62,979 nucleotides of DNA. Source: a virus. The first letter of the stretch is position 1. Every line of letters begins with the position of its first letter. Shown here one piece after another: positions 1 to 62,979 of this stretch. The stretch lies in IMG/VR virus record IMGVR_UViG_3300023216_001509; one strand, given 5' to 3'. The notes beneath the pieces are model-generated. The model had not been told where the DNA came from. It worked only from the letters and a program-made list of their open reading frames with translations, and did not search any database. The position numbers were made by a program, and so were the translations under genes.

Positions 1-42
1 GTGTTTGCAGGGGGTTTCCCAGGTGGCGGGCAAATCGGATCG
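1..42. repeat. Terminal overlap, copy 1 (identical to 62938-62979)
   Basis: gtgtttgcagggggtttcccaggtggcgggcaaatcggatcg occurs at both ends of the window. This implies a circular assembly or a short direct terminal redundancy, so the window is a complete replicon. Confidence 0.9.
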
Positions 43-65
43 GATCGGATCGGATCGGATCGGAT
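36..65 (+). repeat. (CGGAT)x6 pentanucleotide array with 5 GATC sites; inverted partner of 61687-61736
   Basis: Direct reading: cggat repeated six times without interruption. Confidence 0.95.
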
Positions 66-91
66 TTGTGGGGATTTCCCAGGTGGGTTTC

Positions 92-100
92 TGTTACAAT
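92..100 (+). promoter_or_regulatory. Extended -10 promoter element TGtTACAAT for the rightward operon starting at 138
   Basis: ctgttacaat at 91-100, about 38 nt upstream of the first rightward ATG. The same TGTTAnAnT form recurs at 47875-47883 and 49951-59. Confidence 0.45.
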
Positions 101-137
101 ACTTGTTTCAGCTGTTTCACCATCCAAGGAGATTGAA

Positions 138-365
138 ATGGAGTGGCTCAAAAACACCGTCAAGGATTGGTGGGCATCGGCATCGTCCAAGCGACTGGCT
201 GCCGGTATCGTCACCGCCGTGTTCGTAACCACTGCCACGAACTCGGGCTACCTTTCGGAAGACCAAGCTTACCGACTTTCCGGATTCGTAATCGCCCTCA
301 TTATTGGCGACTCCTACCGACCGCTAAATCCGAAGAAGGTTGAGGGTGGTTCCAATGGGACGTAG
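138..365 (+). CDS. Small membrane protein, holin-like two-TM topology (hypothetical)
   Basis: ATG at 138 is preceded by AAGGAG (126-131). Hydrophobic segments LAAGIVTAVFVTTA and LSGFVIALIIG. No family recognised. Confidence 0.45.
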   Translation: MEWLKNTVKDWWASASSKRLAAGIVTAVFVTTATNSGYLSEDQAYRLSGFVIALIIGDSYRPLNPKKVEGGSNGT

Positions 366-636
366 ACGACGAGGAAAATACAACCTCCCAGAACCCGAGG
401 GGCCGGTCACAGTGGTTCGGCGGGAAGAGAAAAAGGATGGGAAGTATGAATATAAGCTAGCGAAAATTGATGGAAAAACAGATCGCGCCTTGGCTACCGC
501 CGCCAAGCGAAGCGCCACCGCGAGCCTTCTGAAATGGCTCGTCATATTGATCGGCGTGGTGTTTGCGATGTTCAAAATGGGTGGCGGTGGGTTCAGCAAA
601 ATCATTGACGTTGTGAAAGGATTTGGGGGTGGCTAA
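355..636 (+). CDS. Small basic protein with C-terminal TM segment (hypothetical)
   Basis: ATG at 355 overlaps the upstream ORF end. RRRRGK N-terminus, TM segment LLKWLVILIGVVFAMF, Gly-rich tail. Confidence 0.4.
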   Translation: MGRRRRGKYNLPEPEGPVTVVRREEKKDGKYEYKLAKIDGKTDRALATAAKRSATASLLKWLVILIGVVFAMFKMGGGGFSKIIDVVKGFGGG

Positions 637-818
637 TGAGAATTCGTTTTATCAAACCGCAGCAGCGGGAACGGTTCATGGTGCGCGGCCCGTTTACGGA
701 AGACACCTTGAACCTCAGTCATATTTTGATTGATATGGGATATCGTCCTTGTGGCCTAGTCAAGTTCTGGCTGCACGTTTTATTTTGGAGGCGGAAGCCT
801 CGTGAGGGCAAGAAATAG
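636..818 (+). CDS. Hypothetical 60-aa protein
   Basis: ATG overlaps the previous stop (TAATG). No recognisable family. Confidence 0.25.
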   Translation: MRIRFIKPQQRERFMVRGPFTEDTLNLSHILIDMGYRPCGLVKFWLHVLFWRRKPREGKK

Positions 819-820
819 GA

Positions 821-850
821 TTGACACCGCCAATCCCATTTCTCTATTCT
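821..850 (+). promoter_or_regulatory. Possible sigma70-like promoter for the capsid operon
   Basis: TTGACA at 821-826, 18-nt spacer, TATTCT at 845-850, about 19 nt before the ATG at 869. Confidence 0.3.
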
Positions 851-868
851 TTATTGAATGGGGGAACT

Positions 869-2224
869 ATGAACCTGCAAAACATCACAGTGAATTTCAG
901 TTCAGCTGTGCGCCACGACACCATGGAGGGGCGTGACTATTTGGTCGCCCCGATGGTTATGTTGACTGAGGGCGTTCACAAGGGCAGCAACGGGTGGCTG
1001 TATTATCCGAAGGATGAATTGTCCAAGACCCCCGAGTCTTGGAACCACAAGCCCGTGGTCGTTTACCATCCAACGATGAATGGCATGGGCGTGTCCGCTT
1101 GTGACCCTGATATAATTACCAGCCGGAAGGTTGGTGTCATAATGAATACCCGCTACGACAAAGAAACCGGCAAGCTCCGGGCGGAGGCGTGGTTGGAAAA
1201 AGACAGAATTGAAATGGTGGACAAACGCATTTCCAAGTCATTGGAAAACAACGACCTCATGGAATTGTCCACGGGCCTGTTCACGGACAATGAATCGGTC
1301 GATGGCGAGTTCAACGGAAAACAATATGACACCATCGCCAGGAATTATCGACCCGACCATCTGGCTCTGTTACCAGACAAGAAGGGTGCCTGTTCGATTG
1401 AGGACGGTGCTGGCCTCCTCCAATTAAATTCGGCCCAGCAAACCACCTTGCAAGATGCACTTCATTTCGAGTTTGGTGGTTCAGTTGTAGCGAGAGACAT
1501 TGTTACGTCCCAGGTGGTCTACGAAAAGGATGATCAGTTGTGGCGTGTTGATTTTATTAATAACGATGGCGCCTTCGAGTTTGATAGGGAATCGCTTGCC
1601 CAGGTTGAGCAGCAGGTTCAGTATGAAACGACTAACGAAGCCCCAACCCAAGGAGAGGAAGACATGGCTAAGAAAGATATCGTCGCGGAATTGATTGCCA
1701 ACTCGAACACGCCGTTCGGTGATGAGGATCAAACAGGTCTGGCGGGTCTCGATGAATCGACGCTGGTTAAACTGCAACCAGTCGTCAACGATGACCCTGA
1801 AGACGAAGAGGAAGAAGAGAAGGCGGAGTGCGAAACAGGTGACGAGGAAACCTGTGAAGCAACTGCCGAGGTGGCGTGTGATGGTGATGTTGAAAATAAT
1901 CAGCAGCCCGTTTCCGCCGAGCAGTATGTCGCGAACGCTCCCCCTGAGATTCGTGATATGTTGTCGTCGGGTCTTGCCGCCCACGAACGTGATCGGCAGG
2001 AGTTAATCGAAGTCATTGTTGCCAACGAAAAGAATGTTTTCGGAAAGCAAGCACTGGCTGAAAAGTCCATGGTCGAGTTGCAGGGACTTGCTGCCTTAGC
2101 AGCGAAGGATGAGAGTGTCTCGCCTTCGTACGCTGGCGCCGCTGCCCCTGCTCCGGTTCGTAACACTACCGAGGAGCAACCCCTGTTGATCCCCGTCATG
2201 AACTGGGATGATTCGTCCAAGTAG
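869..2224 (+). CDS. Capsid scaffold / prohead-protease-like protein (DUF2213-like) with acidic C-terminal half
   Basis: N-terminus (DYLVAPMVMLTEGVHKGSNGWLYYPKDEL...HKPVVVYHP) resembles DUF2213 phage proteins. It lies immediately upstream of the decoration-like and major capsid genes. ATG at 869 is preferred over the upstream TTG. Confidence 0.6.
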   Translation: MNLQNITVNFSSAVRHDTMEGRDYLVAPMVMLTEGVHKGSNGWLYYPKDELSKTPESWNHKPVVVYHPTMNGMGVSACDPDIITSRKVGVIMNTRYDKETGKLRAEAWLEKDRIEMVDKRISKSLENNDLMELSTGLFTDNESVDGEFNGKQYDTIARNYRPDHLALLPDKKGACSIEDGAGLLQLNSAQQTTLQDALHFEFGGSVVARDIVTSQVVYEKDDQLWRVDFINNDGAFEFDRESLAQVEQQVQYETTNEAPTQGEEDMAKKDIVAELIANSNTPFGDEDQTGLAGLDESTLVKLQPVVNDDPEDEEEEEKAECETGDEETCEATAEVACDGDVENNQQPVSAEQYVANAPPEIRDMLSSGLAAHERDRQELIEVIVANEKNVFGKQALAEKSMVELQGLAALAAKDESVSPSYAGAAAPAPVRNTTEEQPLLIPVMNWDDSSK

Positions 2225-2267
2225 TTTGTTTCCAGAATTAACATTCTCAAAGTAAGGAGAGAAAGAA

Positions 2268-2705
2268 ATGGCAGGGAAAACAATTTTGCTGAAAGGCACC
2301 AACCATTTTGACGAGGGGACGCTTGAGGCTGCTGTCTCCCCCGGAATGGCTGTTGAGTTGACGCCCACTGGTGGCTTCGATGAAATTCAGGCTTCTCAAT
2401 CAGAAGCACTGAAGCAGGGCATTCCGATGGTTGCTATCGAAGATGCGCTTCAAGGCAATATCGTGACCACCGCTTATTCCAGTGGCGATGTGGTTTTCAC
2501 ATATCAGGCGGTCGCCGGCGACCACCTCCAGGTTCTTGTCAAAGATGGTGAGACGATTGCTGTTGCTGACAAGCTTGTTGTCGAAGGTGGCGGTTCTGGA
2601 TTGTGGTTAGGTATCACTGGTTCAGAAGGTGCTTACCAGGTCAAGGCACTCGAAGCCGTTTCCCCATCAGGCGCCAACGGGCTTTGCTCCGTTGCGGTGC
2701 TGTAA
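2268..2705 (+). CDS. DUF2190-like head decoration/cement-like protein
   Basis: 145 aa, Gly/Val-rich beta-type sequence between the scaffold and the major capsid gene, which is the usual DUF2213-DUF2190-capsid order. RBS AAGGAGAG. Confidence 0.5.
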   Translation: MAGKTILLKGTNHFDEGTLEAAVSPGMAVELTPTGGFDEIQASQSEALKQGIPMVAIEDALQGNIVTTAYSSGDVVFTYQAVAGDHLQVLVKDGETIAVADKLVVEGGGSGLWLGITGSEGAYQVKALEAVSPSGANGLCSVAVL

Positions 2706-2732
2706 CCTTGAACCCGAGAGGAGTCAAATACG

Positions 2733-3782
2733 ATGTCCGATTTCATTATGAATGGTCAGGCCAGCGGGGGCGTTGCTTCCACACTTATGGCCAACAACTT
2801 TGACCCCCATGCGTTGCGGCCCTACGTCGGAACGGATGGACGGTCATATATCACAGTGAACCAGGGCGGGCAACCGCAATCACTTGTGACGAATGCAAAT
2901 GCAACTCTCCGAAAGGACGATTGGATTTTGCTGGACGAGGCGGTAGTGAAGGCAGCGAAGCAGCGCTTGCGTGCTGTTGCTGATCTTCGATCGGCCGGAC
3001 TGCAATTCAATGTCCCCAACGGGATGAGCAAAACAGTTCTCCAATACGAGAACGAAAGTGACATCAGCGATGCCACAATCAGCATGGATGGTTTAAGGCA
3101 GAGTGACGGTGATCGACCAGAATACTCTCTGGTCAACTTGCCGCTGCCCATCATCCACAAAGATTTTCAGTTCAGCGCTCGCCAGGTTATGGCGTCGCGG
3201 AACGGTGGCAGTCCCTTGGACACCACGATGGCGGAACTCGCCGGTCGTAAGGTAGCCGAGGAAGCTGAAAACCTGTTGCTTGGTGTTTCCAGTTCGTACG
3301 CCTACGGTGGCGGCACGATTTACGGTTATACCAACTTCCCAAGTCGACTCACCAAGTCGATGACAATTCCTTCAACGACGAATCACGCAGTTACGATTGC
3401 GGAAATTCTTCAAATGAAGACGCAGTCCCAAGACGCCAAACATTATGGCCCTTGGTTCTGTTATTGCTCGACTTCTTGGGACGAGTTCATGGACGAGGAT
3501 TATCTGGCAGCGAAGGGGGACAACACCCTCCGCGATCGGATTGGTGCCATTGAAGGAATCGACCGTCCTCAGACGCTTGACTTCCTGCCAACGAAGACCC
3601 TTCTGCTTGTCCAAAAGACAGCGGACGTGGCTCGCATGGTGGTCGGCATGGACGTAACGACTGTCCAATGGGAAACGATGGGCGGCATGCAGCTGAACTT
3701 CAAGGTGATGGCCATCTTGGTTCCGCAGTTGCGCGCTGACTTCAACAGCAATACCGGCATCGTCCATGGGACGCATGCTTAA
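2733..3782 (+). CDS. Major capsid protein, HK97 fold, encapsulin/linocin-like family
   Basis: Motifs LRKDDWILLDEAVVKAAKQRL, SDISDATISMDG, LPLPIIHKDFQFSARQ and LDTTMAELAGRKVAEEAEN match the encapsulin-type capsid pattern. 349 aa. Confidence 0.85.
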   Translation: MSDFIMNGQASGGVASTLMANNFDPHALRPYVGTDGRSYITVNQGGQPQSLVTNANATLRKDDWILLDEAVVKAAKQRLRAVADLRSAGLQFNVPNGMSKTVLQYENESDISDATISMDGLRQSDGDRPEYSLVNLPLPIIHKDFQFSARQVMASRNGGSPLDTTMAELAGRKVAEEAENLLLGVSSSYAYGGGTIYGYTNFPSRLTKSMTIPSTTNHAVTIAEILQMKTQSQDAKHYGPWFCYCSTSWDEFMDEDYLAAKGDNTLRDRIGAIEGIDRPQTLDFLPTKTLLLVQKTADVARMVVGMDVTTVQWETMGGMQLNFKVMAILVPQLRADFNSNTGIVHGTHA

Positions 3783-3799
3783 CAACTAGCTGATCAACT

Positions 3800-3828
3800 T
3801 GGGAGGCAGGGGAACTCCCTGCCTCCCA
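3800..3828 (+). terminator. 12-bp perfect hairpin after the major capsid gene (attenuator/terminator-like)
   Basis: tgggaggcaggg-gaact-ccctgcctccca, 18 nt after the stop. The following tract is only weakly U-rich. Confidence 0.45.
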
Positions 3829-3856
3829 GGTGTTCGGCGTTTCGTGGAGACAGATC

Positions 3857-4267
3857 ATGGCACAATTCAAACTGAAGGCTGGAACCCATGCTGAGGGAAG
3901 AGAAATCTTTCGCCCAGGTGATGTAATTGAATCCGAGCTGAACTTGCTCGCTGTTTTCGGTAGCGAGAAATTCGAGCTGGTTGGCGGTGACTTTATCCCT
4001 GCCGAACCAGTCGAGGCCGAGGCCGAACCAGTCGAGGTCGAGGTCGAGGTGGAGGTGGAGGTAGAGGAAGATGAGGAGGGCGAAGAGGAAGATGAGGAGT
4101 CAGACAACCTAGCCGTCGCCTTTGGTGTTGCCGGTTTTGTCCCTGATGGATTATCGGTGGAGAAAAAGGCGGACGGCTTTTGGGTGTTTGACGATGGTGT
4201 CCCAGTCAATGAAAGCCCTCTCGAGGAAGATAAGGTTCAGCCGTTCGTGGAGGATTATTTTGGCTGA
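3857..4267 (+). CDS. Acidic repeat protein (hypothetical head-associated)
   Basis: ATG at 3857 with GGAGAC RBS. Central AEPVEAEAEPVEVEVEVEVEVEEDEEGEEEDEE tract. Confidence 0.5.
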   Translation: MAQFKLKAGTHAEGREIFRPGDVIESELNLLAVFGSEKFELVGGDFIPAEPVEAEAEPVEVEVEVEVEVEEDEEGEEEDEESDNLAVAFGVAGFVPDGLSVEKKADGFWVFDDGVPVNESPLEEDKVQPFVEDYFG

Positions 4268-4283
4268 TTAACAGGAGGAGACA

Positions 4284-4697
4284 ATGGCCAGAACAACCAT
4301 CGCGGATGTGAAGAAAATCATTGAGGTGGACACCTCAATCATTGCTGTTGATGCGGACATGGATTCGTTCATCAACACGTCCAATGAATTGGTCACTGAA
4401 ATGTGCGTGACCAATGGGCCGGCCACCGCTTACAGCGCCTCACGCTTGGAACTGATCGAGCGGTGGCTTGCTGCCCACTTCTATGCCATTCGCGACCCAC
4501 GGGTGAAGTCTGAAAAGGCTGGGTCAGTGGGTGTTAATTACCAAGAAAAAGTCGACCTGAATTTGTCTGTTACTACTTACGGGCAGCAGGCAATGATGCT
4601 GGACACGAACGGCGGTCTGCGTTCTCTCGACAAGGGCAAGCCATACCAGGTTCAAGTCTTGTGGCTGGGATCAACAACAACCTCGGCGCCAAGTTAA
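4284..4697 (+). CDS. Head-tail connector (adaptor) protein
   Basis: 137 aa. Position after the capsid genes. The LELIERWLAAHFYAI pattern is typical of gp6/DUF4054-like adaptors. Confidence 0.5.
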   Translation: MARTTIADVKKIIEVDTSIIAVDADMDSFINTSNELVTEMCVTNGPATAYSASRLELIERWLAAHFYAIRDPRVKSEKAGSVGVNYQEKVDLNLSVTTYGQQAMMLDTNGGLRSLDKGKPYQVQVLWLGSTTTSAPS

Positions 4698-4706
4698 AAG
4701 GCAGTC

Positions 4707-5045
4707 ATGAGCGTAATCACAAAGATGCGGAAACAGGATGCGGTCTACTGGGCGCCAGGTGCTTATGACGCCTATGGCCAGCCCACGATGGGAAGTGCGA
4801 CCGCTATCACGTGTCGGTGGGAAGAAATAGCTGAGCAATTCTTGGACTCGGAAAATCAGGTGCAAGTAAGCAACGCCCGGGTCTACGTGAGTCAGACGGT
4901 AGAGCTGGGCGGTATGTTGTGGCTGGGGGTGATTGGTTCAGCCCCTGCCAATCCCAGGGCGGACAACGACGCATGGGAAATCAGGAAGTACGAAAGCATC
5001 CCCAATTTCAAGGCAACTGAATTTCTCAAGAGTGCGCTGCTATGA
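4707..5045 (+). CDS. Head closure / head-tail joining protein
   Basis: 112 aa. The pattern (VYWAP...DAYGQP...ITCRWEE...NARVYV) is typical of phage head-tail joining proteins. Confidence 0.55.
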   Translation: MSVITKMRKQDAVYWAPGAYDAYGQPTMGSATAITCRWEEIAEQFLDSENQVQVSNARVYVSQTVELGGMLWLGVIGSAPANPRADNDAWEIRKYESIPNFKATEFLKSALL

Positions 5046-5392
5046 GAATGTCCGCAAAAGTTCTGAACGCAAAACAGGTTATGAAAGACCTTGAAGGCGC
5101 GACGGAGGATATGGAAAGGGCATTTGGCAAGGCGTTGAAACGGGCTGGGCTGCTGGTGCAGCGGGAGAGTATGAAAGTGACTCCCGTCGACACGGGTGCC
5201 TTGAAGCTTAGCGCATTTACGATGAGCGAAGGCAAGGGAACGGACACGGTGGTGACGGTTGGATACAGACAGGCTTATGCCATTTACGTCCACGAACTTC
5301 ACCCTAGCAAATCAAAGTTCCTAGAGAAGACCTACCGCCGCCTCCTGCCGAAGATTACAGAGGAATTGGTAAAGGCAATGAGGAACGCATGA
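5042..5392 (+). CDS. HK97 gp10-like neck / tail-completion protein
   Basis: KALKRAGLLVQRESMKVTPVDTGALK...YAIYVHE motif. ATGA overlap with the upstream gene. Confidence 0.6.
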   Translation: MRMSAKVLNAKQVMKDLEGATEDMERAFGKALKRAGLLVQRESMKVTPVDTGALKLSAFTMSEGKGTDTVVTVGYRQAYAIYVHELHPSKSKFLEKTYRRLLPKITEELVKAMRNA

Positions 5393-5838
5393 ACCTAACA
5401 GATTCACCAGCAGGAATTGTGAAGCAATATCTGATCGACGAGTCGGTTGGCGTTGATCCAGTGGCCTCACCGAACGATGATTGGCCAATCTTTATCGGCA
5501 CAATGCCGGATGATGATTCGGTCAAGGATAAGGCGCTGGCCGTGTACGACACTGCCGGCGTGAAGAATGGTAGGGCGTCACGGGATGGGGAGGTGTTTTA
5601 TCACTTCGGTGTCCAGGTTGTGATTCGAGCCGACACCTATCCCAACGGCTGGACGCAGATGAAATTGGTCATGGATAAACTTGACGTAGTGAAACTGACG
5701 AGCGTGACGTATAATTCAACAACGTACACCTTTTGGAACTCCACCCGGACTTCGTTTTTCGTGTTAGGAACGGAACCGGATAAACGACGACGTGAAACCT
5801 TTTCGGTGAACAGCCTAGTGGCCATCGCCGAAACTTAA
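5389..5838 (+). CDS. Tail terminator-like protein
   Basis: 149 aa, ATGA overlap, located between the gp10-like protein and the tail tube gene. Confidence 0.4.
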   Translation: MNLTDSPAGIVKQYLIDESVGVDPVASPNDDWPIFIGTMPDDDSVKDKALAVYDTAGVKNGRASRDGEVFYHFGVQVVIRADTYPNGWTQMKLVMDKLDVVKLTSVTYNSTTYTFWNSTRTSFFVLGTEPDKRRRETFSVNSLVAIAET

Positions 5839-5854
5839 CCATAGGAGAAAACTC

Positions 5855-6274
5855 ATGGCACGATTTGAAGATGGCACTGGAACAACTATTACACTCGCAA
5901 ATGGGACGACCCTCTGGGAAGTAAGTATCACCCCACCCTCCTTTGAAGGTGGCGGGGAAATTGATACCACAACCCTTCGCAACACGACAATGAGAACCAA
6001 GCAACCCAAGGTCTTGAAAGAACTTGGCGAGTGTTCGTTCTCGGCGGCTTACGACACTTCCCATCTGACCACCCTTTACGGCCAGGTCAATACGAACGCA
6101 GCGATATCGATCTCGTTCCCGGACGGCGCCTCCATTCTTTTCTGGGGGTTCATTGATTCGGTTTCGGTCGGTGAAGTTTCGGAAGGCGAGCAGCCGACTG
6201 TTGACGTCACCGTCATTTGCACAAATGCCGACAACAGCGACCCAGCAGTTGAGAAGGTGCCAGTGTTTGGCTAG
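5855..6274 (+). CDS. Major tail tube protein
   Basis: 139 aa beta-rich protein immediately upstream of the G/G-T chaperone pair. Followed by a strong terminator. Confidence 0.65.
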   Translation: MARFEDGTGTTITLANGTTLWEVSITPPSFEGGGEIDTTTLRNTTMRTKQPKVLKELGECSFSAAYDTSHLTTLYGQVNTNAAISISFPDGASILFWGFIDSVSVGEVSEGEQPTVDVTVICTNADNSDPAVEKVPVFG

Positions 6275-6286
6275 GTTCATGAATTT

Positions 6287-6336
6287 CCTCTGGGGGTGTT
6301 TTACCCTCAGAGGATTTTCCTGTTTGTGTTTTATTT
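6287..6336 (+). terminator. Rho-independent terminator after the tail tube gene
   Basis: cctctggggg / ccctcagagg stem followed by attttcctgtttgtgttttatttt. Confidence 0.7.
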
Positions 6337-6348
6337 TAGGAGATCAAG

Positions 6349-6747
6349 ATGGCAGATGATAAAGACGTTCAAGACGATGGTGTGATGCGGTTCAGTTTGG
6401 AGCTGGCTGAAATTGAAGTGGAGTTGGAAGACCCAACCTCGAAGGCGGTTGACAAATATATCTTGCGAGAGATGGACGGGTCAGCCAGGGATAAATATCT
6501 TGGTTTCATTGGAGCCAAGATGAATATATCCGGGGACGGGGATTCGACCCTGAAGGACTTCGATGGCCTCCAAGCAAACCTGCTGGCCCGTTGCTTGTTC
6601 AAGTTGGCAAGTGATGGGGAGCGGACTTGTGTTGAGTTCGACACCATCCAAGGGTTCCCCGCCCGTGTTCAAACTGCGTTGTTCAACAAGGCCAAACAGA
6701 TGTCCGGCATGGACGACGAAGCTGAGGATACAGCGGGAAACGATTAG
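6349..6747 (+). CDS. Tail assembly chaperone (gpG-like)
   Basis: 132 aa acidic protein directly upstream of the tape measure. Ends 4 codons after a slippery heptamer. Confidence 0.7.
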   Translation: MADDKDVQDDGVMRFSLELAEIEVELEDPTSKAVDKYILREMDGSARDKYLGFIGAKMNISGDGDSTLKDFDGLQANLLARCLFKLASDGERTCVEFDTIQGFPARVQTALFNKAKQMSGMDDEAEDTAGND

Positions 6748-7157
6748 ACCAGGGGGAGACCTTGCTATGGTTAAATCTTTGTGAGCGACTTGGGATGACC
6801 CTCCAAGAAGCACAGCGAAGGATTTCCAGTAGTGAGTTCACCCTCTGGAAAGTTTACATCAGTGAGGAAGCTGCCCGCTTCCATCGCGACGATCATAACT
6901 TCGCGATGATTGCGGCGGAAATTCGGAGGGTGTTATCCAAGAAACCCAACCGCGTGAAGCACGACGATTTCCTTTTGCAATTTACCACTCCCAGGGAACA
7001 GCGAAAGAAAAAGAAGCAACGCCAAGAACTCCAGCATCAGAAGGCGATGTGGGCGTTGGCGCTTGGAATAAAACCCCCAGCATTGGAAGAGGATAAGGAC
7101 GACGACGACGAGGAAAATACAAACCCAGATGGCCTCCTTCGAGGTGGTGACGAATAA
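6349..7157 (+). CDS. Tail assembly chaperone G-T fusion (via -1 frameshift at 6735-6741)
   Basis: The downstream frame encodes a gpT/DUF4035-like segment (RRISSSEFTLWKVYISEEA) and ends at the tape measure start. Confidence 0.65.
6735..6741 (+). promoter_or_regulatory. -1 programmed frameshift slippery heptamer G GGA AAC
   Basis: X XXY YYZ in the zero frame of 6349..6747. The -1 frame is open from 6735 through 7157. Confidence 0.75.
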
Positions 7158-10100
7158 TGGCAAGCGAAATTGAAGAACTGGTTGTGAAGATAGCCGGCGA
7201 CGCCAAGGCGCTAGAAAAGGCGCTCAAGCAGTCCGAGAAAGCGGTTAAGAACTTTGCCCAGAAGACCGGCGCTTCGTTGAAGAAGGTCGGCAAGGGAATG
7301 CAGAATGTTGGCGGGGCGATGACCAAGTACATCACCGCCCCCCTGTTGGCCTTCGCCGGCATTGGGATTCATGCCTTCGCCAAGTTCAATGACAACATGA
7401 CCAAGTCCACGGCCATCATGCGGGATGAATTTGGGAACACCCTTTCCAAAGAAGTAATCGGCAAGATGGAGGAGGCGGCAATACTCATCGGTGAAACCAC
7501 CGTTACGTCTTCCGTGGATGCGGCCGAGGCGTATTTCTTCCTCGCCTCTGCTGGTTTGAGTGCGGCACAAGCAATCGAAGCCCTCCCCATCGTGAACAAC
7601 TTGGCAATCGCCGGCGCCTTCGATCTGGCAACAGCAACCGACCTTCTAACGGACGCGCAGTCCGCGCTTGGTTTGATGACTGGTTCAACTGCCCAGAAGA
7701 TGGAAAACATGATTCGGGTTTCCGATGTACTTGTCAAAGCGAACACGATGGCGAATGCCACGGTTGCCCAGTTCAGCACCTCCCTCACGTCCAAGGCTGG
7801 TGCGGCGTTGAAGTCTTTCAATAAGGATGTAGAGGAAGGTGTTGCTGTGCTCGCGGCAATGGCCGACCAGGGAGTGAAGGCGCAGTTGGCGGGCAATAAC
7901 CTGAATCGCATGATCACGTTGCTGGGCCAAGCTGCCCAGCGAAATGCCGCCGATCACAAGCGACTGGGATTTGAGGTGTTCGATGCAGCAGGGAAGATGA
8001 ACAACCTTGGGCAAATTATCGGGCAGCTTGAACAGATCACGACAGATATGACCGACGAGCAACTGACGGCGACGTTGGCCATGCTCGGGTTCCAGGCGGA
8101 AACCCAAGCGGTGATCATGCCCTTGCTGGGAACGTCCGCAACTATCGCAGAATATGAGGAGGCACTTCGTAGCGCAGGTGGCATGACGGAGGATGTTGCT
8201 AACGATCAGATGAAGTCTTTTTCCGCCCAGATGAAAATCCTTTGGAATCAAATTCGTAACCTTGCCATGGAACTTGGGAAGAAACTTGCGCCGGCAATAA
8301 CTTGGGTTGCCAAGAAAATCCAAGGCGCCATTGAGTGGTACAAGAAGCAATCGGAGTGGGTGAAGACCACCATGTTCTGGGTAGGTGTTTTGGCGGCGGC
8401 ATTGGGGCCGCTGCTTATGATAGTTGGGACGTTGATCGTTATGATCGGGGGGACGGTGGCAGCATGGGGTGCAATGACGGCAGCAATGGGCGCCACGTCC
8501 GTCACGGGTGTTATTCTCACCGCCGTCCAGTGGGCGTTGAATGCGGCAATGGCCGCGATGCCATTTGCTATTTTCTTGATGGCGGCAGCAGCCGTCATAG
8601 CTTTGTCGGTTTGGATTTACAAATCCAATAAGGCCATGCAGGATTTCAATAAGGAAATGGAACGCGGGAAGAAGTTAAACGACCAGCTCAAGGAAATGCG
8701 GGAGGGGGATGAGAAAAAGGTCGACAAAGAGATTTCGGAAATAAAAGACCCAAAGAAAAAGATAGAAGCCCTGAACGCGGAATTGGAACGGTCAACCAAG
8801 AACATGAAAGGCTATCAGTTCCAAGTTAAGAATTCAACAAATGAAGCGGCGAAACTTGCGCCCACTTGGAAGTCGGGTTGGCAGGCAGGCAAGAAACTTC
8901 ATGAGGCGTCACTTGTTACGTTGGCAGAATCGGAGGAACGCCTCGAGAACCAGGTTGAACGGCAGAAGGAATTGAAAGAGCAACTTGAAGCCGCCAAGGA
9001 GGAACAGGCCGAACTCAATGCCCTCCAAGTCTCGACGGGAATTACTACGCAACAAGAAATGTTGCTGGTGTCAGATCAGATAGCAGCCCTAAACGAAATG
9101 AACGATTCACTCGCACTCCAGGAACAGACGGTCGGCATGACCAAGGACGAGATTGAATTGTATAAAGCCGCCCAGGCAGGCGCCAACGAACAAACAATGG
9201 CAACCCTTCAAGCCATCGCAGATGAGAATACGGCAATGCGGGAAAGTATTAAGGCAAAAGAAAAGGCAGCCGCCGCGGCAAAGGAATTGGAAGAGAAGGC
9301 GGAGAAGGCAGGTGAGGCGGCGGCAGGTTTGACGGAAAAGTATAGTGAGCAGGTTGCCATCTTTGGCATGAATTCCAGGGAGGCGGCGATTTATAAGTTA
9401 GAGGTGGCTGGTGCGACTGAGGCTGACTTGGAACAGGCGCGTGCCTTGGATATGAAATTGACTGAATTGGAAAAGAACAAGAAGTTGATGAAACAGGGCG
9501 AGGCCATTACCAAGAAACTTCGCACCGAAGAACAGAAGCTGGCAGACAGTGAGAAAGAATTGTCGGACATGCTGGCGGCTGGGGCCATCGACTTGGACAC
9601 CTATGAGCGAGGGATGGTGAAACTCCATGAAGAAACGAAGAAAGATTTCAAGGTGAAGTTCAAGGTGTCCGGCGTGGAGGGTGTGATTGCCGGAACAGCC
9701 GACGCAGCAGCCAGGTTGGAGGAGTTTAGGACACTCGCGAAGAAGCAAAAAGAAGACCCGCCCATTGATTTCCGCGGTCAAGGGCAAGACATCCAATCCT
9801 CTGGCTTGGCGAAGAGGTTCGGGGAAGCTGTGACAGGCACCGAGGCCGACAAAGCACTGGCTACGGCGCAAGCGAACGAAAAGAAACGGCAGGAAGAGGA
9901 AGCAGCGAAGGCCAAGGAACTTGCGGATGCGCGGGAGGCGGAGAGGAAAGCGGCTGAGGACGAAATAGTACGGCAAGTCAATGAACGAAAAGCCGTTTCC
10001 AAAATGACCCATGCCCAGCTTTTCCAGGTCTATGGCAGGGAAGTGGGCGAGCAGATTGCGGACTTGAAGGCCAGGGCCATGCCCATTCCAGCAGAGCTGC

Positions 10101-10639
10101 TGACGGGTGGAATGGAACCAGGTGTTTTGGATGAAGTGGTGCAGCGTAACAAGGAAGCGGAGGAGCAAGGCACCGCCACCACCAATCTAATAACCGGCGA
10201 GCAAAACGAAGTCTTCGAATCCCGCCCAGGTGATCCTGAGATGGGCATGTTCCAAGGCGGGGCAGTGACGCAGGCGGACATCAACCGGATGAATTATACG
10301 GGGCAGGACACGACCGAGATGCAGAAACAATTCGATCAGGCCCAGGCGGCAAAGGCGGGGACACCTTCTGCGACCCCCGGCCGCGATGCCATGGACGAGA
10401 TGCAGAAACAATACGACGTGGTGGCCAAGCCAATGACGTCGATGATGACCGATAAGCAGGCAGGCATACTTCAGCTCAGGGACAGGCCAGGCGACCCCAA
10501 TCTTAAAAAGACACCAGGCGGTCTCCCGGAGGCTGAAGAATTGACCTCGATGGACGAGGCGTTGCAACAGATCAACGAGAACACCGCCGGCATGCAGGGG
10601 CAGCAGCTTGTGGTTATTTCCCCAGCGGAGATTTCATAA
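7157..10639 (+). CDS. Tape measure protein
   Basis: 1160 aa directly after G/G-T. Contains a central cluster of hydrophobic helices and long Ala/Glu/Lys coiled-coil stretches. Confidence 0.9.
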   Translation: MASEIEELVVKIAGDAKALEKALKQSEKAVKNFAQKTGASLKKVGKGMQNVGGAMTKYITAPLLAFAGIGIHAFAKFNDNMTKSTAIMRDEFGNTLSKEVIGKMEEAAILIGETTVTSSVDAAEAYFFLASAGLSAAQAIEALPIVNNLAIAGAFDLATATDLLTDAQSALGLMTGSTAQKMENMIRVSDVLVKANTMANATVAQFSTSLTSKAGAALKSFNKDVEEGVAVLAAMADQGVKAQLAGNNLNRMITLLGQAAQRNAADHKRLGFEVFDAAGKMNNLGQIIGQLEQITTDMTDEQLTATLAMLGFQAETQAVIMPLLGTSATIAEYEEALRSAGGMTEDVANDQMKSFSAQMKILWNQIRNLAMELGKKLAPAITWVAKKIQGAIEWYKKQSEWVKTTMFWVGVLAAALGPLLMIVGTLIVMIGGTVAAWGAMTAAMGATSVTGVILTAVQWALNAAMAAMPFAIFLMAAAAVIALSVWIYKSNKAMQDFNKEMERGKKLNDQLKEMREGDEKKVDKEISEIKDPKKKIEALNAELERSTKNMKGYQFQVKNSTNEAAKLAPTWKSGWQAGKKLHEASLVTLAESEERLENQVERQKELKEQLEAAKEEQAELNALQVSTGITTQQEMLLVSDQIAALNEMNDSLALQEQTVGMTKDEIELYKAAQAGANEQTMATLQAIADENTAMRESIKAKEKAAAAAKELEEKAEKAGEAAAGLTEKYSEQVAIFGMNSREAAIYKLEVAGATEADLEQARALDMKLTELEKNKKLMKQGEAITKKLRTEEQKLADSEKELSDMLAAGAIDLDTYERGMVKLHEETKKDFKVKFKVSGVEGVIAGTADAAARLEEFRTLAKKQKEDPPIDFRGQGQDIQSSGLAKRFGEAVTGTEADKALATAQANEKKRQEEEAAKAKELADAREAERKAAEDEIVRQVNERKAVSKMTHAQLFQVYGREVGEQIADLKARAMPIPAELLTGGMEPGVLDEVVQRNKEAEEQGTATTNLITGEQNEVFESRPGDPEMGMFQGGAVTQADINRMNYTGQDTTEMQKQFDQAQAAKAGTPSATPGRDAMDEMQKQYDVVAKPMTSMMTDKQAGILQLRDRPGDPNLKKTPGGLPEAEELTSMDEALQQINENTAGMQGQQLVVISPAEIS

Positions 10640-11526
10640 TGGGAATGTCTGTTCAAGGAGCGTTGAAATGGTCATGCAGTCGTGATACGAAAGGCGACCG
10701 GACTTACAGAGTGTCGTGGCTGGTTAGATCGAATGATGTATACGATGGCCCTGCCCACGCCATTACCGCTTCCGGTTTGCCGCAGGTGGGTTCAACGTGG
10801 CAAGCGGGAAATGATTATGATGTTTGGGCGTTCTGTACGCCGGAAACTTCCGCCTCCCCTCTTCAAAGTAAGGAAAGAGGATATTATTGGGTGGTCGAAA
10901 ACACCTTCACCACCAAGCCACAGAACAGATGCCAGAATGCCTCGATTGAAAACCCCCTGCAGGAACCTGCTGAAATCAGTGGCAGCTTCGTGAAGTATTC
11001 TAAAGAGGTCGACAAGGACAAGGACGACAACCCAATCGAAACAAGCAGCCATGAAATCATTCGTGGGCCAGTGGTGGAGTTCGATCAAAACCGCGCCACC
11101 GTTTCCATCAAAGGAAACATTCTTACCCTCCCGCTGGAAATGTTTACGGACATGATCGACAAGGTGAATGACGCGACCTTGTGGGGACTGGCGAAAAGGA
11201 AAGTGAAGTTGTCCAATGTGAGCTGGGCGCGGGTGCTCTATGGGACTTGTTTCTTCTATTACACTGTCACCTATGAATTCGATATCGACTTCGAAACTTT
11301 TGACCGCACAACCTTGGACGAGGGAACCAGAGTGCTCACCAAGGGCGGCGACAAGGACAACAAGAATGATTTCGAACTTTACAAAGACGTGAACGGGGAG
11401 AACACGAGGGTTTTCCTGAACGGGGAAGGTGAGAAGTTGGGGGATGGTGAAGACCCTATTGAAATCGAAATCAAGTATTATGAGGAAGCGAATTTCCTGC
11501 AGTTGGGCATTCCCACCTCATTATGA
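10639..11526 (+). CDS. Distal tail / baseplate protein candidate
   Basis: 295 aa. Start overlaps the tape measure stop (TAATG). Call is positional only. Confidence 0.35.
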   Translation: MGMSVQGALKWSCSRDTKGDRTYRVSWLVRSNDVYDGPAHAITASGLPQVGSTWQAGNDYDVWAFCTPETSASPLQSKERGYYWVVENTFTTKPQNRCQNASIENPLQEPAEISGSFVKYSKEVDKDKDDNPIETSSHEIIRGPVVEFDQNRATVSIKGNILTLPLEMFTDMIDKVNDATLWGLAKRKVKLSNVSWARVLYGTCFFYYTVTYEFDIDFETFDRTTLDEGTRVLTKGGDKDNKNDFELYKDVNGENTRVFLNGEGEKLGDGEDPIEIEIKYYEEANFLQLGIPTSL

Positions 11527-11539
11527 TTAGGGGACTAAG

Positions 11540-12022
11540 ATGGAAGACAAACAGATTCAAGCTGCTATAGATAAAATGATTCCCATCGAGGAAATGAGGC
11601 AAGGGGCAACCAATGACCACGATCGTTTGACAGTTAAGTTGGAGGTCTATTATGAGCAGTCTGAATTTGACCCTGCCCAGGTGTCGTGCAGCTTTGTTCA
11701 GTTGCTTCCCCAGTCCCAAGATCAAATCTACGTCCGCCGAATTTTAGTGGGGCCAGAATGGCAGGCGTTGGACATAGGGTGGGTGAAGGAGGTTGGTTTC
11801 ATCCTTGTGGAAAACAGACCGAAACGATTCCAAGCAATGCCAACCGAAGAGGAACAGGCGGAGGTAGAGAAAAAGGTGTTGAGTATTCGAAACAGTGAGG
11901 CCAGTGAATGGCCGATTGCTTCCGGAGCATTCTTCTTCGGCAAGCCCCAAGATATTAGCACCGTGCAGATTCGTTGTCTGTCCGGTGAGACCCAGGCCGT
12001 TGTGAATATCTTCCCAGGTTAA
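11540..12022 (+). CDS. Hypothetical tail-tip protein
   Basis: 160-aa ORF between the distal tail candidate and the fibre candidate. Confidence 0.3.
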   Translation: MEDKQIQAAIDKMIPIEEMRQGATNDHDRLTVKLEVYYEQSEFDPAQVSCSFVQLLPQSQDQIYVRRILVGPEWQALDIGWVKEVGFILVENRPKRFQAMPTEEEQAEVEKKVLSIRNSEASEWPIASGAFFFGKPQDISTVQIRCLSGETQAVVNIFPG

Positions 12023-12023
12023 A

Positions 12024-15000
12024 ATGGCAGGCGGCAACCAATACTTTCTGAACGAAAAAGACAAGGAACGCATCCTTGCCGCCCTCACCCGTTTAGACAA
12101 TACGCGGCAGGATGGGATTACGCCCTACGTCCCACCAGGTGACCCACGGGCGCCCGAAGTTTATGTCGGCATTCTGCCTTGTGGTGAAGAAATCCCCAAG
12201 CGGGAAGGTGACACTCCAGGAGTGGCCAAGGTTTGTCTTTATAAGATGGTCGGAACTGCTGCCGGCCAACCCATCATCGGCCCGGGCGGTGTTCCCGAAG
12301 AGGAGCCGGAAACTCCCCCTGACGACTCGCCGGGGCAGACGTACAAGTTGGAACCTGTTGTTGATTTACAAGACCCACCAGTTCAAATCCGAGTCGATGT
12401 CTATAACATTTATGATGAGCCAGTTACGGACGGAGAACATTACATTCGACTGCAGCGGGATAAATATGGTCGATGGTTAAACGAACGGCCGCAAGATTCA
12501 GCGCCTCCTCCTGCTGTGACCAATGATAGTATCAATCCAATTGAAAATGCCTGCACCGGAATTTGCGTTTGGGTCTGGGATGAGCTGGCTTTTGAGTGGG
12601 TTCCCGATCAAGAAAACGCCAACGCTTGTAGCAATCCACCAGGGACAACCCAAACAACAGAAGACCCATGTGCGGCGATGGCCTCGTCAGGGGATTGCTC
12701 TTGTTGTCCGGGCATTGACCCGTACACGAACACAAGCACCACGGCCGCGCCCACCACCACCACCCTTGATCCAGATGAATTTGTTTGCGTGTGCCAGTAT
12801 CCATTGCACTGCGGAATTACTGATCAGGAAATTACCGAAACAAGTTGTTCGGTCGGAGAAAATACGCCGGACTTGGATTGCACCACCACCCTCACCACGG
12901 GCGACCCGGACACCACCACCACGCCGGATTGTAATTGCGATACGTCAACCACTCTCGGGCAGTGCGGGAACGGATGTGATTGGAAAGCGGTTCCGGTGTG
13001 GATGGGTGGTGGCGGGTGGGCTTGGGCCAATACATCTAACGATTGCGCTCCACATTGCCCTTGCCCCTACCCGGATAAAATCCCCGATTGCAATACAGAC
13101 CATACCAATTGCGTCCCGCTTCCACCGCCAGGACCTCCAGGTCCCGCGCCACCATGCCAAGGCGGCTGCCACTTCATTTACACTGCCGTGGGCGGCAACT
13201 GGATTCTGATTGACCACGACTGTTCCCAGTTGGCTTGGTGTCACGGGGTATGGGCGTCGAATCAAGGTGACTGCTGCACCTGCGTGTATCCTTCTTACAC
13301 CGGCCAGGATTGCGAGCAGGCCAGCACTGGCTGCGTAATGCCGCCGGCAAACTCAACAACGCAAGACCCATGCGCCCCATGCTATTCAAGTACCACCACA
13401 CCAGGCCCAACCACTTCATCGACAACCACATCCTGCAACCCTTGTTCTGCTTGTACTTATCCAGATGAGAAATGCTGCTACAACTATTCCACGGAATGTG
13501 AGCAGTGGGTTTTGGTACTTGACCTGTGCGAACCTGAAGGCTGTGTTGATTGCAAGACCTCCCTCGACGACGCCCCACCCTTTACCAGTGGATCAGGATT
13601 TACGAAATGCATCCCATGTAGCGGCGTGGCCCCCGAGCCACCTCCAGACCCATGTGAGGAGGAAGGCGCCAAGTGTGACACGGGAACTGATTGCGCAAGA
13701 TGCAAGTGGAAATGGAGTTGCGATTGTGACCCGCCGGCGTGGGTGGAAATTCAAATGCCTTGTGAAGGGAATTGCCCATGCTCTTATCCGGATTATGAAT
13801 GCAATCGTTCCTATACAGAATGGGAGCGGTGCGGAAGTGACCCGTCGATGACAATCGAAACAACAGAGGCACCAGTATGCAACCAGGTGTATTCCAATTT
13901 CTGCCTCTCGCAGAATACGTCCACCACCCTCGCGCCAACCACCACCACCACCGCAGAACCAACCACCACGGACACCACGATCACAACTTGCGACCCAACC
14001 ACCACTGCACCTCCGGTAACGCCAGCCCCCACCACCACTGAATGCCCCACATCCACCACCACCACGGCCACATCCACAACTTCAACTTCTTGCAATCCTG
14101 CTCCCGGTTGTTCGGAACCAGTTGATCCAAATTACCCATGCGGGAACCCGCCCTTCGATCCCGCGTTTTGGAGCACCTGTTGCTGCCACGGGCCATGCTG
14201 CGTCTATGCGAAGAACCCTGATCCGGTCTGCTTCGTTGGCGAAGGCGCGTTCATGAATTGCACCAACAACTCCACCGTCTGGCATTGTAATGCGGAAGGC
14301 GGAGCGTGTTGTGACCCGGATGGGGCGGAGGAATGTGATGTCTATTTCTTGGGGGAGGGTTACACTTGCGAAGATTGCCCAGAGGGTTGGACAGGGATTA
14401 CGTCCACCACCACCACTCCATCCCCCGAGACGGGCGCGTGCTGTTGGGATCATGGTGAGGAATGTACAGATGGTTTGACTTATGGTGCCTGTTCGATCAA
14501 GGACGATTCCATTGAATGGCGGCAGGACACCTTCTGCGCCTCGTTTACTTGTCCGACCACCCTGCAACCAGACGAGGGTGCTTGCTGTTACAATTACGGG
14601 AGTTGCACTCCACGCGAACAAGTGAATTGCCAAGGGGCAGGTGAATTATGGTATGAGGACAAGCGATGCGACCAGGTGGATTGCCCAACAACCATCGCGC
14701 CCGGGGATGGTGCCTGTTGTTACGACAACGGTTCTTGTAACGTCGAGACACAAGTAAACTGCCAAACACGTCCGGGCTTCGATGAATGGCACGATGGCGT
14801 CGGTTGTGCAGCGGTGACTTGCCCGCCTTGTGATTGCTCCGAAGAGGCCTGCACTTATATTTGGACATGCGACCCGTTTGATTGCGCGGGGACTGGGAGC
14901 TGGTCAATATACGCCCCCGGCGACAACAGTTGCACCGACCCGCCAGGATGCAATGAGACTTGCGAATGTACTCCGCCGTCCTCACCCGGAAGTTCACCCA

Positions 15001-15041
15001 TGGAGCAGGGAAGCGGAACTTGTATAAACATCAGTCCTTAA
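12024..15041 (+). CDS. Tail fibre / receptor-binding candidate, extremely Cys- and Thr-rich
   Basis: 1005 aa. The first ~170 aa are ordinary. The remainder has about 100 Cys (by-eye count 104), poly-Thr linkers, and two reiterated Cys modules (GACCxxxGxC...VNCQ and CxC(P/S)YPD). Confidence 0.55.
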   Translation: MAGGNQYFLNEKDKERILAALTRLDNTRQDGITPYVPPGDPRAPEVYVGILPCGEEIPKREGDTPGVAKVCLYKMVGTAAGQPIIGPGGVPEEEPETPPDDSPGQTYKLEPVVDLQDPPVQIRVDVYNIYDEPVTDGEHYIRLQRDKYGRWLNERPQDSAPPPAVTNDSINPIENACTGICVWVWDELAFEWVPDQENANACSNPPGTTQTTEDPCAAMASSGDCSCCPGIDPYTNTSTTAAPTTTTLDPDEFVCVCQYPLHCGITDQEITETSCSVGENTPDLDCTTTLTTGDPDTTTTPDCNCDTSTTLGQCGNGCDWKAVPVWMGGGGWAWANTSNDCAPHCPCPYPDKIPDCNTDHTNCVPLPPPGPPGPAPPCQGGCHFIYTAVGGNWILIDHDCSQLAWCHGVWASNQGDCCTCVYPSYTGQDCEQASTGCVMPPANSTTQDPCAPCYSSTTTPGPTTSSTTTSCNPCSACTYPDEKCCYNYSTECEQWVLVLDLCEPEGCVDCKTSLDDAPPFTSGSGFTKCIPCSGVAPEPPPDPCEEEGAKCDTGTDCARCKWKWSCDCDPPAWVEIQMPCEGNCPCSYPDYECNRSYTEWERCGSDPSMTIETTEAPVCNQVYSNFCLSQNTSTTLAPTTTTTAEPTTTDTTITTCDPTTTAPPVTPAPTTTECPTSTTTTATSTTSTSCNPAPGCSEPVDPNYPCGNPPFDPAFWSTCCCHGPCCVYAKNPDPVCFVGEGAFMNCTNNSTVWHCNAEGGACCDPDGAEECDVYFLGEGYTCEDCPEGWTGITSTTTTPSPETGACCWDHGEECTDGLTYGACSIKDDSIEWRQDTFCASFTCPTTLQPDEGACCYNYGSCTPREQVNCQGAGELWYEDKRCDQVDCPTTIAPGDGACCYDNGSCNVETQVNCQTRPGFDEWHDGVGCAAVTCPPCDCSEEACTYIWTCDPFDCAGTGSWSIYAPGDNSCTDPPGCNETCECTPPSSPGSSPMEQGSGTCINISP

Positions 15042-15065
15042 CAAGGAAACAAAGGAGACCAAGCG

Positions 15066-16997
15066 ATGCCGAAACTTACGATTGGAATGGCCCATTTTGA
15101 TGATTACGATGGGGTCTACTTTACGATTCAAGCGATGCGAATGTATCACCCTGAAGTGATGCAGGATGTGGAGTTTGTCGTTGTGGACAACTCGCCCAAC
15201 ACCAGGGCGGGTCAGCAGATCAAGCACATGTTTGAGGGGTTCGTTAAAGTCGGAACGGCAGGGGCCATCTATCACCCGCTGCCCGATGTCTATGGGACTT
15301 CAGTTGCTCGTGACGCAATTTTCTCCGTGGCAACTGGTGACGCTGTTCTTGTTGTTGATTGCCATGTTCTGTTGCCCGTTGGGTCTATCGCAAGACTGGT
15401 GAAGTGGTACGACGACCACCCGGACACTCGGGACATCTATTCCGGCCCGCTGTGTTATGATAACTTCCAATCTTATACCACCCACTTCAATGATCAGTGG
15501 CGGGGCGAGATGTGGGGGACGTGGGGTTCCACTTTCAGAGGGAACTGCAAGGGGCAGGAGTGTCTCTTTTCTGTTATCGAGGAGGGTATCCCATCCCCGG
15601 AAAATCCTTCCCGAGCGAAGTTTGTTTCAATGGACATGGGGCCGATTGAAATCAGCCAGTGCGGTCAGTGCGAACCTTTCCCAGACATGCTATTCGCTGG
15701 TCATGCTTTGGAGTTGTTCAAGTTGGGATATGAGTACGCTGGGGAAAGTGATGATGAGGAACCTTGGGAAACACCAGGCCACGGGTTGGGGTTGTTTTCC
15801 TGCCGGCGGGATGCGTGGTTGGGGTTCAACAAGGATGCAATCGGTTTCGGTGGCGAGGAACTTTATATCCATGAAAAGTTTCGGCAGGAAGGCGCCAAGT
15901 CTATCTGCCTTCCTTTCATGCGTTGGATGCACAGGTTCGCCCGCCCAGGTGGGGTCAAGTTCCCGCTGACCCGCTTCAACAAGGTGCGCAACTATATTCT
16001 GGAGTTCAACGAGTTGGGCCGCGACCTCGACCCCATCCACGAGCACTTCGTGAAGTCTGGTTTGATGACGCAAGATGGTTGGGATGAGTTGGTGGCAGAC
16101 CCTGTGAACACTAGGAAAGACCCTGTGAAGGATGAGGGCTGCGATGGTTGCGGCAAGAAGGTTGGCGGGATTGATTTGAAGAACCTGAAGAACTTCAGGA
16201 ACGTGGACGAAATATATGACGCACTGAAAAGTATTCCCAGGGATTTGGATCAACACCTCCCGAAACTAAAGGAACTTGCGGAACAATGCGACCACGTCAC
16301 AGAGTTCTCCCAGCGGCGGGAATCGACGATTGCCTTCCTTGCCGCCAGGCCGACGAAGTTGGTGTCCTACAATACTGAATGGGATCACGTTCAGGAACAT
16401 GCGGCGAGGTTGTGCGTGGGCGAAACGGAATACATTCACACCGTTTTCCGTTCGCACTTTGTTGATGAAATAGAAGAGACGGACATGCTGTTCATCGACT
16501 CGACGCACACCTACGCCTATCTGAAAACCGAGTTTGAGAAGTTCGCCAAACAGGTGAAGCGGTACATTGTGATTCACGATACGCTGCTCTATGGGGAACG
16601 CGGGGAAGACGCGGGGCCAGGGAAGCTGCCCGCCATGCGTGAGTTCATGAAAGAGAACCCCGAATGGTCGGTGGTACATCACACTGCGGATCAATACGGG
16701 TTGACCGTGATGGGGTGCCAGAAGGCGGACAAGCCCAAACTCCCCACCACGATTGAGATGGCGAAGAACCTAGTGAAGGCGGTGGCCGACCATGTTGCGG
16801 ACGGTGGTCGCAAAGTGTCGGACGAAACTTTCGAGAAACGGCTGTTGGTTTGTTCAACATGCCCACAACGGGTCGACACCCGTTGCACAGTTTGTGGATG
16901 TTTTATTTCCAAGAAAGCATCTTGGAAGGAGCAAGGTTGCCCGATTGGATTGTGGGAACCGGAGACCGATGAAGAAAAGGAGACCAATGATGACTGA
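15066..16997 (+). CDS. Fusion of a GT2-like glycosyltransferase and a class I SAM methyltransferase-like domain, with a terminal Cys cluster
   Basis: N-terminus LTIGMAHFDDYDGVYFTIQA...FVVVDNSP...VLVVDCH is GT2-like. The C-terminal half (MLFIDSTHTY...YIVIHDT) is Methyltransf_24-like. The tail carries CSTCPQRVDTRCTVCGC. Confidence 0.6.
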   Translation: MPKLTIGMAHFDDYDGVYFTIQAMRMYHPEVMQDVEFVVVDNSPNTRAGQQIKHMFEGFVKVGTAGAIYHPLPDVYGTSVARDAIFSVATGDAVLVVDCHVLLPVGSIARLVKWYDDHPDTRDIYSGPLCYDNFQSYTTHFNDQWRGEMWGTWGSTFRGNCKGQECLFSVIEEGIPSPENPSRAKFVSMDMGPIEISQCGQCEPFPDMLFAGHALELFKLGYEYAGESDDEEPWETPGHGLGLFSCRRDAWLGFNKDAIGFGGEELYIHEKFRQEGAKSICLPFMRWMHRFARPGGVKFPLTRFNKVRNYILEFNELGRDLDPIHEHFVKSGLMTQDGWDELVADPVNTRKDPVKDEGCDGCGKKVGGIDLKNLKNFRNVDEIYDALKSIPRDLDQHLPKLKELAEQCDHVTEFSQRRESTIAFLAARPTKLVSYNTEWDHVQEHAARLCVGETEYIHTVFRSHFVDEIEETDMLFIDSTHTYAYLKTEFEKFAKQVKRYIVIHDTLLYGERGEDAGPGKLPAMREFMKENPEWSVVHHTADQYGLTVMGCQKADKPKLPTTIEMAKNLVKAVADHVADGGRKVSDETFEKRLLVCSTCPQRVDTRCTVCGCFISKKASWKEQGCPIGLWEPETDEEKETNDD

Positions 16998-17586
16998 ACT
17001 ATACCCTCACGTTGCCGGCTGGTTATTTGATAATGAGTTTCTCATGTTGAGCGAACTCGCGAAGGGGAAAGATGTTTTGGAGGTTGGGTGTTTCCAAGGC
17101 CGCTCCACGGTGGCCCTTGCACAGACAGCGAGGCACGTCACGTCCGTGGACTATTTTCACGGGGACGATTATACCGCCTCGGTTGGGCATATTGATTCAC
17201 CTGAAGTCCGGAAGAAGGTCATGCAGGCATGGGTTGAAAATACAGAGCCATTTGAAAAGAAATGCTCTCTGTTGATGGGGGACATGTACAACATCCTCCC
17301 CCTTCTGAAACCGCTGGACTTCCAATTGATTTTCTACGACGCTGATCACACGGCGGAGGCGGTTGGGTTCTTCTTTGCTTGGTTGGACTCGCACACCCTG
17401 CCGGACGACACGGTCATTGTCTTGCACGATTACAAACCAGGGCAAGGTGAGCAATGGCAGGATGGATGTGATGTCATGGATGGCTGGCATACGAAGAGCA
17501 AGCGCCTCGCGAAGCTGGTCGGTTCCTTGATTACCTTCTCAACGAAACCTCTGCGAATCGATTCGTTCGGGGAGATGGTTCAATGA
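16987..17586 (+). CDS. Class I SAM-dependent (O-)methyltransferase
   Basis: VLEVGCFQGRST (motif I) and LIFYDADHT. The ATG at 16987 overlaps the upstream stop. Confidence 0.6.
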   Translation: MMTELYPHVAGWLFDNEFLMLSELAKGKDVLEVGCFQGRSTVALAQTARHVTSVDYFHGDDYTASVGHIDSPEVRKKVMQAWVENTEPFEKKCSLLMGDMYNILPLLKPLDFQLIFYDADHTAEAVGFFFAWLDSHTLPDDTVIVLHDYKPGQGEQWQDGCDVMDGWHTKSKRLAKLVGSLITFSTKPLRIDSFGEMVQ

Positions 17587-18377
17587 AAGTATCCTGCTTG
17601 ATGCCAACCTACAACCGCTGCCCAGACCGGCAGCATCTGGTGGACGAGGCGCTGCATTCTTTTCTCCTCCAAGACTACCCGGACAAGGAGTTGATCATTT
17701 GTAATGACACTCCCGGGCAGCAGTTAAATTTCGCTGAGGTGGAGAAGGGAATCGAGTTCTTGCAGCAGGGGGTTCGGGTGTTCAATTTGGAAACACGGTT
17801 CCCCACTTTGTCGGACAAGTTGATGTGGATGATTGAACGGGCAAGGGGCGAGGTTTTGTGTCGATGGGACGACGACGATATCTGCCTGCCCCACCGCCTA
17901 TCATATTCCATGGATAAGCTTGGCGACGATTTGGAATGGCGCCCAGGGAATTACTATTATTGCCCATTCGCGGAAACCATCTACGTTGAACATCCAGGGA
18001 ATACGCACTGCATGGCTGTCTGGCGGCGGGAGGTTTTGAATGAGATTGGTGGCTACCCACCGAAGGCCAGCGGCTGGGAAGACCAGGCATTCAATAAAGC
18101 CCTTCACCGAGCAGGTGTTTCCGAATGGCTGGGCGAGATAATTCCGGCAGAAGACATTTTCTATCTGTACCGCTGGGGTGTGAGTGACCGACACCTATCG
18201 GGGAAGGGCGGTGGGACACCGGAGGGGATGCAACGGCATTATGATCATATCGGCATCCAGGAAATTGATAAGGATTTATTCAACCTCGACCCTCACTGGC
18301 AGCAGGATTATATTGGCAGAGGGCGAGAGGGTCTGATACGTCACCGCATGGAAACTGACGGTCAGGTAGCGTCATGA
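17583..18377 (+). CDS. Glycosyltransferase family 2-like
   Basis: VSCLMPTYNRCP...LLQDYPDKELIICNDTP...RWDDDDI (DxD-like). ATGA overlap with the upstream gene. Confidence 0.7.
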   Translation: MKVSCLMPTYNRCPDRQHLVDEALHSFLLQDYPDKELIICNDTPGQQLNFAEVEKGIEFLQQGVRVFNLETRFPTLSDKLMWMIERARGEVLCRWDDDDICLPHRLSYSMDKLGDDLEWRPGNYYYCPFAETIYVEHPGNTHCMAVWRREVLNEIGGYPPKASGWEDQAFNKALHRAGVSEWLGEIIPAEDIFYLYRWGVSDRHLSGKGGGTPEGMQRHYDHIGIQEIDKDLFNLDPHWQQDYIGRGREGLIRHRMETDGQVAS

Positions 18378-18400
18378 AGGGCGGGCCGCAGCCGAGGTGA

Positions 18401-18700
18401 TCAGGGCTTGGTCTCCAACTGGTCGCCTTCGGTTTGCGGCCCGCCTGTTTTACTGTCACCATACCAAGCAGCATAATTGTCGATCATCATTTGCAAATAG
18501 TGTTGCGCTTTCTTCAGGTCTTCGATGCCGCCCTTCTGGGGAAAGCGAACAACATACTTCACCACGTTGCCCTGCGCAAACCCCAAGCCAAGACGTTCCA
18601 CCGCATCCGTAAACTCAATGCGGCCTGACGTGTAATGCTTAGGCGCCGTGACAGGATTATGCGGACGAATTGGTGAACTCCCATCTCCCCAATCTTTCAT
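18401..18700 (-). CDS. DUF3310-family phage protein
   Basis: HYTSGRIEFTDAVE...GNVVKYVVRFPQKGGIEDLKKAQHYL matches the DUF3310 signature. Confidence 0.6.
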   Translation of the reverse strand: MKDWGDGSSPIRPHNPVTAPKHYTSGRIEFTDAVERLGLGFAQGNVVKYVVRFPQKGGIEDLKKAQHYLQMMIDNYAAWYGDSKTGGPQTEGDQLETKP

Positions 18701-18930
18701 GATTGCTCCTTTTTATTTGTCCATGCCTGCCTGTTTGCCGCTGCCAATTCCGCTGCCTCGATCGCTGCCGCGCCTGCCTCGATCGCTTCCTCCCGTTGGT
18801 CAATTTCGGCTTGGTGCAAGTCCAAGTGATCGGCAATACGTTCAAGCACCCGGATGAGCTTGGGCATGGTTCCATCAAGGAAGGTGCGCCCCCTGCCGGT
18901 TTCAAAGAATTCTGGCCCATGCATTCCCAT
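18697..18930 (-). CDS. Hypothetical 77-aa protein
   Basis: ATGA overlap with the downstream gene. Ala/Glu-rich helix. Confidence 0.4.
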   Translation of the reverse strand: MGMHGPEFFETGRGRTFLDGTMPKLIRVLERIADHLDLHQAEIDQREEAIEAGAAAIEAAELAAANRQAWTNKKEQS

Positions 18931-18939
18931 TTCGTTCTC

Positions 18940-19506
18940 CTAGTTAATTTCCACCAACTTGCCACATTCCAGTTCTGGGATGTGCGTCACCATAATAAAC
19001 TGAACGCCCATTTCCTCGGACAGGGTTTTCAGCATTCTCTTTGTGTTGTTTCTATAATTCTTGGACAAGAATTTGAACGGTTCATCCAAGATAAGTGTCC
19101 GCCGTTTCTTTGGAAGGGACAACACTAGGCAGGCCAGCCGAAGGGCGAAGGCGGCAACATCCACAACACCACCACCCGAGGCGCTAAGGGGGTCGACCTC
19201 CAGGTTGTTTCTAACGAAAGACAGGCGGGCGTCTGTTTTTCCCCGCTTGCGTTCGAATGTAATTCGGAACTCATACGGCTGCTCGAAAATGGATTCGAGA
19301 CACTTGGAAACCACCGCCGCGATCTTGGAGTGGGCCTGTTCCTGAACCTCGGCGGCAATGGTTTGGACAATGGTTTGTGCCTCGCCGGCTCGAAACTCAA
19401 ATTCTTCTGCGGCAATCATTTCTTGCCTAGCAGAATCGAGTGACCCCTTCGCTGCCCGCTGGGCAACCAGCAACTCATTCATCTGTATCCGGTTCACTGA
19501 TAACAT
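18940..19506 (-). CDS. sbcC: Rad50/SbcC C-terminal ATPase lobe (stand-alone ORF)
   Basis: Signature-like LSASGGG, Walker B TLILDEPF, H-loop FIMVTH. ATG at 19506 follows GAGGTGG. Confidence 0.7.
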   Translation of the reverse strand: MLSVNRIQMNELLVAQRAAKGSLDSARQEMIAAEEFEFRAGEAQTIVQTIAAEVQEQAHSKIAAVVSKCLESIFEQPYEFRITFERKRGKTDARLSFVRNNLEVDPLSASGGGVVDVAAFALRLACLVLSLPKKRRTLILDEPFKFLSKNYRNNTKRMLKTLSEEMGVQFIMVTHIPELECGKLVEIN

Positions 19507-19738
19507 CTGCCCACCTCTCGTTGAATGTTGTAACAAGCTGATCGTGCTTGTCTTGCTGTTTCGCGTGTTTGGTTTCCATCCGTTTGAGTAGGGCCAGGCC
19601 GGACTTCAACGACTTTGCCCCGAACTCTTTTTCGAGTTCAGCACGGACGTGTTGTAAGGCGCCCTCCCGTTGGTCAATTTCGCTGGTGAGGTTTTCCAGT
19701 TTCTTTTTGAGGCGTTCGTATTCTGTGGCGTTGGTCAT
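19475..19738 (-). CDS. 87-aa coiled-coil protein (possible Rad50 coiled-coil fragment)
   Basis: Heptad-rich sequence. ATGA overlap with the SbcD stop. Lies between the nuclease gene and the C-terminal ATPase lobe. Confidence 0.5.
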   Translation of the reverse strand: MTNATEYERLKKKLENLTSEIDQREGALQHVRAELEKEFGAKSLKSGLALLKRMETKHAKQQDKHDQLVTTFNERWADVISEPDTDE

Positions 19739-20658
19739 TGTGGAAATATCTCCATGACGATGGCGGTGGTTTCTTCGTCTACATCGTTGTCGCGGCAGTA
19801 CCGTCGGACGGCAGCTTCGAAATCAAGCGAGTCGTCGCCCAGTTGTTGCAACTGGGAAATGAACTCAAGCAAATCCGCGTCCACGGGTTCGGCCGTCAGG
19901 CCGTGCTCCTCCTGTTCCAAGCACTTGTCTTGCTTGCAGTTCACTGCCCACCGTTCAATGGTGCCATCCCCATGCAGCAGCCCAAACGACGGGACACGGT
20001 CGGCGTCGTCTTTACTTCTTTTCATGAACCCGCCACTGTTTAAGATGGGTGGTTGCGCCTCTGTTTTATTGATGAGGAACCCCTTGTGGTTATCCCCGAA
20101 CACCATTGCATCGAATCCGGTCAGCTGACGGATAATCCATCCAGCGATGTGGTCGGCAGAATTTGCTCCAGGATAACTGTCCGAGGGGTCGCTCCAGATG
20201 TACTTGTGAACCACTGCCAGGTGGAGGCAGAGGTCGCCTTCCTCACATGGTTTCAGTTGGGCATTCCAAGGGAACCCGTGGAGGACAATCCCGTTCACTT
20301 CAATGGGCTTGTCGGGTTCCAAGTTAATGAGTTTCCCTGCCTTCACGAGTGTCCAATATGCGGACTGCTCAATGTCCTCGTAGCGGTGGTGCGGCAAGTC
20401 GTGTTGCCCAGGGATGGCATAGGCGTTCGGCAGTTCATCCAGCGCAAAGTTAATGAGGGCCGGCGAGCTGTTCCATTTGTGAAACACGTCGCCGGCAATA
20501 ACAATCGGGACACCATAATGATCAGCAGCGTCGCCCAGTTCGCGAAGTGGGCGGGCCATCGCCTCGAACCAATCCGGTTCGGTACTGCGGAAGATAGGCG
20601 CATGGTCACTCAAGTGGATATCGCTGCACAGGATTAATCTCACATCGGACGCTGGCAT
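19735..20658 (-). CDS. sbcD: Mre11/SbcD-type metallophosphoesterase nuclease
   Basis: LILCSDIHLSD, IAGDVFH, GQHD, FGDNH phosphoesterase motifs. Confidence 0.8.
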   Translation of the reverse strand: MPASDVRLILCSDIHLSDHAPIFRSTEPDWFEAMARPLRELGDAADHYGVPIVIAGDVFHKWNSSPALINFALDELPNAYAIPGQHDLPHHRYEDIEQSAYWTLVKAGKLINLEPDKPIEVNGIVLHGFPWNAQLKPCEEGDLCLHLAVVHKYIWSDPSDSYPGANSADHIAGWIIRQLTGFDAMVFGDNHKGFLINKTEAQPPILNSGGFMKRSKDDADRVPSFGLLHGDGTIERWAVNCKQDKCLEQEEHGLTAEPVDADLLEFISQLQQLGDDSLDFEAAVRRYCRDNDVDEETTAIVMEIFPQ

Positions 20659-21521
20659 GTTGGGCAGACCTCGTAGGTTTCAAGTTCTTGTTGAATTTCG
20701 TTTGCTCTTTCTTTTCGTTTCGCCAGGACTTCGGTTTCGCTTATTAGGTCATCGGTATAAGACCGTAACCGCCTCACATAATAATCGTGATCAATTATTG
20801 TTTCGACGGATTTCTGAAGGGCCGTAATATCGGCAACCAACTTCCGGTCTTGTTCAACCTCCTTGGAGTAACGGCTCGCGTCATGAGTCAAGGCTTCCAA
20901 GCGAATCTGGCTCTCTGTGCTGGCCTCTAACGCAGCTGCGCCTGCCTCTAGGTCTACCAACTCGCCGTTCGCTTCGACCACCCACGCCAAGTCCTCTTTC
21001 TGTTTCCGGTAATGAAGGAACCGTTCCTTGGTCGACTCAGCTTCCCATTTTGCCTTGCGCATCGTTTTGGAAGTTTGTGCCAGGGCAGCATCGATAATTC
21101 CCAGGTCAACGATTTGATTTAAGTTGCGTGAAACTTGGGCAGCGGATTCGCTTAACCAGAAGGGGGCGTCGTGTTGGGACTGGAAATTGATTTCCCCCAA
21201 CTGCAACACGTTTTGAATTGATTCAGGAACGTCGTTTCCGAATGCGCGGTATTCTTTCCCGTCTAGGTGATAGGTGTTTTCCTTGCCTCGTGTGCGAGTG
21301 ATTTTGTGGCTGCTGGTTTCAATACGAACGGTGCAACCTTTTTGACCCTCGCGGATAAACTCGGTGCCGACTGGTCGGTTGAACACCACCCAAGACAACG
21401 CCCGAAGGAGGGCGGACTTGCCGGCATCGCTGGGGCCGATGATGGTGGTCACGCCCTTATCAAATTCGATGTCTATCTTTTTGTGGTTTTGGAAATTCTT
21501 AATTCGTAAGCGAGTCAGCAT
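20640..21521 (-). CDS. sbcC: Rad50/SbcC N-terminal ATPase lobe with coiled coil, ending at a CxxC zinc hook
   Basis: LRIKNFQNH...IIGPSDAGKSALLRAL (Walker A), long coiled coil, and a C-terminus ending ...EVCPTCQRPM. Confidence 0.75.
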   Translation of the reverse strand: MLTRLRIKNFQNHKKIDIEFDKGVTTIIGPSDAGKSALLRALSWVVFNRPVGTEFIREGQKGCTVRIETSSHKITRTRGKENTYHLDGKEYRAFGNDVPESIQNVLQLGEINFQSQHDAPFWLSESAAQVSRNLNQIVDLGIIDAALAQTSKTMRKAKWEAESTKERFLHYRKQKEDLAWVVEANGELVDLEAGAAALEASTESQIRLEALTHDASRYSKEVEQDRKLVADITALQKSVETIIDHDYYVRRLRSYTDDLISETEVLAKRKERANEIQQELETYEVCPTCQRPM

Positions 21522-21524
21522 GCG

Positions 21525-21875
21525 TTACTCCAAAGGGCGTTGTTGAATTTGATGGTGCGCGTCTTTTTCAAATTTGCTTTCAATCTCTTCTCTTAACCTC
21601 AGAATTTCTTCTAGCAATAAGGGGTCTGAATCTAGTTGGTGGAGGTGGGCTTTGATGGGCGCTAGTTCCTCCGCCAGGAGTTGCTGTGTCTTGGTTAAAT
21701 CCTTGCGGAGGTTTCGAATTTCCAGCGAGTGGATACTGATAGAAGTTTGGGCGTGATTAACCTGCTGGAATAGCAACAGGGCAAGACCGGCAACCACCGT
21801 CGCAATGATGGAGGAAACCGTGGTGATGATTATTGCGTCCAGCAGCCGGGTTTTCGGTTTGGTTGGTTCCTTCAT
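21525..21875 (-). CDS. Membrane-anchored coiled-coil protein (hypothetical)
   Basis: The start at 21875 gives an ATGA overlap. TM segment IIITTVSSIIATVVAGLALLLF. Confidence 0.4.
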   Translation of the reverse strand: MKEPTKPKTRLLDAIIITTVSSIIATVVAGLALLLFQQVNHAQTSISIHSLEIRNLRKDLTKTQQLLAEELAPIKAHLHQLDSDPLLLEEILRLREEIESKFEKDAHHQIQQRPLE

Positions 21876-22468
21876 CGTCCTTCCCAATCTGTTAAGGTGC
21901 TTCGGATTTTCAATTGTGATGTTCCTGTTTTCCAATCCTCCCACCGCATCATCACGCAGCACGGTTCTTGCCCGAGGAAGTAACGGTCGCAGAAGGTGAA
22001 CCGCATAATGGGGGCGGGTTCGGTTTGGAAACTGAGGGACTTCACCATCTTGGCATAGAGCAGTTCTGGCATGTAGACCAAGGGGTCACGCCGGTCTCGT
22101 TGGTGAACCAACAACCAGCCACACGACCCAGCGTCTAAGTGACTGCGCACTGCTTGTTCGTACCACTTTGTCCATTGCTGTTGTGCTCCGGCTGTCTTCA
22201 CATCGAAGGGGTCTTGGATGGTGAATTTGCTGTAACCACGTTTCAGTTCGATGGTGACAAAGTCCATCAGGGGGACACCACTTGGGCAAGTGGCTGCCAC
22301 GTCACCATACTGACCGGCCGTGGTTTTGCCCAGGGCAGCTCGAACGGTTGCCCTGCCTCCAGAGTTACTGGAACGCCAGAAGATATCGTCACGGCCATCC
22401 CGATCACAGTCCCACCACCGTGACAGGTCTTTACAGAACTCCCGTTCAAATGAAGAACCCTTCGCCAT
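21872..22468 (-). CDS. Holliday-junction resolvase-like PD-(D/E)XK nuclease
   Basis: GSSFEREFCKDLS...WRSSNSGGRAT...GDV...FVTIELKRG pattern. ATG at 22468 follows GGAAGGGG. Confidence 0.5.
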   Translation of the reverse strand: MAKGSSFEREFCKDLSRWWDCDRDGRDDIFWRSSNSGGRATVRAALGKTTAGQYGDVAATCPSGVPLMDFVTIELKRGYSKFTIQDPFDVKTAGAQQQWTKWYEQAVRSHLDAGSCGWLLVHQRDRRDPLVYMPELLYAKMVKSLSFQTEPAPIMRFTFCDRYFLGQEPCCVMMRWEDWKTGTSQLKIRSTLTDWEGR

Positions 22469-22481
22469 GCCTTGCCCCTTC

Positions 22482-22601
22482 CTACTTGCTAAGTTCGGCA
22501 ACCACCCAAGCCAGCGCCCCACAACCAGCGGTCAGAGTAATCAACATTCCCCACCACCTCAACGCCCCCTGCCGTTCCTTTTCGTGTTGTTCGTAAGTCA
22601 T
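22482..22601 (-). CDS. 39-aa single-TM peptide (not in the ORF track)
   Basis: GGAGGTGGAAA-ATG. Translation MTYEQHEKERQGALRWWGMLITLTAGCGALAWVVAELSK. Confidence 0.35.
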   Translation of the reverse strand: MTYEQHEKERQGALRWWGMLITLTAGCGALAWVVAELSK

Positions 22602-22625
22602 TTTCCACCTCCTTGTGGTTGTTTT

Positions 22626-22774
22626 GCATGCCAGATGTCATGACTGAACTCATGCAAAATGTCATGACATCTGGCATGCGGGTCTCATGCAAAATGTCAT
22701 GACATCTGGCATGCGGGTCTCAGGTTGTTTGTCATGACTAAACTCATGACATCTGTCATGACATCTGTCATGAC
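22626..22774. repeat. Palindrome/iteron cluster: six GTCATGAC palindromes, a 35-bp tandem duplication (22651-22685, 22686-22720) and an inverted 19-mer (22626-22644)
   Basis: Direct reading. Lies in the 5' untranslated region of the leftward resolvase-Rad50 operon. Confidence 0.9.
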
Positions 22775-22794
22775 TGACTCATGCAAGATATCAC

Positions 22795-22806
22795 CTTATA
22801 CTCGGG
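22795..22806 (-). promoter_or_regulatory. CCGAGTATA-box promoter-like element (copy 1 of 3)
   Basis: Minus strand reads CCCGAGTATAAG. The same box occurs at 37996-38009 and 46266-46279, each upstream of leftward genes. Confidence 0.4.
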
Positions 22807-22920
22807 AGATAAACGTGTTTCCACAATGTTCGACAAGCCCCCTAGTTGCCCGTCTAAGGCACTTTCGACCCTTAAACCCTTGGTCATGCGGGAAACTGGG
22901 AAAACCCCCCAGATCGCGAA

Positions 22921-24039
22921 TTATGGGTTTTGATGGTATGGCGAAACCCGTTCCACCGAACACTCTTTTTCGATGCTGTCCCAGACCTCGGCCACCACCT
23001 CCGCCAAGTCCCCGCCCAGGTGGTTATCTTGGATGAACTGAATCAGTTTCTCGCGTCCCAGTTCCTCGTCAAAGTCATGGGCTTCAATTATGTTTTTCTT
23101 TTTGGGCCAATGTTTTTCCGCAACCAGGTAATCAATGCAACTGCCCACCTCGTCGATTCCGAATGAATGGTAAAGCGGCAGCTCGACCGTTCGGAGGCGC
23201 CCAGTGAAGCGGTTCTTTTTCACTTGGACTTTACAGACAATCCCAATCTCCCGTTCCTTGCCACGCACCGTCCGCTTCATTTTGCTTTTGATGGACGACC
23301 AGATTTCCAAGGTTGCGTAAAACCGAAGGGCGTGTCCGCCGCTTCTGCTTTTCTTTTCAAAACCGAATCCCAGGTTGTCCCGTGTCTGGTTTATGATGAT
23401 CAGGATGGACTTCGACTTACGAAGGGCCGGCATAAGTTTGCGGAGGTTGGAGGAGTTTTTCTTTGCCTTGCCATCCCCATAACTGCCGGTCGTTACCTTG
23501 CCTGCCCGGGAGGCGGTTTTCTCTTCCTTGAATTTGTCTTGTTCGGAGGCGCTACTTAGCGAATCCATTGAATCCAGGATATAGATAAACGGTTCGTCCC
23601 GCCCCACCGCATCGTCCAAGTGGTAATAGAAATCCTCAATCGTTTCGCTGTGGATGGGAACTATCCCTGCCCCAGAACCCTTGGCGCCAATGTCCATTGA
23701 GTCGGGTGGTTCCATGCGTTCCGCCACCCCCTTGCCGAAGAACCGTTGAATGTCCATCAGCGCACCGTCCTCGGCGTTGTCGTAGATGAAACGGTAGTCC
23801 TTGAATTCGGGATTGATACTTGCCTCGGCAAGGCAAGTAAGAGATAGCCAGGTTTTGCCCGAGGCGCTGTCCCCCACGAGGAAGTGATATTTGCCCTTGG
23901 CAAATCCACCACGGTAGTCACCGCTGCACGCTAGGTTCAACAAGGTGGAGCCCGTGGACAGCAGGTCGGTTGGCAAGACAGGCGGATCGTTTTCTGATTT
24001 CATTCGCAATGCCTTTTTGATGTCTTCTGTTTCATTCAT
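22921..24039 (-). CDS. RecA/UvsX-family recombinase
   Basis: STGSTLLNLACSG...VGDSASGKT (Walker A), YILDSMDS (Walker B), IINQTRDNLG...SGGHALRFYATLEIW. Confidence 0.8.
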   Translation of the reverse strand: MNETEDIKKALRMKSENDPPVLPTDLLSTGSTLLNLACSGDYRGGFAKGKYHFLVGDSASGKTWLSLTCLAEASINPEFKDYRFIYDNAEDGALMDIQRFFGKGVAERMEPPDSMDIGAKGSGAGIVPIHSETIEDFYYHLDDAVGRDEPFIYILDSMDSLSSASEQDKFKEEKTASRAGKVTTGSYGDGKAKKNSSNLRKLMPALRKSKSILIIINQTRDNLGFGFEKKSRSGGHALRFYATLEIWSSIKSKMKRTVRGKEREIGIVCKVQVKKNRFTGRLRTVELPLYHSFGIDEVGSCIDYLVAEKHWPKKKNIIEAHDFDEELGREKLIQFIQDNHLGGDLAEVVAEVWDSIEKECSVERVSPYHQNP

Positions 24040-24045
24040 GGCATA

Positions 24046-24093
24046 ATCGAAAACCCACCTCGACCGCTGGGATTGAACAACGGCCGAGGTGGG
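24046..24093 (-). terminator. Rho-independent terminator/attenuator after the SSB gene
   Basis: On the minus strand, a 13-bp stem with one mismatch (cccacctcggccg / cggtcgaggtggg) is followed by UUUUCGAUU. Confidence 0.6.
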
Positions 24094-24121
24094 TGGGACT
24101 CAAAATGGTGGACTGTTTAGC

Positions 24122-25015
24122 TCAGTCGTCCCATTCTTCATCGTCCCAATCTTCGTCCTCGTCCTCGTCGTCGTCCACGTCCTCGTCCACGGCTTTGCCA
24201 GCCTTCGCCTTCGCCGGTTTGTCGTTGGCTGGTTCATCAGCCACCTCCTCCTCGGCTTCTTCCTCCAACACCTCTTCGTCCTCGTCCTCGTCGTCGTTGG
24301 TTTGAAGGAAAATGGCCTTCAACTTGCTGTACGCCTCGACCTTGATCAAGTCGTCCAGTGAAGGGAGGTCTTCAAACAACTCGGGGTCGATCGGGTTCTT
24401 GCGTGGTTTGAAGTCAACCGTTTCAACTTCATAAAACGCCCTCCCGCCAAACGACCGTTCTGCGATTCCCAATCTCAAAGTCAAACCCTCATCTGGATCA
24501 AAGAACATTTCAAACCCATCATCCTCATCTGAGTTCTTAATTCTTGCGTCCAGTTGTTTGCCGAATAGATACCAACTAATATCCCACAGCTGAACACCCT
24601 TCTCGGGTTCGTCGTGGTCTATCACGTAAAACAGTTGTCGTTCCTTCGGTCGGAGGCTTTTGATAAGTTCCTCGTCTGCCTCCGGGTCGCGTCGCAGCTT
24701 GGCCAGGTGTTCGCAGATGGGACACTTTTCGTTCGTTGTCTTTTCCCTGCAAACATAGGCGTCCCCATTCGGCCCAATCCGGTGAACCCAGAATGTCCTT
24801 TCATAGTGCAACTCACCAGCGTCCGCAAAACGACTGGACACCTTCACCGTATAGGGCAGGATATCAATCCTCTTGATGCCAGATGCTTTGAGGGCAAAGT
24901 ATCCCATCCCTTCGGGCGTTGTTGTTGTCGTTCGTTCGTACCCTTGCGAGTGGGCCTCAGCCCGTCGTTTGGCCGACGCCAACTTTCGTTTCTTTTTCTT
25001 CTTTGTCTTTGCCAT
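24122..25015 (-). CDS. gp32-like ssDNA-binding protein with zinc motif and acidic tail
   Basis: YVCREKTTNEKCPICEH zinc-finger-like motif, and a C-terminal DDEDEDEEVLEEEAEEE...DEDEDWDDEEWDD tail. Confidence 0.65.
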   Translation of the reverse strand: MAKTKKKKKRKLASAKRRAEAHSQGYERTTTTTPEGMGYFALKASGIKRIDILPYTVKVSSRFADAGELHYERTFWVHRIGPNGDAYVCREKTTNEKCPICEHLAKLRRDPEADEELIKSLRPKERQLFYVIDHDEPEKGVQLWDISWYLFGKQLDARIKNSDEDDGFEMFFDPDEGLTLRLGIAERSFGGRAFYEVETVDFKPRKNPIDPELFEDLPSLDDLIKVEAYSKLKAIFLQTNDDEDEDEEVLEEEAEEEVADEPANDKPAKAKAGKAVDEDVDDDEDEDEDWDDEEWDD

Positions 25016-25031
25016 TTTGACTCTCCTAGTG

Positions 25032-25493
25032 TTAAGACCGTTTCCGACGTACAGACTGCTTCTCGAGTTCAGTTATTGCTTCCTTGGAGGTTGGGTCTTT
25101 GGCCCGCGGGGAGGAGAAGTAATCCTGCCCATGCAAGCTAACAAGATTTTCCAAGGCGCGTTTCCTGTGATCCAATGTTGTGACGGCAGCTTGCAGGATA
25201 TCGACTTGATGTTTCAGGTCGATCACCTCCGCTTGGCGCTGCTGGTATTTGTCCTGAATTATAATCGTAGACGAAACCACGTTTTCGGTGATTTTCTCTA
25301 AATTAAATTGCCCAGGTTCGCTACGAATATCTCTGTCCAATTCTGCCTTGCACAGTTCCAACTCTGCTTTTTCCTCCTCGAGGTGTTGCTTGGCGTTCGC
25401 CAGCTTCTTCGCATACTTGTGATAGAGGCGTGGTTGGTTCAACCACATTTCATCCAAGTTATGTTCGTCCATGTTCAACAAGTCGTCGTCCAT
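25032..25493 (-). CDS. Coiled-coil protein, possible UvsY-like recombination mediator
   Basis: 153 aa, located between the clamp loader and the SSB/recombinase genes. Only weak pattern similarity to UvsY. Confidence 0.3.
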   Translation of the reverse strand: MDDDLLNMDEHNLDEMWLNQPRLYHKYAKKLANAKQHLEEEKAELELCKAELDRDIRSEPGQFNLEKITENVVSSTIIIQDKYQQRQAEVIDLKHQVDILQAAVTTLDHRKRALENLVSLHGQDYFSSPRAKDPTSKEAITELEKQSVRRKRS

Positions 25494-25506
25494 TTGTGTC
25501 TCCTTG

Positions 25507-26421
25507 TTAGGTGTTAATAACTTCCCAGCACGCGGCGGTCAGTCCTGTCTTTTTCGTGTCGTAGAAATTCTCCCGAAATGCCTCAATGATTAGATAGGCA
25601 CGGCCAGCCTGTTGCCCCCCTTTCAACAAAACAGAATTCGCGTAACCAAGAACCATCCAGCGCAAGGACTCGGGGTCTTCTGTTACCTTGCCCAGGATAG
25701 CCGCCACCTCCTTCCAAACGGTGTTCGGCCGAATGAGCAACCTCGCTAATTCAATGGCCTCCCGCTTGGCATCGCTATTTGCGATGGATTGGAGTTGGTC
25801 TTCCTCGTTGCCCAGGTGACGAACTCCATCCAGTAAAACCAGCAGCCGGCGCGGGGAACCTTCCCCGTGTTTCATTAAGCAATCCATCACGTCGTCGGTG
25901 ATGTTTATTTCTTCCCTCTCACAAATTAATCGCAGCAAATCCGTGGCCTCTAAAACACCCAGCGGCCTCACCTTGAACTCGGTGCATCGCGTCCGGATGG
26001 TGGGCAACAGTTTCTGCGGGTCGGTGGTTGCCAGCATGAAGTAAACATGCCGAGGCGTGTCCTCCAGGATTTTCAGGAAGGCGTTCTGTGCTTGGGTGGA
26101 GAGTTGGTGCGCCTCGTCAATCAACCAGACACGACACTCCCCGCTCATGGGCGCCAGGTTCATTCGGGAACGGATGTCCCTCACCATATCGATCCCACGA
26201 AAGTCCGCGCAGTTCACTTCTGCGAAATCCGGGTCGCCGCAATCCAACTTGTTTCGCATGATGCGTGCGAGGGTGGTCTTGCCGCATCCACTTGGGCCGC
26301 TGAACAGACTGGCATGGGGGAACTGGGATTGGCGAGTCATGGATACCAGTTGTTCGGTCACTGTCGTGTTGCCCACAATTCGCTTGAAAGTCATGGGTCG
26401 GTGTTTCTTGTATAGTTCCAT
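25507..26421 (-). CDS. Clamp loader AAA+ ATPase (DnaX/HolB-like)
   Basis: LYKKHRPMTF..., SGPSGCGKTT, WLIDEAHQL, LKILEDTP, PTIRTRC (SRC-like). Confidence 0.85.
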   Translation of the reverse strand: MELYKKHRPMTFKRIVGNTTVTEQLVSMTRQSQFPHASLFSGPSGCGKTTLARIMRNKLDCGDPDFAEVNCADFRGIDMVRDIRSRMNLAPMSGECRVWLIDEAHQLSTQAQNAFLKILEDTPRHVYFMLATTDPQKLLPTIRTRCTEFKVRPLGVLEATDLLRLICEREEINITDDVMDCLMKHGEGSPRRLLVLLDGVRHLGNEEDQLQSIANSDAKREAIELARLLIRPNTVWKEVAAILGKVTEDPESLRWMVLGYANSVLLKGGQQAGRAYLIIEAFRENFYDTKKTGLTAACWEVINT

Positions 26422-27801
26422 CTAAATTTCCATTTCCTTTTTCTCATGCCACGTCCCATTCACGGGTGTGACTTCTGCCTCCACTTCCAGCGGAGTGATT
26501 ATCCACGGCCACGCTGCCCGCAAGTCTTCCGTCATTATTTGTTTTGCGGTGGTGAGGTAGGCACCCAACTCATCCTCATGGACATCCCCCACAATACTAT
26601 CGTGAATCTGCCCAACGATTTTAGAACGCATCCTGTTTTTGCCAAGCCATTTGTTGAGGCGGATAAGCGACCACAGCAGGCAGTGAAACGCTGACCCTTG
26701 AACCGGATAATTGATAACGTCGTTCCGCCCATAAACGCCATCGATGCGAAACCCTGTCAGGGTTGTGAACCCACCTTGTCGCAAGTATTTCTCCCACCAC
26801 TTTTTCTTCCATGCATCATAAACTTGGAACCGCTCTCCCCAGAAATTCTTCTCCACGGATTTGATGTGGTGTTCAAACGTCCCACGACGAGGGGGTTGTT
26901 TTGGATTGCAGGCGCCCAGGGAACTGATCCCGTTTTCACGCAGGTGGTCTTTGAGTGGGGTGTCCTCGATACGGTGGTTCATCTTACCGATGGCCTCCCA
27001 CAACGCCCGGGCGTTGTTGATGTAATAGTCGCCATAGAATTGTGGGAAGACGAACATATTCTTTCCGCAATACCGCATCCACTTAGAGACTTGAGTGGGG
27101 TGGCACTTGTAACACTCCGCCGCCATGTCCCGATGCATATCCTTGGAAGGGTCTTCAATATAGGAAACCATTGACGGGTCTTTGTGGTAGCAGGCAGCAA
27201 CCCGAACCTCGATGCCGCTGTAATCAATTTCGACAATGTGGTGGCCTTCACGTGGTATGAAGCAACGACGAATCACCTCGCCCATCCTTGGGTCGCGAAT
27301 AGGGAAGTTCTGGAAGTTGGGGCTGTCCGAACTGCTGCGGTAGGTTTGCACGGTGTGCAAGTTGAACACGGGATGCAAGTAACCATCACAGACCTCCCGT
27401 TTAATGCCCGCCAAGAAGGTGTTCCGAACCTTCTTTATCTTTTCCAATTCCAAGTAGCGGACAACAAACGGCTCATCAATGTTTTCAAACGAGGAACCGT
27501 CTGTCTTGGGCCTGCCGGTCTTTGTGAAGGAGGAACACTTATGCCCCATGATGTTGAATAGGATGTTCCCAAGCTGCTCCCGGCTTCCCAGGTTTGCCCG
27601 GGCGCCGTATTCCCGCCGCCAGACACGGTAGACCTCCATCCCTCTTAATTCGGCCTCCCCTGCTGCGATCTGCTGGCCTATCTCTTCGGACGTGGTGTTT
27701 AGATACTCCACATCAACCCGCATTCCATTGGCCTCGACGTTGGCCAGCGCAATGCAGCCATCGTGAAGCAATCGGTAGGCGTCAGCGGTGGTTGGTTTCA
27801 T
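26422..27801 (-). CDS. polA: Family A DNA polymerase, polymerase domain only
   Basis: Motif A DYSGIEVRVAA, motif B RYCGKNMFVFPQFYG, motif C QIHDSIV. No exonuclease motifs in this ORF. Confidence 0.9.
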   Translation of the reverse strand: MKPTTADAYRLLHDGCIALANVEANGMRVDVEYLNTTSEEIGQQIAAGEAELRGMEVYRVWRREYGARANLGSREQLGNILFNIMGHKCSSFTKTGRPKTDGSSFENIDEPFVVRYLELEKIKKVRNTFLAGIKREVCDGYLHPVFNLHTVQTYRSSSDSPNFQNFPIRDPRMGEVIRRCFIPREGHHIVEIDYSGIEVRVAACYHKDPSMVSYIEDPSKDMHRDMAAECYKCHPTQVSKWMRYCGKNMFVFPQFYGDYYINNARALWEAIGKMNHRIEDTPLKDHLRENGISSLGACNPKQPPRRGTFEHHIKSVEKNFWGERFQVYDAWKKKWWEKYLRQGGFTTLTGFRIDGVYGRNDVINYPVQGSAFHCLLWSLIRLNKWLGKNRMRSKIVGQIHDSIVGDVHEDELGAYLTTAKQIMTEDLRAAWPWIITPLEVEAEVTPVNGTWHEKKEMEI

Positions 27802-29015
27802 GGCAGCGGGTGTTCCAGGATTTCCATTTGTTTGATGGCGACCTTGTACTGCAACAGGGAATCGAGTCCGTTGTAAAGCAGCAGGTCTTTCGTTTCGATT
27901 AGATCAATCTGGTTGCTCTCCTGCCCCCTTATCCCCTGCAAGAACTTTTTGATGTGACCGTCGTAACTTGGTGCGCCCAGCAAGGCGAAGGCTTGGAACT
28001 TTATACTCGTGATTCCCGGTTGGTTGTCGATCACATGGGCTGCGAGCATGGTGTCCCAGTACCAATTCCGAACTCGATGGCCGAGGTGTCGCCGTGTCCA
28101 ACGGTCTTCGAATTTCAAGTTGCAGCCAATCTTGGGAAGTGGGGAACGCAGCAGTTCACCCACCGCTGTGACGGCGTCCCCATGCCAAGGGAAGGCGATG
28201 GTATGTTTGCCCCTCCAACAGACACTAGCGGACACAATGCGGGATTCTTTGTTGTCTGGTTTGATGCGGTCTGTTTCGTAATCAAAGGCCACCGCCCCTC
28301 CCCGTTTAATCATCTTGCGAATTTGGGCAGCAGCTTTTCTTGGTTCTTGGACAATGGTTATTTCCTTGCGGTAATCCGGAACCGTGTCCCACGGTTTGCC
28401 ATCGTGTTTTAATGCGTTGGCAATATGTTTGTTGAAATGGATTCGGAGGACTGGCGCTTTCATGTGGTTGCTGTTGATGGCGTGGTTCACATAGGCGGGC
28501 GAGTACGAAGGGCAGACCCACGCATTTAATTCCTGGCAGGGGATTTGCAAACCGAACCACCGATTTGAAACGCCAATGCTCCCCTTCCAGATATAAGGAA
28601 GTAGCGACCCCACGCCAGCGGTTCCCAAGGGGATGATCACATTGGGTTGGAGCGTGTTGATTGTCTTGATAAGGTTGGGTCGGCAGTAGTCTATCTGATC
28701 GGGGGTGGGCGGCTTGCCTCCGGTATGGCAGATCAATGCGGTTGTCACCCAGCAGTCCCGTAAGATATCTCCCGAGCATTTCCGAATGGCTGTTTCCAGT
28801 GGCAGGGAACTATTCGGTCGGGACAACAACCGCCCAGCGGTGTCGTCGTTATCACAAGGCGCCTCGTATACAATCAAAACCTTCCGCTTGCCTTGCCCCA
28901 CGGGTTCAAGTTTGGGGGACTGGCATTTCTTATACAGACCACATGCCCCGCATTTAGGAATGAGGCTTGTGGGTGGTTTTGAATCAAGAACGGAACTTGA
29001 AAAGAACCCGCTCAT
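27798..29015 (-). CDS. Fusion of a UDG family-4-like domain and a DnaQ-type 3'-5' exonuclease
   Basis: The N-terminus (CGACGLYKKC...VLIVYEAPCDNDD) resembles family-4 UDG with a non-canonical active-site motif. Exonuclease motifs are AFDYETD, NLKFEDRW and YNGLDS. ATGA overlap with the polymerase ORF. Confidence 0.65.
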   Translation of the reverse strand: MSGFFSSSVLDSKPPTSLIPKCGACGLYKKCQSPKLEPVGQGKRKVLIVYEAPCDNDDTAGRLLSRPNSSLPLETAIRKCSGDILRDCWVTTALICHTGGKPPTPDQIDYCRPNLIKTINTLQPNVIIPLGTAGVGSLLPYIWKGSIGVSNRWFGLQIPCQELNAWVCPSYSPAYVNHAINSNHMKAPVLRIHFNKHIANALKHDGKPWDTVPDYRKEITIVQEPRKAAAQIRKMIKRGGAVAFDYETDRIKPDNKESRIVSASVCWRGKHTIAFPWHGDAVTAVGELLRSPLPKIGCNLKFEDRWTRRHLGHRVRNWYWDTMLAAHVIDNQPGITSIKFQAFALLGAPSYDGHIKKFLQGIRGQESNQIDLIETKDLLLYNGLDSLLQYKVAIKQMEILEHPLP

Positions 29016-30046
29016 GCGTTGTCCGTTTCGTGAATGCTTAGGCTGGTGACGTAGACAAAGTTCCCACCATCCACCTTCAGTCTATCGGATGTGATTTCAC
29101 ACTCGTTGTGACGGGACACAAGGTCGGCCAGCAGCTTCGGTGAGATGCGGAAGCTTAGGCTGCTCCCCTTGTACTTCAAATTCTTAACCTCTGTGAACCA
29201 CCCGAAGTTCCCCTCCCCACGGATGCGGAGTTTGCCGGACTTCAACTGGATTGTCACTTGGTTGTCGTCGGTGTTTTCCGAAGAGAAAACCTCTGCCTTT
29301 TCCACCGCTTCCACCAGGCCAGTTGGCAAGGTGGTGGGTTCCCCCTTGAAGTTAATGATGGGAGTTAGGTCTGGGAAGTCGCTTGCCTCGTCGACGTAGC
29401 GCCGGCAGGACAACGTGAGGCCAGTTGGGTTGCGGAAATGAATCCAGGTTTCCGTTTCACAGAATTGGGTCATGCCGAGTTCGACGATATGTTTAATGCT
29501 GTCCCGCCTCACCAGGGTTGATTCTTTTATGGTTGTCTCCAACGTGTAGCGGGAGACTTGGAAGTTGTCGCTCGCTTCGATGTGGTGTGGAGTAAGGTGG
29601 AGGCACGTCAGGCGGAATTGGGACTCGTCGTCGCCGGCGCATTGGATAACAATTTGAACAGCGTCATTGAATTCTTCTGGCAGGTCTTTCCATTCGTCTG
29701 GCTGTTCAATGCGTTCAATGGGTAGGAGGATTTCCTGCTCCATTCGGATGCCAGCTTTTCGTCTCTTGCCTTCAATTATGAACTCCTCCTCGGTGCCAGT
29801 TACGCCCACCATGTCCTCGGGCAACTTCCGAAGGATACCAAGCAACGGTTCCGCTTGCACTGCGCCGCTCATTGTCAAAACGCAATCCTGCTTGCACGCT
29901 ATTTCGTCGTTGTAAGTTTGGACAGTCCCGTTCTGAAAGACGAAGCAAGAGGACTGTTCCATGACCTCCCGGGAGGACAGCCCCGCTTGCACGGACTCGA
30001 GTTGTTGTAGAAGTTTCTCACGGTTGACTTGCTGGGTTGTTCCCAT
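29012..30046 (-). CDS. dnaN: Sliding clamp (DnaN-like)
   Basis: 344 aa with a three-domain-like repeat pattern. Located next to the polymerase and near the clamp loader. Confidence 0.55.
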   Translation of the reverse strand: MGTTQQVNREKLLQQLESVQAGLSSREVMEQSSCFVFQNGTVQTYNDEIACKQDCVLTMSGAVQAEPLLGILRKLPEDMVGVTGTEEEFIIEGKRRKAGIRMEQEILLPIERIEQPDEWKDLPEEFNDAVQIVIQCAGDDESQFRLTCLHLTPHHIEASDNFQVSRYTLETTIKESTLVRRDSIKHIVELGMTQFCETETWIHFRNPTGLTLSCRRYVDEASDFPDLTPIINFKGEPTTLPTGLVEAVEKAEVFSSENTDDNQVTIQLKSGKLRIRGEGNFGWFTEVKNLKYKGSSLSFRISPKLLADLVSRHNECEITSDRLKVDGGNFVYVTSLSIHETDNA

Positions 30047-30058
30047 TTGTGCTTCTCC

Positions 30059-31207
30059 TTATTGCAAGAACCCGAACCCCTTGGGGCGGGTGCTTTGGAA
30101 TGGTTTGAGTTCAATTTGTTTTCGTGATTCCTCAAAGAACAGCAGGTTGGCAACACGGCGGTGAGTATGGTGGGTCACAATGCCCTTCGTTTCCTCTACG
30201 GGTTTCCCCTCCTCATCGTAATGCCATTCGCCCAAGGGTATGTCGAGGAACTCCAACCACTCCTCTACGATTTGCCGGTCGCCTTTAGTTAAGTTGAGGA
30301 GGTGGTATGGCGTTTTGATTTTGGGGGACTCGAACGACACCGAGATGAGATACGGTTGCCGGTCGAATACAAACTGGCCCCCACGCTTGTGCGGGACAAG
30401 GAGGTTGCCATAGGCGCCCATCTTCGTCCAACTGGTCGAATCAACGGAGTGCCAGGGATACGATGTCATCATATTAAATCCTGTGACACCGAACCCATGC
30501 ACGTCCACCGCCGGCAGTCTGTCCTTTGTATCACAAATGATATTGAAGCAGCGGTCGACCCAACCTTGGCAAGAGTCTTGCATTACACTGCCCACAAGGC
30601 CACCGAGTCCGATGTATTCGTATCCCTTTTTCAAGTAGCGTTCCAAGACACTCATTGGCGCCTTGTAATGAACAACGGGAACAGGCGTGAGGCCACGCTT
30701 CTCCAGTTCTACTTGGTTGCGCCAGGTAAGCTTGTGGGATGTTTTGTCCTTGGGCGCCTTGAGTTGGCCTCGGAAGGGAAGCACGTCGATGTTGGCATAG
30801 TGGTCAATCCCCTGCTGGTACTTGTTAATGAATTCGACGTACGAATCAACGTACGACCAGAATTCATCCGTGTCGTAGAACTCCCATTCCCCGCAACGGT
30901 TTTCCCTTGCGAACTCCTCAGCCCGTGTCCACAAGGTGAACGACCCGGAATCAAAGAAATGGCAGGATGGAACGCCCACTGGGATGTCCCTTGTCTCTAG
31001 GTGGGCGATGTCCTCCGGCCGAACCCCCTCCCGAGGTTGCCACGGTGGCGAATTGCGGCGGCTAATCTCATCCAGGATTGCTTGGAACCGTTTGGTGGGG
31101 CGCCCGCTGCCTACCATGTCATGGAAGGTCAGCATGAGAGTTGCGTCGTCGGCGAGTGTGATTTCGGGATTGCTCCTGCTGCCCTCCCCGGAATAGAAAA
31201 TGATCAT
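30059..31207 (-). CDS. dpdA: DpdA-type DNA guanine transglycosylase (TGT superfamily)
   Basis: FFDSGSFTLW, YIGLGGLVG, VHGFGVT and HSVDSTSW motifs. Adjacent to folE, queC, queE and queD. Confidence 0.75.
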   Translation of the reverse strand: MIIFYSGEGSRSNPEITLADDATLMLTFHDMVGSGRPTKRFQAILDEISRRNSPPWQPREGVRPEDIAHLETRDIPVGVPSCHFFDSGSFTLWTRAEEFARENRCGEWEFYDTDEFWSYVDSYVEFINKYQQGIDHYANIDVLPFRGQLKAPKDKTSHKLTWRNQVELEKRGLTPVPVVHYKAPMSVLERYLKKGYEYIGLGGLVGSVMQDSCQGWVDRCFNIICDTKDRLPAVDVHGFGVTGFNMMTSYPWHSVDSTSWTKMGAYGNLLVPHKRGGQFVFDRQPYLISVSFESPKIKTPYHLLNLTKGDRQIVEEWLEFLDIPLGEWHYDEEGKPVEETKGIVTHHTHRRVANLLFFEESRKQIELKPFQSTRPKGFGFLQ

Positions 31208-31211
31208 GAGG

Positions 31212-32186
31212 TTACTTTCGAATCAGCGCCATAAACTCGGCACGCACTTCCGGTTTGCGAAACACCCCCGACAAGGAGGACGTCAGCATGGTCGCGTTCT
31301 GTTTCTTAACCCCCCGTGCCACCATGCACAAGTGCTGTGCCTCCAACACGCAAGCGCTGCCCAGGCATTTGAGATGCAGGTCAAGTGCGTCTGTGATTTG
31401 CTGGCAGATGCGTTCCTGAATTTGTAATCGCCGAGCATAGATTTCTAACAAGCGGGCCAACTTGCTAATCCCAATGATCCGCCCGTTGGGGATGTAAGCA
31501 ATGTGCGCCGTCCCAAAGAACGGGATCATGTGGTGTTCACAGGTAGATTGAAATTCAATCCCACGCAACACCACCATCTCATCACTCGAGTCGTTTTCGA
31601 ATGTTTTGAATACGCTCTGGGGGTCTTGGTTGTAACCGGCAAACAACTCCCCATAAGACTTCACCACCCTTGCCGGTGTTTCCAACAACCCTTCCCGTCG
31701 TGGGTCTTCACCCAAGTATTCAAGGACGCGGACAATGTTTTCCTCTGGGCCGGTTTCACCCGACATCCTTTCCCAAGGAAACTGAACCCACTCCTGCCCG
31801 AGGTTGCTGTCCAAGTGGGTTTTGTCCACCAGGGCATAGAAGGGTTTCTCCGGATACAATTCCCGGAACTTTTTGCGGGTGGCACCCGAGTCAATGATGT
31901 CGTCGATGAACAATTGCGCCTCCTCTGGCGACTCCACCAGTTCCATGCCACCACCCGTGAACGTCCCATCTGTTAAGAGATGCGGGTGCTCACCGTACAT
32001 TTCTGATTGAACGGCCAGCGCGGCAGGGATACCACCTCTCGGAATTGGGTAGGCGCGCAGGAACGAGGTCTGCCCCTCCGCGGCGGTGGCGACCCGACCA
32101 GGTGCCTCGAGGCACATTGTGTTGACAAGGCGTTTCGCCTTCTGTTGTATGTCCGTCCATGACAGTTCAATCATTGGGTGCTCCAT
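31212..32186 (-). CDS. folE: Fusion of a Gpt-like phosphoribosyltransferase and GTP cyclohydrolase I
   Basis: N-terminal ~135 aa: PIPRGGIPAA, FIDDIIDSGATR (PRPP motif), EWVQFPWER (compare E. coli Gpt). C-terminal: GLLETPARV, STCEHHMIPF, RLQIQERI. An alternative start at 32174 gives an ATGA overlap. Confidence 0.8.
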   Translation of the reverse strand: MEHPMIELSWTDIQQKAKRLVNTMCLEAPGRVATAAEGQTSFLRAYPIPRGGIPAALAVQSEMYGEHPHLLTDGTFTGGGMELVESPEEAQLFIDDIIDSGATRKKFRELYPEKPFYALVDKTHLDSNLGQEWVQFPWERMSGETGPEENIVRVLEYLGEDPRREGLLETPARVVKSYGELFAGYNQDPQSVFKTFENDSSDEMVVLRGIEFQSTCEHHMIPFFGTAHIAYIPNGRIIGISKLARLLEIYARRLQIQERICQQITDALDLHLKCLGSACVLEAQHLCMVARGVKKQNATMLTSSLSGVFRKPEVRAEFMALIRK

Positions 32187-32875
32187 TCTTCCTTCGGTAG
32201 TATAACTCGGGATTCATATTCAATCGGGTCATCGATTTCGTTGTTGTGGAATGCTTCCAGGCGTTCTTGGCAGGCGCCACATTTCCCGCATGCCACCTCT
32301 TGGTCTTTGTAACACGTCCGGGTCAAGTTGTAGGGAACGTCATGTTGGTATCCCCACGCAATGATGGAGGTCTTGTCGCCTTGCAGGAAGGGGGCCATGA
32401 GCCGGACGTTCCCGTCTGTCCCGTGGTGGATGGCAGATTGCATGGCTTGGAAGAACTCTGGCCGGCAGTCCGGATAGATTTGATGGTCGCCAGAATGTAT
32501 CCCCAACCAGACTTCATTCGCCCCAAGGTTCCAAGCCACCCCAGCCAACACGGCAGAGAAAATTATGTTCCTCCCAGGGATGACGGTTTGCGTCATGTTT
32601 GCCTGCTCGTAATGACCTTCCGGAATATCCCCTCCCGAACTCATTAAATTGGAATTGAAGTTCGCCATCAATTCGTTCAGGGACATTAGGGTGAAGGGGA
32701 CGTTGTAATGCTGGGCAATCTTTTCGGCAGCGGCGTTCTCATAGGGGTTGTGCTTTGACCCGTAACAGAACCCAATGCACTCCACCTCCATCCCTGCCGC
32801 CAGCGCGGAGGCAAGTACCGTGGTCGAGTCCATGCCCCCACTCAAGGAAACGATTCCCGTGTCAACTCGTGCCAT
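32171..32875 (-). CDS. queC: 7-cyano-7-deazaguanine synthase
   Basis: VSLSGGMDSTT, VIPGRNIIF, and a C-terminal CGKCGACQER zinc motif. ATG at 32875 follows AAGGAGAG. Confidence 0.9.
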   Translation of the reverse strand: MARVDTGIVSLSGGMDSTTVLASALAAGMEVECIGFCYGSKHNPYENAAAEKIAQHYNVPFTLMSLNELMANFNSNLMSSGGDIPEGHYEQANMTQTVIPGRNIIFSAVLAGVAWNLGANEVWLGIHSGDHQIYPDCRPEFFQAMQSAIHHGTDGNVRLMAPFLQGDKTSIIAWGYQHDVPYNLTRTCYKDQEVACGKCGACQERLEAFHNNEIDDPIEYESRVILPKEEWSTQ

Positions 32876-32885
32876 TGCCCTCTCC

Positions 32886-33584
32886 TTATTCCAGTCCAAT
32901 AAACTTGTGCGTTTGAAGGCACAGCAAATAATCAAATCGATAGCATGATTCCAAGGCAGCTTCAACGTGTTTCTGGTTCAGCTCTGGGTCTTGTTCATCC
33001 ATTGGCTGGATGTAGATGGTGGACAGCGATTTGGCAAGATGGAGGTCTGGCGGCCGCGCTGGGGGCATGCCTCCAAGAGTTACGGTCGGCAACCCGTCCT
33101 CCTCGTCCACGAAGCCAGCAGCCAGAACATACTTCAACGCATTGATGTGAGGCAGCAACTCGGGGTGAATCTTGGGGGTCTTGGGGGAGCAAACAACAAC
33201 CACCTTTTCCCATGGAATGTTGTCGCGGTACAACACCCCATTCGTTTCGATTTGGACTCGGTAGTCAGCGGCCAGTAGCGCCACAATCATCGGGCCGATG
33301 TTTTGGCGGATGGGCTCGCCGCCGGTCAAGACGACCAATCCTGACCGACGGGTCGCCCGCACCAACTCAACCACTTCACTCGGTGAATACATTGTACGGG
33401 AACTCGTGTAATCCGTATCACAGAACGGGCATTGAAGGTTGCAACCAGCCAGGCGAATGAAAACAGAGGGCGACCCAATTTGTGGCCCCTCGCCTTGGAT
33501 GGTCAACCAGACTTTCACGATGTCGACATGCCCATCGTTCGGGGGCGCATATCCTTCGGTTGGTTGGCTGTTCACTTCCATCAT
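32886..33584 (-). CDS. queE: 7-carboxy-7-deazaguanine synthase (radical SAM)
   Basis: TIQGEGPQIGSPSVFIRLAGCNLQCPFCDT. Confidence 0.9.
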   Translation of the reverse strand: MMEVNSQPTEGYAPPNDGHVDIVKVWLTIQGEGPQIGSPSVFIRLAGCNLQCPFCDTDYTSSRTMYSPSEVVELVRATRRSGLVVLTGGEPIRQNIGPMIVALLAADYRVQIETNGVLYRDNIPWEKVVVVCSPKTPKIHPELLPHINALKYVLAAGFVDEEDGLPTVTLGGMPPARPPDLHLAKSLSTIYIQPMDEQDPELNQKHVEAALESCYRFDYLLCLQTHKFIGLE

Positions 33585-34033
33585 TCTGTCCTTCGGCGAT
33601 AAGTAGCCGAGTTGTTTTCAGTTTCAATGCACGTCACCCGTGTGACGTAAACACGCCCCTTCGTTTCGGCAGCGACAAAGTTGTTCACCATTTTCAAAAC
33701 GTGTCTGGCAAACATTTCGCAGCCGACATGCGGCATGGTTCGCAGTTGGATAATCCCTTCCTTGTCCAACTTCATAAAGGCGTTCAGTGCTGGGTCGTCC
33801 TCTGCCACTATTGTCGTATGATCAAAGAAGTCCGCGAGCTGCTTTTTCAGTTCGCCTGCCCCTCCGAAATCCATCACCCAATTCTTGTAATCCAGCCTCC
33901 CCTCAAATGTAACATCGAAGGCCAGGGCGTAACCATGTAAGAACCGGCAGTGGGACATATCCGCTCGCCACTGTCGGAAACAAGTGCTGAAGCCCGCAAA
34001 TCGTTTATTGCTCTGCCACATGAAATCGCTCAT
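33581..34033 (-). CDS. queD: 6-carboxytetrahydropterin synthase
   Basis: 150 aa. CRFLHGYAL...FD pattern of the PTPS/QueD family. ATGA overlaps on both sides. Confidence 0.8.
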   Translation of the reverse strand: MSDFMWQSNKRFAGFSTCFRQWRADMSHCRFLHGYALAFDVTFEGRLDYKNWVMDFGGAGELKKQLADFFDHTTIVAEDDPALNAFMKLDKEGIIQLRTMPHVGCEMFARHVLKMVNNFVAAETKGRVYVTRVTCIETENNSATYRRRTE

Positions 34034-34827
34034 GTCATCCTCCTCATAATTTGATTGCCCAGGTACTCCGCCACCTGCGGAACGACTGAGTTGCCTAGCG
34101 CTTTAAGTCTGTCCACCCGTCCGGGAAACCCATCAGATACTCTATCCAATTCGGATTCAGTGGCCCACCAGCCACTGCGTTCAGTGGAAGCGAGTTTCTT
34201 GCATATTGACTTGGGCCGGCGTTGTTGGCCGAGTCCTGCACCGTCGGTGTTGGTAGCAATGACGAAAATTCTGTCCCTCTCATGAGGCGCACCAAGGGCC
34301 GACGCTGGTATGCAATGCCACTCCGCATCAAACCCGAGCGCGGCCAGTTCCGAGAGTACGATTCCCAACCCCCGACCAAGTAACGCCGATACGTTTTCCA
34401 ACAAACAGATTCGGGGTCGGAGGTGTCCAACCAAGCGAATGACTTCATAGAACAGCGCGCTCCTTTCCCCCTTGAGCCCTTCTTTATTTCCTGCGATTGA
34501 AATATCTTGACACGGGAAACCCGCACAAATTAAATCCACAGCCAGGTGCTCCTCTGCCCAGCTTGCCGGCGGGAAGGTGGTCACGTCGTCCCACCTCCTC
34601 ACGTCTGGCCAATGCTTCTCCAACACTCGGCGGCAGAAGTCGTCCAGTTCTACTTGCCATTTGATTTGAAACCCAGCGCGTTGAAGACCCAAGTCCAGCC
34701 CGCCCACTCCAGCAAACAAACTGCCCACGGTAAAATCATTCACTCGGCCATTTCTCCGCGAGGGTTTCGTTGACATTTGTTTCATTGCCTTCCACCAGGG
34801 AGGTGAACCACCCCAGCCATCGTCCAT
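34030..34827 (-). CDS. DNA (cytosine-5) methyltransferase with a very short target-recognition region
   Basis: Motif I FAGVGG, motif IV FPCQDIS, motif VI LLENV, motif VIII ERDRIFV, motif X GNSVVP. The start is uncertain (34827, 34785 or 34776). Confidence 0.85.
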   Translation of the reverse strand: MDDGWGGSPPWWKAMKQMSTKPSRRNGRVNDFTVGSLFAGVGGLDLGLQRAGFQIKWQVELDDFCRRVLEKHWPDVRRWDDVTTFPPASWAEEHLAVDLICAGFPCQDISIAGNKEGLKGERSALFYEVIRLVGHLRPRICLLENVSALLGRGLGIVLSELAALGFDAEWHCIPASALGAPHERDRIFVIATNTDGAGLGQQRRPKSICKKLASTERSGWWATESELDRVSDGFPGRVDRLKALGNSVVPQVAEYLGNQIMRRMT

Positions 34828-35257
34828 ACTTCCCTGCCTTGTGGCTAACCAATTTCACCTGCCCTTCTGCGTCAGCTGCCTTGTCCAATAAATGCTGAAG
34901 GCGCTTGGTCGCCACGGCGAAATCTGGCTCCCCACGTTCGGGCGTGTCCACGCCCAGCAGGCGGATGCGTTGTAGTTGTTGCAGGTTGAACCCATAGTCC
35001 ACCAACACGTCCACGGTGTCCCCATCCACAACCCGCACCGGCGTTACTTTGTAGCTGTACGACCAGCCCCCATCCTCTTCCGATTCTTCATCATAGAATT
35101 TGTCACAGTGGGGGCAGATATAGAGTTGGTGAACCATGTCCACCATGCCAGTATAGCAAGTGGGGCAGAAGGCCATTGGCAGAATGCCGAAGTTGCCGGC
35201 GACGCCTCCTTCTGTTTCCAGATCGAAGTCGCCTTTGCATGCTGTGCAGTTTGTCAT
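34736..35257 (-). CDS. Zn-ribbon plus staphylococcal-nuclease (SNase)-like nuclease
   Basis: CTACKG...CPTC...CPHC, then VVDGDTVDV...IRLLGVDTPE. Confidence 0.65.
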   Translation of the reverse strand: MTNCTACKGDFDLETEGGVAGNFGILPMAFCPTCYTGMVDMVHQLYICPHCDKFYDEESEEDGGWSYSYKVTPVRVVDGDTVDVLVDYGFNLQQLQRIRLLGVDTPERGEPDFAVATKRLQHLLDKAADAEGQVKLVSHKAGKYGRWLGWFTSLVEGNETNVNETLAEKWPSE

Positions 35258-35346
35258 TTTGAATCCTTTCACCAGGGAAAGCCCCCAAGGCAGGAGAGGG
35301 AATGAAAACTCTCCACACCTTGGGGGCAACACCACTTCACTTCGCC

Positions 35347-35892
35347 TTACTCAATCCAGTATCCACCCTCCCCCTTCGACACGACGATTTGCTTGTCGGT
35401 CTTCAGGCGGCTGGGGACTTGGATGTTAATGGTCGACATCATCCCCTCCGCTTTCCTGTCCGGGAATCGCTTAACCAATCCCTCGAGGATGGTCGGCTTG
35501 TCCACGGGCTTCTTCTCCGTGGCACCATTGAGGCATTCGATGATGGTGGCAATGACGCCAACCTTCTTCGGTGCCTTGCCGTTGTCCTCGGCGGGTGCCT
35601 TGGCGGGTGCCTTGGCAGCGGACTTCGGTGCCTTCTTGGTTGCCTTCTTGTCGGGGACGTCAGCCACGTCCACGCTGTCCTCATGGGCAACCAAGTCCAC
35701 GCCATCCCCATCGTCCAGCGCAGTCAGAATCTGCTCCAGAAGGGGTTGGCTGTCGCCGGCATCGGTGTCTTCGTCCACGATGTCGGGCAGGCCTTCGACC
35801 TTCTTTTGCAGCCGGCTGGAACTCCACTTCTTGGCAGTGGGAAATCCCAAGTCAACAAACAACTTCACAGCAGCTTTCATAGAAACTTTCAC
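35347..35892 (-). CDS. Hypothetical protein with a histone-H1-like Lys/Ala/Pro tract
   Basis: DKKATKKAPKSAAKAPAKAPAEDNGKAPKK central tract. Confidence 0.45.
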   Translation of the reverse strand: MKVSMKAAVKLFVDLGFPTAKKWSSSRLQKKVEGLPDIVDEDTDAGDSQPLLEQILTALDDGDGVDLVAHEDSVDVADVPDKKATKKAPKSAAKAPAKAPAEDNGKAPKKVGVIATIIECLNGATEKKPVDKPTILEGLVKRFPDRKAEGMMSTINIQVPSRLKTDKQIVVSKGEGGYWIE

Positions 35893-36398
35893 TTCAACGT
35901 CTCCTTCAAAATCGAGTAAACTTCTTCAGACTGTCGTTTCGTCAATTTGGCCGGTTCCCCTCCCGTCATATTTCTGCCCGCCCTCAGTTGCGCCTTGATG
36001 GTGCGGTCGGCAAGTTTGATATTCAGGAACTTAAAGAACCGGAGTGCATCCCATTCACTTAATCGTTCTTCCCCCATCCATCTGAGAATTGCCGTTGATG
36101 AAAATCCAAACGGCCTTGGATTGCCTCCTTGGGTTTCTGGTGGTTGTACGTCTACCGCCGGCAGCTTGAGTTTCTCTTTTTCGTTAAACTCGGCAACCAG
36201 ACGGTGAAGGTGCCTCGACCAGAAACGTCCCAAGGTGGCTGCCTCCTCCACAATCTCGTCTGTCATGTCCTCCTGTTTTAGGTTCGCGGTTTCCAGTATG
36301 TCTGGGAAACGGGCAACGTCTTTTTCCCACATCCCATTCTTGCTTGCCAACCGGCAAAGGCTGGCCGGCAACGTGTCCTCCTCCCAAGGGTATGTCAT
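35889..36398 (-). CDS. Hypothetical protein carrying one LRWMG-type domain
   Basis: FGFSSTAILRWMGEERLSEWDA...TIKAQLRAGRNMTGGEPAKLTKRQ. Paralogous segments occur in 46292..46846 and twice in 56476..59484. Confidence 0.5.
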   Translation of the reverse strand: MTYPWEEDTLPASLCRLASKNGMWEKDVARFPDILETANLKQEDMTDEIVEEAATLGRFWSRHLHRLVAEFNEKEKLKLPAVDVQPPETQGGNPRPFGFSSTAILRWMGEERLSEWDALRFFKFLNIKLADRTIKAQLRAGRNMTGGEPAKLTKRQSEEVYSILKETLK

Positions 36399-36712
36399 TC
36401 TCCCTTTCCGCCTGCTTGAGTTACCAGGGCCAACGCGACCTGCAGGTTTCCGTCACAGGTTTCGACAAGTTGCTGCGCCAGCTTGAGCGCAGTGATGACG
36501 TTTCCAATGGAAATGGATTGCCCGTTGACGGCTTCGTCCTTTCGCCGCTTCCAGGATTTCTGCATGGCGATGGAGCGGGTCTTACTGATCCGACCCTTGC
36601 CGCCCTTCCGCCGGCGTGACGCCTTGCGCCTGCCAGCAGCCATCGCATCCGTTCGGCGTTTCTTTTCCTCGGGAGTCATGTTGTCCCACATCGTTTGCGC
36701 CGTCATTGGCAT
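36395..36712 (-). CDS. Hypothetical basic protein
   Basis: AAGGAGAC RBS. Arg/Lys-rich (GRRKASRRRKGGKGR). Confidence 0.45.
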   Translation of the reverse strand: MPMTAQTMWDNMTPEEKKRRTDAMAAGRRKASRRRKGGKGRISKTRSIAMQKSWKRRKDEAVNGQSISIGNVITALKLAQQLVETCDGNLQVALALVTQAGGKGE

Positions 36713-36745
36713 TGGTGTCTCCTTGTGATTAGAAGTTTCGGTTGC

Positions 36746-36949
36746 TTACCTTATTATCGGAACTTGATTTTGACTTTTCGGTGGCTTGTCCTTTATTTCT
36801 TTTCTGATGATCTTCACGTCGGGTGGTGCGTCAATTCCAATTCGGGCCTTGCCGTCGGAGTGGGTACTCACCAGCACAATTCGGGCCAGCACCTCCCCAT
36901 TTAATATCAGGTGAATTTCTTCACGCAGCCTTCTTGTCAGCACCAGCAT
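36746..36949 (-). CDS. csrA: CsrA-family RNA-binding translational regulator
   Basis: MLVLTRRLREEI...ARIGIDAPPDVKIIRKEI aligns by eye with E. coli CsrA MLILTRRVGETL...VRIGVNAPKEVSVHREEI. Confidence 0.85.
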   Translation of the reverse strand: MLVLTRRLREEIHLILNGEVLARIVLVSTHSDGKARIGIDAPPDVKIIRKEIKDKPPKSQNQVPIIR

Positions 36950-36959
36950 CGCGGTCTCC

Positions 36960-37256
36960 CTATTTCACTTTTTCTACGAACTGATCCAAACCATAACTGA
37001 GAACAACTCGTTCAATATGAATCCCATTCACCAGATCAATGCTGGTGACAGCATGGGCCAGTTCGCCGTTCACGAAAACATGGCAGCACCGTTCGAGTTG
37101 TTCCCACCAATCCTCGTTCATCTCCTGCTCGACCAGGGATGGTACGAAGGGCGCCTCGACCAGCACTTTCCCATCCTCGGCACGGACTACTCCTTTTCCT
37201 GTTTCCCCACTAGGGAAAGTGATTTTGATGGCGCAGAATTCTGGGTTCGCTTTCAT
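36960..37256 (-). CDS. Hypothetical 98-aa early protein (N-terminus MKANPEF)
   Basis: ATG at 37256 lies behind the conserved leader. The longer ORF-track start merely translates the leader as PPPTKETKT. Confidence 0.5.
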   Translation of the reverse strand: MKANPEFCAIKITFPSGETGKGVVRAEDGKVLVEAPFVPSLVEQEMNEDWWEQLERCCHVFVNGELAHAVTSIDLVNGIHIERVVLSYGLDQFVEKVK

Positions 37257-37287
37257 GGTCTTGGTCTCCTTGGTTGGTGGTGGTGTT
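37257..37287 (-). promoter_or_regulatory. Conserved CA-rich leader/SD cassette
   Basis: Minus strand reads ACACCACCACCAACCAAGGAGACCAAGACC-ATG. Confidence 0.7.
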
Positions 37288-37960
37288 ACTTGCCAACGAT
37301 CATCTCGTTGCCAATGCGGGCGAGCGTGGGGTATTCCTTTTTCAAGTAATTCTTCATCTCTTGGTCGAAGGGCATTTTGATCTGGTGCCACGCACCGAAG
37401 TCGCCTTCAAGCTGGAACACGGTCATGGTCTTGCACCAGCGCTTCAGGTCACGAAGCTCAAGCCAGTTGGTAAACATCTGGCCCACAATCCAATCCAGTT
37501 TCTCCGACTCCACGTCGTAGATTACGTCATCCAGTTCGTACGTCAAATCCTGGCCGTCGGCCCAGTCCTCAAGGGTCTGTTCGATCTGACGATTGCGGCG
37601 CCATTTGCCATCCTTGCCCTTGAACGACCAGTCATAGAAGTTGGGGCCACCTTGGCCTTGATTTCGGACTTCACAAACCTTCTTGCCATTCAGATAAAGG
37701 TTGGCACTGAAGCAGTCGGTTTCCTCACTCATGTCGGCGTGGTACTTCACGGCCTTGAGTTCGACCTTGAAATGTTCCGACCCGTCGCCTTCCCCTGTCT
37801 CCACTTCATGAAAACAAGATTTACAGCAGAGGGTATAGCCTTCGGCGTCTGGCCCTTCCATGTGGAAGGTGGAGTGGGCGCCACAGCAGTCGGTCAGGCG
37901 CAGTCCAAAGTGGGGTGAAGCGAGGTTATTGTCGAATCGTTTTGTTGTTGTCGCGGTCAT
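37286..37960 (-). CDS. Hypothetical 224-aa protein with an N-terminal Cys cluster
   Basis: Leader-type RBS GAGGAGACCAAGACC-ATG. CCGAH...CCKSC motif. Confidence 0.5.
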   Translation of the reverse strand: MTATTTKRFDNNLASPHFGLRLTDCCGAHSTFHMEGPDAEGYTLCCKSCFHEVETGEGDGSEHFKVELKAVKYHADMSEETDCFSANLYLNGKKVCEVRNQGQGGPNFYDWSFKGKDGKWRRNRQIEQTLEDWADGQDLTYELDDVIYDVESEKLDWIVGQMFTNWLELRDLKRWCKTMTVFQLEGDFGAWHQIKMPFDQEMKNYLKKEYPTLARIGNEMIVGK

Positions 37961-38014
37961 GGTCTTGGTCTCCTCGTGATAGTGGTGTTGGTTACTTTAT
38001 ACTCGGAACTCGTG

Positions 38015-38066
38015 TGCAGCATTCTCCCCTCGTCCGACAACCGGACGAGGGGGTGATGGCGAACAC
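38015..38066 (-). other. Conserved post-stop hairpin element (copy X)
   Basis: Minus strand reads GUGUUCGCCAUCAC-CCCCUCGUCCG-GUUGU-CGGACGAGGGG-AGAAUGCUGCACAC. A paralogue at 46880-46931 has the same flanks and a different stem top. Confidence 0.6.
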
Positions 38067-38888
38067 TTAACTCAAGTTAACGCTGCTGTGCCAAGTGTCC
38101 AACTTTTCGCCGGACAGGTTATGATCCGTCGGGTCTCGTTCCATATCCTTTTCGAATGCCTTGCAAACCTGCGAGGCAATCCGCGACCACTTCTGGGAGG
38201 CACGAAATTCCTCCATCAACCTCACCCGAGACATGGCGTCGCTGCTGCCGAAGTTGATGTCGGAGGTGACGTGGGCAATGGCATCGTTCCGAACATCGAT
38301 GAAATAACCGAGCACCTCGTCCTTGGTCATGCGGTCATCTCCCTTTGCCTCCAGCCAGGTTTTGATCCGACTGCGCAGTTGGTGTCCGTAGGACGCGAGT
38401 GCGCCGTGGTAGAACACTTCCGAACCATGCCGACGAATTTCCTCGCCCATGTGGATAGCCGACGAGGCAGCAATCAGCTTGCCGATTTTGTCGCACTCAA
38501 TTTCGGAGGAACGAATGATGGTGGCAAGGCCACGCTCAAGTGCGAGCAAGGCGTGGGGCAGGGGCATGCGGTCGTCCCGCGAGTAATCCCAGTCACGCTT
38601 CAGGATACCCTGCCGGTATTTGGTATCGGAGAGTTCCTGCCTCGCCTGTACATCCTCCTCGTGGCGGATGTAAGGCAACAGCGCGTCCATGAGCCCATCC
38701 TTGTTGAGCTTGTGGACTGCGGACTTGGTCAGGAAGCATTTGCCTGCGTCCTCGTCCGCGGAATGGATGACGCCACCGTATTCCCAATTCTCCATCGCGG
38801 CGAAGAGGGCGTGCTTGAGGTCGACTTTGCTGTACTCGACCAGTGCGGTTGAAACTTGGTTGATGATGTTTTTGACGGTCATGGTCAT
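38067..38888 (-). CDS. Hypothetical 273-aa early protein
   Basis: ATG at 38888 lies behind the conserved leader. Confidence 0.5.
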   Translation of the reverse strand: MTMTVKNIINQVSTALVEYSKVDLKHALFAAMENWEYGGVIHSADEDAGKCFLTKSAVHKLNKDGLMDALLPYIRHEEDVQARQELSDTKYRQGILKRDWDYSRDDRMPLPHALLALERGLATIIRSSEIECDKIGKLIAASSAIHMGEEIRRHGSEVFYHGALASYGHQLRSRIKTWLEAKGDDRMTKDEVLGYFIDVRNDAIAHVTSDINFGSSDAMSRVRLMEEFRASQKWSRIASQVCKAFEKDMERDPTDHNLSGEKLDTWHSSVNLS

Positions 38889-38919
38889 GGTCTTGGTCTC
38901 CTTGGTTGGGGTTGGTGTT
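38889..38919 (-). promoter_or_regulatory. Conserved CA-rich leader/SD cassette
   Basis: Minus strand reads AACACCAACCCCAACCAAGGAGACCAAGACC-ATG. It directly abuts the hammerhead motif. Confidence 0.7.
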
Positions 38920-38970
38920 GGTCTCATCAGTGCGCGCCATAAGCGGCAGACCCCCGAGGGGGTTTCGACC
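38920..38970 (-). ncRNA. Type II hammerhead ribozyme motif (copy A)
   Basis: Minus strand reads GGUC-GAAA-CCCC(CUCG)GGGG-UC / UGCCGC(UUAUG)GCGcGCA-CUGAUGA-GACC. All invariant core positions are present. Confidence 0.8.
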
Positions 38971-38972
38971 TT

Positions 38973-39518
38973 CTACAGAACCCGGCCGAAGTCACACTCG
39001 TCAAACTTTTCGACGGCAGCTTTGACGATCGCATACTGTGCATTCATTGCAACCATCAGCCCAATGGCCCGGCCGCAGTTGAAGTTGTTTGCGCCGGCGG
39101 CGGCAAGGCTGGTTGCCTTGGCGGCGGTGTCCATCGCATCCATGAGGGCAAGCATCCCGTCGCTAGCTTTGTAATAACTATCCCGCAGGGCGTTGAAGTC
39201 ATCATTGTCCAAGTCACCCACTGCTGCGTTCAGGGTGTCGTCCTCGATGACCTTTTTCTTGGGGGCGGGTTGGACTTTGGTATCGTTCACCCACATCCCG
39301 AAGTCCTCGATGAGGTAATCAATCGCGCCGGTGCCTTCCTGCGCTTCCAGATAAGTGACGAGGCCGGCTGCCTTGTTGTGGTCATAGAGTTCAGCAAAAT
39401 ACTGATCGACCTGCTGGTGAATATGGTGACACGCGGCTTCGCTGCAGTTGATACCGATCAGCCAGTCGCACAGGTCAATTTTGAAGTTGTTAAGTTCGTT
39501 GTTTTTGGTCATGGTCAT
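38973..39518 (-). CDS. Hypothetical 181-aa early protein
   Basis: ATG at 39518 lies behind the conserved leader. Confidence 0.5.
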   Translation of the reverse strand: MTMTKNNELNNFKIDLCDWLIGINCSEAACHHIHQQVDQYFAELYDHNKAAGLVTYLEAQEGTGAIDYLIEDFGMWVNDTKVQPAPKKKVIEDDTLNAAVGDLDNDDFNALRDSYYKASDGMLALMDAMDTAAKATSLAAAGANNFNCGRAIGLMVAMNAQYAIVKAAVEKFDECDFGRVL

Positions 39519-39543
39519 GGTCTTGGTCTCCTTGGTTGGTGGG
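39519..39543 (-). promoter_or_regulatory. Conserved CA-rich leader/SD cassette
   Basis: Minus strand reads CCCACCAACCAAGGAGACCAAGACC-ATG. It fills the whole gap from the upstream stop. Confidence 0.7.
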
Positions 39544-39750
39544 TTACATCCAATTGACTTCGCCGTAGGCGAGTTCAACATAAAGGCGAAAGTCTTCAAG
39601 TGTCGTATCAAAGTCTTGGAGGTCTTCGGTGTCTGACTCGTTGAAGTATTCCTCGACGGTTTCAATCATTGTGGTCTGGTCGTCTTGGCCACAAATGTTT
39701 TCCAGCAGGGTTTCGATGATTTCAGTTTTGATTTCGTTTTGCTTGGTCAT
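39544..39750 (-). CDS. 68-aa strongly acidic early protein (first gene after promoter PL1)
   Basis: MTKQNEIKTEIIETLLENICGQDDQTTMIETVEEYFNESDTEDLQDFDTTLEDFRLYVELAYGEVNWM. Many Asp/Glu and very few basic residues. Confidence 0.55.
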   Translation of the reverse strand: MTKQNEIKTEIIETLLENICGQDDQTTMIETVEEYFNESDTEDLQDFDTTLEDFRLYVELAYGEVNWM

Positions 39751-39783
39751 TGTTTTGTCTCCTGTTTTGTTTCTTGTCTATGT

Positions 39784-39812
39784 AATATAACGGCTGTCTA
39801 AGACCCTGTCCA
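39784..39812 (-). promoter_or_regulatory. Sigma70-like promoter PL1 (TGGACA-17 nt-TATATT)
   Basis: Minus strand: -35 at 39812-39807 and -10 at 39789-39784. Near-identical copies at 47763-47791 and 61561-61589. Confidence 0.7.
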
Positions 39813-39952
39813 CTCCTATTTCCCTGATATTTTCAGGATTTCTGCCCGGGCAATTTAACGGTGATCTAAGGGGGTTTCCGGGTTCCCCGCATAATCTAGG
39901 GGCCAGGGCATGGAAGTCCCTTAGATGGGCAGCAGGGGCCACCGTGAGCAAC

Positions 39953-41347
39953 CTAGAACGTAGACCGAATGGCTGGGTTCCCCACCTCTAAACAGCCCGC
40001 GACGTGGACGCATTGGGTTTCGCTGAAAGGCGATTCCCGTAACACAATCCAATTCAACCGCATGAGCCCGCATTCCTTTTCGTCCGAGTTGGCGTTCAGC
40101 CCAACCATGCCGGTGACGTGGGCGAACTTGCGTTTGTCCTCGCTGAAGTTTGACCGCCCAATGGTGTTGGCATTGTACGAGGCGGCGTCGGCTTGGGTGG
40201 CGGTCACGACCAGGGAATGAGTAGACTGGGACAGCGCCCGAAGTTGTTTCCAAGTGGTGTTGATTTGATCACGGGTGTCCGCAATCCCATGAGGTGGAGC
40301 CAGGATATCCGCGTAGTCAATTACGATCACGTCAGGTATCCAACCACCACGTTCCCAGTTCTGGAGGATGGCACGAATGCCGCTGACCGTCAGCGTCGAG
40401 TTCGGGTGGCAGCTGAGGCGAAGCATCGCCTCCTTGGATTTGATTTTGGTTTTGATGATTCGCTGGCAGGCCTTGTAAGCGGTCTGCCATCCCATCTCGG
40501 TCGCCTCCTTCCTGTCCTCCACCACCAGCGCTGCCATTGGCGCACCAGATTCGCGTTCAATCTTTGTTGGGTATTTGTACTCCGACGGTTTCAACGGACG
40601 GCGGGCAGCGCGCACCATCAGGCGCCGCATGATTTGGTTCTGGCTCATGTCCCCCACTTCAAAGAAGGCAACTTTCCTGCGCTGGGTCATTGCCCTCCAA
40701 GCCACGTCCAACAGCCACCACGTCTTGCCTCGTTTTTCTGCCCCCATGAATGAGATGAATGCGTCACGTTGTAAGGCGGCGCCAAAGAACCTTCCCAAGG
40801 CACCAGGATATTTGATAAGGGGTTCCAGTTGTTCCTCGAACGCCTCACGGATGGCCCCCTCGTCGGACAGGGGATCAATCCCCGCGCCCACTCCCATCTC
40901 AACTTGACCATAGGTACTGACCCGCTTCAGGGCGCTGTCCAAGTTGCCGGCAGTAACGTCCCCGCTGATCGAGTCGGCAAGGCGTTTGAGTTTTACTTGG
41001 TTGAAATACTTGGACGCTAAATCAATCACGTAGTTGCTATTCGATTCTTTGCTGAGGTGTTCATGTTCCTCGGACAGGCCACCTAGGAACCGCTCCACAA
41101 TCTTGACGGTGTCTTCGTCGCGGTTGGTGCTGGCCCATGCCTCAAACAGCCCTTCGATTTCTTTCCCGGGGGCGTCCTCGTACTCGTTGAAGAAGTCAAC
41201 GCACCACCCGCCAATGAGGTTGCCCCATTGGGAACGGAACAAGTCGCCTTCCCACTTGGTTGCTATGCGGGCGAGAACCTGCTTGTCCACAATCATGCCG
41301 GTGAGGATTCGGCGTTCGTTTGACCCGTCACGCTTTGCTACCTTCAT
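39953..41347 (-). CDS. dnaB: DnaB-family replicative helicase
   Basis: Walker A GAEKRGKT, Walker B VIVIDYADIL, LVVTATQA. Confidence 0.8.
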   Translation of the reverse strand: MKVAKRDGSNERRILTGMIVDKQVLARIATKWEGDLFRSQWGNLIGGWCVDFFNEYEDAPGKEIEGLFEAWASTNRDEDTVKIVERFLGGLSEEHEHLSKESNSNYVIDLASKYFNQVKLKRLADSISGDVTAGNLDSALKRVSTYGQVEMGVGAGIDPLSDEGAIREAFEEQLEPLIKYPGALGRFFGAALQRDAFISFMGAEKRGKTWWLLDVAWRAMTQRRKVAFFEVGDMSQNQIMRRLMVRAARRPLKPSEYKYPTKIERESGAPMAALVVEDRKEATEMGWQTAYKACQRIIKTKIKSKEAMLRLSCHPNSTLTVSGIRAILQNWERGGWIPDVIVIDYADILAPPHGIADTRDQINTTWKQLRALSQSTHSLVVTATQADAASYNANTIGRSNFSEDKRKFAHVTGMVGLNANSDEKECGLMRLNWIVLRESPFSETQCVHVAGCLEVGNPAIRSTF

Positions 41348-42476
41348 AGTCCATCCCTGTCAGGAGTTTATTTGCTTCCATTGCATCCTGCCCATAATTA
41401 ACGATCAGGCCCGCGATGTACTTTTCAAATTCTGAAGAATCAACATCGAAGCTCAACGGCGCCAAGTTGCCACTCCACGCTTCCCAGTTGTTCACCCGCT
41501 TCCAGATGTTGCTGAACCACGTCTCTACGAAGTGGCTGGGCGCCGGCAACACGTCCACCAGGTGCCGCAGCAGGTTCCGATGCCGTGTCAGCCGCATCCT
41601 TTCTTGTGGTTCGCTGGCCGTGTTGGGATCGATCAGTTCTGCCTGCTGTATAACTTGATCACGGAACCACCCGTATCCATCCAATGAGACTTGGACAAAC
41701 GCTGGCAGTTGTTGCCCTGCCCCCTTCGGCCAATGCGCCATCAACAACCTCTCCACAACCTTTTCTGCTTCAGGGGTGACGGTGATCTGGGGGTTGTCCC
41801 GTTGCCCACGTTTCATTGCCGCAACCACCCTGTCAAACTTGTCACGGAAGATTTTGGCCGTGTAGCATTTCGGTGTCCATTGGTCACGGTAGTTTTCGCA
41901 GTACCAATCCAAGGCAGCTTCAATCATTTCCTTGGGGATGTTGTCTGCCGTTCGTAATAGTCGGAAGTGATTGGGCCAGGTTTTGGGCAGACGTTGTTTC
42001 TGTTTGTTGGGTGGCAAGGTTGTTTGAAGTTGAAGCGCTGCCGCTTTGTCGAATGGTGCGTGGTGAGTTGTTTCTTCTTCCTCTGGCTCAAATCCAAACC
42101 CGCCAGCGGGATGTGCTTTGTTCTTAACCTTCCCCAAGGGGGAAGGGGGAGGTGGATTGTCCTCCAACTCAGCCGAGGACAACCTGTCCAACTCTACCCG
42201 ACTCCAGACGGTTTCCAAGTACCGCCGGCGCCCGTCGAACTTGACTTGTTTGATGAGGTCTTTGTGTTTCAGTTTACTGATCAATCGGGCGATGTAATCC
42301 GGTCGAACCCCAAGGATTTCTCCGAGGTATTTGTTGGACGCATAGCAGCCCTTTTCTGGTGTGACCAGGGAATCGATCGTCGCCAGCAAGTGAAGTTCCG
42401 TGGCTCCAATTTCCTTGTTCAGGAACATGAACCAGACTGTCGCTGGTATCCAAATCCCTCTGAATTTCGGGTTCAT
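41328..42476 (-). CDS. Replication initiator/organiser candidate with N-terminal winged HTH
   Basis: ASNKYLGEILGVRPDYIARLISKLKHKDLI. Located between the primase and helicase genes. Confidence 0.45.
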   Translation of the reverse strand: MNPKFRGIWIPATVWFMFLNKEIGATELHLLATIDSLVTPEKGCYASNKYLGEILGVRPDYIARLISKLKHKDLIKQVKFDGRRRYLETVWSRVELDRLSSAELEDNPPPPSPLGKVKNKAHPAGGFGFEPEEEETTHHAPFDKAAALQLQTTLPPNKQKQRLPKTWPNHFRLLRTADNIPKEMIEAALDWYCENYRDQWTPKCYTAKIFRDKFDRVVAAMKRGQRDNPQITVTPEAEKVVERLLMAHWPKGAGQQLPAFVQVSLDGYGWFRDQVIQQAELIDPNTASEPQERMRLTRHRNLLRHLVDVLPAPSHFVETWFSNIWKRVNNWEAWSGNLAPLSFDVDSSEFEKYIAGLIVNYGQDAMEANKLLTGMDYEGSKA

Positions 42477-43339
42477 TCCAGGAACCTCCTCAGCTCTTGG
42501 ATTTCCATTTCACTGGCCTCGGCCGCGTCCTTCGCCACGAGTGTCACGTTGTAGGTTTCACCCGGGAACGGTTCTATTAGATCACAGAGTTGCTCTGCTC
42601 TTTTCTGGGCTTGGGTTTCGTTGTCAAAACATATCACTCGCACAGGGTACTTGCTAATCTTTAAGACTTGAGCCTTGGAGAACCCTGTCCCGCATGTTGC
42701 CACCGCTCCCGGGCCAGTCCGCCAAGTATCGAACGGCCCCTCGTGTACGATCACCGCATGCCGACAGAAGTCTTCTCCATAAAGTAATTTCTTGTGATTG
42801 ATTTCCTCGTGGTCTGCTGGCGCTGATAAGTACCGAACGCCCCTGTCCGAAATGGAACGGGTTGTCCACGAAACAACTCGCCCACGGTAATGAATTGGAA
42901 TGAACAACCTCCACGGGAGGCGTGCATGTAATCCGATTCCCCGGACACCCCATAATCGTGACAGGGATTTGAAATCCAGACCACGCCATTTCAAGTAGTT
43001 GATGTGCGCTGGCAGCAACTTGCCGACTCCCGTCGGTAACACTAGGGAACCACGTCTCTCGATGGTGGTTTGGATGGTGGTGCTGTTGAGCCCTTGTGTT
43101 AGCTCACGGATGGCGGCGTGGGTCTTGCCGGTCATTTCAACCAACGTGTCCACGACGCGGTGGGAACCACATTGCCAGCAGTTGACATAGTGAAGGTTCA
43201 GGTTCCACCCAAGATGGAAGCGGTTCGTGTCCCGCCCACAGAACGGACAATCAGTTTGGAGCCAGCCCGGGCGGCAGTGGTGGTGTCCCTCTTTTAAGAA
43301 CTTAACTCCCAGGGACAGGAGCAAGTTATCTAGATTCAA
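42473..43339 (-). CDS. DNA primase (zinc finger plus TOPRIM)
   Basis: CPFCGRD...CWQCGSH, then VIVHEGPFD and VICFDNE. Confidence 0.75.
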   Translation of the reverse strand: MNLDNLLLSLGVKFLKEGHHHCRPGWLQTDCPFCGRDTNRFHLGWNLNLHYVNCWQCGSHRVVDTLVEMTGKTHAAIRELTQGLNSTTIQTTIERRGSLVLPTGVGKLLPAHINYLKWRGLDFKSLSRLWGVRGIGLHARLPWRLFIPIHYRGRVVSWTTRSISDRGVRYLSAPADHEEINHKKLLYGEDFCRHAVIVHEGPFDTWRTGPGAVATCGTGFSKAQVLKISKYPVRVICFDNETQAQKRAEQLCDLIEPFPGETYNVTLVAKDAAEASEMEIQELRRFLE

Positions 43340-43553
43340 GTTGGTTGTCCTTTTTGATGGCTTCCCGCATCAGTTCCACAACCTTGTCCGTCATGGTGAT
43401 ACCACGTCTGGCGCAGTAGGCTTTGAACTGGTCTTTCACTCCCCTTGGGATGTTTCGTAGGAATACGGTGGCGGGTGGCTTAACTGGTTTCACGTGTAAG
43501 TTCCTCCTGAAGTTGATCGAAGATATTGAGCTGCTCATCAATGGTGCCTCCAT
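43326..43553 (-). CDS. Ribbon-helix-helix DNA-binding protein candidate
   Basis: VFLRNIPRGVKDQFKAYCARRGITMTDKVVELMREAI. The true start is probably internal (GTG near 43494). Confidence 0.4.
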   Translation of the reverse strand: MEAPLMSSSISSINFRRNLHVKPVKPPATVFLRNIPRGVKDQFKAYCARRGITMTDKVVELMREAIKKDNQLESR

Positions 43554-44832
43554 CTAGGGTTGCGGATAGAACGGCCTGTTTCTCTTGGATGATTCGGGAC
43601 AACCTTTCCTCAATGGTGTTCACGCCGATCAAGTAATAGCACGTCGACTTGTACTGCTGCCCAATCCGGTGGATGCGGTCTTCGCCCTGAATATGCTCTC
43701 CGGGTGTCCACCCAAGTTCCGCGAACAGGACGGTGGAGGCAGCGGTGAGGGTCAGTCCTATGCCTGCCGCTTGGAGGTTCCCAATGAACAGGCGTGTTCC
43801 CTTGTGGCGTTGGAATTTGTCGACGGAGCGTTGCCGCTTTTTCCCCGTCACCTGCCCAGTCACAGTCACGCAACCCGGATAGCGTTCCTTCAGTTGCTGA
43901 ATGATGTTTTTGTGGATGGCGAACACCACAAGCTTGTCATCTGTTTCTTCCAGAAACGTGTCTATCCAATCCATCACCGCTTTGAGTTTTAGTTCGGCCG
44001 CGAGGCGTTTCAAGTATCCCATTTTGACTAGCCGCTGGGCGCGGGCAGCAGAGGTCGCCTTCTGTTTGGAATACTTGGACAGCCACAAGATCAAGTCCTC
44101 CTCGGCCTCGTCGTATTCCTTTCGGTTTTCCAAGGGGACAGGAACCGCGTGCCTTGCCTTCGCCGGCAGGTCTTTCAACACGTCCACCTTCCGCCGGCGC
44201 ACCATACAATTCGTGATGAGGATTTCATGGAGTTCGGGTAGGTTCCGAGCGCCCTTGTATTCCCAGCCCCACGGTTTCCGCTGGGCGGCACAATACTCAA
44301 GGGCGTAACTCATGAACGACTTGAACAAGTCCGGGCGGATGATGTTTAGAGTTGTCCATAACTCGGCGGGGCGGTTGGTAAGAGGTGTCCCAGACAACGC
44401 CAACACGTGAGGCACTGACTTGCACAGTTGCTTCACGTAGCGTGTCCGCTTGGCCTGCCTGTTTTTGATGTACTGGCACTCGTCCAAGATTACCAACTTG
44501 GGTTCCAAGTCCACCAGGTATTCCAACCAAGGGCCGAGGATTTCGTAATTGATAATCACGAAGGGGTTTTGCTTGAAGACCTTTTTCTTCGGCGGCTTGG
44601 TTCCCTCCAGGATTTCGGCTCGCTCCTTGATGTGGACTGCCGCTTCCCTTGCCCAGTTGTACTTGAGCGAGGCAGGGCAGATGACCACAACGGGCGACAT
44701 CTTATTGCGTTTGAAATAGTAGAGGGCTTGGATGGTCTTGCCCAGTCCCATTTCATCTGCCAGCAGGACACGGCCACCGAGCTTCTCCAGTTGTAGCACG
44801 CCTCTCTTCTGGTAGCGATAAAGTTTGGTCAT
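43480..44832 (-). CDS. SNF2-family helicase/translocase
   Basis: ADEMGLGKT, LILDECQYIKN, LSGTPLTNRPAELW, HRIGQ. The ATG at 44832 follows GGAGGTGG and forms an ATGA overlap. Confidence 0.85.
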   Translation of the reverse strand: MTKLYRYQKRGVLQLEKLGGRVLLADEMGLGKTIQALYYFKRNKMSPVVVICPASLKYNWAREAAVHIKERAEILEGTKPPKKKVFKQNPFVIINYEILGPWLEYLVDLEPKLVILDECQYIKNRQAKRTRYVKQLCKSVPHVLALSGTPLTNRPAELWTTLNIIRPDLFKSFMSYALEYCAAQRKPWGWEYKGARNLPELHEILITNCMVRRRKVDVLKDLPAKARHAVPVPLENRKEYDEAEEDLILWLSKYSKQKATSAARAQRLVKMGYLKRLAAELKLKAVMDWIDTFLEETDDKLVVFAIHKNIIQQLKERYPGCVTVTGQVTGKKRQRSVDKFQRHKGTRLFIGNLQAAGIGLTLTAASTVLFAELGWTPGEHIQGEDRIHRIGQQYKSTCYYLIGVNTIEERLSRIIQEKQAVLSATLDGGTIDEQLNIFDQLQEELTRETS

Positions 44833-45362
44833 GCCACCTCCTTCAGGATGGTAATTATTTCGGCGAAACACGCCTTGGTTTCTTCCGGTGTCCACTTATA
44901 CTCGGTCGCCAGGATTTCCTTCAGGGCTGCTTTCCCATCACGGCAACTGTCCGGAACATCTCTCCGGGTGGCGACGAGCTTGACGATCAGCCGGGCGCCT
45001 TTACTTAGTTCCCGAACAGCGCAGAAGTCCTCGAGGTCGAACTCAACTTGGATGGGGGCGGTTGCCGCCTCCAAGACACCCACGTCCTCCCGTGGTAGCA
45101 GGACGAGGTGCTGCTGTCGCACGCGCACTTCATCCTTCAGCTTCCACCAGATAAGTTGCCTCACCCAAGTGGTGAACTTCATGCCCTTGCCTTCGGTGTA
45201 TCGATCGTAAGCGGCGATGAAGATTTCTTGGGCGTAAGAGAACAAATCCTGGTAGTCCCCGCCATACTGTTTCTGAAAGTCGTGGCAGGTTTTGTGAATG
45301 AGCAGTTGCACGTCAGCGTATGTTTCCGCAAGTGCATCGCGGCGCATGGTCTTTGCCTTCAT
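44829..45362 (-). CDS. Sigma-70 family (ECF-like) sigma factor
   Basis: Region 2-like DLFSYAQEIFIAAYDRYTEGKGMKFTTWVRQLIWWKLKDEVR. Region 4-like LSKGARLIVKLV...LKEILATEYKWTPEETKACFAEI. Confidence 0.6.
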   Translation of the reverse strand: MKAKTMRRDALAETYADVQLLIHKTCHDFQKQYGGDYQDLFSYAQEIFIAAYDRYTEGKGMKFTTWVRQLIWWKLKDEVRVRQQHLVLLPREDVGVLEAATAPIQVEFDLEDFCAVRELSKGARLIVKLVATRRDVPDSCRDGKAALKEILATEYKWTPEETKACFAEIITILKEVA

Positions 45363-45412
45363 GGCTTTGGTCTCCATTTGAAGTGGCGCTTCGTGAATTG
45401 GTATTTTACCAC

Positions 45413-45430
45413 GTCCAACAAATGTTGGAC
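45413..45430. promoter_or_regulatory. Operator-like palindrome upstream of the sigma gene
   Basis: gtccaac-aaat-gttggac, between the terminator and the sigma factor RBS. Confidence 0.4.
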
Positions 45431-45435
45431 AGCAG

Positions 45436-45474
45436 TATAAAAAGGAACCCTCCCGAGGGATGTCCCCGGGAGGG
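45436..45474 (-). terminator. Rho-independent terminator after the DUF932 gene
   Basis: On the minus strand, a CCCUCCCG...CGGGAGGG stem is followed by UUCCUUUUUAUA. Confidence 0.65.
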
Positions 45475-45487
45475 CGCCGGCCAGGTT

Positions 45488-46222
45488 TTAGTTAGCGGAG
45501 AAACAGTCCCTCGCGTTTGGGAGCAATGCCCTGAACCGATTCATCTGGTTCATCTGCTCGATGGGCGGGTTGCGCTTCACGGTGTGCGTGAACGCATTGA
45601 GCAGCGCCCAACTTGTGTCACGTCCGTGCTCGGCGAAGGTGGGGTTGCGGTACTCTTTGTCCACAGCACCAATTCGCGACCAAGGCATGAGTCGGTTTCG
45701 GCCCGCTTCCATCAAAATCTCGTCAGCCTGAGCTGGACGAAGTTTGTTGTTGCGGAGGTCTTCCACCACCTCGTTGATGCCGCGTGCCTTGGCGACATAC
45801 TGGTCAAGGGCTGCTTCAATTTCCCCGAACAGCTGAAAGCCATGAGTATGCTTCCGCTGCATGACGATCTCGCCTGTTGCCATCCCGTTGTTACAGACGA
45901 CGACGTTGGTTCCCACAACCAGCAGCAACGAGCGCCGCATCATGTTGGAGGTGAGGAACCCAAGGGACAACTCCTGCCCCTCCGGCGCGTCCAGTCCCTT
46001 GATGTCCAAAGTGAACGCCCCGGCGAGGTCTGCCTTGTCCTTGGACACAGCAAAGCGCTGGCCCTTGATAACCCAACCACGGGTTCCGATTTCATCAACC
46101 AGTGCCGATGCTAATGCACCATGCGGTATCCCTTGCCAGTACGCGCCGGCCTTGGCTGGGCGCTGCAGGGGGATGCGGTTCAGGTCGGCGAGGGACGTGT
46201 TGGCTCCGTAAACAGTAATCAT
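45488..46222 (-). CDS. DUF932-family protein
   Basis: LLLVVGTNVVVCNNGM...TSWALLNAFTHTVK pattern typical of DUF932 proteins of phages, plasmids and ICEs. Confidence 0.55.
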   Translation of the reverse strand: MITVYGANTSLADLNRIPLQRPAKAGAYWQGIPHGALASALVDEIGTRGWVIKGQRFAVSKDKADLAGAFTLDIKGLDAPEGQELSLGFLTSNMMRRSLLLVVGTNVVVCNNGMATGEIVMQRKHTHGFQLFGEIEAALDQYVAKARGINEVVEDLRNNKLRPAQADEILMEAGRNRLMPWSRIGAVDKEYRNPTFAEHGRDTSWALLNAFTHTVKRNPPIEQMNQMNRFRALLPNARDCFSAN

Positions 46223-46265
46223 CAGATTCTCCTTGAAGTGAAATGGTCAAAGTTTGTTGGTCTAC

Positions 46266-46279
46266 AATATACTCGGAAC
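46266..46279 (-). promoter_or_regulatory. CCGAGTATA-box promoter-like element (copy 3)
   Basis: Minus strand reads GTTCCGAGTATATT, 44 nt upstream of the ATG at 46222. Confidence 0.4.
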
Positions 46280-46291
46280 AAAGATTTGAAA

Positions 46292-46846
46292 TTATTCGGA
46301 GGCCCGTTCCAATGCCCTCCCCTCTGCCTCGGTCAGGGGCGCGACCTTGCCCATCTTCATCGTGTCCCAATCGTGGTCGCTTACCATGCGCGCCCCAGCC
46401 TTGAGCTGAAGCTTGATTGTGACGTCACTGATTTTGTAATTTTCGGAAACGGTACAGATGGCAATGGTGGCGTCTTCAACTCGGTCGGCCCACCCGTTTG
46501 CTCCCATCCAACGAAGGACGGCGCAGACACTATATCCGAACGCCTTGGCTCGGACAGGTTTGGTTCCGCTGCCCTTCTTCTTGCCCATTCGGGCAACGAT
46601 GTCTGCCGGCAGGGACAGGGTCTCCACATCGTACGAAAGTTGATTTCCATCAACTAGGTGAACCCCACGCTTGGCCATGGCGACCGTCAGGTCGGCACGC
46701 CACTGCTTCCAGATGCGCTGGGCATCGTGGACGTGTTTCTCGCTCAGGTTCATTCGCTCGGCTACCGACTCAATTGTGACGCATTCTTGGTCGGCCAGGA
46801 TTGCCAACTCGTTTGATTCCTTGGAAAATTCTGGGTTCGCTTTCAT
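46292..46846 (-). CDS. Hypothetical early protein with MKANPEF N-terminus and one LRWMG-type domain
   Basis: ATG at 46846 lies behind the conserved leader. Contains FGYSVCAVLRWMGANGW...VTIKLQLKAG. Confidence 0.5.
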   Translation of the reverse strand: MKANPEFSKESNELAILADQECVTIESVAERMNLSEKHVHDAQRIWKQWRADLTVAMAKRGVHLVDGNQLSYDVETLSLPADIVARMGKKKGSGTKPVRAKAFGYSVCAVLRWMGANGWADRVEDATIAICTVSENYKISDVTIKLQLKAGARMVSDHDWDTMKMGKVAPLTEAEGRALERASE

Positions 46847-46880
46847 GGTCTGGTCTCCTTGGTTGAGGTTGGTGTTGGTG
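46847..46880 (-). promoter_or_regulatory. Conserved CA-rich leader/SD cassette
   Basis: Minus strand reads CACCAACACCAACCUCAACCAAGGAGACCAGACC-ATG. Confidence 0.7.
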
Positions 46881-46931
46881 TGCATCAATCTCCCCTCGCC
46901 CGCTTGTGGGCGAGGGGGTGGTGGCGAACAC
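46880..46931 (-). other. Conserved post-stop hairpin element (copy Y)
   Basis: Minus strand reads GUGUUCGCCACCAC-CCCCUCGCCC-ACAAGC-GGGCGAGGGG-AGAUUGAUGCACAC. Confidence 0.6.
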
Positions 46932-47327
46932 CTATGCGCCGTTGATCAGTGCCAGCTTGGCAGCAATCGAATCGGCACCGAACTTGAAAGCCTTGCCGGA
47001 GCGGACTTCCGTGGCAGAGATGGGGTACTTGCGTCGACGCGACTTCAGTCCCGTGATGACGAACAGGTTCCCACGGCTGTTGAACTCCTTGCCAAGGTCT
47101 GACGGCTGCAGTCCGTAGCTGGCTGCATGCCGCTTGAAGTCCTCGGCCTCTTGGGAAAAGACTTCCCCGTCCTCGGACACTTCGCTACCCACGACTTTGA
47201 AGGTGGCGGTGTTGTCCGTGTAACTGACACTCCCCATTTCAAACTTCATTCCAGTGGCCTCTTCGATGGTTCGCAGGGCCGCTTCAATTCGCAACTTGAC
47301 GCTCGTGATGTAAACTCTGTCGATCAT
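46932..47327 (-). CDS. Hypothetical 131-aa early protein
   Basis: RBS GGGAGACC. Confidence 0.5.
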   Translation of the reverse strand: MIDRVYITSVKLRIEAALRTIEEATGMKFEMGSVSYTDNTATFKVVGSEVSEDGEVFSQEAEDFKRHAASYGLQPSDLGKEFNSRGNLFVITGLKSRRRKYPISATEVRSGKAFKFGADSIAAKLALINGA

Positions 47328-47359
47328 TGTGGTCTCCCGAAAAGTGGTTAAGTGCTGAT

Positions 47360-47409
47360 GGTCTCATCAGGCCCGGAACAACCGGACGACCCCCGAAGGG
47401 GTTTCGACC
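47360..47409 (-). ncRNA. Type II hammerhead ribozyme motif (copy B)
   Basis: Minus strand reads GGUC-GAAA-CCCC(UUCG)GGGG-UC / GUCCGG(UUGUU)CCGGGC-CUGAUGA-GACC. It begins at the last base of the upstream stop codon. Confidence 0.8.
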
Positions 47410-47720
47410 TACTCCTCGGTTTCCAGCAGCATGAACTCGTAGAGGATTGCTTCAAGTCTTGCCAGCCCTTCGATGGTCTTGTCGGCAAGGTAATCCTCGG
47501 AGTGCAGGACGAGGTAATAGCTGTCCACGTTTTCCTCGATCGTCCAGCCCTCACCGTAGACAAGCACGGCCACTGCCTCGCTGTCGAACACGCCGAGGCC
47601 ATCCCACGGCCCGTCAGCGTTGCGGATTACAGTTGCCCTGAAAGCATTGAAGTTAACCAGGTGATTTAGGATGTTGAATTTGAAAGGGCGGAAAATCTCA
47701 TCATGTTTGGTTGTGGTCAT
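47409..47720 (-). CDS. Hypothetical 103-aa early protein (first gene after promoter PL2)
   Basis: ATG at 47720 lies behind a leader variant (CAACCAAGGAAACCAAGACG-ATG). Confidence 0.5.
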   Translation of the reverse strand: MTTTKHDEIFRPFKFNILNHLVNFNAFRATVIRNADGPWDGLGVFDSEAVAVLVYGEGWTIEENVDSYYLVLHSEDYLADKTIEGLARLEAILYEFMLLETEE

Positions 47721-47762
47721 CGTCTTGGTTTCCTTGGTTGAAGTTGGTGTCCTTGTCCATGT

Positions 47763-47791
47763 AATATATCGGCTGTCTAAAACCACGTCTA
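47763..47791 (-). promoter_or_regulatory. Sigma70-like promoter PL2 (TAGACG-17 nt-TATATT)
   Basis: Shares the TAGACAGCCGATATATTACATGGACAAG core with PL1 and PL3. Confidence 0.6.
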
Positions 47792-47854
47792 TCCCTTTTC
47801 CCTTGATTTTCTTGGGTTTTCGTTTGCCCCCTTATTTTCGTATCCGAATTGAAA

Positions 47855-47883
47855 TTGGTTGGGAAGTGGGGTGGTGTTATAAT
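47855..47883 (+). promoter_or_regulatory. Rightward promoter TTGGTT-17 nt-(TGt)TATAAT
   Basis: Perfect extended -10 (tgttataat) 40 nt upstream of the ATG at 47923. Divergent from PL2. Confidence 0.6.
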
Positions 47884-47922
47884 GGGAGGACAAACCATTC
47901 CCCCAACACAAGGAGCCACCCA

Positions 47923-48471
47923 ATGGCCAAAGAGTTGAAGGCCGAATTGATCTTGGATGTAAAGTGGACGCACACTGACCAGCCAGACAGCGCCATTGAT
48001 CCAGTCAGCGCCCCCAAGATTATTGATTCAAATAAAGCTAGCCTGCGGAGTACGTTGGAGGACGGGACGGACGCGCCGGCGGAGAACGAGGATACCTGCC
48101 GGTTGTCCTACCACGATATCCGAAGGTTGCCAGCAAGTGCTACTGAGGAATTTGATTTATATGGCGGGCTGGTGGACGTGTTCGGCGCGACGATTAACTT
48201 CACCACCGTTCGGTCGTTCTGCATTATTAACCGCAATGAATCATCGAAGGTGAACAACATCTTGGAAATCGGTGGGGCCACGAACGCATGGGCAACGTGG
48301 GCCGGGCATTCATCGGACACAATCAAAATCGGCCCAGGTGGGGCTGTCACGATGTGGAACCCGTCGGCGGCTGGGTTTGTGGTTACTAACTCAACAGGCG
48401 ACAAATTGAAAGTCGTCAACACCGGCGGCGACGACACCCTAGAATATCAAATTACCATCATTGGAGATTAA
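47923..48471 (+). CDS. Hypothetical 182-aa protein
   Basis: ATG at 47923 follows AAGGAG. Beta-rich sequence, no family recognised. Confidence 0.5.
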   Translation: MAKELKAELILDVKWTHTDQPDSAIDPVSAPKIIDSNKASLRSTLEDGTDAPAENEDTCRLSYHDIRRLPASATEEFDLYGGLVDVFGATINFTTVRSFCIINRNESSKVNNILEIGGATNAWATWAGHSSDTIKIGPGGAVTMWNPSAAGFVVTNSTGDKLKVVNTGGDDTLEYQITIIGD

Positions 48472-48501
48472 AGGGATACGGGAACCAGGGAAGGAACAAC
48501 A

Positions 48502-48771
48502 ATGAAAATTCTCAAGATGCTTTCGGTGGCGCTCCTCGTCGCGGCGGTGGTCGTGCTGGGTGTTAGCCAGTTCCGGATAATGAAGGAACTGGACAAGTAC
48601 AAGCGCGGTCTGCTTCATAGCTATCAGCAGTCGTCTGAGACGCAAATGATGATGCAGATGTTTTTCGATATGGCTCCAGCCGAGATGGAACGTATTTCTC
48701 GGCAGGTGATTCGTGAGGAGCTTGGGCGCCCGTCGGAACCGGACGACCACAACATCACGCTCAGTGATTAA
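48502..48771 (+). CDS. Signal-anchored small membrane protein (lysis-cassette candidate)
   Basis: N-terminal MKILKMLSVALLVAAVVVLGV. Confidence 0.45.
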   Translation: MKILKMLSVALLVAAVVVLGVSQFRIMKELDKYKRGLLHSYQQSSETQMMMQMFFDMAPAEMERISRQVIREELGRPSEPDDHNITLSD

Positions 48772-48834
48772 GCTCTAAGCCAGGTTCCCAATTTGTGATA
48801 GAGATATCGAATCACAAATGGAAGGAGGAGAGAA

Positions 48835-49476
48835 ATGGTAACAAGAAGAACATTCATCAACTTGAGTGCGGCTGCTCTGGTGGGGATGGGGTTGGTGCCG
48901 GCGAGTGATGTCGATGGTGGCCTGTTCAAGTGGCGCCCGTGTCCATATTGTGATGTCGAAACTGTTCCTGCTTTGGCTGCTCGGCAGCGGGCGTATTGGG
49001 CTCGGCGGCATTTGAGGTATCACATGGCTGGGCGGGATTTGTACGACATGACCCGGGAGGTCTGGGACAAGGAATTTCGATTGGCATTTGACGCTTGGTC
49101 GGAGGTAACACCACTGACGTTTGAGCAAGTGGGTGTGACTGGTGAATTTGATATCATCATTGCCGTGGGCAACAACCGCCGGCAAGGGTTCGGTCGGGTT
49201 GGTAGGACACTGGCTTGGGCGCAGTTACCCCCATCCAAGAATTATGATGGGGTGCTGCTAACGAAATTTGATTTGGCAGAAAATTGGATACTCCCAGGGA
49301 CGGATGAGTTTGGTGTTGTCCTTCGGTCGGTGGCGTGTCACGAGATTGGCCACTTGCTGGGGTTGAACCATTCACGCGACCCAGAGGCGTTGATGTTTCC
49401 GTATATCAACAACGCACTGGCGCCCAGGGCAGACGACATCCAGAGGATTCAGCAACTTTATGGGGGGCCGATATAG
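48835..49476 (+). CDS. Matrixin-type (M10) zinc metalloprotease with twin-arginine signal peptide
   Basis: MVTRRTFINLSAAALVGMG (Tat motif). VACHEIGHLLGLNHSRDPEALMFPY (HExxHxxGxxH plus Met-turn). DDIQRIQQLYG. Confidence 0.85.
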   Translation: MVTRRTFINLSAAALVGMGLVPASDVDGGLFKWRPCPYCDVETVPALAARQRAYWARRHLRYHMAGRDLYDMTREVWDKEFRLAFDAWSEVTPLTFEQVGVTGEFDIIIAVGNNRRQGFGRVGRTLAWAQLPPSKNYDGVLLTKFDLAENWILPGTDEFGVVLRSVACHEIGHLLGLNHSRDPEALMFPYINNALAPRADDIQRIQQLYGGPI

Positions 49477-49482
49477 GTGGAC

Positions 49483-49914
49483 ATGAAATGGGTGGGTGGG
49501 AAGCTGCTTGGTCTTGTCCTTTCGGTGTTTGTTGATGTGGATACGCTCCAGCCGGTAATCGAAGACAGGTGTGACGTAATTGAAGTCAACCAGGTATTTG
49601 ATCCGACTTGGACTGTCCGCCGTTTCACGCAAGTGATTCTGTATGACTACCGGAACAAGTTTGACCAGGTAAGCGGGGAACGTGAGTGGGATCATTTCAT
49701 TGGAAACTGGCGCATGCTGGAAATGGGGAACGTCCGGTTCTCCCATGTGAAACGGGAGTGGATATTGATTTTCTATGATGACGCGGACGACGTGTTTCGA
49801 ACGGTGAGGGCAACTTCCTACCGTTTCACCAAGGCCAATTTCGACTGCGAAGTGGAGGCACGGAAAAGGTTGCCGGTCAACCAACGAACGCCAATCCTTT
49901 CCCCCATCCCATAG
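49483..49914 (+). CDS. Hypothetical protein
   Basis: Co-directional ORF right after the protease stop. Preferred over the antisense ORF 49372..49884. Confidence 0.35.
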   Translation: MKWVGGKLLGLVLSVFVDVDTLQPVIEDRCDVIEVNQVFDPTWTVRRFTQVILYDYRNKFDQVSGEREWDHFIGNWRMLEMGNVRFSHVKREWILIFYDDADDVFRTVRATSYRFTKANFDCEVEARKRLPVNQRTPILSPIP

Positions 49915-49950
49915 CCAGGTCCATCCAACGTGGAGTGAAAGCGCTCGCTG

Positions 49951-49959
49951 TGTTATATT
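49951..49959 (+). promoter_or_regulatory. Extended -10 element TGtTATATT upstream of terS
   Basis: gctgtgttatatttgtttca. Resembles the 91-110 element. Confidence 0.4.
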
Positions 49960-49994
49960 TGTTTCATGTACGCAATAGCGGGAGGGAGCAAACC

Positions 49995-50783
49995 ATGCCC
50001 AAGAGTGTCTGGAAAGATGAGTTCTACGTCACCTCCTACGAGTTGGCACGAGGGGGAATGTCCGAGCAGAAAATTGCTACCTCGCTGGGGGTGAGCTCTG
50101 CTACTCTAAGGAAATGGAAGACCAACAAACCCGCATTGCGTGATGCTATCGCAAGAGGTCGGGCAGTCGGTGGTGGAGCGAGCGCCACAGCCACGTTCCA
50201 TGAATACATTTTCCAGAAGCTGCCGCCAAACCTTGCCCAGTTGTACAAAGAAATCGAGGCGGTGGAGGCAGAGGAAAACGGGATTGCCCGCATCGAGGCT
50301 ATGCTAGTCAAACAAGGTAAGCGGGCCAGGCAACATCTGTTCCTTCATGCCTTGGTCACATCCAATTTCAACGTCAGCCGTGCCTGTTCCATGGTAAACA
50401 TTTCCCGCAAGACGTTTGAGAGTTGGGTTACGTCCGAACCTGACTTTCAGGAGTTAATGGACGAAATGGATTACCACAAAAAGAACTATTTCGAGTCAGC
50501 CTTGGTTGGGTTGGTAGCAAGGGGAGATAGCAGCGCAACAATTTTCGTGAATAAGACGGTGAACCGTGATCGTGGATACAACGATAAGCTTGACGTGAAT
50601 ATCCAAGGTCACATCGAGCACAACCATGCCCATGCCTTGATCCCAATCAGTGACCTAGAGCTGCCCTTAGAAACACGAACGGCAATCCTCCAGGCTATGA
50701 GGACAAGGAAGTTAGCGTTGGAAAATAACAACGGGAGAAAAGACCTTGAACAGACAGTCGGGGAACGAGCCAGGATTTCGTGA
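49995..50783 (+). CDS. terS: Terminase small subunit candidate (HTH)
   Basis: GGGAGGGAG RBS. GMSEQKIATSLGVSSATLRKWK HTH. Immediately upstream of and overlapping TerL. Confidence 0.55.
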   Translation: MPKSVWKDEFYVTSYELARGGMSEQKIATSLGVSSATLRKWKTNKPALRDAIARGRAVGGGASATATFHEYIFQKLPPNLAQLYKEIEAVEAEENGIARIEAMLVKQGKRARQHLFLHALVTSNFNVSRACSMVNISRKTFESWVTSEPDFQELMDEMDYHKKNYFESALVGLVARGDSSATIFVNKTVNRDRGYNDKLDVNIQGHIEHNHAHALIPISDLELPLETRTAILQAMRTRKLALENNNGRKDLEQTVGERARIS

Positions 50784-52221
50784 GGTAGATTTGGTTCGCA
50801 GTATTTGTGAGGAGTCGTTTTACGAGTTCCTCAAGGAATTCTGGGATGTGATAATCCCTGAAACCCCTGTCTGGAATTGGCACATCGAATATATGTGCAA
50901 CCAACTCCAATCCATGGCGGAACGGGTGTTCGATAACCAGCCCAAACGCTACGACCTGATCGTAAACATTTCACCAGGGAGTACGAAGAGCACCATTGCC
51001 TCGGTTGCCTTCCCTGCTTGGACGTGGACACGTATGCCCACCGCCCGCCACATCTGTGGCAGCCATGCCTTCGACCTTGGGATGGACTTGTCCCGTAGGT
51101 GCCGAGACATACTGCAAGAGACATCCCGCCACGATGGGAAACCGTCCTACCGCGACTGCTGGCCCCACATCCAGCTCAGGGAAGACCAGAACACGAAAGG
51201 CTACTTCGCCAATACGCTCGGCGGGATGCGCAAGAGTGTAACGGTGGGGGGCAAGTCACCAGTCGGGTTTCATGGCCACTTCCTAATTATCGACGACCCC
51301 ATTGATCCGCAGAAGGTACTGTCCGATGCCGAGATCAAGAACGCCAACGAATGGATGAACGAAACCCTGCCCAGCCGTAAAGTCCAGAAAGACATTACCC
51401 CCATGATCCTGATCATGCAGCGCCTCCACCAGAACGACCCCACGGGGAACCGTATGTCCAAGGGGGTGGCAGGGGGCAAGATAAAGCACGTCTGCCTGCC
51501 GGCAGATATGCACGAGGGATACGAGGTGAAGCCAAGGTTCCTCCGCCGCCGATACCAGGATGGCCTGATGGATGCGACACGCATGCCCAGGGAAGTCTTA
51601 ACCGAGGCCCGCGCCCAGCTCGGGGAGTTCGGTTATTCAGGCCAGTATGGTCAACACCCTGTCCCCCTTGGAGGGGCCATGTTTAAGACCGAGCGGATAG
51701 ACATAGACGAAGCACCAGACACTTCACGACTGCGCAAGCGGATACGGTATTGGGACAAGGCAGGGACAGCAGGGGGTGGTGCTTATACGGTGGGTGCGTT
51801 GTTGGGGGTGGACATTGCTGACCGTTATTGGGTGCTCGATATTGTGCGAGGCCAGTGGGACAGCAGCGAGCGTGAAAGGGTGATAGAACAGACAGCGGAA
51901 ATGGATGGTAAGAAGGTGCTCATTGGACTGGAGCAGGAACCAGGGAGTGGTGGCAAGGAATCGGCCGAGTCAACAGTCCGCCGGCTGGCTGGCTACCGCC
52001 TACGAATAGACCGTCCCACTGGAGCCAAGGAATGGCGAGCTGACCCCTTTAGCAGCCAGGTAAACGGACACAATGTATCAGTGAAGAAGGCTGATTGGAA
52101 TGCCCCCTTCCTTGAGGAACTTCGCTTCTTCCCTGCCTCGACTTACAAGGATCAAGTGGACGCGGCCAGTGGGGCGTTCAACATGATCGCCACTATACGG
52201 AAGAAGGTGGGCGCCCTATGA
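50746..52221 (+). CDS. terL: Terminase large subunit
   Basis: ATPase motifs NISPGSTKST and HFLIIDDPID. Nuclease-domain pattern YWDKAGT...GLEQEPGSGGKE...YKDQVDAASGAF. The TTG start is uncertain. Confidence 0.9.
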   Translation: MNRQSGNEPGFREVDLVRSICEESFYEFLKEFWDVIIPETPVWNWHIEYMCNQLQSMAERVFDNQPKRYDLIVNISPGSTKSTIASVAFPAWTWTRMPTARHICGSHAFDLGMDLSRRCRDILQETSRHDGKPSYRDCWPHIQLREDQNTKGYFANTLGGMRKSVTVGGKSPVGFHGHFLIIDDPIDPQKVLSDAEIKNANEWMNETLPSRKVQKDITPMILIMQRLHQNDPTGNRMSKGVAGGKIKHVCLPADMHEGYEVKPRFLRRRYQDGLMDATRMPREVLTEARAQLGEFGYSGQYGQHPVPLGGAMFKTERIDIDEAPDTSRLRKRIRYWDKAGTAGGGAYTVGALLGVDIADRYWVLDIVRGQWDSSERERVIEQTAEMDGKKVLIGLEQEPGSGGKESAESTVRRLAGYRLRIDRPTGAKEWRADPFSSQVNGHNVSVKKADWNAPFLEELRFFPASTYKDQVDAASGAFNMIATIRKKVGAL

Positions 52222-52544
52222 GATACGAAACAGGGCCACATCACCAGCAGCCCATAGGTGACATTCCCGACCATTACGAACAGCTCGCGAGGGTGGTGGA
52301 CAACGTGGACATGGACACCGACTTCCCCGCCTACGTTTACGAAGACCCATTCTTTAGTGACCCGGACTATCCGGTTGCTATGCGATGTATTAACTCTGAA
52401 ACACGTGAGCCATTGCACGTTGTTCTGATCTCGTCGGTCGATGGTGTTTCTTGGTTCTGCTGGATGGTGGAACACAAGCGATTCGAAATCATGGAACTTC
52501 AGATGGATGACGAAGAAACATGGGATGGCGACGAGAGCATATAA
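52218..52544 (+). CDS. Hypothetical acidic protein
   Basis: ATGA overlap with terL. Confidence 0.4.
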   Translation: MRYETGPHHQQPIGDIPDHYEQLARVVDNVDMDTDFPAYVYEDPFFSDPDYPVAMRCINSETREPLHVVLISSVDGVSWFCWMVEHKRFEIMELQMDDEETWDGDESI

Positions 52545-52555
52545 GGTGAACACGC

Positions 52556-53458
52556 ATGCCAGGTACCAAGCAACGGGAACCACGGTTCAACATTAAACGG
52601 ACAGGGAAGAACCTGTTCGATATCACATACGACATCACAGGCAAGCTGTCCAAGTGGGAGGAGTGGATACTGCTGACCAGTGACCGCCATTGGGACAACC
52701 CGCACTCCAACTGGGAACTCCAGAAGGAGCACATGGACGAAGCACTTAGGCGTGGTGCGGCCGTAATCGACTGCGGCGATTTCTTCTGCGCCATGCAGGG
52801 GAAGTGGGACAAAAGAAGTAGCAAGGCAGACCTGCGCCCAGAGCACCAGGTGCCTGATTACTTGGATGCGTTGGTGGGGACAGCGGCCGAGTTCTTCGAA
52901 CCGTATGCCAGCATCATGCCCATTGTCGCAAGGGGCAACCACGAGGCCGCAATTCTGAAGCACCACGAGACATGCCTGATCGAGCGGTTCTGTTCGACCA
53001 TGAAATACAAGACAGGTCACACCATTTTCAACGGTGGTTATTCGGGCTTCTTTCGCATCCGGGTTCGCCAGGACGGGCGCACTCCAGGGCGGATACTGAC
53101 CTGCCATTACAGCCATGGATACGGCGGCGGTGGGCCTGTGACTCGCGGTGTTATCCAGACCAACCGAAGGGCCGTTTATCTGCCCGATGCCGACCTCGTT
53201 GTTTCGGGACACGTTCACGAGCACTGGCAAGTCGAGCTGATGCGGATGCGAGTGGGGCGTCGCGAGATATATCACGACCGGCAACTGCACGTCTGCCTAC
53301 CCACTTACAAGGAGGAGATGGGAACAGGTTTCGAGGGGTGGCATGTTGAGAGTGGAAGGCCACCGAAGCCACAAGGGGCTGCGTGGATGCGGTTGTATTT
53401 TCGGGGCAGCCACGACGCCATTGGAAGGGGGTTGGCGTTCGACATTATCAGGACATAA
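52556..53458 (+). CDS. Calcineurin-like metallophosphoesterase
   Basis: LTSDRHWD, DCGDFF, ARGNHE, VSGHVHEH motifs. Confidence 0.7.
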   Translation: MPGTKQREPRFNIKRTGKNLFDITYDITGKLSKWEEWILLTSDRHWDNPHSNWELQKEHMDEALRRGAAVIDCGDFFCAMQGKWDKRSSKADLRPEHQVPDYLDALVGTAAEFFEPYASIMPIVARGNHEAAILKHHETCLIERFCSTMKYKTGHTIFNGGYSGFFRIRVRQDGRTPGRILTCHYSHGYGGGGPVTRGVIQTNRRAVYLPDADLVVSGHVHEHWQVELMRMRVGRREIYHDRQLHVCLPTYKEEMGTGFEGWHVESGRPPKPQGAAWMRLYFRGSHDAIGRGLAFDIIRT

Positions 53459-53539
53459 CCAGGGAGGCAGGAGGAGATGGTTATTTTGAGGCGGAGATGT
53501 TACCATTCAAGTCTATCCATCTAATGGGAGGGCCGTAAC

Positions 53540-53671
53540 ATGCCGAAGGTTGGAAACAAGCACTTCCCCTATACTGCCAAGGGGGAGCGGGCAGCACGAG
53601 CCCATGCCAAGAAGACAGGGCAACGAGTTGTTATGCCGAAGTCCAGGGCCAGCAAGAAGAAGGGGATGTAA
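53540..53671 (+). CDS. 43-aa very basic peptide (not in the ORF track)
   Basis: GGGAGGG RBS. Translation MPKVGNKHFPYTAKGERAARAHAKKTGQRVVMPKSRASKKKGM. Confidence 0.3.
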   Translation: MPKVGNKHFPYTAKGERAARAHAKKTGQRVVMPKSRASKKKGM

Positions 53672-53673
53672 CC

Positions 53674-55215
53674 ATGCCAACAGATACATCGAAGGGGAAT
53701 GGGAAACCAACGCTCAACGTCCGTGGTGTGATGAACGCTACCGACTCGTTGATGCGGTCGCAGTTCCTGACCAAGCTACTCGACCCACGCCGGGACATAG
53801 ACGACGAGTGCGGTTATCCAAAGGAAATAAGCGCCCAGCAATATCGCTACCTCTACGACCGTGAGGGTATCGCCCAGCGGGTGGTGGCCATGATGCCGAC
53901 CGAGTGCTGGGCGTCTGACCCCCATGTCCGCGAAAACGAAGATGCGGATTTAACCGAGTTCGAGGAGACATGGGAACTGCTTCAAAAGGAAATGAACCTC
54001 TTCCACTTCCTAGCCAGGGCCGATGAGATGTCGGGCATTGGTGCCTTCGGAATTCTGTTGCTTGGCATAGGCGATGGGCAGGACATGGGGCAACCCGTTG
54101 AGGGCATTAGCGAGACAGGGGAGAAGGTGGGCAACGCCCAACACGAGCTGCTTTACTGCCGCGTATTTGATGAGTCGTTGGTCGAGGTTGCCACGTTCGA
54201 AACGGACGAGGGCAATCCCAGGTTCGGCCAGCCCTTAACCTACAACGTCACCTTCGCCGACCCTCGCAACGAGGACACCGTCGGCCTCACCTCCCCCACG
54301 GGAACACAAAAGACGGTTCACTGGACACGGTGCCTCCACCTAGCGGACAACCGCAAGTCGAGTGAGATATTCGGTGTCCCCAGAATGCGCCCAGTTTACA
54401 ATCGCCTCTACGACCTGCGGAAGTTGTTGGGTGGCTCGGCTGAGATGTTTTGGAAGGGGGCGTTCCCAGGGATTGCCTTCGAGGTGAACCCGGACTTGGG
54501 GGACGTGGAATTGGACGCAGCTGCGCTGCGTACAGAGTTCGATGCATACTCGAACGGGCTTCAACGCTACCTCGCCCTCGCCGGAGTGTCAGCTAAGTCC
54601 CTTGCCCCTCAAGTCGCAAATCCCGAGGCTCACATCAACAGCCAGATCAAAGCGATAGCAATCACGCTGTCCATTCCTTGGCGAATCTTTGTTGGTAGTG
54701 AGCAGGCACAGCTCGCCAGTTCCCAGGACAAACATACTTGGAACACAAGGCTGGCCCACCGCCAGCACAAGTATGTCGGGCCGTTGGTGGTTCGCCCGTT
54801 CATAGACAGGCTCATCACGTTCGGCATTCTACCCGAGGTCGAAGAATACTTCGTGGAGTGGGAAGACCTTGCCTCCCCGTCAGACGAGGACAAGGCCATT
54901 GTCGCGGCCAAGGTGGTTGAGGCGATTGCCAAGTATGTTCAGGCTGGCGTGGATACGCTTGTTCCACCGATGGAATTCTTCACGATCATAATGGGCATGC
55001 CGGCCGAACAGGCGGAGGCCATTATTGAGGCAGCGGACGAACAGGCGGACGAGTTGGAACTTGAGGAGGAGGATGTGGAAATGCCTGTGCCACCACTCCC
55101 AGGTGAACCATTACCAGGTGAACCATTACCAGGCGAACCCGTTCCACCACCCATCCCACTCCCAGAGGATGAGGAGGACGAGGACGAAGACGAGGAGGAG
55201 GAGGACGATGAATAA
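53674..55215 (+). CDS. Portal protein (DUF1073-like) with PLPGE repeats and an acidic tail
   Basis: 513 aa, located between the terminase and the MuF-like gene. The N-terminal region resembles DUF1073 portals. C-terminus PLPGEPLPGEPLPGEP...EDEEDEDEDEEEEDDE. Confidence 0.7.
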   Translation: MPTDTSKGNGKPTLNVRGVMNATDSLMRSQFLTKLLDPRRDIDDECGYPKEISAQQYRYLYDREGIAQRVVAMMPTECWASDPHVRENEDADLTEFEETWELLQKEMNLFHFLARADEMSGIGAFGILLLGIGDGQDMGQPVEGISETGEKVGNAQHELLYCRVFDESLVEVATFETDEGNPRFGQPLTYNVTFADPRNEDTVGLTSPTGTQKTVHWTRCLHLADNRKSSEIFGVPRMRPVYNRLYDLRKLLGGSAEMFWKGAFPGIAFEVNPDLGDVELDAAALRTEFDAYSNGLQRYLALAGVSAKSLAPQVANPEAHINSQIKAIAITLSIPWRIFVGSEQAQLASSQDKHTWNTRLAHRQHKYVGPLVVRPFIDRLITFGILPEVEEYFVEWEDLASPSDEDKAIVAAKVVEAIAKYVQAGVDTLVPPMEFFTIIMGMPAEQAEAIIEAADEQADELELEEEDVEMPVPPLPGEPLPGEPLPGEPVPPPIPLPEDEEDEDEDEEEEDDE

Positions 55216-55828
55216 AGTCACAAGCAGCCCAGCCAGTGCAGCAGGCAAGTCACCTGCCTCCGTTATCACAGGCCCAGGAGGGGGCGGCATCACGACGTGG
55301 TCATCCCGGATTGTGGCCAGCGGGGATGATGGCTATTGGGTTGTTGGACAGAGCTTCCACAACAGTGCCACCACCGCTCGGGTCGGATATGAATTCATGA
55401 TGTTCACGCCCATCCATTCGTTCTTCCGCTTCCAGAATGTTACGGTTCCAAACGCCACCACAATTTCAACGGCGACGTTGACGCTGGTGGTTGGCGCTGC
55501 TGCCTCCACTGCATTCAACATGAGAATGAAGGGGGAGGACGTAGACGACTCAGTTGCCTATGCCAATTTGACGGCGGCGAATGACGCAGCAAATACCGGG
55601 GCGAGCGTGGTGTGGCGAGGTGCAGCGTCTTGGGCAACTTCCGACGTGGAGGTCAGCCCAGATATTAAAACGGTGATTCAGGAAATTGTGAATCGGGGTG
55701 GTTGGGCTTCGGGCAATGACTTGACGTTGCGGCTGCATTACGAGGATATCGCCACCGAGGAAGATTACGAGTTCAAAACTTTTGATGATTCGGCGGGCGT
55801 GTCTGCCTTGCTGACCATCCAATACTAA
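55208..55828 (+). CDS. Hypothetical virion-module protein
   Basis: The ATG at 55208 overlaps the portal stop (ATGAATAA). Beta-rich. Confidence 0.45.
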   Translation: MNKVTSSPASAAGKSPASVITGPGGGGITTWSSRIVASGDDGYWVVGQSFHNSATTARVGYEFMMFTPIHSFFRFQNVTVPNATTISTATLTLVVGAAASTAFNMRMKGEDVDDSVAYANLTAANDAANTGASVVWRGAASWATSDVEVSPDIKTVIQEIVNRGGWASGNDLTLRLHYEDIATEEDYEFKTFDDSAGVSALLTIQY

Positions 55829-55839
55829 AGGAGAGAGAA

Positions 55840-56148
55840 ATGGCAGACAAGAGTTTAGTCAAAGTCCTAACAGCAGCTGCGAGTGGTTCCTCCTCGACCT
55901 TGGATTGGCCAGGTGGGGTTGGCCAGATGGCGGTCGCTGGGACGTTCGATGATTGCACGGTGAAACTTCAGATGAGCCCCGACGGCGCGGTCACTTGGAT
56001 TGACGTTGGTGGGGACGCATCCGTAACAGAGGCGGGCGTGGTCAATTTTGACTTGCGCAGTTGTGAAGTTCGTTTAACGATTGCCTCTGCCGGCGGTTCC
56101 ACTGCCATTGATGGCTGGGTCACACGCACCACGGGCCTTTTCGCATAG
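55840..56148 (+). CDS. Hypothetical 102-aa protein
   Basis: RBS AAGGAGAGAG. Confidence 0.45.
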   Translation: MADKSLVKVLTAAASGSSSTLDWPGGVGQMAVAGTFDDCTVKLQMSPDGAVTWIDVGGDASVTEAGVVNFDLRSCEVRLTIASAGGSTAIDGWVTRTTGLFA

Positions 56149-56156
56149 GAACCAGC

Positions 56157-56495
56157 ATGGGCATTCATCGGACAAGATTTGCTTGTCCCGTTTGTTTAAC
56201 TCACCAGGAAACTCAAAGGGGGATGTGCGTGGAATGTGGGAACCTGATTGGTTGCACCGCGGTTGGCCATGACGAGTCCCGCCCATTCTACGGGTGTCAA
56301 GATAATGGTGTTCTCACAGCGGAGATATTGAAACTGAGCAGGGAACGCAACAACCTTCTGTCGGCATTATCCTTGATTGCTAAACATGAACCCGACCCCC
56401 TTATTGCCTACGACTTTCGGGCGTCACAATTGATCAGGGAACTTAAACAGGTAGCGTTGAACGTGTTGAAGGATTATGACGACGACATATCTTAA
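56157..56495 (+). CDS. Zn-ribbon protein (hypothetical)
   Basis: CPVC...CVECG. Confidence 0.4.
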   Translation: MGIHRTRFACPVCLTHQETQRGMCVECGNLIGCTAVGHDESRPFYGCQDNGVLTAEILKLSRERNNLLSALSLIAKHEPDPLIAYDFRASQLIRELKQVALNVLKDYDDDIS

Positions 56496-59484
56496 ACCAG
56501 GCCTCACGCATAACCGCGAGTTCGCTCGGGCGCCACGAGAGTACCCAGCAACGGCGAGGGGCAATCCACTTCAACGTGATCCCACGCGCACCACCATGTT
56601 GCGCAAGAAGTTCATGGCGGATATGAAGAGAAGGTTGCTCGCACTTCGCCGCGCCATCACTTACATCGTGATTGAATTGGATGTCTTCCAACTCAAGGGC
56701 AACACGGGCGGCAATCCGTTTACCGCCAACGCCCCCTTCCGGTTCAGTTCTTACGGGCTACCAGACACCGGACTTGATGCAACCCTTGCCATTCCTCCCG
56801 CTGATTTCCTGGCCGACCCGAGTGCCATTTTCACTGCGGCGTCACCGTCCAGACAATTAACCGCATATCAGATATGGTTCAAGGAACAGGTGGACGCGGG
56901 GCTGCTGCAAGTGGCACCAGGTTTCGAGGATGCGCCGTGGACTTCCCCTTATGTTGAGAGTGCTTACAAGAAGGGCGTGGTGCGTGGCTACAACGATACG
57001 AAAGGACTTGCCGGCCAGGCTGGGCCGTTTGGACAGGGCGCCCAGTCCCAGTTCCTCGAGTCCGCTTTTAGTGGGCCGATAGGAACCCGTCAACTTCAGC
57101 TGCTTGGGACACGGGCGTTCCAACAACTGAAGGGCGTGTCGGCTGCGATGGAACAACAGATGAGCCGGACGCTGGCAGACGGATTAGCGCATGGATTGGG
57201 GCCGCGGGAAATTGCTAGGAACCTCAACAACACGGTGACAGAGTTGGGCGCCAAGCGGTCGCTTGTGATAGCGCGGACTGAAATCATTAACTCGTATGCC
57301 GAGGGCCAACTTGATTCATTCGATATGTTGAACGTGGAAGAAGTTGGGGTCATGGCCGAATGGTCGACTGCCGGCGACGATCGGGTCTGCGACTTGTGCA
57401 ATGATTTGCTGGGCGTGGTGCTGACGGTGAAGGAGGCCCGAGGGTTGCTGCCACGTCATCCGAACTGCCGTTGTGCTTGGTTGCCGGCGATGGTGGGTGA
57501 GAAAGCTGCCGGCAGGAAGACCACGCAAACCCAGATCAAATCCTCCATCAACAAATCGGCCAAGGGGCAGAAGGGGTGGGCAGGGGCAGACAAGACAATC
57601 GCCAAGTCCAGAACCAAGACACCAGGTTTTGACGCCAAGAGCATACTTGGAAAACAAGTAGCGCAACGGGCTCTTGCTGGTACGGCTGGTGAGGCGGCGG
57701 CTGCTGACATTGCCTTCGCACCGGCGGCTGGATTATGGGAGCACAATCCCACGGCTGTCCTTCGTTGGATGGGGACAGAGGGGTTCACGGTTGAAGAAGC
57801 GGCAGCAGTGATGGAGGCAACAGGAACCAACGTCGCCAAGGCCACAATCAAAACCCAACTCAACGCAGGGATCAAAGGGACACGGGGAGCGATTGCCGCA
57901 TTGACCGAGGAACAGGGGGCGGCGTTGAAGTTCTTGCGGTCAGGTGCTGTCCCAGAGTTCACCCAAGCGAAAACCGGAATCGTGAGGTGGATGGGGACAC
58001 AAGATTTGACCTTCGCTGAGGCGAAGGCTGTGCTGGGCGATGCGGGAATAGAGATGGCGGATTCGACCATCCGGGCGCAGCTTCGTGCTGGGAAAATTGG
58101 AACCCGTGGGGCGCCTGCCGAACTTACGCAAACTCAACAGAAGTGGGTGCTGTCCAAACGTGCCAAGCCAGGGCAGGTCAGTAAGCCAGGTGCTGGCGTT
58201 CCGGCGCAACCAACCCCTGCCGGCGCACCGACAACAACGCCCACGAAGGCACCCACGAAGGCGAAGGCTGACGCTGGGCCGACGGGAATGGATGTGGCTG
58301 GGGTGGATGCAAGCGACCCGTTCGTTCAGGAAATATGGGCGGCGGTTGGGGACGAGGGAATTACTTCGGCGGCACATGCGAAGAAGGTTGGCAAGTTAAT
58401 GGACAAGGAAATTAAAAGTCATCCCAAGGTCAAGAAGTTGCAGAAGGAAATCGACAAGGCAAACAAACGCCTCGTCGCAATCGAAAAGGAAATGGATGGC
58501 CTCTCTTATGGCCACCCCAAGTTCAACGAGTTGAGGGAGGAGTTTAAGGAACTTACCCAGAAGATGAATGGGACAGCCTATGCTAATGAGCAGGGCCGTT
58601 TCGGATTGATAGGTAACTACTCCGACGCCTATGCGGAAGCACTTATTGAAACGACTGGTCGTGTCCGGTCAGTGGGTGGCAAATTGAATTATTCTTCTGG
58701 CACCACACCGGAAATGAAGCAGGTTGTGAATGGGGCATGCGAGGCCTTCCCGACTGATTGGGTTGATCTCATAAATGAAAATTGCACGATGAACGTGTCG
58801 GTTGTTGATCGGGGTTACTTCGGCCCGCGGTCGAACATTCGAAGTTCTGTTGAACCATCTGGCGGCACTCGGCGTCCGGGTGTTACGGGCAGGCACAATA
58901 AGCGATCGAACCTTGCTGAGCGTGGGGAAAAGTGGCACCCCAGCGTCAGCGATGCCGAATCCATGAGGAAAACAGGTTGTCATTTGAAACTTAGCGATCG
59001 CCCAGGTGTGAAGGTTCGCGATTCCGTGGTGAAGAAGAATAACGGGAAATATGATTACAAGGGAAAAGTTTACAACCACAGAGTAGCAACTCACGAAACA
59101 ATTCATGGATTGGAATACAGCGCGGGAAACAAATTGACGCAGCTTGAATATGAATTCCTGTCGTCGAGATATGGTGTTGGTGAACTCCCTGTTGTATTCG
59201 AAGACGCGGGTGTGAGGCGGATTGTGTTGGAAGACAAATTTCACCAAGACTATTCCGGGAAAATATATTTGAGGTCAAGCAATTCGGCCGATGGTTGGAT
59301 TGCAGTGGAGGAGGCAACAACTGGGGACGAACTGCTGGCGATGTTTGAGGCCTCGGAAAGCGCGTCTGCGGAAGTGGCGACAATGGGGGTGGAGGATATT
59401 TTGCACGGTGGCCCGTCAGGTGCTCGGTTGATGGACGACGACGATTATCGAGAGTTCATCCTTGGGTTGTTTGGAGGCTTTTGA
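56476..59484 (+). CDS. MuF/SPP1-gp7-type minor head protein extended into a polyvalent protein (two LRWMG-type domains plus a C-terminal HExxH domain)
   Basis: MuF core IARTEIINSYAEGQ...DDRVCDLCN...HPNCRCAW. Also AVLRWMGTEGF and GIVRWMGTQDL repeats, a Lys/Pro/Thr linker, and ATHETIHGLEY. Confidence 0.8.
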   Translation: MTTTYLKPGLTHNREFARAPREYPATARGNPLQRDPTRTTMLRKKFMADMKRRLLALRRAITYIVIELDVFQLKGNTGGNPFTANAPFRFSSYGLPDTGLDATLAIPPADFLADPSAIFTAASPSRQLTAYQIWFKEQVDAGLLQVAPGFEDAPWTSPYVESAYKKGVVRGYNDTKGLAGQAGPFGQGAQSQFLESAFSGPIGTRQLQLLGTRAFQQLKGVSAAMEQQMSRTLADGLAHGLGPREIARNLNNTVTELGAKRSLVIARTEIINSYAEGQLDSFDMLNVEEVGVMAEWSTAGDDRVCDLCNDLLGVVLTVKEARGLLPRHPNCRCAWLPAMVGEKAAGRKTTQTQIKSSINKSAKGQKGWAGADKTIAKSRTKTPGFDAKSILGKQVAQRALAGTAGEAAAADIAFAPAAGLWEHNPTAVLRWMGTEGFTVEEAAAVMEATGTNVAKATIKTQLNAGIKGTRGAIAALTEEQGAALKFLRSGAVPEFTQAKTGIVRWMGTQDLTFAEAKAVLGDAGIEMADSTIRAQLRAGKIGTRGAPAELTQTQQKWVLSKRAKPGQVSKPGAGVPAQPTPAGAPTTTPTKAPTKAKADAGPTGMDVAGVDASDPFVQEIWAAVGDEGITSAAHAKKVGKLMDKEIKSHPKVKKLQKEIDKANKRLVAIEKEMDGLSYGHPKFNELREEFKELTQKMNGTAYANEQGRFGLIGNYSDAYAEALIETTGRVRSVGGKLNYSSGTTPEMKQVVNGACEAFPTDWVDLINENCTMNVSVVDRGYFGPRSNIRSSVEPSGGTRRPGVTGRHNKRSNLAERGEKWHPSVSDAESMRKTGCHLKLSDRPGVKVRDSVVKKNNGKYDYKGKVYNHRVATHETIHGLEYSAGNKLTQLEYEFLSSRYGVGELPVVFEDAGVRRIVLEDKFHQDYSGKIYLRSSNSADGWIAVEEATTGDELLAMFEASESASAEVATMGVEDILHGGPSGARLMDDDDYREFILGLFGGF

Positions 59485-59485
59485 T

Positions 59486-59800
59486 ATGATGAAATGGAAA
59501 GTGATTTACCGTGGGGAGGAGTGGGATGTCCGCTGGGACGAGGACAGCACTCCACGCCTTCAGGCGTTCCCTACAATCCTCGATCACTTGGGATGGATGG
59601 TTGAACTCCGGACAGGGGAAGACAGGGAGGGGCTGTTCTATTTTCGGAATGATATGTTTGTGCCAGGGAAGGAAATCCTGGACACGGGTGCCGCCATTTT
59701 CTCATTCATGAAGGTGGCGTTCGGAGTTGGCAATGTGAAATTCATAGAGGGAGAAGTTCCCGATTTTGGGCCGGAGTTGCCTGAGTGGGCAATTCCATAA
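59486..59800 (+). CDS. Hypothetical 104-aa protein
   Basis: ATG lies 2 nt after the upstream stop. Confidence 0.4.
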   Translation: MMKWKVIYRGEEWDVRWDEDSTPRLQAFPTILDHLGWMVELRTGEDREGLFYFRNDMFVPGKEILDTGAAIFSFMKVAFGVGNVKFIEGEVPDFGPELPEWAIP

Positions 59801-59816
59801 TCAAGGAGAAACGGCT

Positions 59817-60050
59817 ATGGTTGATTTCAAAAAGATGTACGAGGAGCTGAAGGTGGAGGAGGGCAAGCTAGAGGCGGGCGGCAAGTCCGCAGGGATGGTT
59901 GGCACGGCAGTGAATGTCCTGCGCATTTGTTGGCAATGTGATTGCTCCGACTGGCGCGAGGTGGAGGCAGCAGAAAGGAAGAAGAAACCTGCTGCGAAGA
60001 AAAAGAAAACAGAGGGGTCGCCTACCTCGCCGTCAGGCGTAGGTTCGTGA
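59817..60050 (+). CDS. Hypothetical 77-aa protein with a Lys-rich tail
   Basis: AAGGAGAAACGGCT-ATG. Confidence 0.4.
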   Translation: MVDFKKMYEELKVEEGKLEAGGKSAGMVGTAVNVLRICWQCDCSDWREVEAAERKKKPAAKKKKTEGSPTSPSGVGS

Positions 60051-60172
60051 CCAAGGGGCGCTCCCTTCCTTGGGTGAACTCCCGTTCGCTGGTTAGCTTT
60101 CACCAGTCGAACTCTCAAGGAAGGTGACGCGTCCGCGGGTCGGCAATGGTGGCTGGGGTGGGCGCCGACCTG

Positions 60173-60550
60173 CTATCGACCGGCGCAGACCGGGCCGATG
60201 CCGGTCTCGATGCTCAGAGGGTTTGTGAGCGGCCGGTTACAGACGCGGCACCTGCCCTCGAACATATAGTCGACCCCATGCTGGTCGGCGTAATGGTCAG
60301 TCCGAATCAGCATGTCGGCATACTTGGCGAACAAGGGCGTTGCCTTCTTCCGCCAGACATTGATCGACCCGTCGTCGGTCACAAATCCGAAGCCCCGATA
60401 ATCCTCCCCGTCGCACAGCAACGAAACCACCCGCTGCCCGGGCGCGAAGTTTGACTCCTCGTGTTGCGTCCGGACTTGGAAGGTTCGGTGGCCTCCCGTG
60501 GTAGGGTTCCGAAGGGTGATGGTTCCGTTGTGGGTTGCGAGCTTGAACAT
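60173..60550 (-). CDS. DUF6011-like protein
   Basis: C-terminal GRCRVCNRPLTNPLSIETGIGPVC. Conserved leader upstream. Confidence 0.55.
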   Translation of the reverse strand: MFKLATHNGTITLRNPTTGGHRTFQVRTQHEESNFAPGQRVVSLLCDGEDYRGFGFVTDDGSINVWRKKATPLFAKYADMLIRTDHYADQHGVDYMFEGRCRVCNRPLTNPLSIETGIGPVCAGR

Positions 60551-60572
60551 TTGGTCTCCTTGGTTGGTGGTG
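60551..60572 (-). promoter_or_regulatory. Conserved CA-rich leader/SD cassette
   Basis: Minus strand reads CACCACCAACCAAGGAGACCAA-ATG. It fills the gap from the upstream stop. Confidence 0.7.
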
Positions 60573-60989
60573 TTACGAAAGGTATTCCATGACGACGATT
60601 ACTTTTCCCAAACGCTTCGCTTCACGAATCGCTTCATTTGTTTCGGCCATGCAACGATACGACTCGCCATGCCAACTGTGAAAGTGGGCATCATTGTCAG
60701 CCACCCATTTCCGGATGACAACGCCTTCCGCTTCCCAATTATCAGGACACGGTTCGCCGGTCTGCTTTTCAACCTCGTCCAGGATTTCGGTCACGGTGGT
60801 GAGTATTACACGCCACGGGTTGGCAGATTCTTCACAGCCTGCCTCGAGGCCAAGTTCCTTGACCAGCTCGAGGAGGTGGTTGGCCACAACAGGGCGGGCC
60901 GCGAGGGTTCGCCATTCCAGTTTCATGTAGCGGGCAGCTGCCTTCAGTGTTCCGAGGTCTTTCGAATTGAAGTTGAATTTGACGGTCAT
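60573..60989 (-). CDS. Hypothetical 138-aa early protein
   Basis: Conserved leader upstream. Confidence 0.5.
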   Translation of the reverse strand: MTVKFNFNSKDLGTLKAAARYMKLEWRTLAARPVVANHLLELVKELGLEAGCEESANPWRVILTTVTEILDEVEKQTGEPCPDNWEAEGVVIRKWVADNDAHFHSWHGESYRCMAETNEAIREAKRLGKVIVVMEYLS

Positions 60990-61016
60990 GGTGGTCTCCT
61001 TGGTTGGTGGTGGTGT
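60990..61016 (-). promoter_or_regulatory. Conserved CA-rich leader/SD cassette
   Basis: Minus strand reads ACACCACCACCAACCAAGGAGACCACC-ATG. Confidence 0.7.
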
Positions 61017-61406
61017 TTACAGACTGAAGAAACTGTCGATGGTTGCTTGGGCAGCGACTTGGGCAACGATGCTGTCCGCCTTTGTCCAAGTCACGTCGCC
61101 GTCCAGCGCCTCTTCCTTTTCCATTGCATCCCAAGTTTTGAACAGGATGTTGGTGCGCTTGCGGTGGGTTCGGTTATCAATTTTCTTGCCATTGATGTGC
61201 TTGATAATTCCCTCGGCGGTTTGAATTTCAAACACTCCCGAGCGGTGGGAACCACCGTAACCGACGGCGCTGATTAGCTCGTCGATGGTGGTCTCGGTGT
61301 CCAGCACCTTGGTTCCACAAGTGACGGTGAAATTTTCAGGGGCCAGTCGGTTTGATTCTGCCTTGCGGAAGAAGTCGATTTCTTGTGGTTTGAATTTGAG
61401 TGTCAT
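61017..61406 (-). CDS. Hypothetical 129-aa early protein
   Basis: RBS TAGGAGACCAAC-ATG. Confidence 0.5.
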   Translation of the reverse strand: MTLKFKPQEIDFFRKAESNRLAPENFTVTCGTKVLDTETTIDELISAVGYGGSHRSGVFEIQTAEGIIKHINGKKIDNRTHRKRTNILFKTWDAMEKEEALDGDVTWTKADSIVAQVAAQATIDSFFSL

Positions 61407-61415
61407 GTTGGTCTC

Positions 61416-61526
61416 CTAGCGAGTGGTGAAGGGTTTTGAAACTGGGCCAATTTTGGCTTCAAATCGGACGGCCAGTTTGTGGCCGAAGTAAAGTGTTGCT
61501 GCGATTGTTATCGTGATGGTCAACAT
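61416..61526 (-). CDS. 36-aa hydrophobic peptide (not in the ORF track), first ORF after PL3
   Basis: CGGAGACCAACC-ATG. Translation MLTITITIAATLYFGHKLAVRFEAKIGPVSKPFTTR. Confidence 0.3.
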   Translation of the reverse strand: MLTITITIAATLYFGHKLAVRFEAKIGPVSKPFTTR

Positions 61527-61560
61527 GGTTGGTCTCCGTTGAGTTACTGCTTGTCCATGT

Positions 61561-61589
61561 AATATATCGGCTGTATAAAACCCTGTCCA
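61561..61589 (-). promoter_or_regulatory. Sigma70-like promoter PL3 (TGGACA-17 nt-TATATT)
   Basis: About 70 nt (61551-61617) is nearly identical to 39771-39840, including the upstream palindrome cctgatattttcagg. Confidence 0.7.
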
Positions 61590-61686
61590 CTCCTATTCCC
61601 TGATATTTTCAGGAAATCCTTTAGGGGGCAGGACGCTACCTGACGCACCTGAACCACCTGACGGGCTCATGCCCAACCTGACCATC

Positions 61687-61736
61687 CCGATCCGATCCGA
61701 TCCGATCCGATCCGATCTGATCCGATTCGTACCCCA
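61687..61736 (+). repeat. (CCGAT)n pentanucleotide array (8 perfect units plus 2 more), about nine GATC sites; inverted partner of 36-65
   Basis: Direct reading. Confidence 0.95.
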
Positions 61737-61745
61737 ACCTGACCA

Positions 61746-62225
61746 GCGAGATTTCCAGGTGGCTTCTCGGCAATCTCGTCCTACGAAACAAGGGGAATCG
61801 TTACAATCTCGCCCAGGTAAAACATTCCAGCGAGATTTCCAGGTGGGTTCTCGTCAATCTCGTCCTACAAAACAAGGGGAATCGTTAGAATCTCGCCCAG
61901 GTAAAACACCACCAATCTCCAGGCCGTTTCCCAGGTGTTTTCCAGCGAGATTTCCAGGTGGCTTCTCGGTGATCTCGTCCTACGAAACAAGGGGATCGGT
62001 ACAATCTCGAACGCCCGAAACCACCCCCATTTCCCCAGCTGAAAATCTCCAGTCAAAATCCCCAACCGAGATTCTCGGTGGGCTCTCGGTGATCTCGTCC
62101 TACGAAACAAGGGGATCGGTACAATCTCGCTGCACCTGAAACCACCGTTGATTTCCAGCAGCGAGATTCTCGGTGGGCTCTCGGTGATCTCGTCCTATAA
62201 AACAAGGGGATCGGTACAATCTCTC
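61746..62225 (+). repeat. Five dispersed ~65-bp direct repeats with internal dyad GCGAGAT...ATCTCG...ATCTCGC
   Basis: Units start at 61746, 61830, 61945, 62066 and 62161. A degenerate sixth lies near 62262-62318, and a truncated hybrid copy at 70-100. Confidence 0.9.
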
Positions 62226-62937
62226 CCAGGTTAATTCCCAGGCTGGTTCCCAGGTAAACGTGATCACGATTCCCAGGTGGCTTCTCGGCAATCTCCACCT
62301 ATGAAATAAGGGGTTTCCCAGGTTAATTCCCAGGCTGGTTCCCAGGCTAATCCCAGGGGCCAGGCCAATTCAATTTCCAGGGGGCGGTTCCAGGCTGGTT
62401 TCCAGGGGGCAGTTCCAGGCTGGTTTCCAGGTGGTGGTTCCAGGGCGCTCAACCTAGAAAACAAGGGTTTCCCAGGTTGGTTCCCAGGCTAGGCACCAGG
62501 CTGTTCCCAGGTGTTTCAAAATAAGTTTCCAGGGGGTGGGTTTCCAGGTCACATTCCAGGTCACATTCCAGGTCACATTCCAGGTGATTCTCCAGGTGAT
62601 TCTCCAGGTGATTCTCCAGGTTGTTTCCACTATGAAATAGGGGGTTTCCAGGTCACATTCCAGGTGATTCTCCAGGCTGTTTCCCAGGTGATTCTCCAGG
62701 TCACATTCCAGGTGATTCTCCAGGCCGTTTCCCAGGCTGTTTCCCAGGCTGTTTCCCAGGTGTTTCCCAGGCTGCCTCCCAGGTGTTTCCCTGCGTGTCC
62801 CCTACGTGTCCATGCGTGTCCCTGCGTTTCCCAGGTGTTCGCAGTTGTTGCCCTGCGTGTCCCCTACGTGTCCCTACGTGTCCCAGGTGTCTGCAGGGGT
62901 TTCCCTACGTGTCCCTACGTGTCCCTACGTGTCCCAG
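62222..62937 (+). repeat. Dense same-strand array of (T)TCCCAGG / TTCCAGG motifs, including 12-bp tandem repeats
   Basis: By-eye count of about 43 CCAGG and no CCTGG. ggtcacattcca x3 and ggtgattctcca x3 at 62548-62619. gtccctacgt decamers at 62790-62935. Confidence 0.9.
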
Positions 62938-62979
62938 GTGTTTGCAGGGGGTTTCCCAGGTGGCGGGCAAATCGGATCG
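62938..62979. repeat. Terminal overlap, copy 2 (identical to 1-42)
   Basis: See the feature at 1-42. Confidence 0.9.

Follow-up and report, generated by a model that had tools for sequence, protein, structure and literature searches.

A reiterated C/A-rich leader in front of unrelated, putatively early genes of an uncultured marine phage

Leader copies and their surroundings

The window, a stretch of 62,979 nucleotides, derives from an uncultured marine phage. It carries eight minus-strand genes, with starts at 37256, 37960, 38888, 39518, 46846, 47720, 60550 and 60989, that are preceded by near-identical leaders consisting, from 5' to 3', of a G-free C/A tract, GGAGACC, an A/C spacer and the ATG. 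All copies listed in an earlier, sequence-only reading were recovered on the minus strand at the starts given there; the range of 36950-47750 proposed for them does hold leaders, but the set extends beyond it, to 60550-61526. As that reading had also noted, the leader can represent the entire gap from stop codon to ATG. This is the case for the full copies at 37257..37285 (CACCACCACCAACCAAGGAGACCAAGACC; 29 nt, following the TAA of a 224-aa gene, TIR dG -0.5), 39519..39543 (25 nt, at the left end of a three-gene indel relative to the related phage L120), 60551..60572 (22 nt with a short spacer, in front of a gene for a DUF6011 protein) and 60990..61016 (27 nt). The full leader at 38889..38919 lies directly 3' of a hammerhead candidate, the one at 46847..46882 has a spacer shorter by 1 nt, and the promoter-proximal copy at 47721..47762 forms a 5' UTR with GGAA as Shine-Dalgarno sequence (SD) and three GGA motifs. 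The copy at 37961..37992 (ACCAACACCACTATCACGAGGAGACCAAGACC), previously counted among the short versions, is actually nearly full and is preceded by the promoter-like GAGTTCCGAGTATAAAGTA (37993-38011).

Shorter versions precede seven further minus-strand genes. Partial leaders were found at 47328..47359 (GGGAGACCACA-ATG, start 47327), at 45363..45385 (GGAGACCAAAGCC-ATG, in front of a sigma-factor gene whose L120 orthologue has the full core) and at 36713..36745 (CACAAGGAGACACCA-ATG), the last displaying GGAGACA and not the GGAGACC formerly ascribed to it. Two others are promoter-proximal, namely the A/C-rich GGAGACAAAACA-ATG at 39751..39783, belonging to the first gene of the second putatively early unit, and the partial CAACGGAGACCAACC-ATG at 61527..61560. 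A short version, TAGGAGACCAAC-ATG (61407..61418), is overlapped by the stop codon of an upstream 36-aa ORF, and a minimal one, GGAGACCGCG-ATG (36950..36959), precedes csrA. GGAGAC(C) alone is the general SD of this phage and also serves plus-strand genes at 4284, 15066 and 16987. The leaders themselves are used in one strand orientation only, that of transcription.

The reiteration is confirmed by statistics. With up to one mismatch, CCAAGGAGACC revealed nine matches, seven of them leaders, against 1.67 expected, and nine matches were reached in none of 100 shuffles. The 24-mer CCAACCAAGGAGACCAAGACCATG occurs exactly three times (37254, 38886, 39516; zero expected) and once more with three mismatches (47718). 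When the 5' tract and the spacer were scored separately with the SD excluded, the eight full copies reached 8-16 and 5-9, respectively, compared with maxima of 8 and 6 (means 4.3 and 3.4) for the other 74 genes. The resemblance thus reaches well past the SD in both directions, contrary to the alternative, named in the sequence-only reading, that it might be confined to the SD.

Three repeated sigma-70-like promoters on the minus strand suggest that the leader genes are early: TGGACA-N17-TATATT at 39784..39812 and 61561..61589, and TAGACG-N17-TATATT at 47763..47791, each within a copy of a 70-nt repeat (39773-39842, 61550-61619 and 47752-47821, respectively). The same operons display two minus-strand hammerhead candidates matching the type II consensus. 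One (38920..38970, predicted cleavage after GUC) lies between the stop at 38973 and the leader of 38888, and the other (47360..47409) overlaps the stop codon of a 103-aa gene and precedes the partial leader of 47327. A conserved two-stem hairpin directly follows stop codons at 38012..38066 and 46878..46931 on the same strand, the second copy running into the leader of 46846. Downstream of four leader genes and in one unit with them lies csrA (36746..36949, minus strand, 67 aa), whose product matches Pfam PF02599 (E=1.5e-11, above the gathering cut-off) and, in profile comparison, solved CsrA, RsmE and RsmF (E about 1e-7). The phage further encodes a sigma-70 region-2 protein, a UvsX-like recombinase, SSB and RusA.

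Composition, folding and conservation

The expectation that the leader is unstructured was borne out as a prediction: from -35 to +21, folding energies averaged -1.5 kcal/mol for the eight leader genes and -8.4 kcal/mol for the other 74 (Mann-Whitney p=1.4e-5). Five copies lack T, and G is confined to GGAG and a single place in the spacer. Being free of U, the leader has no stop codon, and the ORF listing therefore runs these ORFs upstream (for example 36960..37391, 38067..38927, 38973..39665 and 46292..46888). The peptide PTKETKT was rightly regarded as an artefact of this kind, since the in-frame ...CCA ACC AAG GAG ACC AAG ACC ATG translates so. ACA is present in most leaders, such as in UAACACC or ACACGGAG.

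We aligned 22 leader copies from the window (53% GC), L120 (about 72% nucleotide identity) and the phage L124 (43% GC). GGA-ACC was invariant and GGAGACCAAGACCATGA was conserved at ≥90%, in phages whose early promoters have diverged. The 5' tract is lineage-specific: the window has CACCACCAACCAA, L120 has ...ACAC, and L124 has either (CACTTT)n or CAACAAC; the L124 tracts contain U, so this part of the composition is not kept. That the tract differs by lineage yet always remains G-free suggests that its composition or structure is under selection. The more distant relatives L023, L037 and L084 show ACCACCAACC-GGAGAC, and the arrangement of the window was seen again in two independent assemblies, L057 and L145.

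Most genes that follow a leader are unrelated ORFans, in agreement with the sequence-only reading: we found no paralogy among them and no family matches for them, and only about 4 of ~23 leader genes are orthologous across the window, L120 and L124. The conserved replication module located between leader genes has no leader. The leader is likewise missing from structural genes, the capsid gene among them, and is thus something other than just the strongest ribosome-binding site. The 18-nt core is moreover found in single copies at gene starts of about 10 unrelated lineages of phages, and likewise singly at 79 bacterial loci, so that a generic "good ribosome-binding site" may be behind some of the similarity. 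Given these phage lineages and the precedents discussed below (PMC3203893, PMC2839356, PMC3879156), calling the leader unusual was an overstatement.

Recombination footprints and possible roles

That the leader might be a recombinogenic cassette junction gained support from relatives, in which gene gain, loss or replacement ends exactly in leader copies. In L120, the left flank of the leader of 39518 is joined to the right flank of the leader of 37256 via a single leader, identifying 37257-39518 (2.26 kb, three genes) as an indel bounded by two copies with 28 nt in common. L124 and a further relative, L123, are 98.5-99% identical except for a one-gene replacement (L123 2400-2641, L124 8382-8788), where identity ends right after GGAGACCAAGACCATGACCA and returns at the next leader; both are metagenome assemblies in which repeats may be mis-joined, though 20-40 nt is below typical final k-mers. 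L123 also contains a tandem leader duplication. Within the window, the genes at 37256 and 46846 share the leader plus 20 nt of coding sequence (the first seven codons, MKANPEF), their proteins being otherwise unrelated. Phage indels are expected at gene boundaries, where leaders sit by definition, and the footprints in L120 and L123/L124 are hence suggestive, but no proof. In our reading, the leader would supply homology for recombination and would not just be a place where breakpoints are tolerated.

We favor, with a probability of roughly 0.6, the view that selection maintains the leader as a portable module that initiates translation of accessory early genes, and that cassettes in early hyperplastic regions are shuffled through the homology it provides. 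On the mRNA, a G-free tract of 12-25 nt (only C and A in this phage) would be unable to pair with itself, so that the GGAG, the fixed A/C-rich spacer ACCAAGACC and AUG-ACC would stay single-stranded. The promoterless cistrons of three early polycistronic units could then be translated efficiently regardless of what precedes them (stop codon, hammerhead, hairpin or promoter), and the leader probably raises translation. At the DNA level, the recurrence of this 25-45 nt stretch ahead of many genes, always in one orientation, would create direct repeats, through which the recombination machinery of the phage could delete, insert, replace or convert gene cassettes. If so, a cassette landing at a leader would be expressed at once. 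The leader appears to combine two purposes, that of a strong start site for translation and that of an adapter for plugging in new genes, and the original interpretation, a mobile junction or a common translational control site, is partly supported.

The near-invariant spacer is accounted for neither by SD pairing nor by lack of structure alone. A less probable explanation, which could hold alongside a role in translation, is that GGAG and the fixed spacer form a shared operator for joint shut-off of the early cassette genes by a trans-acting post-transcriptional regulator. The phage CsrA might bind an exposed A(N)GGA at the SD in the manner of T4 RegA, or a RegB-like endoribonuclease might cut in GGAG. 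CAAGGAG or ACACGGAG is presented by the leader within a region predicted to be unpaired, two to three GGA motifs about 20 nt apart are found in two of the three promoter-proximal leaders, and rRNA pairing gives no explanation for the invariant 13-nt GGAGACCAAGACC. In position and length, this element is like the 11-nt single-stranded GGA plus A-rich RegB/S1 target of T4 early mRNAs (PMC1702504). The csrA homologue, placed in one unit with four leader genes, is also kept in L120, L122 and L124, all with leader arrays, whereas none was found in the L128/L130 lineage, where such arrays are missing; this co-occurrence, however, is drawn from two lineages and from fragments, and it is not phylogenetically independent. 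Tight CsrA binding usually needs two GGA sites, but most leaders have a single GGA and their G-free tract rules out a second one. Moreover, no RegA- or RegB-like protein was found in the phage, host mRNAs are equally possible targets of its CsrA, and the core is also present in unrelated phage fragments, albeit short ones, in which no CsrA was seen. The leader may be a translational control site, but beyond their common operon nothing links it to CsrA.

It appears rather improbable that the repeat has no function beyond an ordinary SD and is a by-product of cassette copy-and-paste or gene conversion, which would drag the junctions along in concerted evolution. The 5' tracts are uniform within a genome and different between lineages, a conversion tract reaches into the coding sequence (37256/46846), and the tandem duplication in L123 would fit as well. 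Nevertheless, the core is identical across lineages with saturated neutral sites and diverged promoters, G is avoided despite the changed tract sequence, and the folding energies are significantly smaller in magnitude than those of other genes, which together indicates purifying selection on the RNA. A DNA-level signal in front of each early gene, either a promoter recognized by the phage sigma factor or the operator of a DNA-binding protein, is very improbable despite the encoded sigma-70 region-2 protein and the DNA-binding sites proposed for the extended SAS of Cluster K (PMC3203893), because the element is asymmetric without a dyad, keeps to the orientation of transcription, always ends 0-9 nt from the ATG with the SD inside at correct spacing, so that a promoter within it would yield transcripts without SD, and coexists with separate promoter-like motifs (TGGACA-N17-TATATT and GTTCCGAGTATAWWGTA).

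Comparison with known systems

The initiation regions of T4 early genes that are targets of RegB/S1 or operators of RegA (PMC1702504) resemble the leader in a single-stranded motif of ~11-13 nt that starts from the GGAG of the SD, is common to many early mRNAs and permits coordinated post-transcriptional shut-off. No homologue of RegB or RegA was found in the leader phage, whose sequence 3' of the GGAG is A/C-rich and much less degenerate, and a role in shut-off is putative. In enterobacterial mRNAs targeted by GcvB, ACA and C/A-rich stretches located shortly before the SD were demonstrated by experiment to enhance translation (Yang et al. 2014, PMC3879156). These share with the leader a single-stranded C/A-rich sequence immediately 5' of the SD as well as the ACA, but they belong to individual cellular genes and not to a reiterated cassette, and are defined by targeting through the sRNA GcvB; a G/U-rich antisense partner for the leader was not found in the window.

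The closest analogues appear to be the start-associated sequences (SAS) of Cluster K mycobacteriophages (Pope et al. 2011, PMC3203893) and the PeSL (promoter-early stem-loop) cassettes of T4-type phages. SAS are short asymmetric repeats with an SD core and conserved positions unable to pair with 16S rRNA, located few nucleotides upstream of mostly ATG starts. A genome contains 11-19 of them, all oriented alike and none at structural genes, and sub-lineages retain them although the gene families behind them differ; they have been proposed to act in translation, as we do for the leader. In these respects, the leader is similar. Differences concern the sequence (GGGATAGGAGCCC in SAS, a C/A tract followed by GGAGACCAAGACC in the leader) and the upstream part, which is a long G-free tract in the leader and an inverted-repeat extension (ESAS) in SAS. 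Furthermore, the leader often fills the entire intercistronic gap, recombination breakpoints map to it, and host and phage lineage are unrelated.

The PeSL are mobile regulatory cassettes (Arbiol et al. 2010, PMC2839356; PMC4122927). Like the leaders, they are expression signals that recur between genes, mainly in hyperplastic regions where small ORFan early genes abound, they are endpoints of insertions, deletions and replacements between close relatives, and whatever is inserted would be expressed through the repeat. PeSL combine promoter and terminator and thus act on transcription, whereas the leader is a putative translation-initiation region within operons; their more literal counterpart in the window would be the 70-nt promoter repeat with its three copies.

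Genome organisation and relatives of the window phage

The window, 62,979 bp in length, appears to be the complete genome of an uncultured tailed phage and is divided into four strand blocks (plus 1-18.4 kb, minus 18.4-47.9 kb, plus 47.9-59.8 kb, and minus 59.8-61.6 kb). Megablast of the leader region against cultured phages gave no match, and neither this nor protein searches revealed a close relative among them; the latter returned only relatives at 22-38% identity and no clue to the host. A search for tRNAs and tmRNA found none. The minus-strand block carries a replication module comprising a DUF932 protein, a sigma-70 region-2 protein, an SNF2 helicase, a Toprim-domain (primase-like) protein, an HTH protein, and a DnaB-like helicase, and further encodes a DNA polymerase, clamp, clamp loader, SSB, UvsX-like recombinase, RusA, and SbcC-like exonuclease. 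The polymerase is present as two adjacent, overlapping minus-strand ORFs (26422-27801 and 27798-29015), matching the C-terminal and N-terminal parts of one PHROG family. The block also holds a 7-deazaguanine DNA-modification cluster (30059-34033, minus strand) with Tgt/DpdA-like, GTP cyclohydrolase, QueC, QueE, and QueD homologues, followed by a DNA methyltransferase at 34030-34827.

Two repeat clusters were observed in addition. The right end (61740-62979, and 1-140) is a field of dense repeats with a period of 10-12 nt built on CCAGG/CCTGG, together with five copies of an 82-nt unit and a chance-level Rfam match to "tsr1"; it might function as an origin, packaging, or binding-site array. Since the field leaves the end of the window and seems to resume at position 1, circular permutation of the record is possible. 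The other cluster, of TGTCATGAC / CATGCAAAATGTCATGACATCTGGCATGCGGGTCTC repeats with three copies of about 64 nt, occupies 22636-22800 upstream of the recombinase gene, near an A/C run with a Shine-Dalgarno (SD) sequence at ~22626 on the minus strand.

Relatives were recovered by pattern and protein scans of viral contigs. A 15-mer scan gave mostly single chance matches, yet yielded the key relatives L057 and L088. L057 and L145 are two independent assemblies of the window phage, so that its own arrangement is borne out twice, while L088/L120 represent a relative at about 72% nucleotide identity and L122-L124, from TARA and a further marine metagenome, are relatives with 43% GC. More distant lineages are represented by L121, L125-L130, L023, L037, and L084.

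The leader, its conservation, and its predicted role in translation

All copies of the leader named in the sequence-only reading were found on the minus strand. The full version, an A/C-only tract of 12-21 nt followed by GGAGACC, an A/C-rich spacer, and ATG, precedes eight genes (starts 37256, 37960, 38888, 39518, 46846, 47720, 60550, and 60989), with shorter versions at seven further genes; the consensus is (C/A)n-GGAGACCAAGACC. The 11-mer CCAAGGAGACC occurs nine times with at most one mismatch, against 1.67 expected, and a 24-mer of the leader has three exact occurrences where none is expected. GGAGAC(C) by itself is the ordinary SD of this phage and is used by late genes as well. When the 5' tract and the spacer were scored separately with the SD excluded, the eight copies stood cleanly apart from the other 74 predicted genes, and the similarity thus extends beyond the SD. 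The spacer ACCAAGACC is near-invariant, and leader and start together display a hexamer rhythm, GAGACC-AAGACC-ATGACC-ATGACC. By inspection against the canonical 16S 3' end, AAGGAG alone pairs, and the spacer does not. In four cases the leader forms the entire gap from stop to start, as had been proposed, and the suspected artefactual upstream extension is indeed seen in the mechanical ORF list, in which ORFs run on upstream because the U-free tract holds no stop codon and reads in frame as PTKETKT. Most other A/C-only runs of the window are (ACC/CCA)n runs at 12645-14420 (plus strand), which code for Thr/Pro-rich linkers within a 1005-aa ORF (12024-15041) and have no relation to the leader.

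The proteins encoded behind the leaders are not related to one another. Except for one DUF6011 protein, all are ORFans without an assignment in Pfam and PHROGs, and the same searches of the leader genes found no RegA- or RegB-like protein. Paralogy as the source of the repeat was rejected, as these proteins share no significant similarity beyond a common N-terminus of seven residues.

Folding of the region from -35 to +21 of all predicted genes agreed with the prediction that the leader is unstructured: the eight leader genes ranged from -0.5 to -3.0 kcal/mol with a mean of -1.5, in comparison with an average of -8.4 kcal/mol for the non-leader genes (Mann-Whitney p=1.4e-5). C/A-rich and ACA-containing elements at the same position are experimentally established translation enhancers (PMC3879156). 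Resembling these, six leaders have A/C-only runs of 14-21 nt adjoining GGAG, with a dG near 0; ACA lies inside five of the eight full leaders as delimited, and two more (37256 and 60550) have it across the stop-codon boundary (UAACAC). At the RNA level, the G-free tract would be unable to make G-C or G-U pairs, and SD, spacer, and AUG would thereby stay accessible whatever the upstream neighbour. An antisense or sRNA partner was also sought: no non-coding sequence is complementary to the leader, and G/T-rich complements lie within coding regions only. A role of the leader in translation, as predicted from these analyses, is well motivated.

The alignment of 22 leader copies from the window, L120, and L124 revealed an invariant GGA-ACC, with GGAGACCAAGACCATGA conserved at 90% or more, whereas the early promoters of the three have diverged. 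The 5' tract is lineage-specific (CACCACCAACCAA, ...ACAC, (CACTTT)n, or CAACAAC) and G-free throughout, which means that avoidance of G is conserved and avoidance of U is not. Such a pattern is in line with selection for an initiation region that stays unpaired, and not with a neutral repeat. Between the leader clusters, the replication module is kept in all relatives and is leaderless except for the sigma gene in L120, while nearly all of the small genes flanking it carry the core leader and are mostly lineage-specific. Core-leader genes number eight in the window, nine in L120, and six in L124, with about four orthologous pairs.

Cassette boundaries and the elements between cassettes

The sequence-only reading had offered a recombinogenic cassette junction as one explanation of the repeat, and comparison with related phages supports this option, since gene gain and loss was found at the junctions. 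In L120, from the 72% relative, the alignment follows the sequence to the left of leader 39518, passes through a single leader, and goes on with the sequence to the right of leader 37256; the segment 37257-39518, which holds three genes in the window, is therefore an indel between two leader copies with 28 identical bases in common. L123 and L124 are 98.5-99% identical apart from one replaced cassette, where identity stops immediately 3' of GGAGACCAAGACCATGACCA and returns at the next leader. L123 also shows a tandem leader duplication (L123 2380-2460 versus L124 8362-8400), giving a 13-codon mini-ORF, and a deletion at a microhomology (GAAACGCT; L123 2631-2660), which truncates the next gene. 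In the window itself, two genes with no further relationship share an identical leader and seven identical opening codons (MKANPEF), the initial 20 nt of their coding sequences being the same at 37236-37256 and 46826-46846 (minus strand), and the L120 and L124 orthologues of these genes have different N-termini. This looks like a gene-conversion tract reaching from the leader into the ORFs. It has to be considered that viable indels tend to end at gene boundaries anyway and that metagenome assemblies can mis-join at repeats, although two independent assemblies bear out the arrangement of the window. At the DNA level, direct repeats of the same 25-45 nt in front of many genes would be substrates for the encoded recombination system, by which cassettes could be deleted, inserted, or exchanged and still be expressed.

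Within the three early units, the stretch from a stop codon to the following leader holds nothing, a hammerhead-like element, a two-stem hairpin, or a promoter. The region's best sigma-70-like promoters (TGGACA/TAGACG-N17-TATATT) lie in a 70-nt element with three minus-strand copies (39773-39842, 47752-47821, and 61550-61619), heading units at 39812, 47791, and 61589; the relatives have multi-copy promoter repeats of their own, at least four in L124. Another promoter-like motif, (T)TCCGAGTATAWWGTA or CACGAGTATA or CGATAATA, is located at 37993-38011 and ~46255-46285 on the minus strand of the window, at ~8140, ~9650, and ~1000 (minus) in L088, and at ~8900, ~9940, and ~17530 in L124. All relatives have it upstream of their DUF932 gene, and it also precedes some cassettes; the phage sigma factor (44829-45362) may use it as a middle promoter.

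Two type II hammerhead candidates follow directly after stop codons at 38920-38970 and 47360-47409 (minus strand). The consensus core is complete in both (CUGAUGA, GAAA, and the cleavage triplet GUC, with G10.1-C11.1 and A15.1-U16.1). The MFE and centroid folds of each coincide exactly with the type II three-stem junction, in which stem II is open, and stem I, though not the same in the two candidates, is paired in both. They score below the Rfam RF02276 gathering threshold (24.1 and 23.9 bits versus 37; E ~1.7 over the whole window). Rfam reported nothing in the window at gathering thresholds and, at E<=10, these two sub-threshold Hammerhead_II matches and chance matches; at E<=1, L120, L124, L099, and L046 had no match. 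L120 has a terminator and a promoter-like motif at the position of the second candidate instead. Hammerheads flanking single genes are known from phage operons (PMC3088659). L099 and L046 are other viral contigs, from outside the set compared with the window. In L099, two hammerhead-like motifs (~640-760 and ~980-1090) have AACCAAGGAGACCACCATG directly 3'; the hammerhead-like CUGAUGAG motifs of L099 and L046 (~1050-1100; all plus strand) are directly followed by AACCAAGGAGACCAnnATG, which suggests that pairing of ribozyme and leader is more widespread.

The conserved two-stem element, GUGUUCGCCAYCACC-[CCCUCG...CGAGGG hairpin]-GAGAWUGMUGCACAC without a U tract, also stands directly after stop codons, at 38012-38066 and 46878-46931 (minus) in the window and at 5030-5085 (plus) in L120. 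Its fold z-scores are -3.7 to -4.5, and its upper stem covaries. Three copies were found in all, too few for a covariation analysis or model. The element had no match in Rfam and may act as an RNase III-type processing site or stabilise the mRNA.

Interpretation and comparison with known systems

Regarding the core itself, two explanations compete. As a single copy at gene starts, the 18-nt core occurs in about ten unrelated phage lineages of 47-66% GC, and a genome scan gave 79 single matches in diverse bacteria, with no arrays and no related prophage; because of these single occurrences, the core may be nothing more than a preferred context for initiation. The alternative is that it acts as a recognition site. 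In T4, RegA and RegB act on a common GGAG-containing motif of early mRNAs (PMC1702504), and the window encodes a CsrA/RsmA homologue of 67 aa (36746-36949, minus strand) downstream of four leader genes. This protein matches Pfam PF02599 with 44.5 bits against a curated cut-off of 27 (E=1.5e-11), and a profile of three sequences matches solved CsrA, RsmE, and RsmF, while a single-sequence PDB search gave no match. CsrA is kept in L120 and L122/L124, relatives with leader arrays, and was not found in fragments of a lineage lacking them. The putative link between CsrA and the leader core is a lead, not a result.

A more far-reaching reading, to which we assign a probability of roughly 15%, is that the leader serves as a cassette socket, being both translation adapter and recombination site, with GGAGACCAAGACC as an operator for CsrA- or RegB-like shut-off and with hammerheads and hairpins tuning mRNA stability. 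Lytic marine phages would capture and exchange promoterless ORFans in an integron-like manner built on the ribosome-binding site, a phage CsrA or RegB-like nuclease would turn the whole accessory early regulon off via the invariant GGAGACCAAGACC core, and the hammerheads and hairpins between cassettes would set the stability of individual mRNAs. Apart from this, if the leader is indeed a translation start and a cassette junction in one, a single short sequence both renders incoming genes translatable and supplies the homology for their entry. The concept of mobile regulatory cassettes, as known for promoters and terminators, would then also cover the ribosome-binding site, and this would help to explain the turnover of ORFan early genes with intact operons in lytic phages of uncultured marine hosts. 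In practical terms, the leader is of interest as a possible portable expression element that is compact, structure-free, and stop-codon-free, and as a candidate RNA target for phage-encoded CsrA; arrays of the core motif could mark hyperplastic early regions in metagenomic phage contigs, and gene callers should be aware that U-free leaders let ORFs run on upstream, as in the PTKETKT artefacts.

The closest descriptive match to the leader is provided by the start-associated sequences (SAS) of Cluster K mycobacteriophages, which have conserved positions that rRNA pairing fails to explain (PMC3203893), a property shared with the leader. As with SAS, which are short, asymmetric repeats around an SD core lying a few nt from the start codon, the eight full and seven partial copies are on the coding strand in every case and end 0-9 nt from the ATG; they are confined to the early minus-strand blocks, in keeping with an association with non-structural genes, and L120 and L124 retain the core in front of non-homologous genes. 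The SAS consensus is 5'-GGGATAGGAGCCC, different from that of the window. Judged by sequence, the leader is an analogue and not a member of this group, having another consensus and no similarity to cultured phages. The promoter-early stem-loop (PeSL) cassettes of T4-type phages, for which cassette exchange with kept expression was shown (PMC2839356), combine a strong sigma-70 early promoter with a terminator stem-loop and are associated with mini-circles excised when neighbouring copies recombine; the leader has neither promoter nor terminator, such elements being separate in the window, where the 70-nt promoter repeats, like those of the relatives, are themselves PeSL-like. The leader resembles PeSL in its hyperplastic location and in the indels and replacements between close relatives that it bounds, as seen in the L120 indel, the L123/L124 replacement, and the synteny map, and would represent PeSL logic transferred to a translation signal. 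The leader joins features of known kinds, SAS-like and PeSL-like.

Follow-up and report, generated by a model that had tools for sequence, protein, structure and literature searches.

Between two genes on the minus strand of the viral record IMGVR_UViG_3300023216_001509 lies a 51-nt interval, and the question is whether it encodes an RNA that cuts the message in which it is transcribed. The whole stretch analyzed here (62,979 nt, hereafter the window) belongs to a siphovirus-like phage and encodes a large terminase subunit, portal, tape-measure protein, DnaB and primase, together with an SNF2 helicase and a split DNA polymerase. The best GenBank phage relative of the large terminase subunit is 38% identical. 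The family A-like DNA polymerase appears to be divided between two adjacent overlapping minus-strand ORFs (26422-27801 and 27798-29015), both of which match PHROG 17 in consecutive parts of the profile. From its sequence, the interval very probably is a functional self-cleaving type II hammerhead ribozyme at a phage gene junction. It is a new example of a kind known since 2011, and phage hammerheads have already been described.

Sequence and predicted fold of the junction element

Read directly, positions 38970 to 38920 of the minus strand are GGUCGAAACCCCCUCGGGGGUCUGCCGCUUAUGGCGCGCACUGAUGAGACC (51 nt); we refer to this element as copy A (Table 1). The earlier note had read it as a hammerhead with every invariant position in place, and the sequence bears this out: the core, the A15.1-U16.1 pair, C17 in a GUC triplet and the G10.1-C11.1 pair are all found where the numbering puts them. 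A15.1 (38963) and U16.1 (38950) close a 5-bp stem III with a CUCG loop, and the core-adjacent pairs G10.1-C11.1, A15.1-U16.1 and U1.1-A2.1 are all present. Loops cap both stem I and stem III, and stem II is formed by the 5′ and 3′ ends; because this 4-bp helix (GGUC/GACC) is open, the motif is type II. The bulged C in stem I is treated as an insertion by covariance model R2, described below. Hammerhead numbering is well established and places the predicted cleavage between 38949 and 38948, the bond named in the note.

The helix assignment and the type II topology are upheld by the sequence, by the minimum free energy (MFE) fold and by a descriptor match. The MFE fold of the isolated 51-mer is the hammerhead secondary structure with all three helices, and in the context of the flanking sequence the hammerhead fold lies within 1.2 kcal/mol of the MFE fold. 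Folding energies are ordinary, with z-scores of −1.4 for the isolated 51-mer of copy A and −0.8 for a second copy, copy B. The motif begins 2 nt past the stop codon of 38973..39518, at a gene boundary, as had been claimed.

Table 1. Coordinates of the two hammerhead copies and of associated features in the window.
Feature	Position	Strand	Basis or remark
Copy A, type II hammerhead	38920..38970	−	sequence, descriptor, covariance model, MFE fold
Stem II 3′ strand GGUC (11.4-11.1)	38967..38970	−	pairs with GACC at 38920-38923
G12 A13 A14	38966-38964	−	sequence read
Stem III hairpin ACCCC-CUCG-GGGGU	38950..38963	−	A15.1-U16.1 and four C-G pairs
C17, predicted cleavage-site nucleotide, GUC triplet	38949	−	sequence read and hammerhead numbering
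Stem I hairpin UGCCGC-UUAUG-GCG(C)GCA	38931..38948	−	6 bp, one bulged C at 38934
Core strand C3 U4 G5 A6 U7 G8 A9 (CUGAUGA)	38924..38930	−	sequence read
Stem II 5′ strand GACC (10.1-10.4)	38920-38923	−	G10.1 pairs with C11.1
TAG stop of upstream ORF 38973..39518	38973..38975	−	2 nt before the ribozyme
A/C-rich leader, Shine-Dalgarno sequence and ATG of gene 38067..38888	38886..38919	−	sequence read
Copy B, type II hammerhead	47360..47409	−	descriptor, RF02276 24.1 bits, R2 59.7 bits
CUGAUG-AGAC-CAUCAG inverted repeat, copy B only	47355..47370	−	perfect 6 bp
Copies of leader AAGGAGACCAAGACCATG	37254-37271, 37958-37975, 38886-38903, 39516-39533, 45360-45377, 47718-47735	−	
Sigma-70-like promoter candidate TGGACA-17-TATATT	39784..39812	−	promoter scan, consensus match only
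Promoter-like repeats	39775-39845, 47755-47800, 61548-61608	−	about 60 nt in two copies read
12-mer GTTCCGAGTATA	37998-38009, 46268-46279	−	upstream of 37286-37960 and 45488-46222
Intrinsic-terminator-like hairpin, strong	45447-45475	−	12 bp, 9 G-C, U-rich tail

A second copy with a core-complementary tail

Copy B reads GGUCGAAACCCCUUCGGGGGUCGUCCGGUUGUUCCGGGCCUGAUGAGACC from 47409 to 47360 (direct read), with predicted cleavage between 47388 and 47387, and the TAG stop of the gene upstream overlaps its first G. The hammerhead core, C3-A9 and G12-A14 with H17 at the cleavage site, is found in both copies. The two are alike in the core, in stem II and at every paired position of stem III, whose loops are one base apart (CUCG in copy A, UUCG in copy B). 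Stem I is entirely unlike in sequence and is still paired in both; in copy B it is GUCCGG-UUGUU-CCGGGC (6 bp).

Directly 3′ of stem II, copy B continues with AUCAG, and in the predicted fold the resulting CUGAUG/CAUCAG hairpin would sequester the catalytic core strand. The 3′ product is predicted to fold mainly through this hairpin (−16.1 kcal/mol, z −3.3), and in context the alternative fold comes out 8.6 kcal/mol more stable than the hammerhead. In other viral contigs too, CAUCAG is found as the tail of type II hammerheads, whose stem II takes five different sequences, and among matches to CTGATGAG-N(2-6)-CATCAG the hammerhead-linked ones stand at the spacing of a 4-bp stem II (10/13). We found no relevant description of such a tail in natural hammerheads in the searchable literature. 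As judged from these folds, the tail might lock the RNA once it is cut or act as a kinetic switch, and it provides a testable lead as to whether some such ribozymes are regulated or locked after cleavage. Copy A has no CAUCAG-type tail, and the lead does not apply there. We also observed a long-range pairing of CCGAGGAGU with ACUUUUCGG that brackets copy B and touches the Shine-Dalgarno region of the next gene.

Descriptor and covariance-model searches

A generic type II descriptor was written without reference to specific helix sequences: CUGANGA, GAAA, a 4-bp stem II, UH, a stem III with a closing A-U pair and no fewer than 4 bp, and a stem I of 5 bp or more. It matched the window twice, at copies A and B, and gave no match in 300 dinucleotide-preserving shuffles. 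At the remaining CUGANGA sites in the window the required helices are absent. There is no third copy in the window: full-model scans with models R1 and R2, filters off, gave at most 12.5 bits elsewhere.

The earlier note had pointed to the Rfam covariance models as a check and had counted the lack of a match above threshold against its own call. No such match was obtained with RF02276 (Hammerhead_II), so that, taken formally, the check went against the motif: the gathering score is 37 bits, and copies A and B scored 23.9 and 24.1 bits, with E = 1.8 over the whole window. A scan of the whole window against Rfam at gathering thresholds gave no match. At permissive E-values the only matches were the two sub-threshold Hammerhead_II ones and implausible matches to tsr1 and mir-H20; no twister, pistol, hatchet or type I or III hammerhead was found in the window.

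In the consensus of the printed RF02276 alignments, stem II has 2 bp and the tail after it is pseudoknotted with a long loop I. Stem II of copies A and B has 4 bp, their loop I has 5 nt, and their tails are left unmatched by the model; their low scores arise because the model expects a pseudoknot tail that neither has. In a control scan of twelve viral contigs with RF02276, 12/12 pseudoknot-less hammerheads with a 4-bp stem II fell below threshold, whereas nine matches of the pseudoknot type, in contigs L038, L040 and L042, reached it. The RF02276 miss is thus a gap in the coverage of the model and not a fault of the motif, and phage annotation pipelines that apply gathering thresholds would under-count pseudoknot-less type II ribozymes. 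No complement to loop I of copy A (UUAUG) is present in its adjacent tail, AACACCAACC. The only one, CCAUGA at the start codon about 30 nt downstream, is not conserved in the family, and we rejected this pairing as due to chance.

Model R2 was trained on 21 unrelated viral examples from other contigs, with the window excluded. It gave 56.7 bits (E 2.7e-12) for copy A and 59.7 bits (E 4.5e-13) for copy B, scores that are partly circular since the training set was gathered with the window's own core and stem II pattern. The runner-up in the window had 12.4 bits.

Covariation and anatomy of a pseudoknot-less subclass

We searched with the pattern GTCGAAAC-N-GTC-N-CTGATGAGAC, which leaves stems I and III free, and found it in at least 120 viral contigs, often as 2-7 copies within a few kilobases. 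The stricter GGTC...GACC form matches 119 stretches of genome assemblies that come from bacteria and archaea of many phyla. In an alignment of 23 sequences, 99.1% of the cells in stems I and III are paired, as compared to 70.9% in shuffles. Nine pairs show two-sided changes, namely all six of stem I and three of stem III, and copy A is alone among the 23 in having a bulged base in stem I. A further alignment held 30 additional hammerheads in which stem II was not fixed. Here two-sided changes occur in 13/15 pairs, stem II included, and 99.8% of cells are paired, counts that lean toward pairing as the alignment was fitted to the model structure. The only invariant pairs are C11.1-G10.1 and A15.1-U16.1, the two expected to be invariant in hammerheads. 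Stem II variants in the family include GGAC/GUCC, GACC/GGUC, GAUC/GAUC and AUUC/GAAU. Compensatory helix changes are thus found at each level compared (stem I of copy A vs. copy B and the two alignments), and two-sided changes in three helices across dozens of contigs indicate, at the level of sequence comparison, selection on RNA pairing.

Among 39 distinct GGUC/GACC members, the base 5′ of stem II is A in 39/39 and the base 3′ of it is a purine in 36/39. Stem I of the aligned sequences has 6 bp and a 5-nt loop that begins with U. A stop codon lies at most 4 nt upstream in 31/38 family members, and a Shine-Dalgarno sequence and start codon follow 11-40 nt downstream. By these sequence features, copies A and B belong to a pseudoknot-less subclass that is common at junctions between a stop codon and a ribosome binding site in phage contigs. 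In fast natural hammerheads a tertiary contact keeps stems I and II parallel. With its A at −1, purine at +1 and U-first loop I, the subclass has features that suggest a contact resembling a loop-loop interaction. The pseudoknot of the Perreault/RF02276 type II consensus is not found in copy A, and with this contact the only tertiary candidate, activity at physiological Mg2+ is not assured. In contigs L042, L271, L272, L278 and L141 there are 4-7 type II hammerheads within about 1.5-4 kb, at nearly every junction. One of those in L141 (4878-4932) has a G at A14 (CGAGAC) and may be an inactive copy.

Comparison with characterized hammerheads

Clustered type II hammerheads were reported in 2011 to flank prophage genes, and polycistronic transcripts of about 2 kb that contain them cleave in vitro (PMC3088659). 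The type II hammerheads of Perreault et al. and RF02276 share with the window copies an identical core, the GUC site, a three-helix junction with capped stems I and III and an open stem II, and a position between phage operon genes, often with several per genome; the role proposed by Perreault et al., processing of polycistronic phage mRNA, is also the same. They differ in that their consensus joins loop I to the 3′ tail in a pseudoknot and allows stem II to shrink to 2 bp, whereas the window copies have a 4-bp stem II and a 5-nt loop I that make a pseudoknot impossible. The pseudoknot was described for the "majority" of type II hammerheads, not for every one (PMC3088659).

The closest characterized counterpart is the intergenic hammerhead of Burkholderia phage Bcep176, which we located in NC_007497 (12169-12237, plus strand) via a primer in the supplement of PMC3088659 and which reads TAA-TA-GGUC-GAAAC...UGCACG-UUAUG-CGUGUA-CUGCUGA-GAUC-A in the genome. 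It is of the same subclass as copy A, with its TAA stop, an A and GGUC-GAAAC, and has in common with it a 6-bp stem I and an identical UUAUG loop. Like the window copies it lacks a pseudoknot, and its stem II, again of 4 bp, has an A after it. Its core carries the change A6C (CUGCUGA) where the window copies have the consensus, its stem III is far longer, and its place is an operon end that faces a convergent gene. Self-cleavage of Bcep176 was measured and is slow (<0.1 per min), which was tied to the A6C change (PMC3088659).

In Desulfovibrio vulgaris, three type II hammerheads beside phage genes cleave in vivo, as detected by cyPhyRNA-seq (PMC8782182). These lie in phage-derived regions, and their 2′,3′-cyclic phosphate and 5′-OH ends were captured in vivo; organism and genes are other than those of the window, and the comparison covers type and setting. 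For the hammerheads of Schistosoma and sTRSV (type I/III), loop contacts of the form UNmYN / RNnA have been drawn (Figure S5 of PMC3088659). They have in common with the present subclass a stem I of about 6 bp with a U-first loop and a 4-bp stem II, the 5′ A and 3′ purine of the subclass taking the R...A positions of loop II. By this analogy the tertiary contact may be the same, although "loop II" is closed in type I/III and open in the subclass, where the mRNA runs on in both directions. The biological role of bacterial and phage hammerheads has been called "largely elusive" (PMC6765202).

Transcriptional context and predicted processing of a putative early mRNA

Both ribozymes are encoded in a long minus-strand block and share the strand of the flanking genes. 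Gene 38067..38888 has an AAGGAG Shine-Dalgarno sequence at 38898-38903 and an ATG at 38886-38888, and the start with a proper Shine-Dalgarno sequence is 38888. The AUG within the core CUGAUGA (38925-38927, minus strand) is in frame with this gene, and mechanical ORF callers extend it to 38927 for that reason.

A promoter-like 22-mer occurs three times on the minus strand, with 0 expected. The repeat consists of TGGACA or TAGACG, a 17-nt spacer and TATATT, with the core TTAGACAGCCGNTATATTACAT, and the TGGACA-17-TATATT element is present at 39784-39812, at 47763-47791 and near 61557 (minus strand). Downstream of two of the three repeats, one or two small ORFs precede a hammerhead (copy B at about 370 nt and copy A at about 830 nt), while the third, at about 61.5 kb, is followed by none. 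The promoter candidate at 39784..39812 is the likely start of the copy A transcript, about 830 nt upstream of the predicted cleavage site. No terminator-like site was found by the terminator scan between promoter repeat and ribozyme. The upstream repeat and the uninterrupted interval, although consensus matches only, support the polycistronic early mRNA that the earlier note had assumed. A strong terminator-like hairpin lies between the DUF932 gene and a sigma-like gene (Table 1), so the 8.4 kb between the two hammerheads are probably not one transcript.

Judged from the motif and its setting, copy A most likely cuts a polycistronic, presumably early message at the 38949/38948 bond. The transcribed 51-nt RNA would fold into three helices around the conserved core. 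In hammerhead chemistry the 2′-OH of C17 attacks the 3′ phosphate, leaving a 2′,3′-cyclic phosphate and a 5′-OH; here C17 (38949) would attack the adjacent phosphate and the chain would break at 38949/38948. The upstream message, with ORFs 39544-39750 and 38973-39518, would end in the stem III hairpin and a C17 2′,3′-cyclic phosphate, and the downstream message, from 38067-38888 onward, would begin with a 5′-OH and the stem I hairpin, ahead of an A/C-rich leader without structure and then the Shine-Dalgarno sequence and the AUG. Only the 4-bp stem II would then link the products, and its melting would allow ready separation. One polycistronic transcript would thereby give two independent hairpin-capped mRNAs that can differ in stability and translation, and the promoter-proximal small genes would be uncoupled in both respects from the genes downstream. 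Copy B would act in the same way in another predicted early transcript, whose first gene it follows.

That the subclass as a whole is distinct, abundant, centered on phages and systematically missed by Rfam, and that it works as a cistron separator, is a broader proposal that we regard as possible and put forward tentatively. The type II topology might then have been selected because each new RNA end is left with a hairpin that protects it. In one variant of the subclass, to which copy B belongs, the conserved CAUCAG tail would refold onto the catalytic CUGAUG strand, and could serve as an irreversibility lock after cleavage or as a switch that ties cleavage to the kinetics of transcription or translation. 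The phage provides a clean test case, with two consensus-core ribozymes that lie a few hundred nucleotides past a repeated promoter-like element, both directly between a stop codon and the next ribosome binding site.

Related contigs and possible mobility of the element

The proteins encoded by 38067-38888, 38973-39518, 46932-47327 and 47409-47723 have no match in Pfam, PHROG or NCBIfam, the 38067-38888 protein has no PDB sequence match, and megablast of 37000-41000 against GenBank phages gave no match. For the protein downstream of copy A, only two metagenomic contigs were found, both 100% identical, and these therefore provide no informative orthologous junction. The closest related contig, IMGVR_UViG_3300045738_000296 (L125), has about 72% nucleotide identity to the window over the replication genes. 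L125 has no hammerhead and also lacks ORFs 38973-39518, 38067-38888 and 37286-37960 (compared intervals, window about 36900-39500 and L125 11600-12150). This phage lineage can therefore do without the element, and copy A lies inside a variable insert. Of 78 DnaB-related contigs scanned (L125-L202), five carry hammerheads, at other positions, and more distant relatives have 1-4 hammerheads at other junctions. From these relatives, conservation at the copy A junction cannot be shown, and the ribozymes seem to travel with variable gene cassettes.

Alternative explanations

An active hammerhead with some role other than simple constitutive cistron separation is an unlikely reading. Alternative folding could gate cleavage, as could a ribosome that terminates 0-4 nt upstream and melts stem II; alternatively, the special ends (5′-OH, 2′,3′-cyclic phosphate) could alter decay, permit re-ligation or circularization, or counter host defenses. 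The tail of copy B argues for gating, both through the alternative fold, predicted in context to be more stable by 8.6 kcal/mol, and through its retention beside five stem II sequences in other contigs, but copy A has no tail and its hammerhead fold in context stays close to the MFE (≤1.2 kcal/mol). The closeness of the stop codon in 31/38 family members fits coupling to the ribosome, yet it may just mirror the compactness of phage genomes. Reviews call the function of bacterial and phage hammerheads unresolved (PMC6765202), which leaves room for such roles; Perreault et al. sought spliced or circular products and found none (PMC3088659).

We consider it very improbable that copy A is a decayed or weakly active relic that rides a mobile gene cassette and is no longer functional in this phage. 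Its bulged C, unique among the 23 aligned sequences, could be a sign of decay, but stem I bulges are tolerated in natural hammerheads. The element has no pseudoknot, it is absent along with its flanking genes from L125, and Bcep176, of the same subclass, is slow at <0.1 per min (PMC3088659); against this, the slowness of Bcep176 was put down to A6C, which is absent here, all core positions are consensus and every core-adjacent pair is intact. Moreover, both copies in the window retain perfect cores while their stems I have diverged with compensation. Hardly credible at all is the reading without an RNA enzyme, in which the element would be a chance pair of hairpins, a DNA-level repeat (one that marks a recombination boundary or is bound by a protein), or a terminator of transcription. 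Its position at the edge of a variable gene cassette, beside a repeated leader, and the lack of a significant Rfam match fit this reading, but the motif occurred in 0/300 shuffles, compensatory changes affect all three helices in dozens of contigs, and the invariant positions are exactly those of the hammerhead catalytic core. The terminator candidate was rejected, as neither hairpin is followed by a U-run and the terminator scan gave no match at this site. A functional type II hammerhead at the gene junction is the reading that we retain.

Other repeated elements

The earlier note had described the leader of gene 38067..38888 as conserved, and this holds within the window: AAGGAGACCAAGACCATG occurs six times on the minus strand with at most 3 mismatches, where 0.08 are expected by chance. 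It heads six minus-strand genes and is often preceded by an A/C-rich CAACC run. Four of the leader-headed genes lie at 36.9-39.5 kb, a region partly missing from L125, and short matches to the leader are also seen at several L125 gene starts. The leader could mark the edge of a cassette or serve as a site of recombination.

An inverted repeat, UCGUCAAA...UUUGACGA (8-9 bp), is present at 38992-39034 and can be read on both strands. It falls within ORF 38973-39518, at the 3′ end and roughly 20 nt upstream of the ribozyme, and surfaced as a spurious mir-2 match. In ORF 44829-45377 (minus strand), similarity to sigma-70/SigI region 2 is weak (E 8e-8) and falls far short of the family cut-off. Taken with the pair of GTTCCGAGTATA sites (Table 1), this sigma-like ORF may represent a phage sigma factor with a promoter class of its own.

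Follow-up and report, generated by a model that had tools for sequence, protein, structure and literature searches.

The 62,979-nt DNA of the IMG/VR record IMGVR_UViG_3300023216_001509 (the whole of which is here called the window) contains, between two short minus-strand ORFs, a 50-nt segment in which the original prediction recognized the second of two type II hammerhead ribozymes, followed directly by a few bases capable of pairing with its catalytic core. The locus raises two linked questions: is this segment a genuine and functional ribozyme of the virus, and what might be signified by a pairing that would mask its core? The window itself is a closed phage genome of 62.9 kb, its bases 1-42 being identical to 62938-62979, with terminase genes on the plus strand (49935-52221) and a long minus-strand block that encodes a SNF2 helicase, a primase, a replication initiator, a DnaB-like helicase, a methyltransferase, 7-deazaguanine genes and a DNA polymerase. 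A megablast search of positions 45000-50000 against GenBank phages recovered no match, and no GenBank phage has a TerL more than 38% identical to that of the window, Croceibacter phage P2559Y being the one at that limit; the virus is a novel, uncultured, tailed phage. The region around the other hammerhead (copy A) is matched at 99.86% identity by two IMG/VR fragments, which come from other samples.

The features at and around the second hammerhead (copy B), read from the sequence unless otherwise stated, are as follows:

47409..47720, minus strand: upstream ORF of 103 aa, whose UAG stop (47411..47409) overlaps the first ribozyme G
47410, minus strand: A directly 5' of stem II and middle base of the UAG stop (A at this position in 297 of the 321 relatives, described below, among the matches listed)
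47409-47406, minus strand: 3' strand of stem II, GGUC
47405-47403, minus strand: G12, A13 and A14
47402-47389, minus strand: stem-loop III, from A15.1 through CCCC, the UUCG loop and GGGG to U16.1
47388, minus strand: C17
47387..47388, minus strand: predicted scissile bond between C17 (47388) and G1.1 (47387), by hammerhead numbering
47387-47371, minus strand: stem-loop I, GUCCGG, UUGUU and CCGGGC
47370-47364, minus strand: C3 to A9, CUGAUGA
47363-47360, minus strand: 5' strand of stem II, GACC
47359-47355, minus strand: the AUCAG tail
47338-47334, minus strand: Shine-Dalgarno (SD) sequence GGGAG of the downstream ORF
46932..47327, minus strand: downstream ORF of 131 aa, with its ATG at 47327

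Read base for base, the minus-strand RNA of 47409..47360 is a complete 50-nt type II hammerhead. It carries every conserved position of the hammerhead core, i.e. C3 U4 G5 A6 N7 G8 A9, G12 A13 A14, the A15.1-U16.1 pair and H17, the same conserved-core criteria being given for hammerheads by Perreault et al. (2011; PMC3088659). The cleavage triplet is GUC, and the three pairs adjoining the core (10.1-11.1, 1.1-2.1 and 15.1-16.1) are the standard G10.1-C11.1, G1.1-C2.1 and A15.1-U16.1. Stem II comprises 4 bp (GGUC/GACC), with G10.1-C11.1 next to the core, stem III 5 bp (A15.1-U16.1 plus CCCC/GGGG) under its UUCG cap, and stem I 6 bp, including one U.G, closed by the 5-nt loop UUGUU. Both the sequence order, 5'-II-GAAA-III-H-I-CUGANGA-II-3', with stems I and III loop-closed and stem II open, and a match to the descriptor given below establish the type II topology. 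The sequence and fold are thus as originally predicted, and direct counting returns the same cleavage site between 47388 and 47387 and the same sharing of the first G of the motif with the last base of the UAG stop of the upstream ORF. The first hammerhead lies further along the same strand:

38920..38970, minus strand: hammerhead copy A, 51 nt (sequence, descriptor and the covariance model R1 described below)
between 38949 and 38948, minus strand: predicted cleavage of copy A, by hammerhead numbering

Reading of 38970..38920 bears out the comparison of the two copies on which the prediction had been built: stem II, the core and the stem III helix are identical, whereas loop III is CUCG in copy A and UUCG in copy B, the 5-nt loop I is UUAUG as against UUGUU, and stem I of copy A (UGCCGC/GCGcGCA, with one bulged C) is unrelated in sequence to GUCCGG/CCGGGC. 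We used a custom type II descriptor that demands GAAA and CUGANGA, hairpins for stem I and stem III (the latter closed by A-U), any base but G at the cleavage position, and three or more base pairs in stem II. The 63-kb window matches it exactly twice, at copies A and B, both on the minus strand, and 300 dinucleotide shuffles gave a mean of 0.013 matches per window and in no case two or more; the probability that the motif arose by chance is about zero.

Neither of the ORFs next to copy B has relatives in IMG/VR or belongs to a Pfam or PHROG family, which makes a same-locus comparison impossible; a family-wide comparison was used instead. An exact-pattern scan of IMG/VR with the 5' half of copy B (GGTCGAAACCCCNNNNGGGGTC) recovered 46 loci, among which 20 unique sequences (copy B and 19 loci) go on to complete the 50-nt type II design, nearly always with a different stem I; the remainder are mostly hammerheads of other topologies. 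Two further scans, in which only core-adjacent bases were fixed (TCGAAAC...GTC...CTGA[T or V]GAGA), yielded at least 120 loci each, and the descriptor applied to all fetched loci retained at least 321 unique type II hammerheads. The pattern of the first of these two scans makes no demand on pairing, yet 109 of its 123 unique matches among those listed form all three helices. Thirty-six gap-free sequences with the exact 50-nt layout of copy B, again among the matches listed, were aligned (alignment A1). Their members were picked by the pairing-demanding descriptor and are fully paired by construction, so that the informative observations are the 109 of 123 and the both-side, i.e. compensatory, changes, which occur in 12 of the 15 pairs and are spread over all three stems. 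The covariation score of the alignment, 0.697, compares with 0.144 for column shuffles, of which 0 of 500 reach the observed value, and with at most 0.09 for slid partners; RNAalifold independently returns the hammerhead fold from the 36 sequences. GAAA, the CUGA-GA core positions, A15.1-U16.1, C17 and G10.1-C11.1 are invariant in this alignment, N7 alone varying (once) within the core, and the stems vary freely. A core fixed in this way amid freely varying stems is, at the level of sequence, the signature of selection for catalysis and not for hairpins alone. The original argument from covariation, thin when drawn from two copies, is hence upheld by the 36 listed relatives, as is the expectation that homologues would keep the core while their stems change.

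A covariance model (R1) was built from this alignment and used, with filters off, to search the window. Copy B, which was part of the training set, obtains 68.6 bits (E = 3e-17) and copy A, which lies outside it, 62.5 bits; the next match has 11 bits, leaving no third, divergent copy in the window by this model. Two relatives, L127 and L025, have a stem I nearly the same as that of copy B. L127 was considered as a same-locus relative and rejected, as its flanking proteins are unrelated to those of the window.

In the whole window, neither an Rfam scan at the gathering threshold nor one at E <= 1 recovered a ribozyme; the sole Rfam match, to tsr1 at 62578-62724 (27 bits vs a gathering score of 235), falls in a tandem-repeat region and is taken as chance. 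In local scans both copies align end to end with the type II model RF02276 (Hammerhead_II), copy B scoring 24.1 and copy A 23.9 bits, short of the gathering score of 37. These low scores are attributable to the absence from both copies of three consensus features, namely a stem II of just 2 bp, a loop I of larger size, and Watson-Crick pairing of that loop with the 3' tail to give a pseudoknot. In other respects the known members of RF02276 (PMC3088659) are like copy B: they have an identical core, the GUC triplet and the same permutation, in which loops close stems I and III and stem II is left open, and they occupy intergenic regions of phages and prophages, where one genome often has several of them around genes or short gene blocks. 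The points of difference are the 4-bp stem II, the 5-nt loop I and the lack of a pseudoknot signal in copy B.

These differences recur across the family. Among the matches listed, stem II has 4 bp in 241 of the 321 relatives and stem-loop I is exactly 17 nt long in 225 of them; within these 225, loop I begins with U in 218, has A (173) or, as in copy B, G (25) at its third position and G (168) or, again as in copy B, U (40) at its fifth, so that copy B carries minority residues at two loop positions (G3 in 11% and U5 in 18% of the members). The stem II seen most often is GGUC/GACC, in 71 of the first 195 relatives. What emerges is a compact layout in which stem II is open and has 4 bp, stem III has 5 bp under a tetraloop, and stem I has 6 bp closed by a U-N-R-N-K loop. 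Copy B fits every item, including the A 5' of the 4-bp stem II, the 17-nt stem-loop I, the U-first loop and the short tetraloop-capped stem III. Most described type II hammerheads use the pseudoknot between loop I and the 3' tail for fast cleavage. Among the listed matches, the potential for such a pseudoknot of at least 4 bp is at chance level in the compact relatives (35 of 225 vs a null of 32.6 +/- 4.2) and strong in those with a large loop I (71 of 81 vs a null of 34.9). Thus, phage type II hammerheads fall into a pseudoknot form, represented by the Rfam consensus, and a compact form. In copy B itself the one such pseudoknot that can be drawn, UGUU/AGCA with one G.U, is at chance level and was discarded.

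The compact subtype as such is already published, in the form of the hammerhead of phage Bcep176 (Perreault et al., 2011; PMC3088659). Its abundance in viral contigs (at least 120 loci in each of two scans) is of consequence for annotation: RF02276 at its gathering score detected 0 of 12 sampled loci with compact relatives, while the pseudoknot-type ribozymes of the Streptomyces phages Celia and Daudau reach that score. The threshold thereby systematically misses the compact subtype, and annotation pipelines under-count phage ribozymes. Type I/III hammerheads (sTRSV, Schistosoma) have a conserved reverse-Hoogsteen U.A contact between a loop I U and an A at the far end of stem II, and resemble copy B in their 4-bp stem II, their stem I of about 6 bp and the matching conserved U and A (PMC6155905). 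By analogy, we infer that A47410 is a candidate partner of the first loop-I U (47381) in a tertiary contact of the loop-loop type, with the difference that stem II of copy B has no loop and that the A is a single-stranded flank, often placed in the upstream stop codon.

Copy B may thus be confirmed, on its sequence, as a genuine type II hammerhead that is ordinary for phages apart from its downstream masking extension. A plain hammerhead would add little, type II ribozymes in phage intergenic regions having been known since 2011 and their role being still guessed. What is modestly novel is the extension, which comprises a single feature:

47355..47370, minus strand: alternative 6-bp hairpin CUGAUG(AGAC)CAUCAG, the masking hairpin (MFE fold of the 55-mer and recurrence)

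This hairpin, with the AUCAG tail in its 3' arm, sequesters core positions C3-G8 and the last C of stem II. For the 55-mer of copy B it is part of the MFE structure (-24.6 kcal/mol, as against -21.3 for the 50-nt hammerhead fold), and when both folds are evaluated on the same 55-mer it is favoured by a difference of -1.6 kcal/mol, in nearest-neighbour energies that leave out the tertiary energy of the hammerhead core. With the inactive hairpin lying 1.6-3.3 kcal/mol below the active fold, cleavage of copy B could be slow or conditional. The tail of copy A is AACAC and cannot form the hairpin, exactly as had been claimed when the alternative pairing was first proposed for copy B.

The pairing is not peculiar to this locus. 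Among the matches listed, the full 6-bp hairpin is possible in 26 of 321 relatives (about 8%), which have 24 different stem-loop I sequences. Shuffling of the tails (2000 shuffles) gives a null of 0.93 and a maximum of 5, i.e. an enrichment of about 28-fold; other tail offsets give 0-3. In the listed tails that read xUCAG, x is G in all 6 cases with N7=C, and A (14) or G (2) where N7=U (Fisher p = 3.8e-4), although some C7-G carriers are related to each other (L007/L218, L196/L262), so that the independent events behind this association are fewer than six. In 8 of the 26 listed carriers the pairing is kept by G.U wobbles, which argues for pairing at the RNA level; a reading of CTGATGAGACCATCAG as a DNA palindrome, i.e. 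a protein operator, is unlikely, since these eight pair only by means of the wobbles. A transcription terminator was likewise rejected, a T-run being absent after either hairpin. The computed energies favour the masking hairpin over the active fold in 25 of the 26 listed carriers; the differences average -2.0 kcal/mol and are narrowly spread, and the spacer to the start codon is longer in the carriers (31 nt) than in the others (22 nt) among the matches listed; in copy B, 27 nt separate the end of the hairpin from the ATG at 47327. The alternative core-sequestering hairpin of the original prediction is in this manner substantiated by folding, by enrichment and by its covariation with N7.

We conclude that the masking hairpin is in all likelihood a selected feature of a subclass of hammerheads, in which it may act as a tuner of the cleavage rate, as a switch or as a post-cleavage lock on the product. 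Alternative folds that sequester the core are otherwise a matter of synthetic aptazymes or of whole-genome rearrangements in viroids. These engineered and viroid folds are like that of copy B in possessing a helix that uses the CUGAUGA strand and is mutually exclusive with the active fold; unlike them, the masking arm of copy B is a natural 5-nt 3' extension that recurs in phage mRNAs. No natural core-masking hairpin in a phage hammerhead was found described in the literature searched, which covers the field incompletely. It is tentatively proposed, as a possibility that we hold to be on the doubtful side of even, that the 5-nt (A/G)UCAG extension defines an undescribed subclass of natural self-masking type II hammerheads, with the complementarity kept when N7 changes and with the ribozyme made conditional or its cleavage irreversible. 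Such a subclass would be the natural counterpart of engineered switchable hammerheads and would offer a handle on the long-open question of what purpose phage hammerheads serve, as a recurrent and covarying masking hairpin suggests that some of them are regulated or made irreversible.

A stricter version of this idea, nested within the main explanation given below, is that the hairpin forms a true regulatory switch, with the ribozyme off until the hairpin is opened by, for instance, loading of the 30S subunit on the downstream ribosome-binding site, a helicase or another protein, or a change of temperature or Mg2+; cleavage would then report on translation or on the stage of infection. The narrow energy spread, as if the two folds were poised, sits well with a switch, as do the enrichment, the coupling of N7 to the tail, the wobble pairs and the longer spacer of the carriers; yet only about 8% of the listed family members have the hairpin, copy A manages without it in the same phage and the C7-G cases trace to few lineages and hence to few independent events. 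Further, exchange between a stem II of 4 bp and a hairpin of 6 bp is fast, which leads one to expect slower cleavage and not an off state. We regard a genuine switch as unlikely.

The setting of copy B bears on what its cleavage would accomplish. The genes flanking it are on the same strand as the ribozyme and belong to the early/replication gene block. Among 170 listed relatives, an ORF of at least 50 codons ends no more than 12 nt upstream in 138 (null 6.7%), 35 of them overlapping by one base as copy B does, and an SD sequence with a start codon follows downstream, at a median of 21 nt, in 142 (null 29%). Copy B is placed like its compact relatives, with a stop codon immediately before it and the next SD and start codon after it, all on the same strand. 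The candidate transcription signals around the two copies are:

61600-61550, 47802-47752 and 39823-39773, minus strand: three copies, in the same orientation, of a 51-nt promoter-like element (direct repeat)
47791-47763, minus strand: sigma-70-like match TAGACG-17-TATATT within the 47802-47752 element (consensus match)
39812-39784, minus strand: sigma-70-like match TGGACA-17-TATATT within the 39823-39773 element (consensus match)
45447..45475, minus strand: strong intrinsic-terminator-like hairpin between copies B and A, 12 bp with 9 G-C and a T-run (consensus match)

The sigma-70-like match is found in two of the three element copies. Promoters and terminators are assigned here by consensus, and over the region scanned shuffled sequence yields such matches at least as often. 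The 47802-47752 element is followed by a shared leader and ribosome-binding site, the 103-aa ORF and, at about 350 nt, copy B; the 39823-39773 element is followed by a 68-aa ORF (39750-39544), a 181-aa ORF (39516-38973) and copy A. The former element is a putative promoter of the transcription unit of copy B, and the hairpin at 45475-45447 is likely its end. Accordingly, the two hammerheads would belong to separate early transcription units, each of them close to the 5' end and preceded by one or two small cistrons.

We propose, with a probability of roughly 0.8, that copy B is a functional cis-acting type II hammerhead of early minus-strand phage transcripts, where it splits a polycistronic mRNA; cleavage, transcript architecture and all functional consequences are in this proposal matters of inference. 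The polycistronic mRNA would carry copy B about 350 nt after the repeated promoter-like element, and the ribozyme, folding immediately after the first cistron's stop codon, would cut after C17 (47388). In hammerhead cleavage the upstream product acquires a 2',3'-cyclic phosphate and the downstream product a 5'-OH. The upstream product would here be a short 5' mRNA that has the stem III hairpin and the cyclic phosphate at its 3' end, and the downstream one an mRNA that starts with the 5'-OH and the stem I hairpin, to which in copy B the masking hairpin would be adjacent. As the two would be joined by the 4-bp stem II only, they should separate, and the upstream and downstream genes would gain independent stability and translation. 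Before cleavage, the AUCAG tail would compete for the core (CUGAUG with CAUCAG), with less of the RNA in the active fold and the rate being tuned in this way; after departure of the 5' product, the hairpin would lock the freed core beside stem I, block re-association and re-ligation, and add structure to the 5' end. Type II hammerheads near phage genes do cleave in vivo in Desulfovibrio vulgaris (PMC8782182), and the processing of transcripts into operon- or gene-length mRNAs has been proposed, as yet without proof, as the function of phage hammerheads (PMC3088659; PMC6765202). The arrangement of a promoter-like repeat, one or two small ORFs, a hammerhead and then further genes offers a simple system for testing whether cleavage uncouples the first cistron.

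A reading of copy B as a structured intergenic repeat that is hammerhead-like and no longer cleaves, e.g. a pair of stability hairpins, an RNase site or a recombination module, would accommodate its sub-threshold Rfam score and also the unrelated flanks of near-identical ribozymes, as at L127 and the window, whose flanking genes differ, the element seemingly moving or persisting independently of its neighbours; the identities of the genes flanked by phage hammerheads are likewise not constant in the loci of Perreault et al. (PMC3088659). Hairpins without catalysis, however, leave unexplained that all core positions match the consensus in both copies and that, in the 36 aligned sequences among the matches listed, the core is invariant except at N7, which varies once, while the stems vary freely, and the T-run that termination would need is absent. 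We consider this reading improbable and retain that of a cleaving ribozyme.

It is more improbable still, to the point of being nearly negligible, that copies A and B act as a pair that excises and possibly circularises or splices the 8,439-nt RNA between their cleavage sites (47387..38949), the ends of which (5' stem I of copy B-CUGAUGA-GACC and 3' GGUC-GAAA-stem III of copy A-UC with a cyclic phosphate) could ligate in a hybrid hammerhead via the identical stem II: the identity of stem II and core in the two copies, their 8,439-nt spacing as the direct-repeat family D14 and the replication genes between them (SNF2 helicase, primase, initiator and DnaB) would suit such an event, which Perreault et al. 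raised as a possibility for clustered phage hammerheads, but GGUC/GACC is the commonest stem II and hence not specific to this pair, the terminator-like hairpin (45475-45447) and the promoter-like element (39823-39773) between the copies suggest separate transcripts, re-association would face competition from the masking hairpin of copy B, and the same authors sought circular or spliced products and found none (PMC3088659).

Under the preferred reading, namely a hammerhead that cleaves in cis, a close described parallel to copy B is the hammerhead of Burkholderia phage Bcep176, which is intergenic, after gp32, and was here reconstructed from the primer table of Perreault et al. (PMC3088659). 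It shares with copy B the A-GGUC flank, the 4-bp stem II, the 6-bp stem I and a first base that is the G of a TAG stop, has a loop I (UUAUG) identical to that of copy A, and is also below the Rfam gathering score. Differing from copy B, with its full consensus core and minimal stem III, the Bcep176 ribozyme has the change A6C in its core and a stem-loop III that is much longer; it self-cleaves in vitro, slowly (kobs below 0.1 per min) due to the A6C change (PMC3088659). The 3' tail of the Bcep176 hammerhead, AGCG, can pair back on its variant core (UGCUG/CAGCG), in a pairing that would compensate for A6C, an observation that at present amounts to a single anecdote.

Three copies of a 51-nt element, all in the same orientation, are present in the window:

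61550-61600, minus strand, 51-nt element, copy 1 of 3
47752-47802, minus strand, 51-nt element, copy 2 of 3
39773-39823, minus strand, 51-nt element, copy 3 of 3

The element contains a sigma-70-like match (TGGACA-17-TATATT), and a small early ORF lies closely downstream of each of the three copies. These elements are probably early promoters of the phage. In two of the three units headed by them a hammerhead is found behind the first one or two cistrons; the third unit, at 61.6 kb, has no hammerhead. Six early genes have in common a near-identical translation-initiation leader, CCAACCAAGGAGACCAAGACC-ATG-ACC (direct-repeat family D7), with the likeness extending into their first codons:

37236-37277, minus strand, leader copy
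37940-37981, minus strand, leader copy
38868-38909, minus strand, leader copy
39498-39539, minus strand, leader copy
47700-47741, minus strand, leader copy
60975-61016, minus strand, leader copy

A variant of the window phage from another metagenome (locus L031, 99.86% identical) retains copy A of the type II hammerhead (38920-38970, corresponding to 3862-3912 in L031) with a sole difference, an A-to-G change in loop I (UUAUG to UUGUG), which still fits the U-N-R-N-K loop consensus of the hammerhead family. The GGUCGAAACCCC...GGGGUC half recurs in hammerheads of other topologies, where stem II is loop-closed (...UGAGACC-UGAAU-GGUCGAAA...), and also in a repeated element, CCUUUGGCA-GGGUCGAAACCCCGCAAGGGGUC-GCGGGAGCC, with up to three copies per contig (loci for this half: L002, L008, L037, L041, L042, L045 and others; L016, L024, L046). 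This suggests that the permuted hammerhead types in phages have modules in common.

Hammerheads are also present in three named phages:

Streptomyces phage Celia, MN062705.1 42637-42684 (L281), pseudoknot-type type II hammerhead, intergenic
Streptomyces phage Daudau, NC_054668.1 (L282), pseudoknot-type type II hammerheads, intergenic
Burkholderia phage Bcep176, NC_007497.1 12164-12244 (L283), published A6C-variant hammerhead

Celia and Daudau are cultured phages, and GenBank annotates no ribozyme in their hammerhead-bearing intergenic gaps. Rfam's gathering score is reached at the Celia site and at one of the Daudau sites. A second Daudau site was detected only by R1, the covariance model built from copy B and relatives with its layout. 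In the Bcep176 hammerhead, the 3' tail AGCG is able to base-pair with the variant UGCUG core of the same RNA, such that the C6 change is compensated. This tail was part of the 2011 assay constructs, so the slow rate might be due in part to masking by the tail and not to A6C alone.

Two further features of the window are a hairpin and a gene cluster:

45447-45475, minus strand, intrinsic-terminator-like hairpin (12 bp, GC-rich, T-run)
30059-32965, minus strand, QueC-like, GTP cyclohydrolase and queuine tRNA-ribosyltransferase (DpdA-like) genes

The hairpin is flanked on one side by the gene at 46222-45488 and on the other by a sigma-factor-like gene (45377-44829). The cluster adjoins the DNA polymerase genes and suggests that the phage DNA carries 7-deazaguanine modifications.

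The window ends are identical over 42 nt (1-42 and 62938-62979; family D13), and the window is therefore a phage genome of 62,937 bp, either circularly closed or terminally redundant. Dense, CCAGG-rich tandem repeats with a period of 12 nt fill about 1.2 kb at 61740-62940. On either side of them are (ATCGG)n runs, at 24-65 and 61687-61736, that form an inverted pair spanning the genome junction. The region may serve as an iteron-containing origin or in packaging. A weak Rfam match to tsr1 (62578-62724) falls inside these repeats and is probably spurious. Elsewhere, 22636-22793 holds three 64-nt direct repeats (family D10) and an inverted pair made up of TGTCATGAC / CATGCAAAATGTCA units (inverted-repeat family I8), which may constitute an operator or regulatory array.
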